42,800 nt of DNA, taken from the IMG/VR virus record IMGVR_UViG_3300045988_042917, positions 1 through 42,800 of that record; one strand, 5' to 3'. The notes under the pieces are model-generated. The model saw nothing but the letters and a program-made list of their open reading frames with translations, did not search any database and had not been told where the DNA came from. The translations under genes were made by a program, and so were the position numbers. Origin of the DNA: a virus. The stretch's first letter is position 1; every line of letters begins with the position of its first letter. This document shows, piece after piece, positions 1 to 42,800 of the stretch.

Positions 1-524
1 TGCGCGGAGTTGCCTGAGCTGCCTATCTGCGCGGCGTCGCCTGAGCTGCCTATCTTCGCGGAGTTGCCTGAGCTGCCTATCTGCGCGGCGTCGCCTGAGC
101 TGCCTATCTTCGCGCCGCCGCCTGAGCTGCCTATCTTCGCGCCGTAACCTGAGCTGCCTATCTGCGCGGAGTTGCCTGAGCTGCCTATCTTCGCGCCGCC
201 GCCTGAGCTGCCTATCTTCGCGGAGTTGCCTGAGCTGCCTATCTGCGCGGCTTCGCCTGAGCTGCCTATCTTCGCGTAATTGCCTGAGCTGCCTATCTGC
301 GCGACGTCGCCTGAGCTGCCTATCTGCGCGGAGTTGCCTGAGCTGCCTATCTGCGCGGCGTCGCCTGAGCTGCCTATCTGCGCGACGTCGCCCGAACTGC
401 CTATCTTCGCGTAATTGCCTGAGCTGCCTATCTGCGCGACGTCGCCTGAGCTGCCTATCTGCGCGGAGTTGCCTGAGCTGCCTATCTGCGCGGCGTCGCC
501 CGAACTGCCTATCTTCGCGTAGTC
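1..524 (-). repeat. 27-bp tandem repeat array, about 19.5 units (GCCTGAGCTGCCTATCTKCGCGNNNNN). It is coding on the minus strand and continues off the left edge.
   Basis: Read directly: GCCTGAGC recurs at 12, 39, 66 and so on, giving a 27-nt period. About 16 nt of each unit are invariant and a 5-8 nt block varies. The period is a multiple of 3, and the minus-strand frame is open and reads IGSSG-x-x-A-Q/K. Confidence 0.95.
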
Positions 525-896
525 ACCAATATCGACTTTATCACTCGGCATATTTTTTATCGTTTTCTCGCATACAAAATCAATACAAGCCTTGATAAAA
601 CCGGCAAAGCCGAGTTTTACGCCGATCTTGATAGTGCTTGTGGCAAACTTTCGTCCGTCATCGGTAACCGGCTCATCGATAGCTTCTACGGTTGTAAAAT
701 CGCTGAACTTGCCATCTTCGCGCACCAGCGGGTAATGGTTCAGCACATCAAACGGATTAACGCAATAATGCGTCACACCGCCGACACATACGCCGTGCCC
801 GTTTTTCTTGTAGGTTTTGCCCTCCTCGTACTGATACCCCCTGCATATAAGCCCAGGTTCGTAGGCTTTAAAGCCATGCTTGTTATCGTTCATCAT
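1..896 (-). CDS. N-terminal part of a repeat protein. It has a DUF7666-like N-terminal domain followed by nonapeptide repeats, and is truncated by the window edge. The C-terminal part is probably at 42268..42800.
   Basis: ATG at 896-894 overlaps the TGA of the upstream gene (ATGA coupling). My translation is MMNDNKHGFKAYEPGLICRGYQYEEGKTYKKNGHGVCVGGVTHYCVNPFDVLNHYP...KVDIGDYAKIGSSGDAAQIGSSGNSAQIGSSGDVAQ... The GFKAY..CRGFQYEEGKTY..H.C..P motif is recalled from the DUF7666 family. This ORF is not in the supplied track because it runs off the edge. Confidence 0.8.
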   Translation of the reverse strand, partial: MMNDNKHGFKAYEPGLICRGYQYEEGKTYKKNGHGVCVGGVTHYCVNPFDVLNHYPLVREDGKFSDFTTVEAIDEPVTDDGRKFATSTIKIGVKLGFAGFIKACIDFVCEKTIKNMPSDKVDIGDYAKIGSSGDAAQIGSSGNSAQIGSSGDVAQIGSSGNYAKIGSSGDVAQIGSSGDAAQIGSSGNSAQIGSSGDVAQIGSSGNYAKIGSSGEAAQIGSSGNSAKIGSSGGGAKIGSSGNSAQIGSSGYGAKIGSSGGGAKIGSSGDAAQIGSSGNSAKIGSSGDAAQIGSSGNSA

Positions 897-1672
897 TGTT
901 CCCCTTTTACCTTCCTGTAGATTTCCTTAAGGCTTTCAAGCTGCTGCGCACTGGCCTTTTCGCTGTGCGCAATAACGCCCTTGGCCGCGTCATTTGTCGG
1001 TAACTCGTCCTCCCAGCGGCCTTGATTAAGCCATGTAGCCGGGTTAGGTATGTACTGCCCGTTATCTTTAAGCCACTGCTGGCTTTGCTTCTGCGTATTT
1101 ACGGCGGCTATCAGTACCGAAACGGGCGCTTTGACTTTAGCGAACGCCTTTTTTGCGTCGCCTTTACCCACTTTGCGGGGGTAAACAGCCCAAAAAGCAT
1201 CAAAATCGTCGGTTTTCGCATCCGCGCGCTTTTCGGATTCGGATTCGGATATGGATTCGGATTCGGATTGGATTGGATTACGGGGACATATGCTATCATC
1301 TGATTGCATCTGCATACATATGTATTCAGATGTATGCAAGCCATCTTCCGGCGCTGGAAACTTACTTTTTTTCGCCCTAACATTCTGGTGGTGGTCCCAA
1401 GTTGGAAGGTACAGGTACGGTCTACCCTCAAACGCATACAGAGTTACTAAACCTGCAATCTCCAACTTTTTTATCGCCCCAGAAACTGTCTTGGTCGTCA
1501 GTGTTTCCTTTAGCGGGAACAGGCGGCTTTTTATAATAGATGGTCTGCCATCAAAGCGCCCGTAATCATCACAATTTACTATCAGCCGATAAAACAGAAC
1601 TTCTTCGAACCACGAAAGCTTGTCGATACTGTCCGACGTGCACACGCTTTCTTTAATGATCCTGTTCGGCAT
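893..1672 (-). CDS. Phage replisome organizer / DnaD-like replication initiation protein
   Basis: The N-terminus MPNRIIKESVCTSDSIDKLSWFEEVLFYRLIVNCDDYGRFDGRPSIIKSRLFP matches the phage replisome organizer N-terminal domain pattern. The C-terminal DAFWAVYPRKVGKGDAKKAFAKV is typical of DnaD-like C-termini. It lies next to SSB. Confidence 0.8.
   Translation of the reverse strand: MPNRIIKESVCTSDSIDKLSWFEEVLFYRLIVNCDDYGRFDGRPSIIKSRLFPLKETLTTKTVSGAIKKLEIAGLVTLYAFEGRPYLYLPTWDHHQNVRAKKSKFPAPEDGLHTSEYICMQMQSDDSICPRNPIQSESESISESESEKRADAKTDDFDAFWAVYPRKVGKGDAKKAFAKVKAPVSVLIAAVNTQKQSQQWLKDNGQYIPNPATWLNQGRWEDELPTNDAAKGVIAHSEKASAQQLESLKEIYRKVKGEQ
1235..1332. repeat. Hexanucleotide (GGATTC)n tract followed by a 26-bp near-perfect palindrome, inside the replisome organizer gene. 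Candidate replication origin.
   Basis: GGATTC-like hexamers run from 1235 to about 1280 and encode SESESISESESE. CATCTGCATACATATGTATTCAGATG at 1307-1332 is palindromic with one mismatched pair. Confidence 0.4.
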
Positions 1673-1683
1673 GGCGCATCACC

Positions 1684-2067
1684 TTAGTTAAAAGGCAATT
1701 CGCCGTCATCGTCGAGGTCTTCAAAGTCTGCGGCGCTTATGTCCGCCGATGCTTCCCTGCGCTTGCTTTCGCCGAAGTAGACATGTTCGGCGACCACCTC
1801 CGCGTTCCTGCGCTTGTTGCCGTTGTCATCTGTCCAGCTGCGTATCTGCAATCTGCCAGAAACGATAGCCATGCTGCCCTTGCTGAAATACCTATCGACA
1901 AATTCACCCGTTCCGCGCCATGCGACGCAGTCAATAAAATCGGTCTGCTTTTCGCCGAAATCTCGGTCAACAGCCAGCGTGAAAGACGCGACTGGCGTAT
2001 TTGACTGCGTGTATCGCAGTTCCGGGTCACGGGTCAGGCGACCCATTATCGTAATTGTGTTTAACAT
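1684..2067 (-). CDS. ssb: Single-stranded DNA-binding protein
   Basis: It has an OB-fold SSB signature (MLNTITIMGRLTRDPELRYTQSNTPVASFTLAVDR...VSGRLQIRSWTDDNG) and an acidic C-terminal tail ending DDDGELPFN. Confidence 0.93.
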   Translation of the reverse strand: MLNTITIMGRLTRDPELRYTQSNTPVASFTLAVDRDFGEKQTDFIDCVAWRGTGEFVDRYFSKGSMAIVSGRLQIRSWTDDNGNKRRNAEVVAEHVYFGESKRREASADISAADFEDLDDDGELPFN

Positions 2068-2079
2068 TTGTTTCCCCTT

Positions 2080-2358
2080 TCATATCCATGACTTTCCGAA
2101 CACTTCCATAAATTTTTCGTGCCCGTACAGTTTTTCAAATCGTTCCTGGCACTGCTGCTTTAAACGGATATCAAGATCGCGGTTGAAGTGAACGCCGTAG
2201 CTTGCGCCGTTGTGCCAGTCGTAGCGCAGCCACACCCAGCAGCCCCATTTCTCGGCGGCCTTGCGTCTGCCCGATGCGTAAATGTGATGGCGGCAAAGCT
2301 GTGTTGTGCTGCCGGTGATGAAACATGCCTTTTCCGTCTGCATGATGCTATCTGCCAT
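2080..2358 (-). CDS. Conserved small phage protein with a C-x10-C-x-HH motif. Possibly Zn-binding or HNH-like; function uncertain.
   Basis: The 92-aa ORF contains KACFITGSTTQLCRHHIY...GVHFNRDLD and overlaps the neighbouring gene by 11 nt. The family is recalled only loosely. Confidence 0.55.
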   Translation of the reverse strand: MADSIMQTEKACFITGSTTQLCRHHIYASGRRKAAEKWGCWVWLRYDWHNGASYGVHFNRDLDIRLKQQCQERFEKLYGHEKFMEVFGKSWI

Positions 2359-2851
2359 CCCACGCCTCCAACATTGCGTTGATTTCGTCCGCCGGTCTTG
2401 TTTCGATGCCCAGTGCCCGGCAGTCCTGAATCAGATTGTCTATCAGCATCGACATTTGCCGGGTATCAAAATCGGAACTGCCGCTGTGAAACGTAACGTT
2501 TGTGTAGCCGGTGTAGGCACACCCCGTTTCGCACCGGCGCCCGATGTGGCCGCGAACAAAATCTGCTATAGCGTTTTCTACGTCTTCATCGGCCACAAGT
2601 AGCGTGTAGCGTATCGTTGGAACATCTTCAAGTGCCCTGCGGTATACGGTCTTAGGGCTTATCCGCGTTGCAATCGATATTTCATCTATCAGCTTCCACG
2701 CGTAGGCATTGGCATCCAGGCTGCGCTTTTTGCGTGTCTTTTTGATTTCGTATTCGCCGGGCTTAAAGCCGTATACAAAGCGCCGTGCATCGTCGCGCGG
2801 TATCGCAAGGCTTACACCGTCCGGCGTTATTTCCGCATTACTTATCTTCAT
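2348..2851 (-). CDS. NinB/Orf-like recombination mediator (putative)
   Basis: RSLDANAYAWKLIDEIS resembles lambda NinB RSLDQNRKLWACLGDVS. The C-terminal SSDFDTRQMSMLIDNLIQDCRALGIE resembles NinB STSRMRVGEFAELLELIQAFG. It lies between ERF and SSB. Confidence 0.55.
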   Translation of the reverse strand: MKISNAEITPDGVSLAIPRDDARRFVYGFKPGEYEIKKTRKKRSLDANAYAWKLIDEISIATRISPKTVYRRALEDVPTIRYTLLVADEDVENAIADFVRGHIGRRCETGCAYTGYTNVTFHSGSSDFDTRQMSMLIDNLIQDCRALGIETRPADEINAMLEAWDGR

Positions 2852-3545
2852 TGGTATTCACCGTCTCTACGCACTTATTGCACAGCACCGCGCCGAACTT
2901 CTTCTTCGTGCCCTCGCTCCACTTTTTCAGGGAGATGGGCTTGCCGTCCGCGCCGGTGTAGACAGCCAGCGGCGCGCTGCATCGCTCGCAGCGGTAAACA
3001 AGCTCGTCCTTCGGCTTAGCGTCATGCTGTACAGGCGGTTTGCGGTCAGCGGGCTTGCGGTAATATTCATCGTTGCTGGGGTCTGCGTCGGGGTCGTCGC
3101 CGGTGCTGATCTTGTACATCTTCATCAGCGCATATTTATCGGCGTAGGTCATGGCCTTGCCGCTGCCCTTGTCCTGCGCGTCGATGCCTTCCGCAAAAGT
3201 GGTTGTTTCAATGTATTCGTCCGGGTTATCAATATTTACAAAGCGGTAAACCGTCTCAACGCGTTCAAAAAACGTCGTCTTTTTGCTGATAACGCCGTTG
3301 TAGTTGGTTTCGCTTTCAAGCCGTTCGCTTTCAAGGACGGTGCGCGACGCGGGGTAACTGTAAACGCCGTATTTAGCTTCAAGCGGCTTTACATTATCTA
3401 TAATGTCGCGTTCGGACACTGCCTTGTAGCTCTTGCCCTTGCCGGTATCTACATGCAGGTTTTTACCGATGGTGTTCAGATCGGCGGTTATCGCAGCCAT
3501 GCGCTGGCAGATGTTCAGCGCCGTATCTCTTTTGATTTCTTCCAT
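2838..3545 (-). CDS. erf: ERF-family single-strand annealing protein with a C-terminal CxxC...CxxC zinc ribbon
   Basis: YKAVSERDIIDNVKPLEAKYGVYSY...GSGKAMTYADKYALMKMYKISTGDDPD matches the ERF superfamily pattern. The C-terminus has YRCERCSAPL...CNKC. Confidence 0.8.
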   Translation of the reverse strand: MEEIKRDTALNICQRMAAITADLNTIGKNLHVDTGKGKSYKAVSERDIIDNVKPLEAKYGVYSYPASRTVLESERLESETNYNGVISKKTTFFERVETVYRFVNIDNPDEYIETTTFAEGIDAQDKGSGKAMTYADKYALMKMYKISTGDDPDADPSNDEYYRKPADRKPPVQHDAKPKDELVYRCERCSAPLAVYTGADGKPISLKKWSEGTKKKFGAVLCNKCVETVNTNEDK

Positions 3546-3552
3546 GCCGCAC

Positions 3553-4041
3553 CTACTTTACCGACATATTCATGTTTTCGGCCAAACGCCAGCCGGAAAC
3601 CTCTGTGCCGGATTTGATAGCGGCCTTGATAGCGTTCTTGTCGGGCTTCTGCGTAACCGTTACCTTCATGTACTCGTCAGGGGCAATGCTCTCATCGTCG
3701 CTTGTGGCTATGGTGCTCTTGCGCCACGATACCGCCACTTTCGCGGTCTGGAACTTCTCGCCGCCCAACGCGTCGGAAGCGTCGGCCTTGAGCCTGTCCG
3801 CACGTTTTTCAAGCGCGGCCTGCCGTGCCTTTAGCACCTTGATTTCCTCCGCAATCTCTGCCGCGTTGCTTACGCAGTTTTTATAAAGCAGCAGCGTGTT
3901 TTCAATGATCTCCTCGCGGCTTATGCTAAGCTCCGCATACCTTGCCGCGAATGCATCCGGGTCTGTAAGCTCCCCTGTCTCGGGGTCAACAAACTCGTCG
4001 TAAAGCTTGTAGATCGCGTTATCTACCCAATAAAGGTTCAT
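3553..4041 (-). CDS. Siphovirus Gp157-like protein
   Basis: The protein is 162 aa with a coiled-coil centre. The C-terminus KPDKNAIKAAIKSGTEVSGWRLAENMNMSVK matches the Gp157-family ending, and the gene sits upstream of the annealase. Confidence 0.6.
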   Translation of the reverse strand: MNLYWVDNAIYKLYDEFVDPETGELTDPDAFAARYAELSISREEIIENTLLLYKNCVSNAAEIAEEIKVLKARQAALEKRADRLKADASDALGGEKFQTAKVAVSWRKSTIATSDDESIAPDEYMKVTVTQKPDKNAIKAAIKSGTEVSGWRLAENMNMSVK

Positions 4042-4059
4042 TTGCCGTCCTCCTTTTTG

Positions 4060-4197
4060 TTATTTAAATGTGTATCTCTCGCGCCTCTTAGCGCACTCGG
4101 CCTCCGCAGTATCGGCAAACCACACAAGCGCCGATACAATGCCGCCTATCGTAAATACGATGCCCATGACGGCCACGCAGAACCAAAACAGTATCAT
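4060..4197 (-). CDS. Small single-pass membrane protein (45 aa)
   Basis: I chose the internal ATG at 4197 because it is preceded by AAAGGGGAAAGGG. The product is MILFWFCVAVMGIVFTIGGIVSALVWF.... The longer 78-aa ORF in the track would overlap the upstream HTH gene. Confidence 0.45.
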   Translation of the reverse strand: MILFWFCVAVMGIVFTIGGIVSALVWFADTAEAECAKRRERYTFK

Positions 4198-4211
4198 TAC
4201 CCTTTCCCCTT

Positions 4212-4454
4212 TCAGCACTTGCCCACAAGTGCCCTCAGCTCGTCTATCGGCAAGCCCAGTGCCCTTGACAGCGCCTTGACCTCGCCGATCTTCCACGCGT
4301 CCGATGTTCCGCCCATCATCGAGCGGTAACGCCCTACGCTTATGCCCATTTTGGCGGCAAGCTTGACCTCGCTCAGCTGCATTGCGCTTTTTCGACCGAG
4401 CACGAGCTCCTTTAGCGGGTCTCTGTCGATTTTGTCAAATCGCGTTCTCGGCAT
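4212..4454 (-). CDS. Small HTH DNA-binding protein of the early operon
   Basis: LSEVKLAAKMGISVGRYRSMMGG has an HTH-like pattern. It is the first gene of the recombination/replication block. Confidence 0.55.
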   Translation of the reverse strand: MPRTRFDKIDRDPLKELVLGRKSAMQLSEVKLAAKMGISVGRYRSMMGGTSDAWKIGEVKALSRALGLPIDELRALVGKC

Positions 4455-4468
4455 TTTATTTGCCCCCT

Positions 4469-4834
4469 TTACTCTATTGGCTCAAGTTCCAGTACCTTGT
4501 CAGAGTACATGCTCCAACCGCCATAACGTTGTTTGCTGAATTGTGCATTGTAAAGCCATTCATTCAGCTCAACTTTTTTTGACGTAATTGCTGCATCTTC
4601 GATAGTGCTTGCTGGTGCGTGAGTTTCTATATACGCTTTTTGCTGCTCAAAATTGTTTATTTCTTTTGGTTGTAATAAAACAATTTCTGCTGCGAAAGAG
4701 AAAAGCACCAGCGACATAACGATTGTAAATAACACGCTAAACGCAAAGCCTGCAGGGTTTCCTAAGTCATCAGATTTTTTAATTGCAAATATGCCTAGGC
4801 CTAAAAACAGTGGCAACACGATTAACCAATACAT
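4469..4834 (-). CDS. Membrane protein of unknown function with two N-terminal TM helices and a soluble C-terminal domain. AT-rich, moron-like.
   Basis: It has a strong RBS (AAAGGAGGAG). The product is MYWLIVLPLFLGLGIFAIKK...FAFSVLFTIVMSLVLFSFAAEIVLL. The sequence is visibly more AT-rich than its neighbours. Confidence 0.65.
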   Translation of the reverse strand: MYWLIVLPLFLGLGIFAIKKSDDLGNPAGFAFSVLFTIVMSLVLFSFAAEIVLLQPKEINNFEQQKAYIETHAPASTIEDAAITSKKVELNEWLYNAQFSKQRYGGWSMYSDKVLELEPIE

Positions 4835-4859
4835 TGTTTACTCCTCCTTTACTTTTTTC

Positions 4860-4888
4860 TTGCGTTTGTTTGCTTTCTCCTTTAAGAT
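4860..4888 (+). promoter_or_regulatory. Sigma-70-type promoter for 4913..5305 (TTGCGT-N17-TAAGAT)
   Basis: TTGCGT lies at 4860-4865 and TAAGAT at 4883-4888, separated by 17 nt. An RBS (AAAGGAG) follows 8 nt before the ATG at 4913. Confidence 0.45.
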
Positions 4889-4912
4889 GGAAACATTAAA
4901 GGAGTTGATTTT

Positions 4913-5305
4913 ATGCGTAGATGTAAAATAGTGATTGCTCTCGTCCTTGCCGCATGTATCGGCATTACCGTTGCATATATAGCCTCAATGACCTCGCTTC
5001 TCCCCGGCGTTGAGTTCCGTTATGTTACCAATGGCCGAACCGGTGAACCTGTAGGTCTACTCGGCTCTTTGATCGCTTACGGTTTCTATTGGTTCATATT
5101 CAACGGCCTGATTTTTACATACTTTCTCATTGCCATATCAATAGCCGGTGCCATACTTAAACGATGCGGGTACAAGCAGGAAGTTTATAAGCTACTGGAC
5201 GATGGCCTATTCCTTGACAGGCTTGGAATTTCTGCTATAGCATCAACCGTCGTTACCGGCTTTTTTCTTCTGCTGTATATGTTCAACATCATAAGTCTCG
5301 TTTAG
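4913..5305 (+). CDS. Four-TM membrane protein encoded antisense to the early lytic operon. Candidate superinfection exclusion or other moron function.
   Basis: The 130-aa product has four hydrophobic segments, its own RBS and promoter, and AT-rich composition. It converges on the cro-like gene. Confidence 0.65.
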   Translation: MRRCKIVIALVLAACIGITVAYIASMTSLLPGVEFRYVTNGRTGEPVGLLGSLIAYGFYWFIFNGLIFTYFLIAISIAGAILKRCGYKQEVYKLLDDGLFLDRLGISAIASTVVTGFFLLLYMFNIISLV

Positions 5306-5313
5306 CTGCGGCC

Positions 5314-5505
5314 TTACCCGTTCAGCAGCTCATCCACGGTACAACCAAGCACTTTCGCAACTGCGCAAAGACTCCTGCTCGAGGGTTCGATTTTTCCGCC
5401 GCGCCACTTGCCGATAACGCCGTTGCCTATATCGGCTGCTCGTTCAAGCGCGGCTATCGAATATCGCTGTTCCATTGCTTTGCGGTAAAGTATCTCCGTG
5501 TTCAA
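5314..5505 (-). CDS. Cro-like XRE-family HTH protein, first gene of the early lytic transcript
   Basis: A TTG start at 5505 is preceded by AAGGAGGTG. SIAALERAADIGNGVIGKWRGGKIEPSSRSLCAVAKVLGCTVDELL is a classic XRE HTH. It is divergent from the repressor gene. Confidence 0.8.
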   Translation of the reverse strand: MNTEILYRKAMEQRYSIAALERAADIGNGVIGKWRGGKIEPSSRSLCAVAKVLGCTVDELLNG

Positions 5506-5547
5506 GTTCTCACCTCCTTATAATGTCAAGCATTATTTGCTTGACAT

Positions 5548-5590
5548 TTCGATTTCATTTACATTTACATTGTATTAGAATGAAATCGAA
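5548..5590. promoter_or_regulatory. 12-bp perfect inverted repeat (TTCGATTTCATT ... AATGAAATCGAA) with a 19-nt spacer, in the cro leader
   Basis: Read directly at 5548-5559 and 5579-5590. Confidence 0.5.
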
Positions 5591-5610
5591 CACTAATTTA
5601 ACTAAGTTTC

Positions 5611-5639
5611 TTGACAGAGCTTAGAAACCATGCTAATAT
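5611..5639 (+). promoter_or_regulatory. Rightward near-consensus promoter (TTGACA-N17-TAATAT) reading towards the repressor gene
   Basis: TTGACA lies at 5611-5616 and TAATAT at 5634-5639, with an exact 17-nt spacer. The spacer contains a CTTAGAAAC operator-like half-site. Confidence 0.6.
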
Positions 5640-5715
5640 GAGCTTGACCATATAACTTCATATTTTTCAAGTCCGCTATATTAGAGGACTTAGTTTCTTG
5701 TGCCCTACGAGCATT

Positions 5716-5744
5716 ATTATAACTAAGTTTTCTAAGATAGTCAA
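5716..5744 (-). promoter_or_regulatory. Leftward consensus promoter (TTGACT-N17-TATAAT) reading towards cro and the early genes
   Basis: On the minus strand TTGACT corresponds to plus 5739-5744 and TATAAT to plus 5716-5721, with a 17-nt spacer. The promoter is embedded in the 5729..5759 inverted repeat. Confidence 0.6.
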
Positions 5745-5759
5745 TAGTAATCTTAGAAA
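5729..5759. promoter_or_regulatory. Operator candidate: perfect 10-bp inverted repeat TTTCTAAGAT-N11-ATCTTAGAAA. Related half-sites lie at 5603-5612, 5620-5628 and 5690-5700.
   Basis: Read directly. The half-site family TAAGTTTCT / CTTAGAAAC recurs at least five times between 5600 and 5760. Confidence 0.6.
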
Positions 5760-5797
5760 TATTAGTTTGTCACATTGCACAAACTTCGGTGTACAAA

Positions 5798-6265
5798 ATG
5801 AACACAATAGATAAAATCAATTACTATTTAGCTAAGCAAGGGAAAAACGGTGCCGGATTGTGTGCTTATTTAGGCGTATCAAACGGTGTATACAGCCAAT
5901 GGAACACCGGCAGGACTTCACCGCGAAAAAGTAAACTACCCTTAATCGCCGAGTATTTGGGCGTAACGGTTGAAGATTTACTCCCTGATGAAAGCATAAA
6001 AAAAGAGCCCTCCATCCCGACGGATGAAGAGCTCGATAAAAACGATGCTATGTGGTCAGCTTATGACGGCGTGCTTGAAAGCACAAACGGACTGTCATTG
6101 CATGACACTAATATTATTTTAAAAATGCTTAAAGACGGTGGGCAGGGCATGACCTATAATGAGCTGCTTGCCTTTGCCTCTGCGCTTAGCAAACTTCCTC
6201 CTGAGCGTCGCCAGCACCTTCTTCAATCCGCTGATATGCTTCGGCAAGACAAGTCAGAGCCCTGA
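5798..6265 (+). CDS. CI-like XRE-family HTH repressor with a non-peptidase C-terminal domain
   Basis: NTIDKINYYLAKQGKNGAGLCAYLGVSNGVYSQWNTGRTSPRKSKLPLIAEYLGVTVEDLL is an XRE HTH. It is divergent from cro and shares a strand with the integrase. I see no S24 Ser/Lys motif. The ATG at 5798 is preferred over the GTG at 5789. Confidence 0.8.
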   Translation: MNTIDKINYYLAKQGKNGAGLCAYLGVSNGVYSQWNTGRTSPRKSKLPLIAEYLGVTVEDLLPDESIKKEPSIPTDEELDKNDAMWSAYDGVLESTNGLSLHDTNIILKMLKDGGQGMTYNELLAFASALSKLPPERRQHLLQSADMLRQDKSEP

Positions 6266-6386
6266 TCAGGCTGCCGGTGCCGTGCTCCGCAAGGTCCATG
6301 AGCTTTTCCTTTTCCCACTCGCTGAACATGGGGAAGTTATGATCCAGCTCATAGCGGAACATTTCCAGTTCGTCAGCAGTCAACAT
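6186..6386 (-). CDS. Hypothetical small acidic helical protein (66 aa), second gene of a two-gene operon
   Basis: The ORF starts MLTADELEMF, overlaps its upstream partner by 14 nt, and overlaps the repressor 3' end by 80 nt in a convergent arrangement. Confidence 0.4.
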   Translation of the reverse strand: MLTADELEMFRYELDHNFPMFSEWEKEKLMDLAEHGTGSLIRALTCLAEAYQRIEEGAGDAQEEVC

Positions 6387-6672
6387 CTTTGTACCTCTTT
6401 TCCGTGGCTTGGCAGCCTTCCAAAAAGCCTTTCCAATGTATTAATTGCTTTTCGCCCATTACGCAAACATAGGCTGTCAGTTTGGTTTCGATTGCCCTGC
6501 GCTCCGGGTCTCCGGCTAAATCTTTGAACCGAGTTTTAACGCGCTCAAGAAAGCCTGCTTGCTTTTTTGTCGCATCCGCAGTGAGGCGGTTGAACGCTTC
6601 TTTTTCTTCCGCAAATTCCGGGAAGTACCCAAGCATCTCGCACAGTACCCTCATTTGTTCATCAGTCAACAT
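6373..6672 (-). CDS. Hypothetical helical protein (99 aa), first gene of a two-gene operon between repressor and integrase
   Basis: The ORF starts MLTDEQMRVL and is preceded by GAGAGGGGAATAGAA-ATG. It has its own promoter and operator at 6846-6886. Confidence 0.5.
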   Translation of the reverse strand: MLTDEQMRVLCEMLGYFPEFAEEKEAFNRLTADATKKQAGFLERVKTRFKDLAGDPERRAIETKLTAYVCVMGEKQLIHWKGFLEGCQATEKRYKDVDC

Positions 6673-6845
6673 TTCTATTCCCCTCTCTCATTGTGCAATC
6701 TGTGCAGTTTCCGTCTCCCGTTTCATACAAACTGCCGAAAATGTAAATATTTATACCTTTTTTGACGTAATAGTGCTATTATATGTATAAGCAGTTAAGA
6801 TATGCCTATTCGTATATCTGGATAGGATATAGCAGAATTGTTATT

Positions 6846-6886
6846 TATCTTATTAAGATAGTAGCGCATTTGCATAGAAATTGCAA
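6846..6886 (-). promoter_or_regulatory. Promoter (TTGCAA-N17-TACTAT, minus strand) with an overlapping 15-bp palindrome TATCTTATTAAGATA
   Basis: TTGCAA lies at 6881-6886 and the -10 at plus 6858-6863. The palindrome at 6846-6860 reuses the ATCTTA/TAAGAT hexamers of the switch operator, and TAAGATAGT is shared with 5734-5742. Confidence 0.45.
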
Positions 6887-6948
6887 GTGTTTTTATTTCG
6901 CGGAGTGATTTTTAATGACTAATCTTAACTCAAATGCTCAACTTGACC

Positions 6949-7104
6949 CTATGACCCCGGCAGTCTGCGGCCGTCGTCAAACAGCCTCAGAAGCTCCTGT
7001 ATGCGCTCGTCGCTTGCCTCGGTTATTATTATAATGGTTTTGTTTCTCGCAAGCCACTTAGCCCTTAGGGGTTCGGGCGTAGTTTTTTTCGTGTTGTTTC
7101 TCAT
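6949..7104 (-). CDS. Hypothetical small basic protein (51 aa)
   Basis: I chose the internal ATG at 7104 because it is preceded by AAGAGGTG. The product is MRNNTKKTTPEPLRAKWLARNKTIIIITEASDERIQELLRLFDDG. No family was recognised. Confidence 0.35.
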   Translation of the reverse strand: MRNNTKKTTPEPLRAKWLARNKTIIIITEASDERIQELLRLFDDGRRLPGS

Positions 7105-7233
7105 TGCTGCACCTCTTAAATTTAATCCATCCTGCCGCTGCGCCAACAGGGCAGGACATTTTTTCACACAGCGTTTGTAAAATATTGCTTGCTGTACTTA
7201 TAGCGTAGCGCCTATCTTGACAAATGTCTATAC

Positions 7234-7346
7234 AGAAACAACCGAAACCTAAAAGAAACAACCGAAATCGATTTCGGGAATTACCCGAAATTTTCGTGTT
7301 TTCGCCGAATTCATCGTGTATTTCAATAATTTCTCGTGTATTTCAA
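7234..7346 (+). promoter_or_regulatory. Cluster of direct repeats and a palindrome upstream of the membrane-anchored HTH gene
   Basis: AGAAACAACCGAAA occurs at 7234-7247 and 7254-7267. CCGAAATCGATTTCGG at 7262-7277 is a perfect 16-bp palindrome. TCGTGTATTTCAA occurs at 7314-7326 and 7334-7346. Both direct repeat pairs have 20-bp phasing. Confidence 0.5.
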
Positions 7347-7364
7347 AAAATTTTAATAGGGGAG

Positions 7365-7943
7365 ATGCGTAACGTGTCAAAAATGGAGGACATGCAATCT
7401 TACTTTGACGAGTACCCTGAGGCACTGCGAAAAGCGAGAGCTTCAAGCAGTCTTACGCTGGCAGAGCTGGCAAGGATAAGCGGCGTTCCTTATAACAGCA
7501 TTTGCTCCGTCAACTCCGGCGCTACGAAGCAGCCGCTGCTTTATTACTCTGCGGCAACCTGTAAAGCCCTCGGCTTATCCTTGGACGAGCTGTTCGGTAT
7601 AACAAACACAGAGGGCAGCGTTACCCAGCTAAAGCGAATAAACGCATTGGAAGTGAAAGCGGCGTGTCTGGAAAACGACGTTGAGCACCACAGGCGCATG
7701 AACGCTGTTTACAGGCCGCTGATCTTCTGCCTTGTCGGTGTATGCACAATTCTGCTGTGCGCAACCATCGGATATGTAATATTTGATATACAGATTAAAA
7801 GTATCGGTCTGTTCCACTCCGGCGGCTTAACGGTACTGGCCGTGTTCCTGGCTATCGTGGTGCTTGCTGCCGTCGCCCTGATAGCCTTTGCAGTAAAAAC
7901 CGTAATCCACGATGCCAAAACAGCAAAAAGCCCACAGGACTGA
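7365..7943 (+). CDS. Membrane-anchored XRE-family HTH protein (N-terminal HTH, two C-terminal TM helices)
   Basis: LTLAELARISGVPYNSICSVNSGATKQP...LGLSLDELFG is an HTH. The C-terminus has PLIFCLVGVCTILLCATIGYVIF and LTVLAVFLAIVVLAAVALIAFAV. The start is uncertain (ATG 7365, GTG 7374 or ATG 7383). The upstream part of the 239-aa track ORF covers the repeat cluster and is probably non-coding. Confidence 0.7.
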   Translation: MRNVSKMEDMQSYFDEYPEALRKARASSSLTLAELARISGVPYNSICSVNSGATKQPLLYYSAATCKALGLSLDELFGITNTEGSVTQLKRINALEVKAACLENDVEHHRRMNAVYRPLIFCLVGVCTILLCATIGYVIFDIQIKSIGLFHSGGLTVLAVFLAIVVLAAVALIAFAVKTVIHDAKTAKSPQD

Positions 7944-8007
7944 CTCTGTGGGCATTATTCGCTATAAAATTATTTTCGGCGAATATCTAAGGGGGTTAAA
8001 GCGAATA

Positions 8008-9123
8008 ATGAAATGCAAAAAATGCAAAGCCGATATACCGGATGAACTTCATCCCGTATACTGCTGCTACTGCGGCGAGAAGCTTCAGCGCGAACGCAAA
8101 AAGAAGGACGAAATAAGAATACCCACGCCGCGTAAGCGTGGGCAGAAGTGGTATGTTGATCTTCGCCGTGAGGGCGTGACGGTCATTGAGGACACCGAAG
8201 CCGAAGCCAAGGCCAAGGCGATTGCTATAAGAGCCGGGTTTGTTAAGACCCAAAAGAAAACGGACTTGACACTTGCCGAAGCGATAGATAATTATATTGA
8301 AAATCGCCGGAACGTCTTGTCACCGTCAACCCTTGCCGGTTACGGCTCCGTGAAAAAGAACCGCTTTAAGGCCGTAATGGCAAAACCGCTTTCTGATATA
8401 AAGGACTGGCAAGCAGTAATTAACGCAGAAGCGCTTGTGTGCGCTCCTAAGACGCTTAAAAACGCATGGGGGCTTGTGTCACCGGCCATAAAATCCGCCG
8501 GTGTGGAGCTGTCCAGGCTCACCCTACCGCAAATCGTGCCTAAAGACCCAGTTTTTCTTACGCCGGAGCAGATACATGTCTTTATCGCAGCTGTCAAGGG
8601 AACGCCTGTTGAGATAGCTGCACTACTCGGCTTGCATTCGCTCAGGCGCTCCGAGATCGCCGCGCTTGATTGGTCAAATGTCGATTTGGAAAAGCGCACT
8701 ATAAAAGTATCCGGCGCAGTAGTCCCGGGAGAAAATTGGACACTTGTTGAAAAGCCGTCAAACAAAAACGCCACATCGACCCGAACAATACCTATTATGA
8801 TACCGGAGCTTTATGAGGCTTTGACGGCTGTTAAAAGTAAGCACGGTAAGGTCATAACATGCTACATTTCCACAGTGTATGATTGGGTCAATGATATTTG
8901 CGCTGCTAACGGTTTGCCGAAGCTTGGAGTTCACGGCTTGCGTCATTCTTTCGCTTCATTAGCCTACCATGTTCGTATGAGCGAACAGGCTGCAATGCAA
9001 ATAGGCGGCTGGTCAGACTATGCGACGATGCGCAAAATTTACACGCATTTGTCTGCGCAGGACATAGGCCACGCAGAGAATGCAATGCGCGATTTTTACG
9101 ACAATTTACCCAAGCAAAAATGA
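8008..9123 (+). CDS. int: Tyrosine recombinase / phage integrase with an N-terminal zinc ribbon
   Basis: The N-terminus is MKCKKCKADIP...YCCYCGEKL. Catalytic signatures are LHSLRRSEIAAL, HGLRHSFASL and GGWSDYATMRKIYTHL. The ATG at 8008 lies 12 nt after AAGGGGG. Confidence 0.9.
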   Translation: MKCKKCKADIPDELHPVYCCYCGEKLQRERKKKDEIRIPTPRKRGQKWYVDLRREGVTVIEDTEAEAKAKAIAIRAGFVKTQKKTDLTLAEAIDNYIENRRNVLSPSTLAGYGSVKKNRFKAVMAKPLSDIKDWQAVINAEALVCAPKTLKNAWGLVSPAIKSAGVELSRLTLPQIVPKDPVFLTPEQIHVFIAAVKGTPVEIAALLGLHSLRRSEIAALDWSNVDLEKRTIKVSGAVVPGENWTLVEKPSNKNATSTRTIPIMIPELYEALTAVKSKHGKVITCYISTVYDWVNDICAANGLPKLGVHGLRHSFASLAYHVRMSEQAAMQIGGWSDYATMRKIYTHLSAQDIGHAENAMRDFYDNLPKQK

Positions 9124-9195
9124 TAGTTTACGTCAAAACTTACGACAGCACCGTAAAAGTACAGCATTATCAATGCTTTTTCGCTCCACCGCAAA

Positions 9196-9220
9196 GGTTC
9201 GAATCCCTTACGGCGTGCCA
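9196..9220 (+). other. 3' fragment of a tRNA gene (T-loop, T-stem 3' strand, acceptor 3' strand, G discriminator, CCA). Probable attP core identity segment.
   Basis: The sequence is GGTTCGAATCCCTTACGGCGTGCCA. No matching 5' acceptor strand (ACGCCGT) lies upstream, so it is not a complete tRNA. Confidence 0.6.
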
Positions 9221-9227
9221 AAAAGAG

Positions 9228-9268
9228 AAAACCCCGAAGTCGTTGAAACTTCGGGGTTTTCTTTATTT
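9228..9268 (+). terminator. Rho-independent terminator after int. It is possibly bidirectional because of A-rich sequence (AAAAAGAGAAAA) on the upstream side.
   Basis: The hairpin AAAACCCCGAAGT-cgttgaa-ACTTCGGGGTTTT is followed by CTTTATTT. Confidence 0.8.
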
Positions 9269-9383
9269 ATCAATGGTTTGCGGAGATTTTGCGTCATATA
9301 CTTTTCAACGTAATCATACAAAAATCGACGTATACACACACGTTTTAACTCGCAATTTTACGTCAAAATTTACGACAACTTTG

Positions 9384-9770
9384 TTATGCGTTCTTGAGGA
9401 TGCTTATTGCTTTCTTTATCGCCATGTGCTCGCTCTCGCCGCCTGCGGTTTTGAGCATATCCTCAAGCTTTGCTATAGCGTGCTCGTTTTCGTCGGCGCG
9501 GCTGTAATGTCTGCGGCTATAGTCATCATCCCGGCTATAGCGCCCCATGCTGTCGCGCTTGTAGCTGTTGCCTCTCATAAAGCCCTCTGCATCCCATTCG
9601 CTTCTGCGGTTGTAGCCCTCGCCCATGCAGATCTTGTCGATGTTCTTGATGCTGTGCACAAGCTTGTCGATAATGTCAAGTGCGCCAACGTTTAATTCGC
9701 CCTGCTCCGCAATGCTGTCAAGTTCCTCGCAAAGCATGTCGCGCAGTCTTTCAAGTGTTCTCATACTCAT
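9384..9770 (-). CDS. Hypothetical protein with helical ends and an R/D/S/Y-rich centre. Last gene of the post-lysis island.
   Basis: The 128-aa product is MSMRTLERLRDML...SYKRDSMGRYSRDDDYSRRHYSRADENEHAIAKLEDMLKTAGGESEHMAIKKAISILKNA. No function is recalled for it. Confidence 0.6.
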   Translation of the reverse strand: MSMRTLERLRDMLCEELDSIAEQGELNVGALDIIDKLVHSIKNIDKICMGEGYNRRSEWDAEGFMRGNSYKRDSMGRYSRDDDYSRRHYSRADENEHAIAKLEDMLKTAGGESEHMAIKKAISILKNA

Positions 9771-9783
9771 GTTATTGCTCCCT

Positions 9784-10206
9784 TCACGCTATTCTGTCAA
9801 CTATAAGATTTGCATTTGCAAAGTTGATTGCCTGATCGCTCGTGTTCTCTGCTGCTACAGTTAGGCAGCAGTCGCGCGGTACGTTTACATTTGCGGCAAC
9901 GTAGATATTAAAATAATTCTCAACCGCAGCCGGTGTTATCGTTGCCGTCGCACTGGTGAGCGGTTCGCCGTTTATCGCTAAAGCAGCTGTGATAGCCTCT
10001 ACAGTGCCGCCGGTGGGTATGGCTATATTCGCGCCAAAGGCAACGCGATAACGCGCTCTGCACTGATTTGTGAGACCTCTGAGCGTGACAATGCCTGCGC
10101 CCTCGCGGTGCACTATGCTGCAATTACCGGCTACCGCAGTCTCGGTGAGAGGTACGTTCTGCCCGGCTGCAACGGTTACAATGCTCGAGTTCGTAAATTC
10201 AGCCAT
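9784..10206 (-). CDS. Putative C1q/TNF-like jelly-roll protein resembling the BclA/BxpB C-terminal domain, without a collagen-like region
   Basis: The ATG at 10206 is preceded by GGAAAGGAGAG. The overall pattern (...YRVAFGANIA...GG..A..LAINGEPL...NIYVAANVNV...AINFANANLIVDRIA) resembles exosporium TNF-like domains. The similarity was judged by eye only. Confidence 0.4.
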   Translation of the reverse strand: MAEFTNSSIVTVAAGQNVPLTETAVAGNCSIVHREGAGIVTLRGLTNQCRARYRVAFGANIAIPTGGTVEAITAALAINGEPLTSATATITPAAVENYFNIYVAANVNVPRDCCLTVAAENTSDQAINFANANLIVDRIA

Positions 10207-10414
10207 CGTTTTCGCTCTCCTTTCCGGCAATACCAAAAGGCATTGACAGCGACATGGTTTTTATCATGTTTTCAAAGTAATCGCCTTTTTCAGTTTCGTT
10301 GACAGTCTTGATGATATACGCAAACGTGTTAAGCTCGCTGACATCGAGCGTGTCAAGGTCTACGTCCATAAGATAGTCAATGAATTTTTCTTTGAGTTCT
10401 TTGCAAGTTGCCAT
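10199..10414 (-). CDS. Hypothetical acidic protein (71 aa)
   Basis: The ORF overlaps the next gene by 8 nt. No family was recognised. Confidence 0.5.
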   Translation of the reverse strand: MATCKELKEKFIDYLMDVDLDTLDVSELNTFAYIIKTVNETEKGDYFENMIKTMSLSMPFGIAGKESENDG

Positions 10415-10430
10415 ATAATCAGTCCTTTCA

Positions 10431-10463
10431 TAAAAAATGCGGTGAGGCTATACGCCCCACCGC
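10431..10463 (-). terminator. Rho-independent terminator or attenuator inside the island, minus strand
   Basis: On the minus strand GCGGTGGGGC-gtata-GCCTCACCGC (one mismatch) is followed by ATTTTTTAT. Confidence 0.6.
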
Positions 10464-10531
10464 TTATCGTTAGTATCGGTAAAGGCCGACCATTTTCGTA
10501 AAGTCACGAAAAAGCTAAACTATGTGATTTG

Positions 10532-11254
10532 TTATGCGCAGCTACCGCATGCCCCGTAGGGTGCAGACGAAGCCCAAGGGTTACAAGTGATGTAAGCCGG
10601 AGTCGGGCAAGGCCGCAGCTGAGACACGAGGTAATTATTCTGCGCAGCCTGCGAAGCTGCAAGCTTGAGGTTCTGGTTCTCGGTCTGCAAATCCTGCATC
10701 TTGCTGTTGACGAGGAAATCGAGAATTGCCTTGCTATTGCTGTTTGCGTTGTCGATAATGTCGCGTGTTGCGTTCTGCACAGTGTTGCGAGTATCGCAAG
10801 CCTGCGTTGCCATATCGTAACGCACCTGAGCAATTGCCGCGCGGTTCTCGCAGCAGCACTCCTGAGCCTGCATCTGCATTGCGTTCAGCTGCTGCATAAG
10901 TGCGGCCTGCTGATTGCAGCGTGACAACTCGGAAGAGTAGAAGCCGTTTGTAACCGCCTGAGTGACACCGGCGAAGCCGTTAAGCATTCCCGTGTTCATG
11001 GCGTAGAAGCCGTCACACAGACCGTTGTTAACGCCGTCAAGCTTTCGCTCGATGTTTGCAAAGTCGGAAGTTAGAACGTATCCGTCCATCACTCCACCAT
11101 TGTTACCGCCCCAGCCGTTGCCACCCCAGCCGAAAAGCACGATGAAAAAGAGGATTATCCACCATCCGTCACCGCCAAAACCGCCGAAGCCGCTGTTTGC
11201 TGAGGTTGGTGCAACCGGCATAGTCATTACCGGCGCATCAGAAGAAATCGCCAT
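10532..11254 (-). CDS. Unusual membrane protein: a Gly/Trp-rich N-terminus around one TM helix, a Q/N/A-rich helical region with a CCC motif, and a Cys/Pro-rich C-terminus
   Basis: The sequence is ...NSGFGGFGGDGWWIILFFIVLFGWGGNGWGGNNGG...QMQAQECCCENRAAIAQ...LRPCPTPAYITCNPWASSAPYGACGSCA. The N-terminus resembles tiny YjcZ-type sporulation TM peptides, from memory. Confidence 0.65.
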   Translation of the reverse strand: MAISSDAPVMTMPVAPTSANSGFGGFGGDGWWIILFFIVLFGWGGNGWGGNNGGVMDGYVLTSDFANIERKLDGVNNGLCDGFYAMNTGMLNGFAGVTQAVTNGFYSSELSRCNQQAALMQQLNAMQMQAQECCCENRAAIAQVRYDMATQACDTRNTVQNATRDIIDNANSNSKAILDFLVNSKMQDLQTENQNLKLAASQAAQNNYLVSQLRPCPTPAYITCNPWASSAPYGACGSCA

Positions 11255-11309
11255 TGTTTAGTTTTCCTTTCGATATGTATTTACAAATACCCGGCCGGAT
11301 AAAATGTAC

Positions 11310-11516
11310 CTACTTCATAAGTGCCTGGAACTGCTGTGCAAAGCTCTGCGCCTGATTAAGCTGCTGCTGCGTTATCTTTCCGCTTTGCAGCATTTTTTGC
11401 ACTTCCTGTTGTGGGTCTCCCTGAAATGTGCTTTTAAACTGCTGAAAGCGCTGCACAAGCTGCTGAAACTGCGGATTACCTCCGCCGCCGAGAGCCTGAA
11501 ACAAAGGATTACTCAT
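11310..11516 (-). CDS. Small Gln-rich protein (68 aa)
   Basis: The product is MSNPLFQALGGGGNPQFQQLVQRFQQFKSTFQGDPQQEVQKMLQSGKITQQQLNQAQSFAQQFQALMK. It overlaps the upstream gene by 8 nt. Confidence 0.55.
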   Translation of the reverse strand: MSNPLFQALGGGGNPQFQQLVQRFQQFKSTFQGDPQQEVQKMLQSGKITQQQLNQAQSFAQQFQALMK

Positions 11517-11877
11517 TGCTTACCTCCTTTGGCATAAGCGCCGCGACTTGCTTTACAAGCGCCTCATACTCCGCTCTGGTCACATAGTCCGCAGTTGGCT
11601 GAGCCGGTGCGTTCTGTGCTCGTTCCGTGTAGTCGAGAATGCGCATAGTCGGCATGCCTGCTGCGTCAACGGATTTAAGATAGATCGTTTGCCGTTCGCT
11701 ATCCCAAAGCGGAACAGTGTTCCCGGCAGCTACTAAATACGCTTTGCCGGCTGCCTCGCCTTGCACCCAGATCATCCCGTTGTTTTGCGGCTGCTGAGTG
11801 CGCATCTGCGCGAGGTTGTCCATAAGCGGAGGTTGATAATATGGTTGCCCATACATGTTGCCGTAACCGTAAGCCAT
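11509..11877 (-). CDS. Hypothetical protein with a Y/G/Q/P-rich N-terminus and a conserved-looking IWVQGEAAGKAY core
   Basis: The product is MAYGYGNMYGQPYYQPPLMDNLAQMRTQQPQNNGMIWVQGEAAGKAYLVAAGNTVPLWDSERQTIYLKSVDAAGMP.... Function is unknown. Confidence 0.6.
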   Translation of the reverse strand: MAYGYGNMYGQPYYQPPLMDNLAQMRTQQPQNNGMIWVQGEAAGKAYLVAAGNTVPLWDSERQTIYLKSVDAAGMPTMRILDYTERAQNAPAQPTADYVTRAEYEALVKQVAALMPKEVSNE

Positions 11878-11879
11878 GA

Positions 11880-12257
11880 TTAATCCTCTCTTTCAAAGTA
11901 ATAAACCGGCACTTCCTCGCCGCTGTCCCATGTGTCATAGTAATCGCCGTTCACGACGGTCACGACGTGCCCGGACAGAGCAAGGACATAAACGCCGTGC
12001 GGATGCTCATTGGCGAAGGCGGCTACTGTGTAGCACTCCGGGCAAGCATCCGGCAGCATGCGCTGTCTAAAGCCGCTGGCTTTGAGGTAACTCCCCCAGA
12101 CGCTGTTTCCCGATGGCATGTCGTGCGCTCTCAGGCCTTCAACGCACAAAGCGAGATAGGTCTTTTCCCATTCCGTTCCCATTGCTTTTGCAATTGCTCT
12201 CACTGCGCAGTCGCCGACGCGCTTAGCGCCCGGATTAGGATTAAAAAACACGAACAT
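11880..12257 (-). CDS. Putative papain-like (Cys-His-Asp) fold protein. First gene of the post-lysis island.
   Basis: A candidate catalytic triad can be read from NPNPGAKRVGDCAVRAIAKAMG...VWGSYL...HPHGVYVLALSGHVVTVVNGDYYDTWDSG. The assignment is tentative. Confidence 0.45.
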   Translation of the reverse strand: MFVFFNPNPGAKRVGDCAVRAIAKAMGTEWEKTYLALCVEGLRAHDMPSGNSVWGSYLKASGFRQRMLPDACPECYTVAAFANEHPHGVYVLALSGHVVTVVNGDYYDTWDSGEEVPVYYFERED

Positions 12258-12344
12258 TTCGCCGCCTCCTTGTACTTAAAAGCTTAAAGCCTTTTTGGAT
12301 TCCAAGGGGGTACTCAATGTTCGTGTTATGGGGAAAATGCGCGT

Positions 12345-12370
12345 AAAAAAAGGGGAGGTTTTGCCTCCCC
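12345..12370 (-). terminator. Strong rho-independent terminator ending the late/lysis transcript
   Basis: On the minus strand GGGGAGG-caaaa-CCTCCCC is followed by TTTTTTT, immediately after the stop codon at 12371. Confidence 0.8.
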
Positions 12371-12619
12371 TCAGCTTTTGAAAAGCCGCTCGTAATTGTG
12401 TTCGATTTTTGCTCTTGCCGTAGAAAGGCGTTTCGAGACGGTTTTTCGGTCAAGCCCTATTTCTTCTGCAATGTCTATCTGCGGTATCTGCTGTATGAAA
12501 TACAGATCAGCAATCCTGCTGCCCTCGCGTCCGAGATTTGCGCTGTATATTAGCTTTTCCCACTGTTCACGCGGCAGCAGCGCCATGTCCGGCGGCAGCC
12601 TCAAGCGAGCCTGTGTCAT
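12371..12619 (-). CDS. Sigma-70 region-4-like / ArpU-type small HTH transcription regulator, translationally coupled to the holin gene
   Basis: ADLYFIQQIPQIDIAEEIGLDRKTVSKRLSTARAKIE has the region-4 HTH pattern. Its start overlaps the holin stop (ATGA). Confidence 0.6.
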   Translation of the reverse strand: MTQARLRLPPDMALLPREQWEKLIYSANLGREGSRIADLYFIQQIPQIDIAEEIGLDRKTVSKRLSTARAKIEHNYERLFKS

Positions 12620-12879
12620 TTATCACGCTTCGGCTTATCGTACTCCATAGCCTGCCTGCTGTCGCTTACTCCGGCGGTCGTCGGATCTGTGACTACGCCG
12701 AGAATGGTAAGCACCGCGAACAGCGCGTTTACAACGGCCAGCAGCTTGTCTCCCAGCGCGTCAAGCTTGAGATCGATGCCGAACACCGCCGCCACTACCT
12801 GAACAAGCAGCAGCACCGCCGGAACGAGCGCGAGCCAAAAGGTTTTGTTTTTAAGTCTTACAGTCCAGTTGATTTTCAT
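12616..12879 (-). CDS. Holin of the phi-LC3 / Phage_holin_1 type
   Basis: MKINWTVRLKNKTFWLALVPAVLLLVQVVAAVFGI...LTILGVVTDPTTAGVSDS is the characteristic LC3-family sequence pattern. Confidence 0.85.
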   Translation of the reverse strand: MKINWTVRLKNKTFWLALVPAVLLLVQVVAAVFGIDLKLDALGDKLLAVVNALFAVLTILGVVTDPTTAGVSDSRQAMEYDKPKRDK

Positions 12880-12893
12880 AAATGTGCCTCCTG

Positions 12894-13127
12894 TTAATGA
12901 TGATGATTTTTCATGTCGTCCTCAAGGTCTGCTATCCGGTGATTTGCCACCTTGAGCTGTTCCTCTACTACAGGCATACGCTTTGCAAAGTTGTTATGCT
13001 CCCTGACCTCTCGTGTCAGCTCGTTCACCTTTGTTTCCATTACCGCCTGTGATTTGCTGTTGCTGATAAGTACGCCGACAAGCGTTAAAACACCCGTTAT
13101 GATAGCGACTATTATGCTCTCTGCCAT
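12894..13127 (-). CDS. Lysis-cassette membrane protein with an N-terminal TM helix and a coiled coil
   Basis: MAESIIVAIITGVLTLVGVLISN is followed by a heptad-rich segment, and the gene lies between the endolysin and holin genes. The topology is opposite to XhlA, so it is not assigned to that family. Confidence 0.6.
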   Translation of the reverse strand: MAESIIVAIITGVLTLVGVLISNSKSQAVMETKVNELTREVREHNNFAKRMPVVEEQLKVANHRIADLEDDMKNHHH

Positions 13128-13130
13128 ACT

Positions 13131-13841
13131 TTATTTCTCCAACATCGTTTCAATCATTCTTTTGTTATATATCGTCACCCTGAGCATATCCTCCGTCAGG
13201 TCGATCACGCCGTTGCCCTTGCCCTTGATTATGCCGTCCTGCATAAGCTGCCTGACGGTATCGCGGTAAAAGCCCTCCGGCACATCCTCTATCGTTTTCC
13301 ATCTTTCCATTTCTTCATCCTCGCTTTCTGCTGTATATTTCGGCCTGCCGAAGCCGTAGACCGTGCTGCCGAGATACCGGGTAACGCGCTGCACGGCGTT
13401 GCCGTAGTTGCCCTCTATGGTAACGAACGTGTTGCCGCTTACGCTTTCGACAATGCCCGTGTGGCATGGCAGCCCGTCGCGGCTGTCGCGCTGAAAATAC
13501 TGATCGCCGACCTGCGGCTTGGTGAAAAGTCTCGCCTGTGCCGCGTAATACTTCGCCCAGCTCACGCAGCTTGCGCCGTATGGCCCGGTAAGGCACAGAA
13601 CATCCTTTGCCTCGCTCCCGGCAATGCGCCAGAAGCACCACGCTACAAAGCTTGTGCACCATTCATAGCCGTTCTTCGGCGTGTTCCAGAATTTCGCCTT
13701 ATCAAGCTCGGCCTGAAACATCGTGAAGTTGCCTCGTCCGACGTTGTCCTCAAAGCTGTATAAGTCCTTGTCCGATGCCTTTTCCTTATAGCCTATGTAC
13801 TTTGCTGCAAGTGTGAGCACCTGTTTCGGGGTAATGTTCAT
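13131..13841 (-). CDS. Endolysin: an N-terminal CHAP / NlpC-P60-like amidase-peptidase domain and a C-terminal putative wall-binding segment
   Basis: The catalytic pattern is GYEWCTSFVAWCFWRI ... CHTGIVESV ... TIEGNYGN. The ATG at 13841 is preferred (AAAGGACGG upstream). The gene is adjacent to the holin. Confidence 0.8.
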   Translation of the reverse strand: MNITPKQVLTLAAKYIGYKEKASDKDLYSFEDNVGRGNFTMFQAELDKAKFWNTPKNGYEWCTSFVAWCFWRIAGSEAKDVLCLTGPYGASCVSWAKYYAAQARLFTKPQVGDQYFQRDSRDGLPCHTGIVESVSGNTFVTIEGNYGNAVQRVTRYLGSTVYGFGRPKYTAESEDEEMERWKTIEDVPEGFYRDTVRQLMQDGIIKGKGNGVIDLTEDMLRVTIYNKRMIETMLEK

Positions 13842-14083
13842 GGTTGAAAAATCACCGTCCTTTATCATCCCGGTGGGCATTTTTTATTTTACCCATCTCG
13901 CGCCCTACGAGATGTTCTTCAATTTGTGGCGGTTGTAAATCTTCAAGGATAGCTATTCTTTTTTGGGGCTTGTGCTGTCTATCTAAACTGAGCCGCCGCA
14001 GTTTTCTTTTTTCAAGCCGCCTATTTATAAGTCCCCGAACGGCAGGGGGCAGTATTGCAAACGGCATTAATGCCGGTCACAAG

Positions 14084-14524
14084 CTACGCATCCTCCCACG
14101 CGCTCGGCAGCGCCGACGCATCGTATACAACATTATCCTGCAAGCACCTGTGTACCTTGCCGTCTGCGGCCTTGTAGCATTCGCCGGCCATGTACATGCC
14201 GCTCGTTCCGAGAGGGGTTACCCATGCTTTGGCCTTTGCAGGGTCGGTTGTGTGACACAGCCCCCACAGCGCGCGCAGAGTGGACGGTCTGCCGCTGTAG
14301 TTTGCGGCGTTATAGGGCTGGATAAGCTTCCACACCTGACCCTCGTCGGCCACCGGCGTTCCCACGGGACATGCACTGTAGTCCTTCGTCGCGTCGAAAT
14401 CGGGCACGGCGATTTCTGCGGCGATAATTTCAGTGCCGGTCATGGTGTTCGCCTTTGTCCGCAGGGCTGCGGCATCGTCCGCGCCTTTTTCTCTCATCTT
14501 GTTGATTGCTTCATCTTTCGTCAT
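14084..14524 (-). CDS. Tail-fibre-associated protein with CBM5/12-like aromatic motifs (putative carbohydrate binding)
   Basis: WKLIQPYNAANYSGRPSTLRALW and AWVTPLGTSGMYMAGECYKAADGKVHRCLQ...PSAWE resemble chitin-binding-type W...Y..G..Y.C.Q....W motifs. Confidence 0.45.
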   Translation of the reverse strand: MTKDEAINKMREKGADDAAALRTKANTMTGTEIIAAEIAVPDFDATKDYSACPVGTPVADEGQVWKLIQPYNAANYSGRPSTLRALWGLCHTTDPAKAKAWVTPLGTSGMYMAGECYKAADGKVHRCLQDNVVYDASALPSAWEDA

Positions 14525-14871
14525 ATGCTGTTAACCCCCTCTCTGTAGGCTGCGTCGAGTGCCGCCGGAGTTATTGCGTCTGCAATTTCGGCCTTCATAT
14601 CCTGCACCGTACTCGCGCGATCGTTAACTTCAAGCATTCTGCCGGTCTGTAGCCATTCAACGAGATTATTTTCAATTTCCTGCTGCAATCCATCGCGCTG
14701 CTTAACGTGAAAGACATACTCGTCATATTCGTACAGCGGCGCAGCGTTTTCATCATCTGTTGGGGTAATGTCTTTGCTGTTTTCATGCAGTCTGACCTCG
14801 ACATAACCCGGCATAGGCCAGTAGCTTTCAACCGTCACAGCTGCCGGGGAAGTGTTTCCTTGTACTCTCAT
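14521..14871 (-). CDS. Hypothetical tail-associated protein (116 aa)
   Basis: It is an ORF in the fibre operon that overlaps the next gene by 4 nt. Confidence 0.5.
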   Translation of the reverse strand: MRVQGNTSPAAVTVESYWPMPGYVEVRLHENSKDITPTDDENAAPLYEYDEYVFHVKQRDGLQQEIENNLVEWLQTGRMLEVNDRASTVQDMKAEIADAITPAALDAAYREGVNSI

Positions 14872-14885
14872 GATTAGAACCTCCT

Positions 14886-16226
14886 CTACTGCGGTCTATA
14901 TACCATACGTACATAGGCTGTTGTTGAGCTTGTACCACTTTCAAAGAAATCTCCAATGCAGAAAAGGCCGTCAGCCCCTCCCCCATGATAGGTATTAAAC
15001 ATTGGGTACGTCGTATAGGACGGGTTTTTTGGACGATTTATAGCATCACACATATAGGTGCTCTCACTGCCCTGGGCTGTGTTACCATTGTTTTCGGGAA
15101 GCATAATCCAAGGCTTTTCGGGGTCTAAACCGACTTTAACAATATATTTCGAGCCGATACCAGTCGGTATGTCATATGTCAGAGTGTATGTAAACGATGC
15201 GTAGTCGTTGTATTTAGTCGGCGTCGTGTTTATTACATACTGTCTCGCGTTCAGGTGAGTTAAGACGCCTGTAATCTGGTACAACAGCCCGCCCCACAGG
15301 TCCTCTATCCCGCGCCAAACAACGCTGACTTGCCCGTCCGTGCCTGCCGGGATGCCTGTAAGCCCCGGTACTGAGTCGCAGCCGCCGGTGTCTGGTATGT
15401 TATACGTGTCTACAACGCCGCGACCGATTACACTTTGAACATCGTTGTTAGCAAATTCGACCAGAATTAACATCTGCAACGCTGAAAGTGCTGCCAAATC
15501 AAACAGCGACCAGCCAGAGCCTCGCGCGGTTGCTGCTTTATAGAACTCCGGATTGTCTACTCCACCACTCGTGCTTGTAGGTCTGGAAGTCGCGCTCTTA
15601 GAGACATAGCTGTGTGTAGTATTTGACGCGAAAGGTGGGTAAGCTTGTATATAGAAACAATCCGTTGTCTTCCCAGAGATGGTGAAAGTAGGATGTACCT
15701 CAAAGTTTTCAACCGCCTCGTCCGCAATTTTAATGTATTCAATATTGCCCTCCCGGTATCGCCGATACCAGAACTTTGGAATTTTGACCATTACGTCGCC
15801 CGTTGACAAGGTCTGTCGGGCGATACCATTCCAAGGGTAACAGTCATCGAAATCGCTCGAACCAGCTACCGTTCCTTTAGATGCCGTTGCCGTCATGCCT
15901 ACTGCATCATCAGTTCTTGCCCATGCCGGGGACGAGTTCGTAATATCGCGACTAATACCAAATATTCGCAAGATATGCAGCTTTACACTTTTCACCTCTT
16001 TGTCTGCGGTAATAACTACAGTGTCCGAAGTTGTCTTTGCGCCCCTGGTTGCTCTTACAGTCCATGTTCCAGCACGATGAACCTTAAATGAATAGTTGCC
16101 ACTGGTGTCGGGGGCAGTATACACAGTGCCGTCAAGTTCGCATGTGCATGTTGCGCCTTTAGTATAGGTCACCTGAATTATCGCAGCAAACGATGAGCCG
16201 CCGCCTGCGTGATTGATAAGAGGCAT
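14886..16226 (-). CDS. Tail fibre / receptor-binding protein with a C-type-lectin / FGE-sulfatase-like region
   Basis: The ATG at 16226 is preceded by AAGGAGGG and overlaps the upstream stop (TAATG). FEVHPTF...SGWSLFDLAALSALQMLILVEFANNDVQSVIGRG matches a pattern seen in phage fibre lectin-fold domains. The 97 extra N-terminal residues of the track ORF are rejected. Confidence 0.6.
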   Translation of the reverse strand: MPLINHAGGGSSFAAIIQVTYTKGATCTCELDGTVYTAPDTSGNYSFKVHRAGTWTVRATRGAKTTSDTVVITADKEVKSVKLHILRIFGISRDITNSSPAWARTDDAVGMTATASKGTVAGSSDFDDCYPWNGIARQTLSTGDVMVKIPKFWYRRYREGNIEYIKIADEAVENFEVHPTFTISGKTTDCFYIQAYPPFASNTTHSYVSKSATSRPTSTSGGVDNPEFYKAATARGSGWSLFDLAALSALQMLILVEFANNDVQSVIGRGVVDTYNIPDTGGCDSVPGLTGIPAGTDGQVSVVWRGIEDLWGGLLYQITGVLTHLNARQYVINTTPTKYNDYASFTYTLTYDIPTGIGSKYIVKVGLDPEKPWIMLPENNGNTAQGSESTYMCDAINRPKNPSYTTYPMFNTYHGGGADGLFCIGDFFESGTSSTTAYVRMVYRPQ

Positions 16227-17734
16227 TACAAATCCCTCCTTATAATAATGGTTACGGGGATGTCTACAGTCGGCACATCTCCAAGCGCGACGAGCTGAAT
16301 GCTCCCTGTCGCCTGTGTGCCGCCGACGATCATAGCGCCCGACAGCGCCTCCAGCTGCGCCTGTGTTATCCCGCTGTTTTCGCGCGGCAGAAGCTCGACC
16401 GCCGATGTCGCCGTAATGTTCGCGTCGCTGACGGTGTATTTCTTCGCCGTACTCCAGCTCGACGCATACAGCGTGGTGTTCACTTTCGTCGACCGCCCGG
16501 CGGAATACACCTCCCACGTATACCCCGTAGCCGCCGCCGCTGTGCAGTGATAAACAAGCTTTGCCGCCGTGTCGATGTACTCCTGCCCGACAACACCGAC
16601 GGTCGATGTCGTCGGCGGCGTGGATGCGATGATGGTCTGAGGTAGATCATCAAGCGCCGTCTTTACGCCTCCCGAAGTAACCGGGTTTGTGCTGCCTGCC
16701 GTGGGTGCTGTGTCGAATGTCAAAGCGTTCTGCTTGCCGTTCCACGCCGTCCTCTCTGCGGCGGTAATGTGCATGACGGTGTTTTCCGCGTGGGTATTCA
16801 GATTGCCCTGCACGGTCTGTGCCGCGCCCTGTGCGTCCGCTCCGACCATTGCGGCGGTGTAGTCGCCCTGCTTCGGAACAACCGCGCCGCCGCGCCCGTT
16901 GAAGCTCGTAACGCCGCCGCCTGCCGCGCCCTGAGCCGCTTTAGCCCAGTACTTTGCGTTGTCTGTGTCCTCACCCTCGCGCGTTCCTGTGCCGCCGACC
17001 GCCCAGCTCTCGGATAATTTGCCGTTTGCCGCCGCCGATGCCGCTGCCGTTTTTGCTCCGGCCTCGTATTCTGCCGACGCATCCTCGGATAAAGCCGCCG
17101 CCGATGCAGAGCTTGCCGCCGCTGATGCCGAGCCGGAAGCCGATGTTGCCGCGCTTTCTGCCGCCGACTGTGCGCTCTCCGCTTTGCCTTGAGCTGTCTC
17201 GGCCTTGCTCTGCGCCGTTTCCGCCTTGCTCTGTGCAGTCTCGGCCTTGGCCTGTGCCGCCGCCGCTGCCGCCTGTGCGTCCTCAGCCTTGCCCTGAGCC
17301 ACTTCCGCAGCGCCCTGCGCATTCTTTGCCGCCGTTGCCGACTGCGCCGCAGCAGACTGCACCTGCGCCCATATGGGCAGTGTGCCGGTCGATACGTCCT
17401 CATAGCCCTCATAGCCCTTGCGTATCTTGCCGACCGTCGCCCACACCGTGGGTATCGCAACGACGTTTGCGTTGTCCGCGCCGTAAATGCCGACCATAAG
17501 TATCTCGTCGCTTTTTGCAAGGCACTCCTGCGGTATGGAGCAGACATTGTTTTCCCAGTACGAGTCGAGCACGACCTTTGTAACGTCGCCTGCCGTGAAT
17601 ATCGCGGTTCTGCTTATTCCCGAATGCCAATCGGCTGAAAACTCGAATTTTATCTTTGCATTTATCATGCCGCTGGTTAGGGTTTCGTTTTCCGTCACCG
17701 TTGCCAGTGCTTTGCCGATCATGATTGTTGTCAA
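16226..17734 (-). CDS. Tail fibre with an Ala-rich heptad coiled coil (AETAQSK repeats)
   Basis: A TTG at 17734 lies 9 nt after AAGGAGG; the alternative start is ATG 17722. A 21-bp periodic DNA repeat lies at about 17165-17275. KYWA..A and TSGGVKTALD motifs are typical of fibres. Confidence 0.7.
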   Translation of the reverse strand: MTTIMIGKALATVTENETLTSGMINAKIKFEFSADWHSGISRTAIFTAGDVTKVVLDSYWENNVCSIPQECLAKSDEILMVGIYGADNANVVAIPTVWATVGKIRKGYEGYEDVSTGTLPIWAQVQSAAAQSATAAKNAQGAAEVAQGKAEDAQAAAAAAQAKAETAQSKAETAQSKAETAQGKAESAQSAAESAATSASGSASAAASSASAAALSEDASAEYEAGAKTAAASAAANGKLSESWAVGGTGTREGEDTDNAKYWAKAAQGAAGGGVTSFNGRGGAVVPKQGDYTAAMVGADAQGAAQTVQGNLNTHAENTVMHITAAERTAWNGKQNALTFDTAPTAGSTNPVTSGGVKTALDDLPQTIIASTPPTTSTVGVVGQEYIDTAAKLVYHCTAAAATGYTWEVYSAGRSTKVNTTLYASSWSTAKKYTVSDANITATSAVELLPRENSGITQAQLEALSGAMIVGGTQATGSIQLVALGDVPTVDIPVTIIIRRDL

Positions 17735-17817
17735 AAGGCTTTTCCTCCTTTTTTGCTTCTTGATTTCAGCATAACAAAAGGAGGCAGGGCTTATTAAGCC
17801 CCACCTCCGCATGTTTT

Positions 17818-20800
17818 TTAGTTTTCTTTGTCGGGATTGTAATATTCCCGTGCGTGGTCGATTATAGTCTGCATCGGGTTTGCGCTCTTGTATGCCGCCA
17901 TCTCCCATTTTGCAAGCGAATAGTCGTTGTTGACCTCGTACTTTGCAATATGATCGGCGTAGGAATAGACATATTTGAGCATGTACGCCTTTTCGGGGTC
18001 TGCCGCGCCGGAATATGCCGCGCTGTTTATAACGCCCTGCGCAAGCTCGTATGAAGTCTGGCCCTTCGTCGTCGCGTATTTTACATACTCGTCGGCTGTC
18101 AGGTACTCGCCGTTTATCTTGGTGTTCGTCTTTGCACGGCTGGGATATACGCTCGTTTCGCCGAGATCGTAAAGCCGTTCGAGCTCTCCGTCTATCTCCG
18201 TCGGGCGCTCCTTCTTGACGTATGCGGGATTTACAAAGTTGTTGAGCATTCTTTCAAAGAGGTTGCCGGTCTCCTCCGTGCGCCCCCATGCGTCGATGTA
18301 CGGTATCTGGCTGAAATCGTAAAACGGTATCTTGTTTGCGATCTTGCCCCACATGTATTGCAGCTCAGAGCCGACTTTGCTGTTTCGGTCAATGTATGTC
18401 GTCTCGCGCTGAGCTTCCTCAAATGAGCGTTCAGCCTGTCCGAACAGCGTCGGGAAATACTGCGATATGTAGTTTGCCGCCATGCTCGATACGATTTTGA
18501 AAGTACCCTGTCCCTGCTTGATGTACGCGAGGTTATCGAAAAGATCGTTTACGCTTTGCAGCATGGACATTTCAAACATCGGTGTGCTCAGGCTCATGAC
18601 CGAGCTCATGAGGTTCTGCAAAAATCCCTTGTCCTCGTTTTTGCTGCTCAGGGAGTTGAACAGCTCAACGCCGACGAACAGCGGCATACTTTCCGGCGCG
18701 AGCCAGTCAAGCGTAATGCTCATCCCGCCTATGCTCAAGGCGTAATTCTGCTTGCCGCTCAGCTCGTCAAAATAGTTTTGCTTTTCATCATCGTCATCAC
18801 CGCCGCTCAGAACGCCCCATGAGGCCAAAAGTATACCCAGCCCCATAAGTGCCGAGCCCGTAAGCCCTGCCGAAATATCGTCTATAAACTCTGCCGGGCT
18901 CATGCCGTTTTCAATGTCTCCGTTTACATATGCCTTGACCTTTTTGGTGTCCAGCGCAAGGGACTTTATAAGCCCGACCGGCGAGTATTCAACAGCCCGG
19001 GCTAATATGTTGGCCGGGGTTTTCTTAAACGGAAGAACGCCCTCAATGAGCACAGCAGCGACTTTGTTATCCACCTTGCCGAGCCTGCTGACCTGAGCGG
19101 AAAACCAGTTGGTATCGCGGTAAGTGGCTTTCTGCGCTTCCTTGATGGCAATGGTCTGTGCCTTGATTATCGTCTCCTCCGGCACTTTGCCCGTGTTGAG
19201 CTGTTCAGCGCTTATGCCGTTTGCCTTGTACCACTTGGCAAGCGCGTTTGCGTATGCAGGCTTGCAGAACCATGCATCCTCCGCGTCGAGCGCTGCCGAG
19301 TTGCCCTTGCGTGCCGCCTCAAGTATCTTGGTCTTATATATCGTCCTGTGCTTGTCGATGCCCTGAAATGTATCGACATACTTGCCGCCCGAAAGTATGA
19401 CCTCCTGCACAGCCTCATAGTCCGACATTGCGTATTTGACGAGCGCCGCATCCGCCGCATTACTTGAGTTAAGTATTGCCTTGCTTCGCTCTATGCCGCC
19501 GTTTATCTTCGCGTCGGCTATATTCTCAAGGCCGTATGCTATCGTGTTCTTGACGGCTCTGACGGGCACGAAAAATGCGTTGCCTACGATGTTTCGGACA
19601 TGTGTTCTCGGATTGCCCAACATAGCGAGATAGCGGAAGTTATTGAGCTTTTCGTACCACGTCGCATCTATCTGCCGTGCTACGCTCTGCTCTATGTTCG
19701 CCCATGCGGTTTTTATGCCATCCTCGTCGCCCTGTCTGAGCGCCTTGGCATACTCATCGTAAAGGATTTTGTCAACATGTATATCCGCCTTGTTGTCCTT
19801 GTACCGCTCGTTGAGGTCTTCCTCGATGTTCTCTATCGACTTTGCCGCGAGGTACAGTCTGCATTCGGGCGAAAGCTTGTTGAGAATGCGCATAGCCTGC
19901 AAGGACTGCGCCGTGTTCGTGGAGTTTTTGACCATGAGCGATGCAATGTCCATCGCCGTTGCGTAATCTCCGCTGTTGACGGCATTGTTGTAAAGGGCAA
20001 TGCCCATAACGGTATTGTCCTTCGATACTCTGCCGCTGTTTATCTCGGCCTTGTAGTTTGCAAGCGCCTGTTCCCAGCCGTCGATTTCGATAGTACGGTT
20101 AGCCTTTTTAAGCGCTTCCTCGTCGGAGTATGCAATGTGCGAGAACTTACCCAGTGCCGCATCCTCTCTCAGCGCGTCGGAGAACTCAGCCGGTGTCATG
20201 CCGCTGTTGGCTATGGTGGAAACATGCTTGCTCGTGAGCTTGCCGTTCAGATCTTCCTTTGGTATCTCCTGCGGCGCTCTGCGCTGCTGTTCGGCGAGAT
20301 TTGCCTCCTGCTCCTTGCTTATCGGGTGCAGTGCGCTGTCGCCCTCGCCCTGAGCCTCCGTTACCCAGCGTTCGCCCACGGTTTCCTCTCCCGTGAAGTT
20401 TGCGGAAGCTGCGCCCATGCCCTCCGGCAGGTCGTTGCCCAACCGCTCATCAACTCTCGTGAGAATGTTTTGAAGGGCTTTCATTTTGGCGTAGCTTTCG
20501 AGTTTCCTGTGCTCACGCGCATATTGATTGCTGAGTACCGTAAAGCGGTTTTTCGCCTTGGTGGTAGTGTCGTAGTCTGCGCCGCTATCCTCCGCCTCTG
20601 TAAGCGTCTGCTGTGCCGCACTGAGCTTTTCGCGTATGTCCTCGACCTTGCTGTACTGCTTCTTATAGTCGCGTATAAGGCCGCGCTCGTTCTCGTTTGC
20701 GGCATCCTCCGCCGTAGCCTGCGCAAGCTTCCTCTCATTCTGCCGCCTCAGCTCGTTAAGTCTCTCCGGCTCGCGGGAAAATTGCTTGTTGACATTTTTG

Positions 20801-23800
20801 GAAGAACTGCGTATACTATTTTCAGACGCAGAGCTGATGGCCGGTGCGCTCCCTCCCAGCGATTGACTACCGCTGGTGACAGTCCCGACGGTGGTAGGCT
20901 CTGCGTTAGTCATTTCCGGCAGCGCAAAAGCCGTGCCCTCCGGGGTCAGGATACGGTGTACCTTGTAGCGATTGCCCTTAGTTTTCATCACAACCGCCGC
21001 CATATTTCCACGTTTTCCGTTCAGCTCCACCGGGGCTGCGATAGTCAGTGTTTCATAGTCTCTCCCCTTATGGTTGCCGTGCCCACTGATCTCAATGCCG
21101 CGTTTCAACACCATCGGCAGTGCCTGATATGCCGCCGCCTCCGCATCTGTCTGAATGTAATTTAAGCTTCGATTCAGCATCTTCTCGTCGAAATCAATCA
21201 CGCCGATATCAGGGTTATCCACGCGATAGCCTGTTTTTTTCAGGCTGTTTACAATTTTCTTTCGGAACGCTCCGGTACTCATGCCTCTCCAACCGTTGTC
21301 ACGAATTGTGGCGACGGCTTTCATGCTGTTCAATTCTCCCTGATGTTCCCGCAGTTGAGTCTTAACGCTGTCCTGCTCACTCTGACTCATGGCATAGCTG
21401 CTATCCTCCGCAAACACAGTGTTCTCGTCACCGTAGTCTGGCGGTACCATCTTCCGTGTCCAGTCAGACATGCTTCTGCGGTTCGCCGCGTCTCTGGCCT
21501 CGATCTCACCCGCTGTGTTGTAGTAAAGCTCACTCGGTACACTGTTGCCCGGACGGTTCATCTGCGTGTAGTAGTTGTTCAGCAGGTCGTAGTATTCGTT
21601 GATTTTCCCGTCAAGTCCCCGCCGCTCTGCTTCCTCCCACAGCCGGTCATATTCTGTGAGGTCGTCGTCCAGTTCTCCGGCTTGTTCTATTTTGTCCTTC
21701 AGCGCCAGCGCTTCCTCGTTCGCCTTACCCAGCTGGAATTGAATCAGTTTTTCCCTTGCATCTTGGAATCCCTTGCTTTGAATCTTGTCCCCGCTGGTCA
21801 GCTTTTCTTCCCAGTATTCCCGGTTGCTCCCTCGCGTGAAGCCCTCCGCGTTCTGCATGGCGTGCTGAATCTCGTGCACCAGCGTGCTCTCCGGCGCGTT
21901 GCGCAGCTCATTGCTTAGGGTGATAAGGTTTTGAGACGGGCTGTAGCTGCCCATGGTGTTCTTCGGCATGTCAGCAAACTCCACCTTCGTCCGCCGCAGC
22001 TGCGGATACGCCCGGAATAATGCCTCATGGTCGAGAATGTCCTCCAGCGTTGCGTTGCCTCTGTCTACGCGCTCGCTCAGGCGGCCATACTCCCGCCCCC
22101 ACGTTTCATCCATCTGCCGCAGTCGGGTCTCTTCCTCCGCTGTCACCTCGCCGGTCATCCACTTGCGCATCAGCTTCTGATACTCCGCATAGTCAGGATG
22201 ACCCCTGCTAAAGGCAGCGTCGCCGCCGCGATGGTAGGTCATCTCGCTGTCGTCGATCTCAAACCGCCACTTGCCGTCCATGCCCTTGAACCAGCCGGTA
22301 GCCTTGCGGATGCTCTTCATGTCAGCACCTTGCGTCTGCATTTGTTTAGCTCTTTCAAGCTGCTCAAGGTCTGCTGTCCGCGCATGTTTGCCAGCATAGC
22401 TATACTTCACCCCGCCCTTTTTCGGCGGTGCTCTGCCCTTGCTGCCGGTTCTCTCGGCGGCGTATTTGCGCACGGTGTCCTGTGCTTTCCCGTAGCTTTC
22501 GCTGTTTAAGTCCGTGCCCTCGAAGATGTTCATTCTGCCCAGCGCATCGCAGCATATCTCTTCAAAAGCCTCTTCGGCGCTGAGAATGCCGCCGTATTCG
22601 CTGCTGTATATCTCGACAAGCTCGTTTAATTCGTCCTCAGTGAAGTCGTCAAGCAGCATTTCTTTTGCCTCGTTCAAGCTCAGATCGCCGTTTTCAAACG
22701 CCGCATGCCCCATCTCGTGGCGCATTATCTGCTCTGCGGTGTAGTCGGGATGGTCTGCTCTCACCATGACGGTCTTTTTTGCCGTGTCAACAGCGCCCCT
22801 GAACTCGCCGCCTGCATAGCGGATATTACCGCCCACAAAATATGTGACCTTATAGCCGTAGCTCTCCGCGAGCTTGCGGCCTTTTTTCATGTCCTCGGTG
22901 TCCTCTGCGGCATAATAAACGCCCTTCTGCTGCTTGCCCTTGTAGCTTACTTTTTCGCCAGCTTTGATTTGAGCCGCGCCAACGCCGCCTTGTTCTTTTT
23001 GACTTCCTCCGGCGACATTTTCTCCTGTGCCTGTTTCCACTCCGCGTATCTGTACTTCGGTATTCTGACCGTTAATCCGCTCCTCGACGTTGTGTATACG
23101 TACTCCATTATCGTTTACCTCCTGTGTGTTATTGATAGTGACCGGCGCTGCTGTTTCGGTGCTCATTACGCTGTCCGCGCCCATCTGATACGCAATGTTC
23201 GCCTGTGCCGTGCTGAGTACGGGCACTTTGCCGAGCGCGGCCTTGTCCGTGCCCTGCTGCCCCATCTGATAAACAGCATTGAACGCCGTTTCAAACGCCT
23301 GCGGCGCTGTCGGATTGAGATTGTATGTGCGCTCGACCACTTCCGGCGCAACTTCGTACTGCCGCGCCATGCTGTTTATGACAATGGGCTTGCTGTATTC
23401 GTTCGCTGCTGTTCTGCGGATATTATCAACAACGCCGTTACCGGCCATCTGATTTATAGCATCCTGCACAGCGGCATTGCCTATCGCCGCATTTTGCGTA
23501 CTGCTGAGCTTTTGACCGCTCGCTGCAAGCGCTGCTGCCTGTGCCGTGTTATCATCGACGAGTACACCCGACTGTGCAAGCATATCCCGCACCGTCTGTG
23601 TGTCCGTTCCGATAGTCATTAGCCGTTCAAGGTTCTCAGTTTCCTTGTCGCTGAGATTGCGCTTGCCGCGCTGTGTGCTCTGATCAATGATGCTTTTATA
23701 CTTTTCTGCCGTAAGCTGCGCGTCGCCGCCCTGCTCCGTGGCAAGACCGGCATTGACTAACTGGCGCTGATATTCCTCATACGCTCTCTGCTGCGCGTTC

Positions 23801-25110
23801 TCAGCTCTGTACTGGCCGCTGACAACGTTTGTACCGGCACCCGCAAGGCCGAGCGCACCGCCTATGATGTAGTCCTCAAGCATCTGCTGAGTGTCATAAT
23901 CATCGGCAAGGTCTGACCAGTCACCTTTACCATCGTCAAGCTTTAGTATGCGATCTGCGATAGGGTTGAGGATATCCGAGAGCACTTCCTCCATGCCCTC
24001 TTCATTTGCACCGACTAAGACCTTTAATGCCGTGCGGCCTTTGTCTGTCTTTGCAAGGCGGTTTACAAGGCTGTTGACAAGGCTCTCGTTTCTGATAATG
24101 CCCTTGCCGTATGCGACCTTGGAGACCGAACCGAAGAGCTTTTCCGTAAGCACTTCAATAGCCGCGCTCTTTAAACCGGATATCTGCTGCTCACCCTCGC
24201 TCAGGCCGCGCTGCTGTGCGTCCAGTGAGGCAGAACCGTATGCGCGTCCTGCCATTGCTGCAATACCTGTGCCGGGTGCAACAGCGTTAAGCAGCGCGTC
24301 ACCGGCAAACTGTGCGCCTGCTATGCCGAAGTCAACAACGCCCTGGCCGAATTTGCCCAAGCCCTGCTTTGCCTCCTGCTCGTACTCATACGCGCGCTTT
24401 GAACTTTCCTCGGCGCTTTCCAGCAGCTTTTGCTTGAAATCTCCGGCCCAGCCGTCATTAAAGCTTTTTATCTTCTCCTGCTCCGCCTTGCGCTGCGCCT
24501 GTCCCGGCCTGACCTGCCTGCCCTCTTTTTTCGCAGTCTTGGCCTCGTTTATTGCCGCTCGTGCGCTCTCACCCATTGAAAGATTGCCGGTCGGGGACAT
24601 AACATCCGCGCCAAGCTTCTTATAGGCCGCACCCGATGAAGAAAGTGCGCTTTTTAAAATCGCCTCGCCCTTGAAATTGCCCGTGGGCGTAGACGTAAAA
24701 GCCCTTTGCGCCGATGCTCTGCCGAGCGGTCTGCCGGTTTCGGCAGGCTCAAAGCGGCTGCGAGGTGTCGCCGTGCCCTTTACCGGCCTGTTCGCCGCCG
24801 CGCCTGTTTTTCCGTCGCCGTATGCTTTCGTGTATACATACGCCGGGTTATTGGCCATAAGCGCATCTGCGCTAAGTTTATTTCTGCTGCCGAGATCGTT
24901 TCGTATCTCATCGATCTGAGAAAGTACGTTCGATTTGGAATTGCTTGCTTCTATTGGCTTTTTACCGGCAGAGCCGGAGGCGCTGTTTGTTTTTGCGGTT
25001 TTATAACCAGCGGCTATCAAATTGGCTTTTTCGGCATAATCTCTCGCTGCGTTTTGCTGCCGCCTTTTTACTTCGGCCTTTATTTCTTCCCTGTTGATTC
25101 TTTTAGCCAT
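17818..25110 (-). CDS. Giant (2430 aa) polyvalent-type virion / ejection protein with two HExxH zincin-like motifs and a C-terminal TM segment
   Basis: It is a single uninterrupted ORF. HEMGH lies at aa 798-802 (nt 22705-22719) and HEIQH at aa 1079-1083 (nt 21862-21876). There is a Gly-rich hydrophobic region near the N-terminus and the TM segment LTGSALMGLGILLASWGVLSGGDDDD. It occupies the place where a tape measure or internal proteins would sit. Confidence 0.75.
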   Translation of the reverse strand: MAKRINREEIKAEVKRRQQNAARDYAEKANLIAAGYKTAKTNSASGSAGKKPIEASNSKSNVLSQIDEIRNDLGSRNKLSADALMANNPAYVYTKAYGDGKTGAAANRPVKGTATPRSRFEPAETGRPLGRASAQRAFTSTPTGNFKGEAILKSALSSSGAAYKKLGADVMSPTGNLSMGESARAAINEAKTAKKEGRQVRPGQAQRKAEQEKIKSFNDGWAGDFKQKLLESAEESSKRAYEYEQEAKQGLGKFGQGVVDFGIAGAQFAGDALLNAVAPGTGIAAMAGRAYGSASLDAQQRGLSEGEQQISGLKSAAIEVLTEKLFGSVSKVAYGKGIIRNESLVNSLVNRLAKTDKGRTALKVLVGANEEGMEEVLSDILNPIADRILKLDDGKGDWSDLADDYDTQQMLEDYIIGGALGLAGAGTNVVSGQYRAENAQQRAYEEYQRQLVNAGLATEQGGDAQLTAEKYKSIIDQSTQRGKRNLSDKETENLERLMTIGTDTQTVRDMLAQSGVLVDDNTAQAAALAASGQKLSSTQNAAIGNAAVQDAINQMAGNGVVDNIRRTAANEYSKPIVINSMARQYEVAPEVVERTYNLNPTAPQAFETAFNAVYQMGQQGTDKAALGKVPVLSTAQANIAYQMGADSVMSTETAAPVTINNTQEVNDNGVRIHNVEERINGQNTEVQIRGVETGTGENVAGGSQKEQGGVGAAQIKAGEKVSYKGKQQKGVYYAAEDTEDMKKGRKLAESYGYKVTYFVGGNIRYAGGEFRGAVDTAKKTVMVRADHPDYTAEQIMRHEMGHAAFENGDLSLNEAKEMLLDDFTEDELNELVEIYSSEYGGILSAEEAFEEICCDALGRMNIFEGTDLNSESYGKAQDTVRKYAAERTGSKGRAPPKKGGVKYSYAGKHARTADLEQLERAKQMQTQGADMKSIRKATGWFKGMDGKWRFEIDDSEMTYHRGGDAAFSRGHPDYAEYQKLMRKWMTGEVTAEEETRLRQMDETWGREYGRLSERVDRGNATLEDILDHEALFRAYPQLRRTKVEFADMPKNTMGSYSPSQNLITLSNELRNAPESTLVHEIQHAMQNAEGFTRGSNREYWEEKLTSGDKIQSKGFQDAREKLIQFQLGKANEEALALKDKIEQAGELDDDLTEYDRLWEEAERRGLDGKINEYYDLLNNYYTQMNRPGNSVPSELYYNTAGEIEARDAANRRSMSDWTRKMVPPDYGDENTVFAEDSSYAMSQSEQDSVKTQLREHQGELNSMKAVATIRDNGWRGMSTGAFRKKIVNSLKKTGYRVDNPDIGVIDFDEKMLNRSLNYIQTDAEAAAYQALPMVLKRGIEISGHGNHKGRDYETLTIAAPVELNGKRGNMAAVVMKTKGNRYKVHRILTPEGTAFALPEMTNAEPTTVGTVTSGSQSLGGSAPAISSASENSIRSSSKNVNKQFSREPERLNELRRQNERKLAQATAEDAANENERGLIRDYKKQYSKVEDIREKLSAAQQTLTEAEDSGADYDTTTKAKNRFTVLSNQYAREHRKLESYAKMKALQNILTRVDERLGNDLPEGMGAASANFTGEETVGERWVTEAQGEGDSALHPISKEQEANLAEQQRRAPQEIPKEDLNGKLTSKHVSTIANSGMTPAEFSDALREDAALGKFSHIAYSDEEALKKANRTIEIDGWEQALANYKAEINSGRVSKDNTVMGIALYNNAVNSGDYATAMDIASLMVKNSTNTAQSLQAMRILNKLSPECRLYLAAKSIENIEEDLNERYKDNKADIHVDKILYDEYAKALRQGDEDGIKTAWANIEQSVARQIDATWYEKLNNFRYLAMLGNPRTHVRNIVGNAFFVPVRAVKNTIAYGLENIADAKINGGIERSKAILNSSNAADAALVKYAMSDYEAVQEVILSGGKYVDTFQGIDKHRTIYKTKILEAARKGNSAALDAEDAWFCKPAYANALAKWYKANGISAEQLNTGKVPEETIIKAQTIAIKEAQKATYRDTNWFSAQVSRLGKVDNKVAAVLIEGVLPFKKTPANILARAVEYSPVGLIKSLALDTKKVKAYVNGDIENGMSPAEFIDDISAGLTGSALMGLGILLASWGVLSGGDDDDEKQNYFDELSGKQNYALSIGGMSITLDWLAPESMPLFVGVELFNSLSSKNEDKGFLQNLMSSVMSLSTPMFEMSMLQSVNDLFDNLAYIKQGQGTFKIVSSMAANYISQYFPTLFGQAERSFEEAQRETTYIDRNSKVGSELQYMWGKIANKIPFYDFSQIPYIDAWGRTEETGNLFERMLNNFVNPAYVKKERPTEIDGELERLYDLGETSVYPSRAKTNTKINGEYLTADEYVKYATTKGQTSYELAQGVINSAAYSGAADPEKAYMLKYVYSYADHIAKYEVNNDYSLAKWEMAAYKSANPMQTIIDHAREYYNPDKEN

Positions 25111-25125
25111 TCATTATACCTCGCA

Positions 25126-26691
25126 TTACCCTCTGCCCATCTGCGAATAAAGCTTGCGCTTGAGAATATTAATATCATCGTTGGTAAGGTCTGATTCCTT
25201 CTCCCATGCGTCCAGCAAACTGTCAACGCTCGTATATTGATTACCGTTCCACTTGAAAACGCCCTCGTCGGGTTGATAACTGAGCTGCCGCACTTTCTTG
25301 ACCGAAATACTTCCGTCCTTATTGACCTTATAATCCTTATCGCTCGGATATGTTCTGCTGCTTCCACCGCCGCCTGATCTGCCGCCGCTTCGTGCCGCCG
25401 TCTGAGCCGCCGCCTGCTGCTGATAGTAGCTCATGAGGGAGTTGATATATGACGGGTCATAGCCCGATGCACTTATAAGCACCTGAGAGGGCGTGCCGCC
25501 GGCCGCAATGATTGCGTCAATCTGGCTCTGTGCAAGCTTCTGGGTGTCCTGTCGCCTGTTGTAATTGCTCTCATTTAGCTGCATGTCCTGATTCCACTTG
25601 TCAATGAGTTTGTTGTATTCCTGCTGGTCAAGCGTGTTGTTCATGTTCCAGTTGTTGAGGAACCGCTCATAGTCCGTTGCATCCGCGCCGGAAACGAGGC
25701 CATACAGGTTGCCGAGGTTGCTTATGTTATCCTGCTGCTGCTGATACGCCATGCTTGCCGCCGCTGCCGCTGCATTATACTCTGCCTGAGAATTGGCAAC
25801 GTCCTGTTGATAGCGCTGGAAATCAACCTGATCGCGGTCAATATACATGTTGTACAAATTCCGCATATCGTTGCCCTCGTTTGTATACTGCGTGTATGCT
25901 CTGTCGTAGAATTCGGGCAACATCTCCGTTACCTTTTGCAGATACGCATTGTACATCTGCTGTCCTACGGCCTGTGAATACGTCGAACCATAGCCGCCTG
26001 TGAGAGCCGCCGCCTGTCCCATGGTATCCTCCATTGCAAGCTGTCCCTGCTTGGTGTATAGGTCTTTATACTGCTGATACAGCGGGTCAAGCTCTTCGTT
26101 GTAACTAAATTCCTCGCGGTTGAGCAGCTTGTTCAAAAGCTCGTCTATCTGCGCGTCATACTGCGGATTATACGTCGGCGCCGAATACCCCGGCATGGAA
26201 ATAGTCGGAGCATTAGTTATTGCATCGGTAATTGAACCAAGGATTTTGTCCAAATCTTCGGAATACTTGGAGTTGTAATCCGTCGATGGTGTGCGCCGCT
26301 CAGTTTCGGTGAAAGAGCCGTATTTATTGGTGAGCGGCAAATTCATGTTGTTCGTGTTGATTTTTTCGTTTCTGGCCTGCTCTGTTTGCCTTGCTCCGGT
26401 CATGTCTCCGGCCGCTGCCTTTGCCGCAGCGGTAAGGCCTAAGTCTGCGGCGCTGGTGTAAGTAATTCCGTTACCGTAAGTTACATTAGACGCGCCTGCA
26501 TAAGGGTTTTCACCGACTGCGATGTTTAGCCCTTCGCCGTTTATTTTTGCTTTTCGCCTGTTGTACGCCTCATCATACGCCGCCCAATCTCCCTTGGCCT
26601 CTGCTTCGTTCATTTTCGCTTTATAGTTAACGCCGTTTTCGTATGTAATTACAGTGCCGTTTTCATTTGTCCATGATTTCAATTTAGCCAT
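25126..26691 (-). CDS. Virion (possibly internal / ejection) protein, Q/N/Y-rich (521 aa)
   Basis: It contains the motif DPLYQQYKDLYTKQGQLAMEDTMGQAAALTGGYGSTYSQAVGQQMY and a GGRSGGGGSS linker. It is assigned by position between the tail knob candidate and the giant protein. Confidence 0.55.
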   Translation of the reverse strand: MAKLKSWTNENGTVITYENGVNYKAKMNEAEAKGDWAAYDEAYNRRKAKINGEGLNIAVGENPYAGASNVTYGNGITYTSAADLGLTAAAKAAAGDMTGARQTEQARNEKINTNNMNLPLTNKYGSFTETERRTPSTDYNSKYSEDLDKILGSITDAITNAPTISMPGYSAPTYNPQYDAQIDELLNKLLNREEFSYNEELDPLYQQYKDLYTKQGQLAMEDTMGQAAALTGGYGSTYSQAVGQQMYNAYLQKVTEMLPEFYDRAYTQYTNEGNDMRNLYNMYIDRDQVDFQRYQQDVANSQAEYNAAAAAASMAYQQQQDNISNLGNLYGLVSGADATDYERFLNNWNMNNTLDQQEYNKLIDKWNQDMQLNESNYNRRQDTQKLAQSQIDAIIAAGGTPSQVLISASGYDPSYINSLMSYYQQQAAAQTAARSGGRSGGGGSSRTYPSDKDYKVNKDGSISVKKVRQLSYQPDEGVFKWNGNQYTSVDSLLDAWEKESDLTNDDINILKRKLYSQMGRG

Positions 26692-26702
26692 TTAGCCCTC
26701 CG

Positions 26703-27146
26703 TTAATCCTGTGCTTTTCCGACTGCTATATACATCACCGTGCAGCTCCCGGCCTCGTCCGCTTTGGGGAGCGAGGCGGTAAAGCCGGTTTTGCTTACGT
26801 TGTCGGATTTTATCGTTATATTGCGGTCTGAAAACGGCTGGGAGCAAATAACAACGGGCTTGTCTGCAAACTTTGCCTTGCTTCCAAAGCTCACACTCAC
26901 CGTCGTGTCGCTCTCCGCGCCGTATGTCATTTGGAATGTGCCGTAAGCAACGTTGCTGTCCGATGAGACCTCGGCAACAACAACGCTGCTGCTTGTGCTC
27001 GTTCGGCTGCTTGTATCGCTTGCCGCGCCCTCAACGTTTAGCCACACTGAAAGGCTCTCGGCAAGTTGCGCCGTATATCGGTGCAGCTGAGTTACCTTTT
27101 CCTCGGATGTGCCGAATATCCGAGGCGGCTGAGGTATCACTATCAT
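26703..27146 (-). CDS. Tail protein with a C-terminal H-type-lectin-like domain (putative)
   Basis: VSVSFGSKAKFADKPVVICSQ...ITIKSDNVSKTGFTASL...VMYIAVGKA resembles the H_lectin pattern (V.F...F...P.V...vt..GF...w.A.G). Confidence 0.4.
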   Translation of the reverse strand: MIVIPQPPRIFGTSEEKVTQLHRYTAQLAESLSVWLNVEGAASDTSSRTSTSSSVVVAEVSSDSNVAYGTFQMTYGAESDTTVSVSFGSKAKFADKPVVICSQPFSDRNITIKSDNVSKTGFTASLPKADEAGSCTVMYIAVGKAQD

Positions 27147-29119
27147 TTGATATCCGTACCTCCCTCAAACTGCTTGCTAAAGCTGTAGAGCCGCACCGTG
27201 CCATGACCCGAGAGCTTTATTCTGAAATGGTCGCAGCGCTTAGGCTTGACGGGAACCATAAATGTCGTTGTGCCCTGTCCTTTTATGCGGCCTTGCTTTT
27301 CCCAAACGCCGGAGCTGTCATACTCAATGTAGATCATCATCTCCGAGCCTTTGGGCAGCATCATGCGCAGATTAAAGCGGCTAATGTACTTCTGCCCGGT
27401 GTAGTTGTAGCCCTGCAAGCCGGTTATGGCTTCCCACTCAAACGCGGCCTCCTCATTCCCGGTTTTTGTGTAATCGGATATAAGGTTTATTGCGTATCCG
27501 CTGCTGTCCTCGGTAACAAAGAATGTTTCATTGTTTATCGAGAAGAATGCAAGCGCGTGTTTTTCATCTTCCTTGTGCCACAGGCCGCGCTTTGTGTCGT
27601 ACACAAACAGCGACCATTTGCCGCTTGTATCTTTGAGGGATAGATAATACTTGCCGTTCGCACTGCCGCCCTCGGCCGCAACGTAATATACATTCCCGAG
27701 AGGCGCGCCGATATCATAGGCCTGTGTGCCGTCAAACGCCATCACGCCGCCGCGAGACTTGTAATAGCAAACATCATCTATCACAGTGACCGAGCCGCTA
27801 CAGCCTGTCTGAACGCCCTGAACGGTCTTATCGATGATTTGATGTGCGCCGGAGCTGGATATATAGACCTTGTGGTAACAGTTTTCCTTGAAGAAAATCA
27901 GGTTACCGCCGATGTTCGCCGAACCTGTGAACGCGCCCGGAGTACCTATAGAAGCCCGGTATGCATCGGTACTAACGCCCTTGTATGTTGACCATCGGGT
28001 TTCGTCGCCGAGCTTTGAGGCATATATCTCATTTACATTTGTTTTCTCGGCGTCTTCGGATGCTTCATAGTTATATCTGCATCCCCAAATGCGGTTTTGC
28101 GCCTGTACAACAAAGTCAAGGTCCGGAGCATCCCTATAAAGCTTTATGCTGCCTGCTGTCTGGTTAAAGTCTCCGGTTACGATATCAACGAATACATATA
28201 TAAGCTCGACCGTGTATGACTTTGTGCCATCGGCCGCCGTTGTCTCGTTGGTCTTATTGATAACTCGCTTTGTCGGGGTATGCTGTCCCTCAAATTTTGC
28301 TGAGTTATCTCCCTCCGAGAACGTCGCGTCGGTAAAAGATATCTCTATCGTGTCACCGCTATCGATGCTGATTTTGTTTATTGCCTTTTCGGTCATCGTA
28401 CCCATCGGCAAAACGATACGTGCCTTTATGTCGCTTGTCTTAGCCCATGATCCGGCAATGTATTTTTTCCACACCGCGCCGGTGTCGGTGCTCGACGTGT
28501 CAAGCCACAAGTCACCCGTTTTAGGACTGGACGGCGCTGTTGCACTCTTGGTAAAGGTCACCGCCTCGCCGTCTTCTGTGCAAGCCGTAAATTTTATCGG
28601 TGCGTCCGTCGAGGCCGTAGCCTCGATAGATTTGTACAGCTTTTCATACTCGTGGTTCTCCGTCGTATCCGTTGCCGTGCCGCTCTCGCTTCGAATACTC
28701 AGCTTATCGGGATAAATAACGAGCTTATTGGAGAAAAACATCATCTGCTTTGTGCTTTCCGATATGCTGATTGAGTTATCTGCCACACCGTCTACCGTTA
28801 ATAAAACCTTTTTGGATGTGGTATATGTACCGGTGCCGCGATAGATTTTGTAAATCCCGGCTCCGCTGTCGGCGGTCTTGCCGACAACGTAAAGGTTTGA
28901 GTCAACATCGGCGATCATGCCGTATATGGCGGTAAATTTCCCGGCAGCTATAATGCTCCTCGCGTCGCGATTACCCATGAGCGGGTAGTAGTCGCTTGTT
29001 AGGTTTTGCATATCGTAAAACTCGCCGTCGCCGATTTTGTAATTGTGGTTATAGCCGCCGAAGGTATCAACGACTGTCTCAATCGTGCTGCTTTCGGGGA
29101 TAGTTATATATGTCGGCAT
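27143..29119 (-). CDS. Large tail structural protein (658 aa), candidate tail knob or nozzle
   Basis: The assignment rests on position after the head-tail adaptor genes and on a beta-rich composition. No specific family was recognised. Confidence 0.45.
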   Translation of the reverse strand: MPTYITIPESSTIETVVDTFGGYNHNYKIGDGEFYDMQNLTSDYYPLMGNRDARSIIAAGKFTAIYGMIADVDSNLYVVGKTADSGAGIYKIYRGTGTYTTSKKVLLTVDGVADNSISISESTKQMMFFSNKLVIYPDKLSIRSESGTATDTTENHEYEKLYKSIEATASTDAPIKFTACTEDGEAVTFTKSATAPSSPKTGDLWLDTSSTDTGAVWKKYIAGSWAKTSDIKARIVLPMGTMTEKAINKISIDSGDTIEISFTDATFSEGDNSAKFEGQHTPTKRVINKTNETTAADGTKSYTVELIYVFVDIVTGDFNQTAGSIKLYRDAPDLDFVVQAQNRIWGCRYNYEASEDAEKTNVNEIYASKLGDETRWSTYKGVSTDAYRASIGTPGAFTGSANIGGNLIFFKENCYHKVYISSSGAHQIIDKTVQGVQTGCSGSVTVIDDVCYYKSRGGVMAFDGTQAYDIGAPLGNVYYVAAEGGSANGKYYLSLKDTSGKWSLFVYDTKRGLWHKEDEKHALAFFSINNETFFVTEDSSGYAINLISDYTKTGNEEAAFEWEAITGLQGYNYTGQKYISRFNLRMMLPKGSEMMIYIEYDSSGVWEKQGRIKGQGTTTFMVPVKPKRCDHFRIKLSGHGTVRLYSFSKQFEGGTDIK

Positions 29120-29129
29120 ACCGTCCTCC

Positions 29130-29504
29130 CTAAAACCTGAAATGCGTCAGTTTCGGCAGCGGTCTGTGCGCCGCGTCATACGCCTGCGCAAAGCGCGTAT
29201 AGCCGTCGTTGTAAAACAGAACGGCTTTGTTATACTTGGCATCCTCGCCGTTTTGCTGCGCTATCTTGGCTTGTAGGTAATTAACATAGATATCCTCTGC
29301 ATACGGTTCGGGAACCAGCAAATCGGTTGCTATGTCCTCAGCTGCATACTCGGGCTTTTCAAACCTCTCCGCGCCCTCGTGCGTGGCTATCAGGTCTGTA
29401 TACACCATCTGGTCAATAGTCAGCAGCCATCGGACTTTTTCTGTTTCGTCGTATGCGTTGGGCGTAAGCTTATCAGTAATGTCTATTGCTTCTGCAATCG
29501 TCAT
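29130..29504 (-). CDS. Head-tail adaptor / head completion protein (putative)
   Basis: The 124-aa product is encoded downstream of the capsid gene. It contains LTPNAYDETEKVRWLLTIDQ...YVNYLQAKIAQQNGEDAKYN. Confidence 0.45.
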   Translation of the reverse strand: MTIAEAIDITDKLTPNAYDETEKVRWLLTIDQMVYTDLIATHEGAERFEKPEYAAEDIATDLLVPEPYAEDIYVNYLQAKIAQQNGEDAKYNKAVLFYNDGYTRFAQAYDAAHRPLPKLTHFRF

Positions 29505-29558
29505 ATTGTTCTCCTATTAAAATAGCCGCCTCATGGCGGCTGTTATTTTTGATATTAA

Positions 29559-29783
29559 TTAGTGCGCGGCAAACTTCATCTCGTCGATGTGCTCGTCAAG
29601 CATGCGCTGAGCGTAGTTTGAGCGCTCGATCTCGTCCGCCACTTCTTTCGGGACGAAGCTTGTTTTGCCTTTGGGCAGCAGATAGTTTTTGCCGTTTATC
29701 GACACAAACAGATCGGGATCACTGTTTCTGTCGCCTCTCGGTATAAACATTTCAACTCTTTCGTCATCTGTTTTTTTAGCCAT
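29559..29783 (-). CDS. Small head-associated protein (74 aa)
   Basis: It lies immediately downstream of the major capsid gene and contains VEMFIPRG...LFVSINGKNYLLPKGKTSFVPKEVADEI. Confidence 0.5.
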   Translation of the reverse strand: MAKKTDDERVEMFIPRGDRNSDPDLFVSINGKNYLLPKGKTSFVPKEVADEIERSNYAQRMLDEHIDEMKFAAH

Positions 29784-29835
29784 GTTTTGCTCCTCTCAGG
29801 CGGAGGGGCAGAGTGTTCCGCCCCTCCCGGGATAA

Positions 29836-30987
29836 TTACTTGTTTTCCTCGTCAGTCGCGGAATACGAGCTGACGGACATAACGCGGAGTACGCGTTCGG
29901 GGTAAAGGATAGTTGCGCCGTTGGTCTCGAACTTGTAACCGATGGTGCTGAACTGGTTAAGAGGACCGCCGATTTCATCCTTGTCATGGGCGATCATCTC
30001 AAGGCCGCCACCCTCGGGGTCAATAATACCAAAGCCGTCCTTGCCGAAGAAGTAAGTCGCATAAGTAACGCCGTCGGACTTATTCTTGTAGGTGGTGCTG
30101 TCGGAATACTTGTAGCTTGCGCCGAGAATAGGTGCATAGGTATCCTCGATGAAGCGGCAGCCGTGCAGCTCGCCGATTTCGCCGTTGAAGATTTCAGAGG
30201 TAGCTGCATACTTATGCACTTCAATCCATTCCTTGCTCTGGCGCAGGTCATACGCAACAGAGGGATGGATAACAGCATAGTATTTGCCGTTTATCTTGGG
30301 TACACGGTCTTTCTTGAGCTTGGTAACGGCCTTGTTTACCATGGTGGGAGTAAGCAGTGCCCAGCCGTCAGGAGTCGAGCTGCCGCCGCTGGAAGTAGTG
30401 CCGCCTGCGCCCATGGTTGTCGGGGAAGTAGGAGTAGAAACTTTAGTGCCGTCCTCGGTGACGTTATCGCAGTACATTACGTTCGTACCGACAAGCAGCG
30501 CATCACGGATAAGGGTTTCCTGAGTAGCCGCAGCGGATGCGCCCATTTCCTCGGTCGCTGCAAGAATGACATCGTCATATGCGCGCATCTCGAGCTTATC
30601 GGTGATAGAGGTGTAAGTGCCATACTGCGTGATAGATGCAGTCAGCTTGGTTGCTCCAAACTGCTGACCGGTGGGGATAACGCCTTCCTTAAGCTCAGTC
30701 GCCTTTGCAAAGGTGTTAAACTTTCGCCATTCAACAGTGGTGCCGCCGTTCTTGGGCAGTCTCTGCTTGCGGCCAAACTGCGCATAGAACATTTCGACTC
30801 TGGCATTTTCGAGCAGCTCAGTGTCATAGAACGTCTTAAGCTCGGGTGCCATCGTGTTGGTGGAGGGGCTTGCCGCGACCGCCTCGCCGGTGTATGCGTT
30901 GGTATAGTTGGAGGTGCCGTTGCTTACAAGGGTGTTAACAACGGTGCCTGCATCTGCGAAAATCTGAATCCAATTAAAATTAGTCAT
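29836..30987 (-). CDS. Major capsid protein with a Prp-type N-terminal propeptide
   Basis: The 383-aa gene follows the scaffold gene. The ATG at 30987 is preceded by GAAAGGAAAC. The N-terminus MTNFNWIQIFADAG carries an L27-like Prp cleavage motif. Confidence 0.8.
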   Translation of the reverse strand: MTNFNWIQIFADAGTVVNTLVSNGTSNYTNAYTGEAVAASPSTNTMAPELKTFYDTELLENARVEMFYAQFGRKQRLPKNGGTTVEWRKFNTFAKATELKEGVIPTGQQFGATKLTASITQYGTYTSITDKLEMRAYDDVILAATEEMGASAAATQETLIRDALLVGTNVMYCDNVTEDGTKVSTPTSPTTMGAGGTTSSGGSSTPDGWALLTPTMVNKAVTKLKKDRVPKINGKYYAVIHPSVAYDLRQSKEWIEVHKYAATSEIFNGEIGELHGCRFIEDTYAPILGASYKYSDSTTYKNKSDGVTYATYFFGKDGFGIIDPEGGGLEMIAHDKDEIGGPLNQFSTIGYKFETNGATILYPERVLRVMSVSSYSATDEENK

Positions 30988-31032
30988 ATCGTTTCCTTTC
31001 ATGGTCATAGGCCACGCGGAAACGCTCAAGGC

Positions 31033-32046
31033 TTAAAACTGCCCGGGATATATCTTTTCACCCGATCTAATCCGGGCTTTCAACGCCTCTCTCTGTTCCC
31101 TCGTGGCGTTTCTGTAATCAAACGTCTGAATGGAAGCGTTAGAGGACTTGGGAACGCCGCCCTCACTCGGGCGCGATCTATTCGACTGCACAGCGTTGGA
31201 CACCTGCTGTACCGATGCTTTCAGCGCTGCCTGCCGTATGCTTTCCTTTATTTCATCACGATGCACAAGTTCATATGCATCTTCAAGCGAGAACATCAGG
31301 TCAGGCGCGGTCAATCGTCGGAACGTTGGATTATCAAGCTCTTTTCGCAAATCAAAGTTTGGGTATTTCTTCTGAAGCTCAACGGCCTGCGCGTTCATCT
31401 TGCTCAGATGCTCCATAAGCTTCTGCTCGTTGATAAACTGCTGCTTCTGCGCTTCTGCTGCCCTTGCTATAGCCTCGGAGCGTTCGAGTTGCTTTGCAAC
31501 CTCGGTTGATACGCCCAATTCCATTGCACGGTCTTCGTAATACTCGTCATCATCCGCGACCGCCTTTGCGATTGCGTCATAGTCGCCCGAGTCTACGCCG
31601 TACTTTTTGGATAGCAGCTGCAGCGCCGGAGCAAGCTTCTCAAGCCCCTCGGCGTCCGCCTTGTACTTTGTCTTTGCCGACGAGACTACTTTCTGCATCT
31701 CCCGGTTATAGTCGGGGTCTGCCATGATTTCATCCCATGTAAGCCGCTTCGCTGTGTCTTTAGTCTCTGTTGCCTCTGCAACTTCCTTTGGCGCAGCGGC
31801 GGCCTGCGCATCGGCTTTAGGCTGATTAACAGCCTTGCCATATTTCGCCCGTCCGAGTTTTTCCTTTGGCACTCCAAGCTCCGCGAGCCTGTCAGCCGTG
31901 GTTTTCGGTTCTGTCTGTTCGGCGGCAACAGACACATTAACGCCCGTGTTCTGCCCGGCGGCGACAGAAGTTTCGCCCGAAGTGGCTGCACCGCCATCGC
32001 CGGTACCGTCCGCGAATAGCTGTAGCCAACTGAATTTGTTGCGCAT
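31033..32046 (-). CDS. Scaffolding protein with a Prp-type N-terminal propeptide
   Basis: The protein is helical, highly charged and Ala/Lys/Glu-rich, and is encoded directly upstream of the capsid gene. Its N-terminus is MRNKFSWLQLFADG. Confidence 0.75.
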   Translation of the reverse strand: MRNKFSWLQLFADGTGDGGAATSGETSVAAGQNTGVNVSVAAEQTEPKTTADRLAELGVPKEKLGRAKYGKAVNQPKADAQAAAAPKEVAEATETKDTAKRLTWDEIMADPDYNREMQKVVSSAKTKYKADAEGLEKLAPALQLLSKKYGVDSGDYDAIAKAVADDDEYYEDRAMELGVSTEVAKQLERSEAIARAAEAQKQQFINEQKLMEHLSKMNAQAVELQKKYPNFDLRKELDNPTFRRLTAPDLMFSLEDAYELVHRDEIKESIRQAALKASVQQVSNAVQSNRSRPSEGGVPKSSNASIQTFDYRNATREQREALKARIRSGEKIYPGQF

Positions 32047-32091
32047 TTACATGCCTCCTATTTATTTGCCCGTAGGTGGACAAGTCCGTCG

Positions 32092-32158
32092 TACCGCCTG
32101 CAGGGCTCGAACCTGCATCTCTATCTCTCCGAGCGTTTTACCGTTAAACTAAGGCGAT
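32092..32158 (-). ncRNA. tRNA-like element with acceptor stem, D-arm and T-arm but no canonical anticodon arm (about 67 nt). Possibly a pseudo-tRNA or an RNA processing signal.
   Basis: The minus strand reads ATCGCCT-TA-GTTT-AACGGTA-AAAC-G-CTCGGAGAGATAGAGAT-GCAGG-TTCGAGC-CCTGC-AGGCGGT-A. The acceptor stem is 7 bp with one G-U pair, the D stem is 4 bp with GG in its loop, and the T stem is 5 bp with a TTCGAGC loop. The 17-nt purine-rich middle segment cannot form a 5-bp stem. Confidence 0.45.
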
Positions 32159-32160
32159 AT

Positions 32161-32192
32161 ACAAAAGGGGCGGAGAAGGGGGAACTCCGCCC
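32161..32192 (-). terminator. Intra-operon hairpin with a U-tract (minus strand) between the prp-like gene and the tRNA-like element
   Basis: On the minus strand GGGCGGAG-ttccccctt-CTCCGCCCC is followed by TTTTGT. Confidence 0.55.
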
Positions 32193-32302
32193 GTAAGAAA
32201 GGAGATGCAGCAGACTATTACAGCCGCCGCCTGCCAGGGCGACATCTTAAAGGAGGTGAACTTGCTGTCTCATGCAACCCACGTTTTCAGCATAGCATTT
32301 AC

Positions 32303-32647
32303 TTATGCTTTGCTTTCAGCCCCACCTTGCGCATTTTTTTCAGTTTCTGTGAAAATTTTTATGTATTCCGGGTATTCCTGCATCAGCAGCACAAAGCCCT
32401 TGACTATTACAGACATTTCAACGACCGCCACAGGGTCATATTCAGTCAGCTTTATTCGCGCTTTGCCGTCGGATATATCAATTTCCGTGATATCTTTGGA
32501 ACTTTCCTGCAAAATAGCCACTGCCGTGCGCACAAGGATCGTCGCAGCCGCGCATATCAAATCCTCGCCTTTGGGCGCAGACTGCGCATGCCCTTCGATT
32601 TCTAATTCAAACGTGCTGTCGGTGCTGTTTACGCATACGTTTATCAT
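32303..32647 (-). CDS. prp: Prp-like (DUF464, ribosomal-processing cysteine protease family) protease. Probable head maturation protease.
   Basis: IEGHAQSAPKGEDLICAAATILVRTAV matches the Prp GHA......G.D.VCAA.S His/Cys dyad motif. The protein is 114 aa and is encoded between the portal and scaffold genes. Confidence 0.75.
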   Translation of the reverse strand: MINVCVNSTDSTFELEIEGHAQSAPKGEDLICAAATILVRTAVAILQESSKDITEIDISDGKARIKLTEYDPVAVVEMSVIVKGFVLLMQEYPEYIKIFTETEKNAQGGAESKA

Positions 32648-34575
32648 GTTGTCGCATATCCTCCATCAGGTATTGCCGCCTCGCGCGTCTTTGCCCGGGC
32701 GTTAGACACCTGTGCATGTTCGCGCTTTGCCGGGTCTTCTGCAATCTGCATATTCGCCTGCGGTGTGCTGATCTGCACGTTAGCCTGCTGTGCTATAGCC
32801 TGTATCTGCGCAAGCGACTGCGCATCACCGCATTTAGCTGCAAGGAGTGCCGCAACTTGCAGCACCGTGTTAAACCTTTCAAACAGTGTGCCGTTCTGCT
32901 TAATGGTCTTGCGTACATCATCGATGCTGTCAAAATCCATCATCGTAAGGCATGCAAGCGCCTGGTCTGTCTGCTGCGGATTGAAAAAGCCGAGATTGTA
33001 AAATTGTAATGCCAGCTCGTTATTTGACATCTTGGTGTATGCCGTGCGCTTCTGCGGAACGACGTTGATATCAAACTCCGGCACACGCTGCCCGATATCA
33101 TATCCTGCAAACATCTGTGTTTGCGGCTTTATGTGTTCATTGGAATAGCTTAAGAACAATTCCTCGCCGCCGTCACCTAAAATTCTAAACTGGCGCGGCG
33201 CGTCGTAAAACTGCCTTATCAGCTCTATTACAAGAAAGTTTAATTCGCTGTATGCCCTATAGCTTGCCTTGGTGCTGTCTCTACTGCCTTTGCCGCTTGC
33301 CTCCTGCAAGGCCGCTATCGCGCTTGCCGCCGTTACGCCGCTGCTTGTCGTGCCTGTTGCGGTTTCAGTGTTACCGCTTGTTTCACGCAACTCGTTGATG
33401 CTCAGCTGCAGCATGCTGATATAGTTACCGTCAAGGTTATCGTGCGTGACGGGCTTTAAGTTATCATCGTTTAAGCTGCCCTCTACGTTGATGATGGTTT
33501 CATTCAAGTTCGTAAACTGTTCAACGTTTACGCCGCAGTTGGCTTTTTTGAAGTACCTGGGCTTTGCGCCGACCATTGCATTTTCCACATATGCCGTTTT
33601 CATCAGGTCAATTTCGGTCTGCGGCGCCTTGCACAGATCTACATAGCCGTATCCGCATGGGCTACCTTCAATCGGAAACAGCGTGTCAAATACATATGGG
33701 TATTTGCCGTGGTCATACCATCCGGTCATTGCGCGGTCAGGGTCATTTTCCGTCGCATAAAGCACAGTACCCGGCACGAACAGTATGTAGTGCAGTACAC
33801 CGTTTTTGTGATAGTACGCACTGATAACAGGTACTTTGTCAGTCGTGTCTACATGGTCATCGTATCTGTATTTGCTGGTTATAAAATCATGCGGTATGTT
33901 CTTGCCCTCCGGCAGCTCCGCCGGAAACATGGCGCGGACTTCGGCTTCATCCTGAAAATCGACCTCGAAAAAGTATTTCGACTGCTGTATATCCTCAACG
34001 CCCGGTTCCCAGAACAGATTAAGGATGTTGCACTTCCGCACATCAATATCGCCCAAGCCGTTCATTTTGTTCTTGTCCCATATGACCTTGTATACGCCTG
34101 TGCCGGTCTTTAGCTTTGACCACATAACTTTACTGTAGATGGTCTCAAACTGGTTTTTCTCCAGAACCACAGGAATTATTTTAGACAGCGTAGCCGCCTC
34201 CACCTTATCTCCTTGTTCCCTCGGCAGTATGTTAGGTTCAGGGTAGGCATCCATTGCGTCGGCATGCTTGTTAGTGATCACGTTATGCAGCCAGCCGCTT
34301 TTGCTACGAAAGCCTGGCTTTGCGTGACCGTCCTTGTCTTCTTCAACATCGTTTCGCAGCTTCCACCAGTTTTCCGACGCGATGATACGGCTATCGACCG
34401 ACTTCTTCCCGGCGCGATATTTGTTTAGTATCTGCATCAAATCCTGTATCTGCTGTTCCCCAATGGGTTTTATGCCAAGCATCTGCGCCGCAGTTTCAAC
34501 GCTGCCAAGCTCAGGCGCTTTGCTGCCGTCTGCTCGTATAGTGTCCTTAGTGATATCCATTTGCTTTGTATCCAT
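32644..34575 (-). CDS. Portal protein
   Basis: The 643-aa gene lies immediately downstream of, and overlaps, the terminase large subunit gene, with size and position typical of a portal. The start could be the ATG at 34560. Confidence 0.75.
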   Translation of the reverse strand: MDTKQMDITKDTIRADGSKAPELGSVETAAQMLGIKPIGEQQIQDLMQILNKYRAGKKSVDSRIIASENWWKLRNDVEEDKDGHAKPGFRSKSGWLHNVITNKHADAMDAYPEPNILPREQGDKVEAATLSKIIPVVLEKNQFETIYSKVMWSKLKTGTGVYKVIWDKNKMNGLGDIDVRKCNILNLFWEPGVEDIQQSKYFFEVDFQDEAEVRAMFPAELPEGKNIPHDFITSKYRYDDHVDTTDKVPVISAYYHKNGVLHYILFVPGTVLYATENDPDRAMTGWYDHGKYPYVFDTLFPIEGSPCGYGYVDLCKAPQTEIDLMKTAYVENAMVGAKPRYFKKANCGVNVEQFTNLNETIINVEGSLNDDNLKPVTHDNLDGNYISMLQLSINELRETSGNTETATGTTSSGVTAASAIAALQEASGKGSRDSTKASYRAYSELNFLVIELIRQFYDAPRQFRILGDGGEELFLSYSNEHIKPQTQMFAGYDIGQRVPEFDINVVPQKRTAYTKMSNNELALQFYNLGFFNPQQTDQALACLTMMDFDSIDDVRKTIKQNGTLFERFNTVLQVAALLAAKCGDAQSLAQIQAIAQQANVQISTPQANMQIAEDPAKREHAQVSNARAKTREAAIPDGGYATT

Positions 34576-36013
34576 CCTTCTTGTATTGGTTCAAGGGGTC
34601 TGACAATATGACTTTGGGCTTTTCCGGTATTATCGGGCTTATCGGTCTTGCCATACACATATAACGCCATTCATCACTTGCATGATCTTCCATCGATGTG
34701 TCCAAATCTTCCGGTTTATGTTCGTCGTACATCAACAACGGTATAGTACGGATAAACGCCTTGCAGTTGTCGAATACATACATGCGCGGATAACCGTTAT
34801 CGTCAAATTGCAGCCGATAATGGCATTGCATCCAGCCTGCAAGCCGCTTGTTGTCGCCGGGGTCGAAGTATACGCCGTATTTCTCGGCGGTCTCCGCGAC
34901 CGACACGCCGCGCGACACATCCCATATTGATGGGTCAGCAACGCCGAGTATCTTACGCCCTTTTAGCCATGGGTGTTCGCGTTCCATGTCTGCTATACGT
35001 TTGAATTGCTCGTCAGGTGTCCATTTAACGCCTTCGTTAGGCGTATCTGTGCAGCCGTACAATTCCAATACGCGATACAGTACGCCGTCATAGTCGATAG
35101 CCCACCATGCGCAGCTAAACGGTTTGTTATAGCCAAAGTCGTATGACCTGTATATCGTCCAGCCACGCGCCGCGCCTTCGTTCAAGTCAAATGCCGGGAT
35201 TACATGCGTAAATCTGCGCTGTGCAATAGCTTCTTCTGGCGTTATCCCTGCCTTTGCGCACAGTTGCGCATCCGGGCGCGTTCTGAAATCTTCAAAGAAT
35301 GCGCCGTCGAATATATCCCATTCGCCCTCCAGCCATGCCTTGCGCAGCTTAGGCGGCAGGGCTTCAAGTTTTTTTATGTAGTCGGGGTCTGCATCCATCA
35401 GCGGTTTGTTATCCGTGACCTTGCTTTGAATAAATGAATAGTCCTCGGGGTTTTCCCCAGCGGTATATGCGCGGTCTATCGCCAGCCGCTTCACCCAACT
35501 GTGCCCCACACCGCCGGGGTTACATGTAACATATATCCGCCGGGGGAAATCATTAGCGCCACGCACGCAAGCCGACAGCTTTCTAAACCGTTCCTCGGTC
35601 TGGTGCGTTCCTTCGTCCAAAAACAAAATGTCTGTTTCTGTGCCCTGAAAGCGTTCAGCGTCCTTGTCGGTGTCGCAGTACCTAAATAATATTCTGCTGC
35701 CGTTCGGGAATGTGATGACCTTCTTCTGATCGTTGTAGCTTGCCATTCGCTGCGATTTATCCGCGTCATAACAATGCAGGTCGCGTGTAAGCGGCACTAT
35801 GTGGTTTTCCTGTAATTCCGGGTATGTCTTACGCACGATCATGCACGTTATCCCCGGGAATTTAAAACAGTACAGCACCGCCGATACGCGCACGACAAAG
35901 CTTTTCCCGCCGCCGCGTGCGCCGCCGAAGAACACTACAGGCGCTCTACACTCAAGAAAAGCCCTCTGCGTGGGCGAGAGATAATCAACCTTAAACTCTC
36001 TCATTTTTGGCAA
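34547..36013 (-). CDS. terL: Terminase large subunit
   Basis: It has Walker A FFGGARGGGKS and Walker B DILFLDEGTH. The C-terminal nuclease region contains DFGYN...DHASDEWRY. Confidence 0.92.
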   Translation of the reverse strand: MPKMREFKVDYLSPTQRAFLECRAPVVFFGGARGGGKSFVVRVSAVLYCFKFPGITCMIVRKTYPELQENHIVPLTRDLHCYDADKSQRMASYNDQKKVITFPNGSRILFRYCDTDKDAERFQGTETDILFLDEGTHQTEERFRKLSACVRGANDFPRRIYVTCNPGGVGHSWVKRLAIDRAYTAGENPEDYSFIQSKVTDNKPLMDADPDYIKKLEALPPKLRKAWLEGEWDIFDGAFFEDFRTRPDAQLCAKAGITPEEAIAQRRFTHVIPAFDLNEGAARGWTIYRSYDFGYNKPFSCAWWAIDYDGVLYRVLELYGCTDTPNEGVKWTPDEQFKRIADMEREHPWLKGRKILGVADPSIWDVSRGVSVAETAEKYGVYFDPGDNKRLAGWMQCHYRLQFDDNGYPRMYVFDNCKAFIRTIPLLMYDEHKPEDLDTSMEDHASDEWRYMCMARPISPIIPEKPKVILSDPLNQYKKDGYKANGYH

Positions 36014-36510
36014 AAGCCGTCAGCGCCGGCAATGATAACGCGCACCGGCTCCGGCTGTGCTTCCCCTGCTGCCTGGCGTTCAAGGTTCTTAATGCGTGCT
36101 TCCTGTTCGCGTTTATCTGCATCGCTCTTCACGCCCTGAATATCGGCTAAATCCTTCATAGCCCCTGTGAGGCTGCGTAAGCCGCGTTTATCTTTCAATA
36201 TATCCTCGTCCGTTATCTGTGCTACGGCGCTGCATATCTTGCTTGAAAGCAGCCCAGCGGCCTCTAATAGGCTCTTGTATTCCTGATATTCTATCTCTCG
36301 CTGTGCCTGCACACGGTCTGCACCCCTCTGCGTCCTAAACTGCGCCCTTTCCTGCGCCCACTGCTCCCTCGCCGCGCGTTTCCGCAAGGTGCTATAGGAA
36401 ACATTGTGCTTCTCCGCAAGCGGCCGTGTGCCTATGTCAGTAGTGATGTATTCGGTTTTGATATCATCCCATTTACTCATGCTTTTATAATAATGCAGGT
36501 GGCGCTGCAT
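36001..36510 (-). CDS. terS: Terminase small subunit (HTH-containing)
   Basis: It lies upstream of and overlaps terL. It contains IGTRPLAEKHNVSYSTLRKRAAREQW followed by a coiled coil. The RBS is AAGGTGGGG before the ATG at 36510. Confidence 0.7.
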   Translation of the reverse strand: MQRHLHYYKSMSKWDDIKTEYITTDIGTRPLAEKHNVSYSTLRKRAAREQWAQERAQFRTQRGADRVQAQREIEYQEYKSLLEAAGLLSSKICSAVAQITDEDILKDKRGLRSLTGAMKDLADIQGVKSDADKREQEARIKNLERQAAGEAQPEPVRVIIAGADGFCQK

Positions 36511-36579
36511 TAATCAGCCCCACCTTGCGCACTTTTTTAGTTTTATATGCAAATCGCATAAAATCCATGTCGATGATTT

Positions 36580-36753
36580 GTGCATTTTGCTGTTTTAATA
36601 TTTTTTACCGCGTCCGGATTGTCTATCGCAGACTTTGCCGCGAGCTATGCGATACCATACAGTACCTTACAGCACTGGCGCTCAGGCGTTAACTCATGCC
36701 CAGCTTATATCCGGCTGCTGCTGCGGTTGAACGGGCTTTACAAATTCAAATGA
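36580..36753 (+). CDS. Small plus-strand HTH protein (about 57 aa). It is below the ORF-track length cutoff and is divergent from terS.
   Basis: My own translation from the GTG at 36580 is MHFAVLIFFTASGLSIADFAASYAIPYSTLQHWRSGVNSCPAYIRLLLRLNGLYKFK. GLS..FA...IP..TL..W..G...CP.Y...LL is a recurrent phage/plasmid HTH pattern. The start codon is uncertain and there is no clear RBS. Confidence 0.45.
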   Translation: MHFAVLIFFTASGLSIADFAASYAIPYSTLQHWRSGVNSCPAYIRLLLRLNGLYKFK

Positions 36754-36757
36754 TTAT

Positions 36758-36786
36758 AAGGGGTAACGCTTAATGCGTTACCCCTT
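36758..36786. terminator. Perfect 12-bp stem hairpin between convergent genes. Candidate bidirectional terminator.
   Basis: The sequence is AAGGGGTAACGC-ttaat-GCGTTACCCCTT. It overlaps the stop codon of the minus-strand gene 36785..37012 and lies 4 nt after the stop of the plus-strand HTH ORF. Confidence 0.65.
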
Positions 36787-37012
36787 AGTATTTTTCCGCT
36801 AATGTGATCTTATAGACTGGGCATTGGGCATATTGTGTGCAACAGTATTTCGACACATGCACCCGGCGTTTTTGTTCATCGCCTTTGAACCAAAGCTGCA
36901 ATCTTGCGTCACCGCATGGCCCCTCACAGAATATCTTATTCTCTCGTGCCGAGCCTTTTGACCAAAACGGGCACTTTGCCCGGCTGTCATAATATCCGTC
37001 AGCGCCCCTCAT
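36785..37012 (-). CDS. Cys-rich small protein (75 aa)
   Basis: I chose the ATG at 37012. The product is MRGADGYYDSRAKCPFWSKG...IFCEGPCGD...SKYCCTQYAQCPVY. The longer track ORF would overlap the upstream gene by 110 nt. Confidence 0.45.
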   Translation of the reverse strand: MRGADGYYDSRAKCPFWSKGSARENKIFCEGPCGDARLQLWFKGDEQKRRVHVSKYCCTQYAQCPVYKITLAEKY

Positions 37013-37241
37013 GCAGCGTGTACCTCGCGTACCGTGTGGGAACGCCGTAACGGTTAAGCCCGGTTTCCATTGTTGTTTCAACGTCATAGCCGCGTTTGCG
37101 AAGATCAAACACGCGCCCGGATGCCCTGCCTATGCCGTAGTCATACATTGCCTCGCGGCTCGTTATGCTGCCGTGTTCGCGCATGTGATTTAACATCATG
37201 TCACACTGACTTTGAATTATCATGTTCCGCGATACCTCCAC
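36999..37241 (-). CDS. Winged-helix DNA-binding protein (HTH_39-like)
   Basis: QSQCDMMLNHMREHGSITSREAMYDYGIGRASGRVFDLRKRGYDVET...NRYGVPTRYARYTL matches the pattern Q..iL..L...gsIT..eA....gi.Rl..RI.dLr..G..I. Confidence 0.6.
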   Translation of the reverse strand: MEVSRNMIIQSQCDMMLNHMREHGSITSREAMYDYGIGRASGRVFDLRKRGYDVETTMETGLNRYGVPTRYARYTLHEGR

Positions 37242-37435
37242 ACCATTTTATGTGTTTTCGTCCGCACGGCCTTAGCTCGTTTTATGTAGCCAGCAACCAA
37301 TATGCCCTTTGCTGAATCATCTTCACGCCGTGCGGCCTTGATAGCTTCGTTTCTTTCGCAAAACGCCTTGTACCGTTCGCACGTTGCATGGCATTTCACA
37401 GTCCGATCCGGGCAATTACGGCAGTCACTTTCCAT
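37220..37435 (-). CDS. Cys-rich small protein (71 aa)
   Basis: It contains MESDCRNCPDRTVKCHATCERYKAFCE, a putative metal-binding segment. Confidence 0.5.
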   Translation of the reverse strand: MESDCRNCPDRTVKCHATCERYKAFCERNEAIKAARREDDSAKGILVAGYIKRAKAVRTKTHKMVWRYRGT

Positions 37436-37682
37436 AGCTTACAGGTTCAAAATCGTGACACCAGCCGTTACGCTTATCGCAGTCGCATGCGCACTGATCG
37501 CAGCACCAGTCGTAATAGGTGTTTTCACTGCGTCGGCAGATTTCACGGATTGCTACACGGTAATCATTTATTTGCTCGTTCAAATGGTTTGCCGAGCTGG
37601 CCATGCTGTCATAAAAACACATTGGAACACCGCCGAGAATATCAATCAGCCATTTACGTATTGCGTATAGTAGTTTTTTCAT
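37425..37682 (-). CDS. Cys-rich small protein (85 aa)
   Basis: It contains the cluster YYDWCCDQCACDCDKRNGWCHDF. Confidence 0.5.
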   Translation of the reverse strand: MKKLLYAIRKWLIDILGGVPMCFYDSMASSANHLNEQINDYRVAIREICRRSENTYYDWCCDQCACDCDKRNGWCHDFEPVSYGK

Positions 37683-37966
37683 GTTTCTACTCCTTCAGTA
37701 AGTGTTTGCTTGCCGGTATACATTGCGTAGCCCCGCTCGATAGAAGCGCCGAAGCTGCTACTCCAGTCCTTAAGCAGGTAGATCGCGTCGGCCGTATCTA
37801 TCATTGCGAAGCAGATGCGCATATAGTCTGCCGGGAGCATGCCCTCCGGCAGCTCAGCAGGATTTAATACGATATGTCGCTGCGCCTCAAGGCTCTTCGC
37901 GGCGATATTGAATTTCTCTTTGTAATTGGGCTCACCGGTGATCTTTCCGGCTATGTAGATCTTCAT
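37679..37966 (-). CDS. DUF4406 / nucleoside 2-deoxyribosyltransferase-like protein
   Basis: MKIYIAGKITGEPNYKEKF...VLNPAE...CFAMIDTADAIYLLKDWSSSFGASIE matches the DUF4406 pattern (MKIYISGPITG...NP...cD.i.ml.gW..S.GA..E). Confidence 0.65.
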   Translation of the reverse strand: MKIYIAGKITGEPNYKEKFNIAAKSLEAQRHIVLNPAELPEGMLPADYMRICFAMIDTADAIYLLKDWSSSFGASIERGYAMYTGKQTLTEGVET

Positions 37967-37999
37967 TTTGCTTTCCTTCCTCCTTGCTTGTAATTCCTT

Positions 38000-38353
38000 T
38001 CAAAATGCTATGCCCGAATGTTCGCCGCGTTCGGGCAAATCAACCATTTCAGGCCGTTTCATTTCCTGCTCCACAGCCCACGCTATATTCCACAGCGCCG
38101 CTACAAGGTGATGCGCTTCCGCGTCGCCCTGTATGTACAGGCTAAGATGCCGTATGCCGCTGTCTATCAAGCTGTGCTGGGGTATGCCTTTGTCGACGTT
38201 CCTTTCCCCATAGTGGATAGCGCCGCGTTCACAGTGCTGTGCAAGGGCGTGTATCGCTCCCCAGGGCAGCAAATCATAGCGGCCTTTCCCCGCGGCATTG
38301 TCCCTCACTGCGCCGGTAGAAAACTCGCGGCGTTCATCCTTTTCGAATTTCAC
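38000..38353 (-). CDS. dATP/dGTP pyrophosphohydrolase N-terminal-domain-like protein (DUF5664-like)
   Basis: REFSTGAVRDNAAGKGRYDLLPWGAIHALAQHCERGAIHYGERNVDKGIP...DSGIRHL matches that family's motif, recalled from memory. It has a GTG start after AGGTGGGAGG. Confidence 0.55.
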   Translation of the reverse strand: MKFEKDERREFSTGAVRDNAAGKGRYDLLPWGAIHALAQHCERGAIHYGERNVDKGIPQHSLIDSGIRHLSLYIQGDAEAHHLVAALWNIAWAVEQEMKRPEMVDLPERGEHSGIAF

Positions 38354-38495
38354 TATCCTCCCACCTTTCGCCGATATCTTCTAAAAAGTGCAGAAATTCA
38401 TGCGTATCTGCGCAATAATATTGTTTGCCGTTAACGGTAACCGTGTAGCTGCCGTCGTGGTTACTTTTGGCTTCCCAGCCTACGTTTTTTGCCAT
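38334..38495 (-). CDS. Small hypothetical protein (53 aa), below the ORF-track cutoff
   Basis: My own translation is MAKNVGWEAKSNHDGSYTVTVNGKQYYCADTHEFLHFLEDIGERWEDSEIRKG. Its ATG overlaps the upstream stop (TAATG) and it fills an otherwise non-coding gap. Confidence 0.4.
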   Translation of the reverse strand: MAKNVGWEAKSNHDGSYTVTVNGKQYYCADTHEFLHFLEDIGERWEDSEIRKG

Positions 38496-38821
38496 TATCG
38501 CCTACCATACCTTTCATCGAATGGCGAGAAGTTACCTTCGCCCACTATTTCACGGATGCGCCGGTCAAGGACGGTTTTTGAATATTCCAGGCTTTTATCG
38601 CCCACGCTGTCTTCTACGAACAGTTCGGCAATTTCGTTTACATACATAACGAATCTTTCGCCGAACGCCTTAGCGCGTCCAGCGCCCAAACCCAAAATAT
38701 CATTAGCCGCCATAAACGCCGCGTCTTCGGCCATCTGCATACGGTTATTCACATAAAGCTGCATCTCTATGTCGAATTCGCGCCGTATACGCTTTGCAAA
38801 CCCCGATTGTTTTCTACCCAT
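38495..38821 (-). CDS. Hypothetical protein (108 aa)
   Basis: It is an ORF in the early operon. No family was recognised. Confidence 0.5.
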   Translation of the reverse strand: MGRKQSGFAKRIRREFDIEMQLYVNNRMQMAEDAAFMAANDILGLGAGRAKAFGERFVMYVNEIAELFVEDSVGDKSLEYSKTVLDRRIREIVGEGNFSPFDERYGRR

Positions 38822-38975
38822 GCGCTTTCACCACCTTAAATTGCTTTGTATACGGTTCAAAATCCAGCGGCAGGCAATTCAACTGCGTCGGTGTGTTCAT
38901 CCTGCAATCGCTTAACGGGCATTTAAAGCAGCTATTGCTATAAATGCAGCGCTTGGTTTTTTCACGTGTGCGCAT
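38814..38975 (-). CDS. Small Cys-rich hypothetical protein (53 aa), below the ORF-track cutoff
   Basis: My own translation is MRTREKTKRCIYSNSCFKCPLSDCRMNTPTQLNCLPLDFEPYTKQFKVVKAHG. It fills the gap between 38821 and 38978 and overlaps the next start by 8 nt. Confidence 0.35.
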   Translation of the reverse strand: MRTREKTKRCIYSNSCFKCPLSDCRMNTPTQLNCLPLDFEPYTKQFKVVKAHG

Positions 38976-38977
38976 TG

Positions 38978-39250
38978 TCAGACCTCCTCCTTCTTGGTGT
39001 ACCCATCCTTCAATAATCTATTCCTACGGCAACACGAACACCTCTGATGTCGTAAGCCCTTCCACGCACAACCATCGCAGTTCCCAATTTCAACATAATC
39101 AAACAATATAGGGTTGTACACATCGAGTTCTAATGTTTGTTGAACATTAAGCAAAGCGTTGTCCATGTATGGTGAAATATTGGTGGAGCGGTTTTTGCGA
39201 ACCTTCCTGAGATAGTCAATCAAGTGGTCAAAGTTGACATAGATGCTCAT
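38978..39250 (-). CDS. Hypothetical protein with a C-terminal Cys cluster (90 aa)
   Basis: I chose the ATG at 39250 because it makes an ATGA overlap with the upstream stop. The sequence contains ...GNCDGCAWKGLRHQRCSCCRRN. Confidence 0.5.
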   Translation of the reverse strand: MSIYVNFDHLIDYLRKVRKNRSTNISPYMDNALLNVQQTLELDVYNPILFDYVEIGNCDGCAWKGLRHQRCSCCRRNRLLKDGYTKKEEV

Positions 39251-39666
39251 ACGCTGTCCTCCCGCACATCTGGGAAAGCTGTCCCCGGGCACGGGAGATA
39301 CATCCCACATTTCAACCCATCGGGGAAGTCCTCATCAATCGTGCTGCCAACATAGTATGGCGGGTCAACAATCGGTATCGTGCCGAAAAACACCGCATTT
39401 TCCTCACCCATTTCATCAATCGGAATGATTTCGTGCGCGAAGGTCTTATATGCCGCATCTGTTGGATTTTTCGCCTTAACCAGCGCTCGTTTTTCGCACC
39501 TTTCGCAATCCACGAGGAAAAGCCCTTCTTCGCAGTAATATGCGGAAAGATGCTCTCCGCAACTGCCGCAGTGTATGTTCGTGCCTCTCGCAAGGAAATC
39601 TCTCCCGTTTCCTTTTCCACCAAAAACGGAATGACACAACTTATCGTATCTTGAAACACCAGCCAT
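39247..39666 (-). CDS. Hypothetical zinc-ribbon-containing protein (139 aa)
   Basis: It contains the motifs HCGSCGEHL...DCERCEK. Confidence 0.5.
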   Translation of the reverse strand: MAGVSRYDKLCHSVFGGKGNGRDFLARGTNIHCGSCGEHLSAYYCEEGLFLVDCERCEKRALVKAKNPTDAAYKTFAHEIIPIDEMGEENAVFFGTIPIVDPPYYVGSTIDEDFPDGLKCGMYLPCPGTAFPDVREDSV

Positions 39667-39681
39667 TGTCAGTCCTCCTTT

Positions 39682-39969
39682 TTATTTTTCCCATTCAAGC
39701 GCCTGCCCACAGTGAATGCAAAAAGCAAACGGAAAAAGCTCTCGATGCGATTGTTCGCAGCTTGGGCACTCGCAGTCATAGATTATGTAACCGTTATTGT
39801 CTATTGCAAAGTTCGTCGGCTTTTTCGGTATCTGCTTATCAAGCGCAGCGCATGCCACCAAGCAAGCCTCATCAACTGCGGCAATTTCTGCGTTCTCGCT
39901 TTCGAATTCTTCGAGCGCTTCTGCTGTAGTGTCGGGATGTATAATCCTTTTCGCTTCTGCTGCTGTCAT
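39682..39969 (-). CDS. Hypothetical zinc-ribbon protein (95 aa)
   Basis: I chose the ATG at 39969 (ATGA overlap with the upstream stop). It contains DCECPSCEQ...FCIHCGQ. Confidence 0.5.
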   Translation of the reverse strand: MTAAEAKRIIHPDTTAEALEEFESENAEIAAVDEACLVACAALDKQIPKKPTNFAIDNNGYIIYDCECPSCEQSHRELFPFAFCIHCGQALEWEK

Positions 39970-40145
39970 TCGGTAGACTCCCCTCTCTTTCCGTTCAACC
40001 ACAGCTTTAACTCATATGCGCATGACTCACAAAGCTCGTAGTCGATGGCATATGCGTAATCCGTACTCTTCACACTTATATATGTCATAGAACTTGACGG
40101 ATGGATTTCAGCTCCGCAGCGGTCACAAAATCTTTTAATTGCCAT
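39966..40145 (-). CDS. Small zinc-ribbon protein (59 aa)
   Basis: I chose the ATG at 40145 (TAATG overlap). It contains MAIKRFCDRCGAEI...LCESCAYEL. Confidence 0.5.
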   Translation of the reverse strand: MAIKRFCDRCGAEIHPSSSMTYISVKSTDYAYAIDYELCESCAYELKLWLNGKRGESTE

Positions 40146-40492
40146 TATTGATTCTCCCTTCTTTTTCCCTCTGCGCAATAGAAATTCGGCGGTACTTCAC
40201 AATCAGCACAAACACCGTGCGAACAGCACAGATAACTTATTTCGTCGTAGCTGTATTCGCAGTCTTTACACCGCACCACCGGCGCATAATCCATCTGCAC
40301 CGCCATGCGCTTGAATTCGCTTTTTGTCGGTTCGTGAATATAAATAGGCTCGACAGCAGGCGCACACTTAATGCGCTCGATAATTTTGTGAGCGCCTCGC
40401 ATTTCTGCGCTCGTTATTTTTTCTCTTGCCGTATATACCACCGATTGTTCGATGTCTTGTAACAGCGCTTCACGCTCTATGTATTCAGCCAT
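40145..40492 (-). CDS. Conserved phage hypothetical protein (115 aa) with a C-terminal Cys cluster
   Basis: I chose the ATG at 40492. MAEYIEREALLQDI...VVRCKDCEYS...CCSHGVCADCEV is a pattern common in phage early genes. Confidence 0.5.
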   Translation of the reverse strand: MAEYIEREALLQDIEQSVVYTAREKITSAEMRGAHKIIERIKCAPAVEPIYIHEPTKSEFKRMAVQMDYAPVVRCKDCEYSYDEISYLCCSHGVCADCEVPPNFYCAEGKRRENQ

Positions 40493-40760
40493 CTTCGCTC
40501 TCCTCGATCTCGAAGCCGAGCCACTTGAAAAGCTCCTCAAACTCCTCGTCCGTGCACTCAGGATACAAAGCATATATTCCTACCACCGAATACACAAAGT
40601 CTGCAAATGCTGACCACGCATCATTCTTTCCGTAGGCTTGTGTTGCAAGTTTTCTCGCTGTCTCATTTTTTACAAACAATAACTCTACATCGCCGGTTCT
40701 TGCATATCCCCGAACAATCCTTGCAAGCTCGCGCAATGTGCTCCTCTTTATCGTTTTCAT
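40485..40760 (-). CDS. Hypothetical protein (91 aa)
   Basis: It is an ORF in the early operon. No family was recognised. Confidence 0.5.
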   Translation of the reverse strand: MKTIKRSTLRELARIVRGYARTGDVELLFVKNETARKLATQAYGKNDAWSAFADFVYSVVGIYALYPECTDEEFEELFKWLGFEIEESEDG

Positions 40761-40763
40761 TTT

Positions 40764-41099
40764 TTACTTCTCCTTCGGCGCATCCGGCAGCGGCATCCAG
40801 TGACTTACTTTTACTTCTAAGCCCCTTAAAAGCCAACTTTCTTTGTCATCGTTATATACCCCGACATCTGCTGCTTTTAAATAGGGCATATAAATCAGAT
40901 AGTTGATATAGGTGTTATCGCCGTAGTCAATCCATTCCTCGGGCAACTTCTCGCTGCACGGAATCCACTGCATTTTAAGTCGGCTTCGTAAACGCTCGAT
41001 TTCTTTGCCTGTCCATTCAAGCTCCGCTCTCAGCGCCTCGTTTTCGCGTCGTAGATTTTGGATTAAAAGATCAGTATCAGTCATATTGTTCCTCCCCAT
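40764..41099 (-). CDS. DUF551-like protein
   Basis: WIPCSEKLPEE...VSHWMPLPDAP matches the DUF551 pattern (W....e.LP...HWmPLP.pP). Confidence 0.6.
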   Translation of the reverse strand: MGRNNMTDTDLLIQNLRRENEALRAELEWTGKEIERLRSRLKMQWIPCSEKLPEEWIDYGDNTYINYLIYMPYLKAADVGVYNDDKESWLLRGLEVKVSHWMPLPDAPKEK

Positions 41100-41755
41100 T
41101 GTTCGGCCATAGCCTTTGCTATGCCGGGGCTAAATTTACTCCTTGCTCGCGCCGCTCCTCCCACTCGGCTTACCCCTGCCTTGTCAGGGTTTCCTTTGTT
41201 TGCGCTCGTTCCGCACGAAACCAACGGCTTGTATTCGGTTAAAATTTCTGTCGGTACTAACGGTGTTACGCCGAATTCCCAAAGCAAAGTCTTCTTGGAA
41301 AAAGGATCACCGTATTCATACGGCTGTACAATCTGCGTAGGCTCTGGCATTTCGTATACGCGCGACGGAACGGGGTTTTCGATGACGATTTTGCCGACGC
41401 CATAGTACCCGTAATAATAAAAATGCATGAAGAACAGTTTACCTTTTAAGCCGTTAGAAAATCGCTTATAATCGAGCTCGCCTTTATGCGGATATAGGCG
41501 GCAAGCTCCAGCGTTAGACACGAACTGACATGGCGGGTGAACTATCACCAAATCCCACTTGCCTATATAATGTTCAACGCCGTCCATCGTGATTATCACG
41601 CCGCCTTTTAAGGCTTCTATCGCGTCGCCGAGGATGTGCCACTCAGGATGCCCGCCCGACGGCTCGATTATGTCGCAGCTGTACGCCTCGTGCCCCTTTG
41701 CGCGGAAAGCCTTGCACACCGTCTGGCTCTCCTCACAGGCTATAAGAACTTTCAT
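41081..41755 (-). CDS. DNA (cytosine-5) methyltransferase-like protein (compact phage family)
   Basis: VIVHPPCQFVSNAG (motif IV PCQ-like) and VIENPVPS (motif VI ENV-like) are present, and the N-terminus is MKVLIACEESQTV. There is no classical FxGxG motif, so catalytic status is uncertain. Confidence 0.5.
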   Translation of the reverse strand: MKVLIACEESQTVCKAFRAKGHEAYSCDIIEPSGGHPEWHILGDAIEALKGGVIITMDGVEHYIGKWDLVIVHPPCQFVSNAGACRLYPHKGELDYKRFSNGLKGKLFFMHFYYYGYYGVGKIVIENPVPSRVYEMPEPTQIVQPYEYGDPFSKKTLLWEFGVTPLVPTEILTEYKPLVSCGTSANKGNPDKAGVSRVGGAARARSKFSPGIAKAMAEQWGGTI

Positions 41756-42274
41756 TCAGTACACACTCCTAAACACATTCTCTGAGCCGTCGCCGGTGAA
41801 CCAGCAGTATGTATCAGGCAGCTCCCTTGCCACATCCGCGCCCTGCTTCTCCATGCTCCAGCGCGTGAGCACGTCCAGCGCCACAGCGTACAGGTTGTCC
41901 CATACGGGGAAATCGGGGCTATAGCCGTAAAACTGCCCCGGCGCGGACACAACGCCTATGATGGTATCGGGAAAGCGCGGATCGTCCACGCGATTTAACA
42001 CGCACCATACGCATTGCTGCTGATTTACCAGGGGGCAGCCACGAGCCTCGCCGTATAGCATCCGGGCAAGGGCTATCACGTCGGCCTCGGTAAAGTACAT
42101 CTCGTACTCAGGCTCTGCCACTTCCACTACGCACAATCCGTCCGTATCAACCTCAGGCGGTACACCGTCCGCGTCGGCTTTGCTGCCCCCTTTATCAAGG
42201 GCAAGCAGTATCATGACTATCAGCGCCAGCAGAATCGCGCACACCTGCGCTATGATGATCGTGTGCTTATTCAT
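41756..42274 (-). CDS. SleB/CwlJ-family (Hydrolase_2) cell wall hydrolase with an N-terminal TM anchor
   Basis: The TM segment is IIIAQVCAILLALIVMILLAL. ALARMLYGEARGCPLVNQQQCVWCVLNRVDDPRFPDTIIGVVSAPGQF matches the SleB-type motif (EArge...Q.aVa.VvlNRv....fP.ti..Vv..pgQF). Confidence 0.7.
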   Translation of the reverse strand: MNKHTIIIAQVCAILLALIVMILLALDKGGSKADADGVPPEVDTDGLCVVEVAEPEYEMYFTEADVIALARMLYGEARGCPLVNQQQCVWCVLNRVDDPRFPDTIIGVVSAPGQFYGYSPDFPVWDNLYAVALDVLTRWSMEKQGADVARELPDTYCWFTGDGSENVFRSVY

Positions 42275-42800
42275 CGTCCACCTCGATAAATTCGCCGCCT
42301 GAGAGTTTATACCATGTATCAGCCTTTATTATTTCGCCGTCAATCTGTGCTGATTTAACGCAAACCGGGATATAGCGCTGTTTATCGTTATCGTATACCC
42401 ACTCCGCAAGCGTAATCCAGTTGCCGACTGCACCTTTTATAACGCTGCCGATGCCAACAGCAGCGCCTACGCTGTCGTTGCCCGAAATATCAATCTTCGC
42501 GTAATTGCCTGAGCTGCCTATCTGCGCGACGTCGCCTGAGCTGCCTATCTGCGCGGAGTTGCCTGAGCTGCCTATCTGCGCGACGTCGCCTGAGCTGCCT
42601 ATCTGCGCGGAGTTGCCTGAGCTGCCTATCTGCGCGGCGTCGCCTGAGCTGCCTATCTGCGCGGAGTTGCCTGAGCTGCCTATCTGCGCGACGTCGCCTG
42701 AGCTGCCTATCTGCGCGGAGTTGCCTGAGCTGCCTATCTGCGCGGCGTCGCCTGAGCTGCCTATCTGCGCGGAGTTGCCTGAGCTGCCTATCTGCGCGGC
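42268..42800 (-). CDS. C-terminal part of the nonapeptide-repeat protein. It enters from the right edge and is probably the same gene as 1..896.
   Basis: The minus-strand frame is open from 42800. It reads ...NSAQIGSSGDVAQIGSSGNYAKIDISGNDSVGAAVGIGSVIKGAVGNWITLAEWVYDNDKQRYIPVCVKSAQIDGEIIKADTWYKLSGGEFIEVDDE, then TAA at 42268-42270, which overlaps the ATG of the next gene. Confidence 0.8.
42480..42800 (-). repeat. 27-bp tandem repeat array (about 12 units), the same family as 1..524, running off the right edge
   Basis: Read directly: the units match those at the left end, and the first unit (42480-42506) is degenerate. Confidence 0.95.

Follow-up and report, generated by a model that had tools for sequence, protein, structure and literature searches.

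A conserved accessory gene cassette in tailed gut viruses, most likely of use to the virus and not to host spores

The window, i.e., the whole analyzed stretch of 42,800 nucleotides from the virus record IMGVR_UViG_3300045988_042917, contains seven minus-strand open reading frames, designated P1–P7, between positions 12257 and 9384. All seven genes listed in a preliminary description of this DNA are indeed present. Each is preceded by a GGAG-type ribosome-binding site, and a codon-usage model trained on related loci scores seven of seven as coding. The pairs P1/P2, P2/P3, P5/P6 and P6/P7 are tightly packed or overlapping, which fits translational coupling. The window also encodes a Phage_holin_1 holin, an XhlA-like protein and a lysin. 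The attP core (9196–9220, plus strand) is the last 25 nt, the 3' end, of a tRNA-Arg(ACG) and has the integrase gene (7912–9123) beside it. In integrated copies the homology to the window ends inside tRNA-Arg with bacterial genes beyond; in particular, the alignment with the L140 prophage end breaks within a tRNA-Arg located by ARAGORN at L140 11035–11111. The gene content of the window and these breakpoints bear out the described position of the island, between the lysis cassette and an adjacent attP.

Significant matches to PHROG families were obtained for P1–P4, P6 and P7, P5 being the sole exception. All matched families are labeled “unknown function” and none of them has a structural annotation. 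No characterized family was found for any cassette protein in searches of PHROGs, Pfam, NCBIfam, PADLOC and PDB profiles. Thus the earlier statement that the products resemble no known toxin, defense system or annotated virion part holds for Pfam, PHROGs, NCBIfam and PADLOC. Profile searches against PHROGs, Pfam, NCBIfam and PDB gave no homology to standard lysis accessory proteins either.

Upstream of P1 lies a gene for an 82-aa helix-turn-helix (HTH) protein of the sigma-70 region 4 / GerE-LuxR type (12371–12619, minus strand). It was not among the seven genes described earlier, and we regard it as a candidate regulator of the cassette. Its matches are weak (Sigma70_r4_2 in Pfam, E 1e-3; sigma70-ECF in NCBIfam, E 3.9e-8). 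A homologue, or the analogous c32 protein (25.9 bits against GerE with a cut-off of 23.5), is encoded directly upstream of the cassette; this holds for at least 15 of 47 loci and for 42 of 80 viral contigs.

Eight terminator-like sites were found across the region against 6.6 ± 2.8 in shuffles, so their count is not above chance. The three longest are all intergenic, and they lie within a few bases of the hairpins reported earlier at 12345–12370, 10431–10463 and 9228–9268. The first (12350–12372, minus strand; nine pairs and then a T run) occupies the gap that separates P1 from the HTH gene. The related loci L003, L004, L008–L012, L020, L028 and L035 likewise have a hairpin with a T run here, and Butyrivibrio virus Ceridwen has an annotated terminator at the equivalent place. 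The second belongs to a structured intergenic RNA element between P4 and P5 (10415–10531, minus strand). The element consists of three hairpins, H1 (10493–10512), H2 (10475–10490) and H3 (10439–10463), the last being followed by a T run and thus a putative terminator or attenuator. RNAalifold predicted 21 pairs in this element from 12 loci, eight of them with compensatory double changes; no Rfam family matched it. Both 10439–10463 and 12350–12372 have counterparts at equivalent places in relatives. The third hairpin (9226–9262, minus strand; 16 pairs and then a T run) ends the cassette and is kept in integrated copies. Being “terminator-delimited” is nevertheless no proof that the cassette is expressed independently. 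In several relatives the terminator is about 25–30 nt upstream of the P1 start or directly abuts it, and such proximity leaves little or no room for a promoter and points to read-through or antitermination.

Upstream of P4, the minus strand carries the palindrome TATCCGGCCGGGTAT (11287–11301) followed by TTTGTAAATA (the whole at 11272–11301). The palindrome occurs once in the window, and the two elements are candidates for an operator and an extended -10 box. Of 95 distinct regions upstream of P4, 80% contain a palindrome whose arms measure 5 bp or more, mostly 30–40 nt from the P4 start, compared with 40% of shuffles.

P1 (11880–12257; 125 aa; phrog_3754, E 8.5e-31) is a candidate papain-like enzyme. 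The Cys-His-Asp set proposed for it is conserved in an alignment of 20 sequences with identity down to 22%, where N6, D16, C17, R20, A21, H97 and D108 are invariant; hence an Asn is invariant as well. Pfam and PDB profile searches with P1 gave no match. Members of the P1 family also occur outside the cassette, in Pseudomonas, Bacillus, Geobacillus and Lak phages. In other cassette types, including type C, the place of P1 is taken by a non-homologous gene of about 110 aa that resembles HExxH metallopeptidases, and in Bacteroides phage C3_41T2LP a PolyVal metallopeptidase gene stands at the cassette end.

P2 (11509–11877; 122 aa; phrog_21718, E 1.3e-26) begins with a Y/G/Q/P-rich stretch, continues with a conserved domain of about 55 aa and ends in a helix. 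In the alignment the low-complexity N-terminus varies in length and the core is conserved. Nearly every locus with P4 also has P2, and no relatives of P2 were found in PDB or Pfam. P3 (11310–11516; 68 aa; phrog_22984, E 4.9e-22) contains 29% Gln; a Met/Gln/Asn-rich protein, c6, occupies its position in distant loci. P5 (10199–10414; 71 aa) is an acidic variable add-on with a pI of 4.2 and no family match in Pfam or PHROGs; only 13 of the 80 viral contigs and about 6 of the 47 loci have it. P7 (9384–9770; 128 aa; phrog_28802, E 5.5e-7) has helical ends and a disordered center rich in R/S/D/E/Y. In its family, conserved N- and C-terminal helices flank a variable low-complexity insert of up to about 200 aa. 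P2, P3 and P4 belong to the core of the cassette, as do a small beta-sandwich protein and a helical protein with a disordered R/D/Y/S-rich stretch. Here the last two roles belong to the TNF-like P6 and to P7, and elsewhere the R/D/Y/S-rich role belongs to c9 or DUF7841 proteins. P1 and P5 may be absent.

P4 (10532–11254; 240 aa, 10 Cys; phrog_16490, E 5.2e-48) belongs to a family of more than 7,900 clusters at 90% identity, with 1,712 representatives at 50% identity. It has one Gly/Trp-flanked hydrophobic segment at about residues 23–50, three long helices after it, an invariant CCC motif, the Pro-rich motif RPxPxPAY and a Cys-rich tail. No other cassette protein has a membrane-type segment (1.68 in a 19-residue Kyte-Doolittle window for P4). 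The segment is retained in 121 of the full-length family representatives analyzed, as well as in the crAss-like, Bacteroides, C. perfringens and archaeal versions of P4. It has almost no flanking Lys or Arg, and its membrane-spanning role is putative; its earlier likening to the Gly-rich YjcZ finds no support in NCBIfam. AlphaFold2 places helices at 32–41, 63–93, 106–132 and 141–213, with low confidence (pLDDT only 50).

P6 (9784–10206; 140 aa; phrog_20016, E 1e-56) has its most likely start codon in the ATG at 10206, not in the TTG at 10236, because the former overlaps the P5 stop and homologues begin with MAE. Its AlphaFold2 model (pLDDT 89.8, pTM 0.83) is confidently assigned as a stand-alone TNF/C1q-like jelly roll, as had been suggested. 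The top Foldseek match in PDB is the C-terminal domain of F-BclA (9h38; E 2e-7, TM 0.71), followed by BxpB (8d02), ExsFA (7r1m), BclA (1wck) and then TNF ligands; hence the closest solved structures are spore-surface proteins. In BFVD, stand-alone gut-phage proteins of 130–145 aa resemble P6 at TM 0.82–0.87.

The order P1-P2-P3-P4-(P5)-P6-P7 is kept in 75–80 of 80 IMG/VR viral contigs, which were selected through P6, and all 80 have P7. Among the genome loci, about 20 of 45 have the cassette order with proteins 35–80% identical; some orders are permuted. The holin, the lysin and a tail gene of the window are found in just 5, 14 and 2 of the same 80 contigs, respectively. A conserved cassette order beside swapped flanking lysis genes argues for one coherent module. 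The supposition of the preliminary description that the genes co-occur as a block thus proved correct for both viral contigs and genome loci. The seven genes and the upstream HTH gene together make up a single conserved accessory cassette, found in tailed gut viruses, and the cassette moves horizontally between phages, independently of their backbones. That seven unrelated small morons merely stand side by side is hardly credible. It is true that P1 occurs alone in many unrelated phages and that P5 is in a minority of cassettes. However, gene order is kept at 35–50% protein identity and across cassette types, several gene pairs overlap or abut, and for P2, P3, P4, P6 and P7 the synteny counts refute this reading.

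The range of carriers is broad. Ceridwen, a virus of the non-spore-former Butyrivibrio fibrisolvens, has the complete cassette and the same HTH-terminator-P1 layout. Clostridium perfringens phages carry a variant cassette. In crAss-like phages of Suoliviridae, P4 and an R/D/Y-rich DUF7841 protein are encoded directly after the holin; C3_41T2LP has P4 with the same kind of partner, and P4 relatives occur in viruses assigned to Methanomassiliicoccales archaea. The cassette most likely serves the virus and not the spores of the host, because its parts occur in viruses of Bacteroides and of methanogenic archaea.

This distribution contradicts, as a general function, the preliminary interpretation of the genes as lysogenic-conversion cargo, an exosporium- or coat-like module that would remodel the surface of the lysogen's cells or spores. 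In favor of that idea, P6 has its best PDB matches among exosporium and endospore-appendage proteins, proteins related to the upstream regulator exceed the Pfam threshold for GerE, the compositions are rich in Cys, Tyr and Gln, and attP is adjacent. We nevertheless consider this interpretation very improbable. For Ceridwen, which has the full cassette, only lytic growth on B. fibrisolvens was seen; its authors concluded that genome analysis suggests a virulent phage, although they saw in an antirepressor-like ORF a hint that it might be able to lysogenize. Core genes are present in crAss-like phages, Bacteroides phages and archaeal viruses, and no YjcZ or other sporulation-family hit was obtained in NCBIfam or Pfam. 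P6 has no collagen-like stalk and scores 15.9 bits against BclA_C, below the cut-off of 38, and only P4 has a hydrophobic N-terminus resembling an export signal.

The same compositions allow for a matrix released at lysis, cross-linked or adhesive, that would leave with the virions and protect or retain particles outside the anaerobic gut. Cys-His-Asp is also the transglutaminase triad, and P1 would then cross-link the Gln-rich P2 and P3 in the manner of a transglutaminase. The 29% Gln of P3, the Y/Q/P/G-rich N-terminus of P2, the 10 Cys of P4, the R/D/S/Y-rich P7 and the lack of signal peptides recall cross-linked biomaterials; the closest structures to P6 are spore-surface building blocks, and the distribution tracks gut habitat, not host envelope type. 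This reading is speculative, resting on composition only, and we find it quite improbable: the substitute of P1 is metallopeptidase-like and no cross-linker, P1 relatives occur without the cassette in non-gut Pseudomonas and Bacillus phages, and P4 has a membrane-type segment.

As a tentative explanation, possible rather than probable, we propose a self-regulated complex, anchored by P4 in the membrane and serving lytic development, i.e., egress or its control. P4 would be inserted in the host cytoplasmic membrane via its hydrophobic segment and oligomerize into a coiled-coil stalk, on which a P6 trimer, P2, P3 and P7 (all without signal peptides) would be assembled. The conserved Pro-rich peptide at the C-terminus of P4 may be capped by P6, the model being ExsF binding the F-Anchor peptide. 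A peptidase would process one component, an obvious candidate being the propeptide before the hydrophobic segment of P4. The HTH protein would drive or gate the palindrome-bearing promoter before P4, and the structured terminator after P4 would reduce expression of P5–P7 relative to P1–P4. The complex would act at the membrane stage of egress or close to it, in lysis timing or assistance, and would serve neither the spores nor the cell surface of the lysogen.

The presence of the full cassette in Ceridwen and of P4 with DUF7841 after the holin in crAss-like phages is consistent with a lytic role, as is the position of the cassette in most Firmicutes loci, downstream of lysin and holin in the same orientation. 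The anchor is suggested by the hydrophobic segment, which no cassette protein but P4 has, and by its retention across the family; stalk and head are suggested by the long predicted helices of P4 and by the TNF-like P6, whose matches include the ExsF-peptide anchoring complex 9h3d. The invariant catalytic-type residues of P1 and the metallopeptidase-like genes at cassette ends elsewhere point to a need for a peptidase. The adjacent HTH gene, the palindromes and the covarying three-hairpin element argue for self-regulation. Several observations do not fit easily. The cassette proteins have no characterized homologue in PHROGs, Pfam, NCBIfam, PADLOC or PDB profiles that would indicate lysis or membrane functions, and the window has a holin, an XhlA-like protein and a lysin of its own. 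Nor are lysis genes always the neighbors: P4 follows recombination or antirepressor genes in C3_41T2LP and csAssE-Sib and comes after tail genes in Bacilli-type loci. The scarcity of Lys and Arg around the P4 segment weakens the anchor, the P4 model is of low confidence, the terminator after P4 counts against equimolar P4 and P6, and HTH types and palindrome types are not paired one-to-one.

P4 could instead be the coiled-coil shaft of a trimeric virion fiber or decoration with its hydrophobic N-terminal part anchored in the particle, P6 the distal TNF-like knob, P1 or the metallopeptidase the maturation enzyme, and P2, P3 and P7 assembly chaperones, all at the end of a late operon reached by terminator read-through. 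P6 does match fiber knobs, namely the phi812 central spike knob (9eul), a cyanophage tail-fiber domain (8ke9) and the tail fiber of Klebsiella phage Soft, and authors of public records labeled P4 relatives “spike protein/glycoprotein” or “outer capsid protein/viral fiber”. The cassette is the distal end of a string of structural and lysis genes in the same orientation, the P4/DUF7841 pair stands just before virion structural genes in crAss-like phages, a tail protein is near P4 in the archaeal viruses, and the terminators close to P1 in some relatives fit read-through. Still, such a fiber seems unlikely. P6 is the best-conserved cassette protein (45–98% identity; 22 invariant columns across 15 diverse sequences) while neighboring tail and lysis genes are replaced, a pattern contrary to that of a receptor-binding tip. 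An HTH gene, an operator-like palindrome and an internal attenuator belong to the cassette itself, its PHROGs lack structural annotation, and long disordered R/D/Y-rich proteins are unusual in particles. P4 is among early or regulatory genes in C3_41T2LP and csAssE-Sib, and the carriers span siphovirus-type genomes, the podovirus-named phage vB_CpeP_PMQ04 and crAss-like genomes.

The location among early or regulatory genes in C3_41T2LP and csAssE-Sib would suit a moron for superinfection exclusion, defense or counter-defense, a membrane complex made from the prophage, or early in virulent phages, that keeps the DNA of competing phages from entering or manipulates host-phage conflicts in some other way. 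The prophage-edge position beside attP is a classical moron site, transfer is independent of the phage backbone, and the set has its own regulator, terminators and a single membrane protein. We regard this role as rather improbable, since the PADLOC search gave no hit and promoter room upstream of P1 is missing in many relatives. To our knowledge, characterized exclusion systems consist of one or two small genes; the cassette, with six to eight syntenic genes including a jelly-roll trimer and a peptidase, is unlike them.

Seven minus-strand ORFs are present between the lysis genes and the attachment site, just as the preliminary description had reported, and each has a ribosome-binding site. 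We designate them P1 (11880-12257), P2 (11509-11877), P3 (11310-11516), P4 (10532-11254), P5 (10199-10414), P6 (9784-10206, with an ATG start overlapping the P5 stop) and P7 (9384-9770); several of the gene pairs abut or overlap. The odd compositions noticed earlier are confirmed: P3 contains 29% Gln, P4 has 10 Cys and includes the segment SGFGGFGGDGWWIILFFIVLFGWGGNGWGGNNGG, P5 has a pI of 4.2, and the centre of P7 is rich in R, S, D, E and Y. The gene of an 82-aa HTH protein (12371-12619) lies 5' of this island; upstream are also a Phage_holin_1 holin (12616-12879), an XhlA-like protein and a lysin. The integrase gene (7912-9123, plus strand) is located downstream. Hairpins followed by T runs were found on the minus strand at 12350-12372, 10439-10463 and 9226-9262.

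The attP core (window 9196-9220, plus strand) is identical to the last 25 nt of tRNA-Arg(ACG). Near-identical integrated copies were found in four bacterial contigs of up to 523 kb, with 94% nucleotide identity over the island. The homology of these copies to the window stops within tRNA-Arg(ACG), which is at 11035-11111 in L140 (one of the numbered related loci), with bacterial genes beyond, so the earlier assignment of attP was correct. The neighbours in the bacterial contigs include YmdB, SbcCD-like, RlmD-like and MatE genes. Since the attP core is the 3' end of this tRNA gene, the window represents an excised or circular form of a prophage.

When one genome was scanned for each species, 45 loci with a relative of P4 were found. 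The order P1-P2-P3-P4-(P5)-P6-P7 is kept in about 20 of them at 35-80% identity, and permuted orders are found in distant loci: P2-c6-P4-P6-P7-P1, P2-c6-P4-P6-c9-c11, and HTH-P2-c6-P4-c18-c15 (numbers with “c” denote protein clusters). At least 585 IMG/VR contigs encode a relative of P6, and the best 80 were analyzed. Among these 80, P7 is never missing; P4 is present in 78, each of P2 and P3 in 76, and P1 in 75, and the gaps fall where contigs end. In 66 contigs P7 is followed by a further gene, c7, that the window lacks, and P5 occurs in only 13. The window's own holin (5 contigs), lysin (14) and 543-aa tail-region gene (2) are rare in the same set. Judging from these counts, the cassette is one conserved unit that is mobile between phage backbones. 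Thus the proposed coherent module is borne out by the gene order in the genome loci and in nearly all of the best 80 contigs, and an unrelated string of morons is rejected because of the conserved synteny.

The HTH gene, either of the “sig” cluster or of the GerE-type cluster c32, is directly upstream in 42 of the 80 contigs and in at least 15 genome loci, so it probably belongs to the cassette as well. In Pfam the 82-aa protein of the window scores 19.1 bits with Sigma70_r4_2 (cut-off 25.7), and c32, its positional equivalent, scores 25.9 bits with GerE (cut-off 23.5). In the loci L030 and L036 the gene directly upstream of P2 (cluster c101) encodes 195 aa with a multi-pass membrane N-terminus, a weak AgrB match (E 8e-4) and a C-terminus that is HTH-like by eye; it would be a membrane-tethered version of the cassette HTH gene. 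In Dulem virus 33, P3 and P4 are separated by an opposite-strand gene annotated as endonuclease (L001 7617-8168); apart from this insertion the cassette is colinear.

Carriers were sought by tblastn of P4 against GenBank phages and by HMM searches. Butyrivibrio virus Ceridwen, whose host Butyrivibrio fibrisolvens we take to be a non-spore-former, has the whole cassette just past the lysin, in the order HTH, annotated terminator, P1, P2, P3, P4, P6, inserted gene, P7, c7. Only lytic growth was seen for this phage, and its authors read the genome as suggesting a virulent phage, while also pointing to an antirepressor-like ORF as a hint that it might lysogenize (PMC7372960). Clostridium perfringens phages (e.g., vB_CpeP_PMQ04) carry P2-c6-P4-c18-c57-c7 about 3 kb downstream of the amidase, holin and XhlA-like genes. 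In crAss-like Suoliviridae the order is holin, (LysB/FtsL-like), a DUF7841 protein with an R/D/Y tail, a P4 of full architecture, two small proteins, and virion genes. In the cultured Bacteroides phage C3_41T2LP the cassette lies downstream of recombination genes; P4 is followed by a beta-rich protein, proteins of 177 aa and 77 aa (the latter R/D/Y-rich), a DUF7841-like protein and finally a PolyVal metallopeptidase. Two Methanomassiliicoccales-assigned viruses encode a P4 relative (record label phrog_16490) between tail genes and integrase. One exact P4 sequence is indexed in 943 blocks of public assemblies. The cassette is real, abundant and common to several phyla, and P4 apparently crosses domains of life; we regard the cassette as a common element of the gut virome. 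No published description of it was found in the literature on DUF7841, prophage exosporium/BclA, crAss lysis cassettes and methanogen viruses.

Some of these loci have peculiarities of their own. The P4-like gene of crAss-like phage cr115_1 (L050 3406-4326) contains in-frame stops under table 11 and becomes a single ORF once TAG is not a stop, which fits stop-codon reassignment. Reverse-transcriptase genes lie a few kb upstream of the cassette or P4 in a close relative of the window (L140 4333-5430), in an archaeal virus (L053 2933-3967) and in the same crAss-like phage (L050 449-1471). They may be part of diversity-generating retroelements that target tail proteins, and nothing was found to connect them with the cassette.

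This distribution bears on the two functions proposed in the preliminary description. A spore-coat module is rejected, because the full cassette occurs in the Butyrivibrio fibrisolvens phage and the core genes in crAss-like, Bacteroides and Methanomassiliicoccales viruses; the carriers thus go beyond spore-forming hosts and their prophages. A general spore role is ruled out by such a distribution, and we give the spore-surface reading almost no credence. An attractive lead, phage-borne spore-coat genes, is thereby removed as wrong. For lysogenic conversion, the position between lysis genes and att is the expected one. Firmicutes prophages carry morons between the lysis genes and attP, for example the toxin genes of streptococcal and staphylococcal phages, and the cassette shares with them the genomic position, the flanking terminators and the mobility independent of the backbone. 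Unlike these morons, it also occurs in integrase-free phages and crAss-like phages, it comprises six to eight syntenic genes instead of one or two, and none of its products resembles a known host-benefit factor. The presence of the cassette in the lytically growing Ceridwen and in Crassvirales genomes speaks against a benefit to the lysogen, and a pure role of this kind is unlikely.

P4 is the hub of the cassette. Its family comprises more than 7,900 clusters at 90% identity and 1,712 representatives at 50% identity, all of 200-330 aa. The colinear conserved features are a strongly hydrophobic segment with Trp and Gly on its flanks, helices, an invariant CCC and a Gly/Cys tail, with the motif ...LAASQxAQNxYL..QLRPxPVPAY..NP. 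between CCC and the tail. P4 is the sole cassette protein with a membrane-type segment. There is almost no Lys or Arg on either flank of the segment, and the positive-inside rule gives no orientation. The AlphaFold2 monomer is all-helical (63-93, 106-132, 141-213) at low confidence (pLDDT 50). The resemblance to YjcZ, a Gly-rich membrane protein, that had been suggested did not hold: P4 has no NCBIfam match at E <= 1, and membership in YjcZ is rejected.

Some phage lysis accessory proteins, such as the T4 holin T, which acts with antiholins, and the i-spanin Rz, have one N-terminal membrane segment and a large C-terminal domain. P4 would have a similar general plan, with a tail of about 30 aa, one hydrophobic segment and then some 190 aa of predicted helical domain in which cysteines are conserved, and in Firmicutes and crAss-like phages it adjoins holin and lysin genes. 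In contrast to such proteins, P4 resembles no holin or spanin family by sequence or profile; the only match in Pfam and PHROGs is phrog_16490 (“unknown function”). No lipobox was seen in the sequences of its cassette partners. Spanins have no role in monoderm bacteria and archaea, whereas the hosts of P4 carriers include both. Besides, the window already encodes a holin beside the cassette.

The jelly roll of C1q/TNF type suggested for P6 is supported by structure prediction. The AlphaFold2 model (pLDDT 89.8, pTM 0.83) matches 9h38, 8d02, 7r1m, 1wck and 1rj7 in a Foldseek search of the PDB with probability 1.00 and TM 0.66-0.76, and the BFVD contains close stand-alone counterparts from uncultured gut phages (TM 0.82-0.87). 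We are therefore confident that the predicted fold of P6 is a TNF/C1q-type jelly-roll beta-sandwich. The first-ranked matches are the F-BclA tip domain (9h38), BxpB (8d02), ExsFA (7r1m/9h3d) and BclA (1wck); TNF ligands and phage fibre knobs rank after them. P6 shares this fold with the exosporium and endospore-appendage proteins of the Bacillus cereus group (BclA C-terminal domain, BxpB/ExsFA, F-BclA). It differs from them in being a viral gene with 10-16% identity, found in phages of non-spore-formers; like them, it may form a trimer. P6 scores 15.9 bits with Pfam PF18573 (BclA_C), under the gathering threshold of 38, and just 3 of 15 diverse homologues match this family, all sub-threshold (best E 4.4e-4). 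A PDB profile search gave no significant match. P6 has no Gly-X-Y repeats and is a lone 140-aa domain, without a collagen-like stalk or an N-terminal exosporium-targeting region. It is limited to Firmicutes-type phages, and profile-profile comparison detected no homology to the proteins in the same position elsewhere (c18 and the beta-rich proteins of crAss and Bacteroides phages).

In the complex of ExsF with F-Anchor (9h3d) a stand-alone head binds a peptide of a separate fibre protein. By analogy, it is plausible that P6 binds the conserved C-terminal peptide of P4, which includes QLRPCPTPAYITCNPW and is the candidate partner. TNF-superfamily ligands and knobbed viral fibres are built as an anchor, a trimeric stalk and a jelly-roll head, and P4 (hydrophobic anchor, long helices) with P6 (head) would mirror this plan as two polypeptides. 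The TNF ligands EDA-A1 and 4-1BBL and phage fibre knobs are indeed among the structural matches of P6. A virion fibre with a TNF-like knob would agree with these matches, and we consider it rather unlikely. Unlike in ligands and fibres, P4 and P6 are separate genes with a terminator between them, their contact is a candidate one, and P6 is swapped for non-homologous beta-rich proteins in other cassette types.

For P1 a papain-like enzyme had been suggested, and the residue pattern agrees with it. The residues N6, D16, C17, R20, A21, H97 and D108 do not vary among 20 sequences, whose identity goes as low as 22%. Papain-like peptidases have the catalytic order Gln/Asn - Cys - His - Asp, as in the C39 bacteriocin-leader peptidase domain, and we take the order and spacing of N6, C17, H97 and D108 in a protein of about 125 residues to resemble C39 domains. 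The pattern thus fits a papain-like enzyme; a match to a curated family or structure was not obtained at any threshold tried (Pfam, NCBIfam, PDB profiles). Relatives of P1 are labelled “putative peptidase” in some phage records, and the family also occurs without the cassette in Pseudomonas, Bacillus, Geobacillus and Lak phages. Cassettes of type C end with an HExxH protein of about 110 aa, which has sub-threshold scores with DUF6782 (23.7 bits vs 27) and Peptidase_M78 (20.6 vs 22), and the cassette of C3_41T2LP is closed by the PolyVal metallopeptidase. Since one or another of these genes is present according to cassette type, the cassette seems to want a peptidase whose kind is interchangeable.

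The remaining proteins are recognizable by architecture. P2 begins with a Y/Q/P/N-rich stretch that varies in length; a conserved domain of about 55 aa follows, and a helix forms the C-terminus. P7 and the cluster c9 have two helical ends around an R/G/Y/S/D-rich insert of 20-200 aa, and cassettes of type D have, instead of P7, a DUF7841 protein whose tail is R/D/Y-rich. No relatives of P2, P3, P4, P5 and P7 were found in Pfam, NCBIfam, PADLOC or PDB. Diverse homologues of P1, P2, P4 and P7 scanned singly against Pfam gave nothing consistent, PDB profile searches with P1, P2, P7 and DUF7841 gave no significant match, and the PHROG families matched by cassette proteins are all of “unknown function”. 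A known defence system is rejected, because the lone PADLOC match, to P7, is at chance level (E 0.0046, 15 bits). A superinfection-exclusion or conflict function is an unlikely alternative. Searches of Pfam, NCBIfam, PADLOC and PHROGs with all seven proteins led to no characterised family, and every cassette family is unannotated apart from the DUF7841 domain. Of the membership tests that could be run, all failed but two, which concern the P6 fold and the catalytic-type residues in P1; therefore, the cassette is not assignable to holins or spanins, defence systems, sporulation proteins or annotated virion parts.

Two candidate regulatory elements flank P4. The palindrome TATCCGGCCGGGTAT (11287-11301, minus strand), unique in the window, precedes P4 and forms with an extended -10-like box an element (11272-11301) conserved in kind, not in sequence, in most loci. 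The palindromes are perfect or near-perfect, 14-16 bp long and with a G+C core, and are followed by a TGnTAAATA/TATAAT-like box. They occur upstream of P4, mostly 30-40 nt from the start, in 80% of 95 distinct regions compared with 40% of shuffles. The element looks like an operator overlapping the -35 position in an extended -10 promoter, and the HTH protein encoded nearby would be its obvious candidate binder; palindrome types and HTH types do not pair one-to-one. After P4 lies a spacer (10415-10531, minus strand) with three hairpins, H1 (10493-10512), H2 (10475-10490) and H3 (10439-10463, with the T run). Compensatory changes are seen in 8 of 21 pairs of this spacer of about 120 nt (12 loci), and Rfam gave chance-level matches only over the cassette region including the P4-P5 spacer. 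Such a covarying attenuator should lower the expression of P5-P7 relative to P1-P4. The AT-rich relatives L030, L031, L034 and L036 have instead a terminator whose loop is able to pair with an upstream segment.

The island had been described as delimited by terminators. The hairpins are there. In several relatives the P1 start has one or two terminator hairpins about 25-30 nt ahead of it or abutting it, so the delimitation may mean entry by read-through and not independent transcription. By eye, neither sigma-A nor sporulation-sigma promoters were convincing upstream of P1, and no convincing boxes of sigma-K/sigma-E type were seen in the upstream regions.

Constant across cassettes are a helical protein with a hydrophobic anchor, a small beta-sandwich protein, a protein whose disordered region is charged and aromatic, and small partners rich in Gln/Met and in Tyr/Gln/Pro; often there are also a peptidase and an HTH gene. 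The usual site is the distal end of the late region, mostly beside lysis genes. These constant parts and this position lead us to favour, tentatively, a P4-anchored membrane complex that may serve the virus in lytic development, egress or the control of egress. Starting from the observed gene set, synteny, distribution, P1 residues, P4 hydrophobic segment and regulatory motifs and the modelled P6 fold, we infer the assembly, topology, processing and timing of the proteins. A matrix released at lysis is a very unlikely reading of the same parts. P4 is common to siphovirus-type Clostridia phages, crAss-like phages and viruses assigned to gut methanogens; hence the cassette should perform an envelope-independent step that is unnamed in life-cycle models of tailed viruses. 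A bolder version, to which we attach a low probability, is that P4 is a proteolytically primed, membrane-inserting coiled-coil “spike” shared across Firmicutes, Bacteroidota and methanogen viruses. P1 or a metallopeptidase would remove a propeptide and so expose the Gly/Trp-rich hydrophobic segment. P6, or whatever replaces it, would sit on the coiled coil as a jelly-roll head, which would make a two-polypeptide counterpart of TNF-ligand or class-I-fusion-protein architecture. Whatever the type of cell envelope, the spike would serve to breach, remodel or seal the cytoplasmic membrane of the host. The cultured carriers, i.e., Ceridwen, several C. perfringens phages and Bacteroides phage C3_41T2LP, make the function of the cassette testable.

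Several other features of the window were recorded. A 2430-aa ORF (17818-25110, minus strand) has its last 967 aa 84% identical to a prophage protein with MuF_C and ART-PolyVal domains (Pfam). This makes it a polyvalent protein with a domain of ADP-ribosyltransferase type, and a tape measure is rejected for it. A tRNA gene (32092-32158, minus strand; Rfam tRNA, 45.9 bits) is located inside the phage genome. The Rfam 6A RNA motif (RF02925) was found at 13868-13918 on the minus strand with 49.1 bits (gathering score 41.2), overlapping the start of the lysin gene (13131-13880), and a weak second match (20 bits) falls on the cassette hairpin H1, on the opposite strand.

Follow-up and report, generated by a model that had tools for sequence, protein, structure and literature searches.

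In a temperate phage of gut Clostridia, a giant polyvalent protein joins a putative ejection carrier to an exchangeable internal cassette

What a phage does with a single gene that fills 17.0% of the sequence at hand is the question raised by one minus-strand open reading frame in a 42,800-base stretch of viral DNA, which was analysed as a whole and is called the window here. The 7293-nt frame opens with ATG and encodes 2430 aa without interruption, as a first-pass annotation made from the sequence alone had described, along with two HExxH motifs in different contexts, a polyvalent type of domain content and a tail module devoid of tube, sheath and tape-measure chaperones, all of which hold in the analysis below. 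We consider it probable that the phage, which is temperate, infects gut Clostridia and probably has a short tail, carries the product inside its virion as an ejection (pilot) protein that is at the same time a vehicle for exchangeable effector enzymes. The features are collected in Table 1.

Table 1. Coordinates of the giant gene, its predicted parts and its neighbours in the window.
Feature	Residues	Position (nt)	Strand	Remarks
Whole gene	1-2430	17818..25110	-	2430-aa polyvalent ejection-type protein (predicted); stop codon 17818-17820
N core of carrier	190-494	23629..24543	-	Gly/Ala/Leu-rich; 37-57% identity in BLAST with P0291 and others
Carrier zincin (zincin-1)	720-890	22441..22953	-	HEMGH aa 798-802 (nt 22705-22719), then conserved EE..CD..MNIF
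N-side junction, GRAPPKKGG-VKYSYAG	892-907	22390..22437	-	Carrier end / cassette start
LPD23	903-959	22234..22404	-	Covers positions 1-57 of the 58-position profile PF18838 (Pfam, E 3.1e-26)
Cassette zincin (zincin-2)	1014-1235	21406..22071	-	HEIQH aa 1079-1083 (nt 21862-21876)
Degenerate internal junction, TVFAEDSSYAMSQ	1232-1246	21373..21417	-	Zincin-2/LPD3 border; aligns with KFSKEASG opening sister LPD3 modules
LPD3-like domain	1281-1400	20911..21270	-	42% identity to putative P0019 LPD3 module
C-side junction, FSREPE	1444-1449	20764..20781	-	Preceded by low-complexity linker, aa 1401-1443
Charged helical spacer	1450-1549	20464..20763	-	Kept within close lineage
C-terminal carrier domain	1550-2430	17821..20463	-	All-alpha; ~97% identical among sister phages
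Part aligned with HTVC011P internal virion protein D	1936-2314	18169..19305	-	hhalign 97.6%, E 2.7e-12, 336 columns
TM-like segment and DDDD	2083-2101; 2105-2108	18787..18864	-	Kyte-Doolittle 1.69; single such segment
560-aa protein, downstream		16226..17908	-	AQxKAE repeats; probably fibre, gp17-like position (sequence)
521-aa Q/N-rich protein, upstream		25126..26691	-	gp15-like position (position only)
147-aa protein		26703..27146	-	gp13/14-like position (position only)
658-aa protein		27143..29119	-	phrog_511 'internal virion protein', PHROG E 3.6e-57

The gene lies within structural genes, with the phrog_511 protein and two small or unknown proteins on one side and fibre and tail genes on the other. 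The window encodes TerL, a P22-like portal, MCP, a tail protein, an endolysin and an integrase (PHROGs, Pfam), and no tube, sheath, terminator, tape-measure, chaperone, Dit or Tal family is found in it by PHROGs or Pfam; judged by these missing genes, the virion is probably short-tailed. By tblastn, the 658-aa protein matches only unannotated faecal phage contigs. The 147-aa protein has no family match in PHROGs or Pfam, and the 521-aa protein has none in Pfam, PHROGs or NCBIfam and no similarity to the 608-aa HTVC011P protein. The 560-aa protein probably starts at a Met at about 17722, and the gene beyond it encodes a tail protein (phrog_5302). Carriers of the giant gene are temperate phages of about 42 kb from gut Clostridia, where the MAGs recovered are labelled only 'uncultured Clostridia bacterium', and a sister element sits integrated inside a 130-kb bacterial contig. 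There is no cultured reference, because GenBank phages hold no near-identical DNA to the window and the portal is only 25% identical to that of its closest cultured relative, Bacillus phage PK1.

Homologues of the giant protein were sampled as the best 120 of 802 (E<=1e-5), all of them 2061-2857 aa long. A conservation map over 119 homologues divides the protein into a carrier and a cassette: residues from about 1/140 to 900 and from about 1430 to 2430 are kept, and those from about 905 to 1430 are common to only 5-8 homologues. The carrier comprises aa 1-900, with the first HExxH, and aa 1445-2430, with the cassette between them at about aa 900-1445. Its successive parts are the N core, a helical region, zincin-1, a spacer and the C domain, which is helical throughout and has one hydrophobic segment. 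In cassette-free homologues the N core is fused straight onto the C domain, and the middle of the protein is therefore an insertion site. The N core is the most broadly conserved piece of the N-terminal half and is kept in these shorter proteins of 1455-1488 aa. The Gly-rich hydrophobic N-terminal region of the first-pass annotation corresponds to aa 250-450 (13.9% Gly, 12.9% Ala, 10.4% Leu) and not to the extreme N-terminus, where aa 1-250 are rich in Ala, Lys and Ser; no 19-residue window of the N-terminal region reaches a Kyte-Doolittle value of 1.2. AF2 models aa 190-440, within the N core, with low confidence (pLDDT 30-40), and Foldseek of the N region against the PDB returns nothing significant.

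Zincin-like metallopeptidases are predicted as central domains of the protein, one around each HExxH, and the two differ in status: zincin-1 belongs to the conserved carrier, zincin-2 to the swappable cassette. At least one HExxH occurs in all 120 of the best 120 homologues, the ADHP...HEMGH context of zincin-1 occurs in 111 of them, and zincin-1 is also conserved across 27 distant homologues. AF2 gives it an alpha/beta fold with a pLDDT of 75-89, and it matches PHROG 1233 at 5.5e-7. In Foldseek against the PDB the zincins of anthrax LF, IrrE and abylysin appear, all non-significant (E>1), and PDB sequence searches with the whole protein, zincin-1 or the LPD23 and zincin-2 unit yield chance matches only (E>0.2). 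Zincin-2 corresponds to Pfam DUF6782 (E 1.4e-8; 34.7 bits, the cut-off being 27), with weak Pfam matches to Peptidase_M91 and SprT-like families and a match to phrog_13543 at 4e-21.

Behind zincin-2 stands the segment at about aa 1300-1400 for which an effector or nuclease-like character had been suggested. It is an LPD3-like polyvalent module; for LPD3, to our knowledge, no nuclease activity is known. Pfam LPD3 (PF18798) has no match on the query protein itself at E<=1; it is precomputed in three proteins 77-94% identical to the query (P0002, P0004, P0006), and a Pfam match of 1.2e-9 was obtained on the module of a further homologue (P0010), the corresponding segment of P0019 being the one aligned at 42%. 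If a polyvalent protein is one that carries at least two effector or LPD domains, this protein is predicted to hold LPD23, the DUF6782 zincin and the LPD3-like segment, plus zincin-1, with LPD23 and DUF6782 above their Pfam thresholds. Sister cassettes hold ART-PolyVal, LPD3, PBECR3, PBECR5, MuF_C and methyltransferase domains (Pfam), and phages about 97% identical in the C domain carry other module combinations. Among the best 120 of 802 homologues there are 18 module families of uniform length in about 35 architectures, with 32 cassette clusters, and up to four internal modules stand in series, each with its own junction motif.

The modules are bordered by a motif of the type K-[F/Y]-S-R-E-P, counted 305 times as against 15.7 in shuffles and, in the 19 proteins with positions listed, found at module boundaries only. 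DNA homology to seven sister loci stops at aa 901-903 and restarts at aa 1442-1445, and the recombination breakpoints between sister genomes fall on the junction motifs. Since the junction codons differ synonymously and the amino acids are kept, a purely DNA-level recombination signal is unsupported as the sole explanation of the motif. In distant homologues, R(A/G)PP and then K-phi-S-R-E/D follow directly after zincin-1. Among distant representatives, the 23 that have the carrier zincin contain the looser form [x][phi]SR[ED] 31 times, with 4.6 +/- 2.2 expected, and the 124 that lack it also contain this form 31 times, with 22.6 +/- 5 expected. The strict motif is rejected as a general feature of the C-domain superfamily (20 as against 10.8 expected in 150 distant representatives). 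In short, the strict motif is lineage-specific, the looser x-S-R-E/D is enriched only in members with the carrier zincin, and this correlation could reflect shared ancestry. A Prp-like capsid protease is unlikely to act at the junctions, because the giant protein lacks a Q-x-F↓A site and has no more than a weak candidate, 'TVFAED' at aa 1232. The minus strand, which is the coding one, has Prp-like sites of the L27-like type (hydrophobic-Q-hydrophobic-F↓A/S) in two places alone, the scaffold N-terminus (WLQLF↓AD) and the MCP N-terminus (WIQIF↓AD), and the sole other one in the window lies in a 125-aa plus-strand ORF at ~40640.

Evidence for an ejection role comes from the C-terminal domain. Although it matches nothing in Pfam, NCBIfam or PHROG, this domain of about 800-880 aa recurs in 7003 clusters at 50% identity (E<=1e-3). 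The AF2 model (pLDDT 71) finds only non-specific alpha-solenoids in the PDB by Foldseek (best E 0.11, TM ~0.1) and no T7 core protein; among 49 BFVD matches are the internal virion proteins of S-CBP2 and S-CBP3 (E 1e-10 and 1e-9). By tblastn, Pelagibacter phage HTVC011P is reached at 2e-5, and the 12 annotated matches all come from T7-like marine phages and are all internal virion or core proteins. The hhalign alignment with HTVC011P internal virion protein D includes an LPFKKTPANIL motif at aa 2026-2036, and a second one, with the internal virion protein D of Desulfovibrio phage ProddE, reaches 92% (E 6.6e-7). The predicted transmembrane segment followed by DDDD in the C-terminal third, already remarked on in the first-pass annotation, was recovered within this part; its Gly positions do not vary across 50 homologues, and it aligns with a hydrophobic stretch of the HTVC011P protein. 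On profile comparison, the C domain is thus a distant homologue of 'internal virion protein D', the product encoded at the gp16 position in two Autographiviridae phages. A direct equation with T7 gp16 is undetectable (hhalign probability 0.3%).

The internal virion proteins D of HTVC011P, ProddE, Roseobacter CRP phages and Synechococcus S-CBP2/3 share with the C domain homology over 250-340 columns, including PF(K/R)(K/T)PAN and the hydrophobic segment, as well as a fold match. Gene order seems to run parallel: in Autographiviridae the gene stands behind two small or medium proteins and ahead of the fibre gene, the series gp12, gp13-14, gp15, gp16 and gp17 is apparently mirrored, as in a comparison with HTVC011P, and the order of the 147-aa, 521-aa, giant and fibre-like 560-aa proteins parallels gp14, gp15, gp16 and fibre, with no detectable homology of the first two to gp14 or gp15 analogues. 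The ejection apparatus that the first-pass annotation proposed for the giant and 521-aa proteins together therefore finds support on the side of the giant protein, the 521-aa protein being linked to it by its gp15-like position only. T7 gp16, annotated 'with endolysin domain', likewise combines an enzymatic N-terminal part with an ejection C-terminal part. In contrast to internal virion protein D, the giant protein is twice as long, carries a polyvalent cassette and is without a lytic transglycosylase domain; no lysozyme or transglycosylase family is found in it by Pfam, PHROGs or NCBIfam. The phage itself is not an autographivirus, because its host is Gram-positive, it is temperate and its portal is P22-like.

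Polyvalent proteins as a class were described by Iyer, Burroughs, Anand, de Souza and Aravind (2017; PMC5512222), who predicted head packaging and processing by MPTase, and their mosaicism is already extensive, with about 50 combinations in H. pylori jhp1044 (PMC5512222). The protein studied here resembles them in that several effector or LPD domains (LPD23, zincin, LPD3) lie on a single giant polypeptide, the gene of which stands among late or virion genes. It differs in its carrier, which is an N core plus a C domain of ~880 aa without a Pfam model rather than MuF, portal, DarA or N4 vRNAP, in the internal position of a cassette flanked on both sides by conserved carrier, and in having its modules delimited by a conserved junction motif, which is explicit and found together with the carrier zincin; the words 'linker' and 'transmembrane' are absent from the text of Iyer et al. 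(2017; PMC5512222). The closest parallel in domain order is a 3782-aa 'PLxRFG domain-containing protein' of F116-like (Hollowayvirus) Pseudomonas podophages (Baskent_P6 XPB66950.1), which has LPD23, zincin and LPD3 in the same order (29% identity, E 7e-21, for the unit including zincin-2; 24%, E 1e-4, for LPD3), 'VQYSF' ahead of LPD23 and 'QFSR' behind LPD3, and is the final structural gene before the lysis genes of a temperate phage. Its host, however, is Gram-negative, and the carrier at its C-terminus (aa 3100-3767) belongs to NCBIfam tail-700. The C domain has no match to this tail-700/PLxRFG model (NF032893, 681 positions) at E<=1, and hhalign gives a probability of 0.1%. A temperate podovirus, phi24B, also has a giant polyvalent protein, and this 2811-aa gp47 (LPD5, LPD1, LPD38, MuF-C) was detected in virions by MS, is not visible in cryo-EM maps and was proposed to be an encapsidated ejection protein (bioRxiv 10.64898/2026.04.10.717836). 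It is likened here by its published description; the domain sets differ, and similarity at BLAST level is absent, no Escherichia phage being among the 45 phage records matched (Pseudomonas, Caudoviricetes, Bacteriophage, Bacillus, Xanthomonas).

Polymorphic toxins such as CdiA, Rhs and MuF-toxins are built on a related plan, where pre-toxin motifs such as VENN border a constant delivery part and exchangeable modules, near-identical strains carry different variants, secretion systems deliver the product and the C-terminal tip alone is swapped. By analogy, the junctions described here may be compared to such motifs, as short conserved sequences between a constant part and swapped modules; unlike the toxins, up to four internal modules lie inside a phage protein. 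Prophages phi1 and phi4 of Clostridium clostridioforme LM41 contain 8-kb ORFs at their 3' ends that were mentioned as LPD3-like polyvalent proteins (PMC11318856). By description these are alike, being giant, ~20% of the genome and from Clostridia prophages, and the paper mentions them without domain, carrier or cassette analysis (PMC11318856).

Together, the computations support the picture of a podovirus-like virion that ejects a polyvalent protein, with packaging as a prediction from sequence. The giant protein would be synthesized late, loaded in the head and passed via the portal and tail during infection, where the C domain would enter the membrane as a piece of the DNA conduit. The cassette enzymes may then target host proteins, RNA or DNA in the opening minutes and would probably counter host defences. 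More speculatively, the carrier zincin may cleave the phi-S-R-E junctions to free the modules, and conservation of the junction motif may also hold recombinant joints in frame. The carrier zincin and its junctions would then form a self-processing polyprotein, in which a gp16-like carrier ferries modules through the tail, the protease frees a strain-specific enzyme cocktail and the junctions permit in-frame exchange, an extension that we put forward tentatively and regard as rather doubtful.

The carrier is not bound to podovirus structural modules, as some homologues lie outside such modules: two (L030, L031) are encoded past the lysis genes and adjoin an integrase, one (L033) stands at the end of a myovirus-like prophage after baseplate, fibre and DGR genes, and two (L032, L034) lie in surroundings that look chromosomal, where 10 kb contain no phage gene. 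These loci favour a different reading, in which a late-expressed, membrane-anchored protein stays unpackaged and uses its effectors in the cell that produces it or in the lysogen, for instance to exclude superinfecting phages, as a toxin directed at other phages or bacteria, or to assist lysis. Cassette-free genes past endolysin and holin, next to an integrase, have a typical moron position, and the single TM-like segment would suit an anchor. We nevertheless judge it unlikely: in the window and in sister phages the gene is part of the structural operon, with internal-virion-like genes on one side and fibre genes on the other, the C domain is homologous to T7-like internal virion proteins, Pfam and NCBIfam find no signal peptide or secretion-system domain, and even L030 and L031 are co-oriented with the late genes.

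Gram-positive podoviruses require tail enzymes that degrade the wall, and the gene adjoins fibre and tail genes, so that an external tail component (a hub, needle or fibre-associated wall-degrading protein with zincins as peptidoglycan peptidases) has to be weighed as well; the phi24B authors speculate that the gp47 peptidase degrades the wall (bioRxiv 10.64898/2026.04.10.717836). Yet no peptidoglycan hydrolase family is found, the zincin matches are to protein-protease families (DUF6782, M91, SprT-like), the ARTs, RNase-like PBECR domains and methyltransferase of sister cassettes require cytoplasmic targets, and the C domain consists of helices, includes a membrane segment and is homologous to internal virion proteins, with no beta-helix or fibre folds, which leaves this reading quite improbable. 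The great length, mostly helical character and Gly-rich hydrophobic stretches would also fit an ordinary tape measure protein from a phage with a long tail, its tube gene having been overlooked, and the BFVD relatives include some under the names Myoviridae or Siphoviridae sp., with one homologue in a myovirus-like prophage. This we hold to be very improbable, since the check for tape-measure homology proposed by the first-pass annotation turned up neither a TMP family nor a tube gene in Pfam or PHROGs, the other long-tail families are equally missing beside a P22-like portal, the homologue in the myovirus-like prophage is not at the TMP position, and a ruler of tail length could not range over 2061-2857 aa in sister phages whose other structural genes are nearly the same. 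The chance that an assembly or sequencing artefact joined separate genes is negligible: nothing was found in its favour, the same unbroken architecture occurs in >100 proteins from independent assemblies (Logan, NCBI, including a 43,170-bp NCBI contig), and full-length homologues at 77-94% identity leave it unchanged, which disposes of the false fusion that the same annotation had flagged.

The ejection and delivery role thus retained as probable bears on a class of proteins of which almost none have been studied by experiment since packaging, injection and cutting into units were predicted in 2017. What is new against the polyvalent precedents is the carrier type, the internal cassette and the junction motif, mosaicism and metallopeptidase processing having already been proposed. 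The candidate carrier is a domain of ~800 aa in >7000 protein clusters, tied by predicted homology to gp16-position T7-like ejection proteins, and the junctions offer a concrete motif for cleavage and recombination together with a candidate protease. Because near-identical phages carry about 35 cassette architectures, they form a natural experiment in which effector function, such as counter-defence specificity, is testable by comparison. A self-processing carrier, if true, would be a general plug-and-play platform for effector delivery in thousands of Firmicutes phages that was never annotated, and the architecture would let thousands of "hypothetical" giants in gut Clostridia prophages be labelled.

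The giant gene is a single uninterrupted ORF with an ATG start, and its 2430 codons occupy 17.0% of the 42,800 bases, in agreement with the first-pass annotation. HEMGH at aa 798 and HEIQH at aa 1079 are the two HExxH motifs noted there, and the reported transmembrane segment followed by DDDD in the C-terminal third is the protein's single hydrophobic segment (aa 2083-2101, Kyte-Doolittle 1.69; DDDD at 2105-2108). The proposed Gly-rich hydrophobic N-terminal region was only partly borne out: a Gly/Ala/Leu-rich stretch spans aa 250-450, but it is not TM-like, and residues 1-250 are rich in Ala, Lys and Ser. A false fusion of genes through sequencing or assembly error, named beforehand as a refutation, is a negligible prospect because full-length homologues of 77-94% identity occur in independent assemblies, including a 43,170-bp NCBI contig. 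Antisense ORFs within the gene (window 19600-21165, +, 521 aa; 22705-23622, +, 305 aa; 23948-24625, +, 225 aa) are most likely compositional by-products, given the strong AT skew of this region (-0.2 to -0.34), and that the first has the same length as the real upstream gene is chance.

Searching 5.8 billion proteins returned 802 homologues, the best 120 of which are all 2061-2857 aa long and, where the longest contig looks complete, come from contigs of about 41-43 kb. When these are mapped onto the query, identity is 66-97% across aa ~1/140-900 and about 97% across aa ~1430-2430, while aa ~905-1430 are common to just 5-8 of 119 homologues. The replacing segments form 32 clusters and contain ART-PolyVal, LPD3, PBECR3, PBECR5, MuF_C, a methyltransferase and several families without a Pfam match. 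At least one HExxH is present in 120 of 120 homologues, with the context ADHP...HEMGH in 111. Because of this conservation map and the replacement of the middle, HEMGH belongs to a constant carrier (aa 1-900 and 1445-2430) and HEIQH to one among many alternative cassettes, so that the earlier statement that the motifs lie in different contexts stands in a more specific form. Cassette-free homologues of 1455-1488 aa have the N core (37-57% identity to query aa ~190-494) fused straight to the C domain, so the region between them is an insertion site.

The query cassette contains LPD23 (Pfam, aa 903-959, 3e-26) and the putative metallopeptidase DUF6782 (Pfam, aa 1014-1094, 34.7 bits against a cut-off of 27), with Pfam Peptidase_M91 and SprT-like below threshold. 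The segment at about aa 1300-1400, previously likened to small effector or nuclease-like domains, is better described as LPD3-like on sequence grounds: aa 1281-1400 share 42% identity with the matching segment of homologue P0019, align with the LPD3 region of an F116-like giant protein, and have related modules in homologues P0010 and P0014 that match Pfam LPD3 at 1e-9 and 2e-7; the closest homologues have a precomputed PF18798 assignment. LPD23, a metallopeptidase and LPD3 are signature domains of polyvalent proteins (Iyer et al., 2017; PMC5512222), and the designation as polyvalent-type is upheld.

Each module boundary is marked by a junction motif, [K/R/M/H/Q]-[F/Y/W]-S-[R/K/L/M]-[E/Q]-[P/A/V] (for example KFSREPE, MYSREV, KFSMEAP and RYSREPE), which occurs 305 times in 120 proteins versus 15.7 in shuffled sequences and is confined to boundaries in the 19 proteins with positions listed. 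Its codons vary synonymously (TTT/TTC; TCC/TCG/TCT/TCA; CGC/CGA/CGG/CGT; GAG/GAA), so the conservation lies at the protein level. At seven sister loci the DNA ceases to match the window at aa 901-903 and matches again from aa 1442-1445, exactly at the two outer junctions. In the query these are VKYSYAG (aa 901-907, where the LPD23 model also begins) and QFSREPE (aa 1443-1449), with a degenerate internal junction, TVFAEDSSYAMSQ, at aa 1232-1246; an F116-like Pseudomonas giant has 'VQYSF' ahead of LPD23 and 'QFSR' after LPD3. Cut at the motif, the proteins fall into 193 modules, which group in 18 families whose lengths are strikingly uniform (e.g. 200-201, 230-236, 587, 185 and 533 aa) and combine in about 35 architectures such as A-B, A-J, A-I-G-B, D-F, D-B-F and C-B. 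Three of the commonest families, C (587 aa, P0032/P0033), A (200 aa, P0079) and I (154 aa, P0027), together about 60 of the 193 modules, have no Pfam match and are candidate uncharacterised effectors.

The carrier zincin (aa 720-890) was modelled with AF2 as an alpha/beta fold with an HEMGH helix (pLDDT 75-89), and its Foldseek matches in the PDB are zincins, all at non-significant E-values; modelling of the N core was unsuccessful (pLDDT 30-40). The zincin retains HExxH and a downstream (W)EE..CD..MN(I/V)F in 27 distant homologues (identity 28-64%, plus a close one at 96%), and many of these continue after it with R(A/G)PP, a short stretch and K-phi-S-R-(E/D). Among representatives at <=50% identity, the 23 with the carrier zincin hold 31 copies of [x][phi]SR[ED] versus 4.6 +/- 2.2 in shuffles (max 10) and 36 of 'SRE' versus 15.5, while the 124 without it hold 31 versus 22.6 +/- 5 (max 31) and 61 versus 69. 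Motif and protease thus travel together, partly perhaps through shared ancestry; that the junctions are cleavage sites of the carrier zincin is possible but doubtful. The Prp-like protease has clear L27-type sites at the N-termini of the scaffold (WLQLF↓AD) and MCP (WIQIF↓AD) and none in the giant protein. The scaffold starts MRNKFSWLQLF↓ADGT and the MCP, from an internal Met near nt 30987, MTNFNWIQIF↓ADAG; these motifs suggest 80alpha-type N-terminal trimming by the phage-encoded enzyme. At the zincin end (window 22441-22560, -; aa ~850-890) a conserved ..CD..G.MN(I/V)F-(A/E/S) segment reads MNIFAD or MNVFAE in several distant homologues, resembling the phage Prp site Q-I/L-F↓A-D; this likeness may be fortuitous or may mark a second processing site.

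For aa 1450-2430, Pfam, NCBIfam and PHROG offered no matching model and the PDB no matching sequence. An exhaustive HMMER search of 1.84 billion cluster representatives with the ~800-aa C domain gave 7003 matches at E<=1e-3 and 3296 at E<=1e-30; 145 of the 150 matches listed are proteins of 1200-4250 aa, in which the domain is usually C-terminal. Near-invariant motifs are AWRYLAMLGNPRTHxRN, EAQKATYRDTN, LPF(K/R)KTPANIL..EYSP.G, TLDWLAPE and IPYIDAWGR. The AF2 model, built from a 50-sequence alignment, is all-helical (pLDDT 71, pTM 0.58). Foldseek found nothing significant for it in the PDB. In BFVD it matched 49 viral proteins at E<=1e-3; these come from uncultured gut phages, take their names from LPD3, ART-PolyVal, MuF_C or nuclease parts (TM 0.65-0.76) and, more distantly, include internal virion proteins of the Synechococcus podophages S-CBP2 (E 1e-10) and S-CBP3 (1e-9). 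Relaxed tblastn against 50,697 phage genomes matched 15 records, the best being Pelagibacter phage HTVC011P (2e-5); all 12 matches that carry a functional annotation belong to T7-like marine and related phages and are called 'internal virion protein (D)' or 'internal core protein'. By hhalign, the C-domain profile aligned with internal virion protein D (IVP-D) of HTVC011P (probability 97.6%, E 2.7e-12, 336 columns), sharing a PF.(K/R)TPAN motif and the hydrophobic segment, and with that of Desulfovibrio phage ProddE (probability 92%, E 6.6e-7, 248 columns). No similarity was detectable to T7 gp16 (probability 0.3%, E 0.2, 29 columns) or to the F116-like tail-700 domain (0.1%, E 0.41, 27 columns).

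Genes of the phage window
Feature	Position	Strand	Remark
TerL	34547-36013	-
P22-like portal	32644-34575	-
Prp-like peptidase	32303-32647	-	phrog_4478; between portal and scaffold genes; Pfam Peptidase_Prp in sister-phage locus L001
Probable scaffold	31033-32046	-
MCP	29836-31029	-
658-aa 'internal virion protein'	27143-29119	-	phrog_511
147-aa protein	26703-27146	-
521-aa protein	25126-26691	-
Giant gene	17818-25110	-
560-aa repeat-rich, fibre-like protein	16226-17908	-
Tail protein	14886-16517	-	phrog_5302
Endolysin	13131-13880	-	PHROG match
Small TM-containing ORFs downstream of endolysin	12616-13127		probable holins, from sequence
Integrase	7912-9123

All structural genes lie on the minus strand. 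Counted from its first ATG, the 560-aa ORF would share 91 nt with the end of the giant gene, and initiation at MIGKALATV (about nt 17722) is likelier; its product has AQ(G/S)KAE(T/S)-type Ala/Gln-rich repeats, as typical of fibre shafts. The tail protein gene probably starts at MPLINHAGG rather than the listed GTG. The window also encodes a repressor-like regulator and, at 2348-4041 (-), an Erf-like annealing protein, a NinB/Orf mediator and a Mu Gam-like end-protection protein; the phage is temperate. A sister element with a CHAP endolysin and Phage_holin_1 sits integrated in a 130-kb bacterial contig. Genomes recovered are Clostridia MAGs only, GCA_958422105.1 among those that hold sister prophages, and no close cultured relative was found.

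As the first-pass annotation had stated, searches of the window brought up no family of tube, sheath, tape-measure or chaperone proteins, and a conventional tape measure protein with an overlooked tube gene, its other named refutation, is very improbable. In HTVC011P and ProddE, IVP-D comes after IVP-B and IVP-C, or the proteins in their positions, and is itself followed by the tail fibre, an order mirrored here by the 147-aa, 521-aa, giant and fibre-like genes, with no detectable similarity between the 521-aa protein and its positional counterpart. Set beside the IVP-D homology, a membrane protein that is not packaged is unlikely and an external component of the tail slightly more so; the ejection apparatus of a podovirus-like virion, as originally proposed, is best supported.

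Other contexts of carrier homologues are grounds for caution. In pig- and human-gut prophages (loci L030, 4322-8788, and L031, 2036-6502), 1488-aa cassette-free homologues follow a CHAP endolysin and holin and adjoin an integrase, thus lying at the prophage end and not within the structural module. A 1395-aa homologue (L033) ends a myovirus-like prophage with Baseplate_J and a diversity-generating retroelement (bAvd and two RVT_1 reverse transcriptases, at 4044-6012 and 20114-21217). Two chromosomal-looking loci (L032, 10001-13804; L034, 10001-13498) have no phage genes within 10 kb and the order MMPL transporter, 526-aa unknown, homologue (1165-1267 aa), Metallophos/SbcCD-like; these may be a domesticated copy or remnant.

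Polyvalent proteins as a class (Iyer et al., 2017; PMC5512222) and this phage's particular cassette domains, which F116-like phages have in the same order, are already known. Precedents for an encapsidated ejection protein of this kind are the predictions of the 2017 paper, gp47 of phi24B, a polyvalent protein of 2811 aa that MS revealed in virions of this podovirus (bioRxiv 10.64898/2026.04.10.717836), and the giant 8-kb ORFs that prophages of C. clostridioforme are known to contain (PMC11318856). Among papers open to searching, none joins 'internal virion protein' with 'polyvalent protein', and neither 'linker' nor 'transmembrane' occurs in the text of the 2017 paper. Not found described there are the link of a very widespread unannotated C domain to ejection proteins at the gp16 position, a carrier that flanks an internal cassette of several modules on both sides, and the junction motif with its co-occurrence with the carrier zincin. 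The giant protein is probably an encapsidated ejection protein, in which the gp16-like C domain and N core would form the delivery carrier and the middle would be a recombination-exchangeable string of effectors, making it polyvalent; the phage's own Erf/NinB/Gam set could drive this short-homology exchange of modules.
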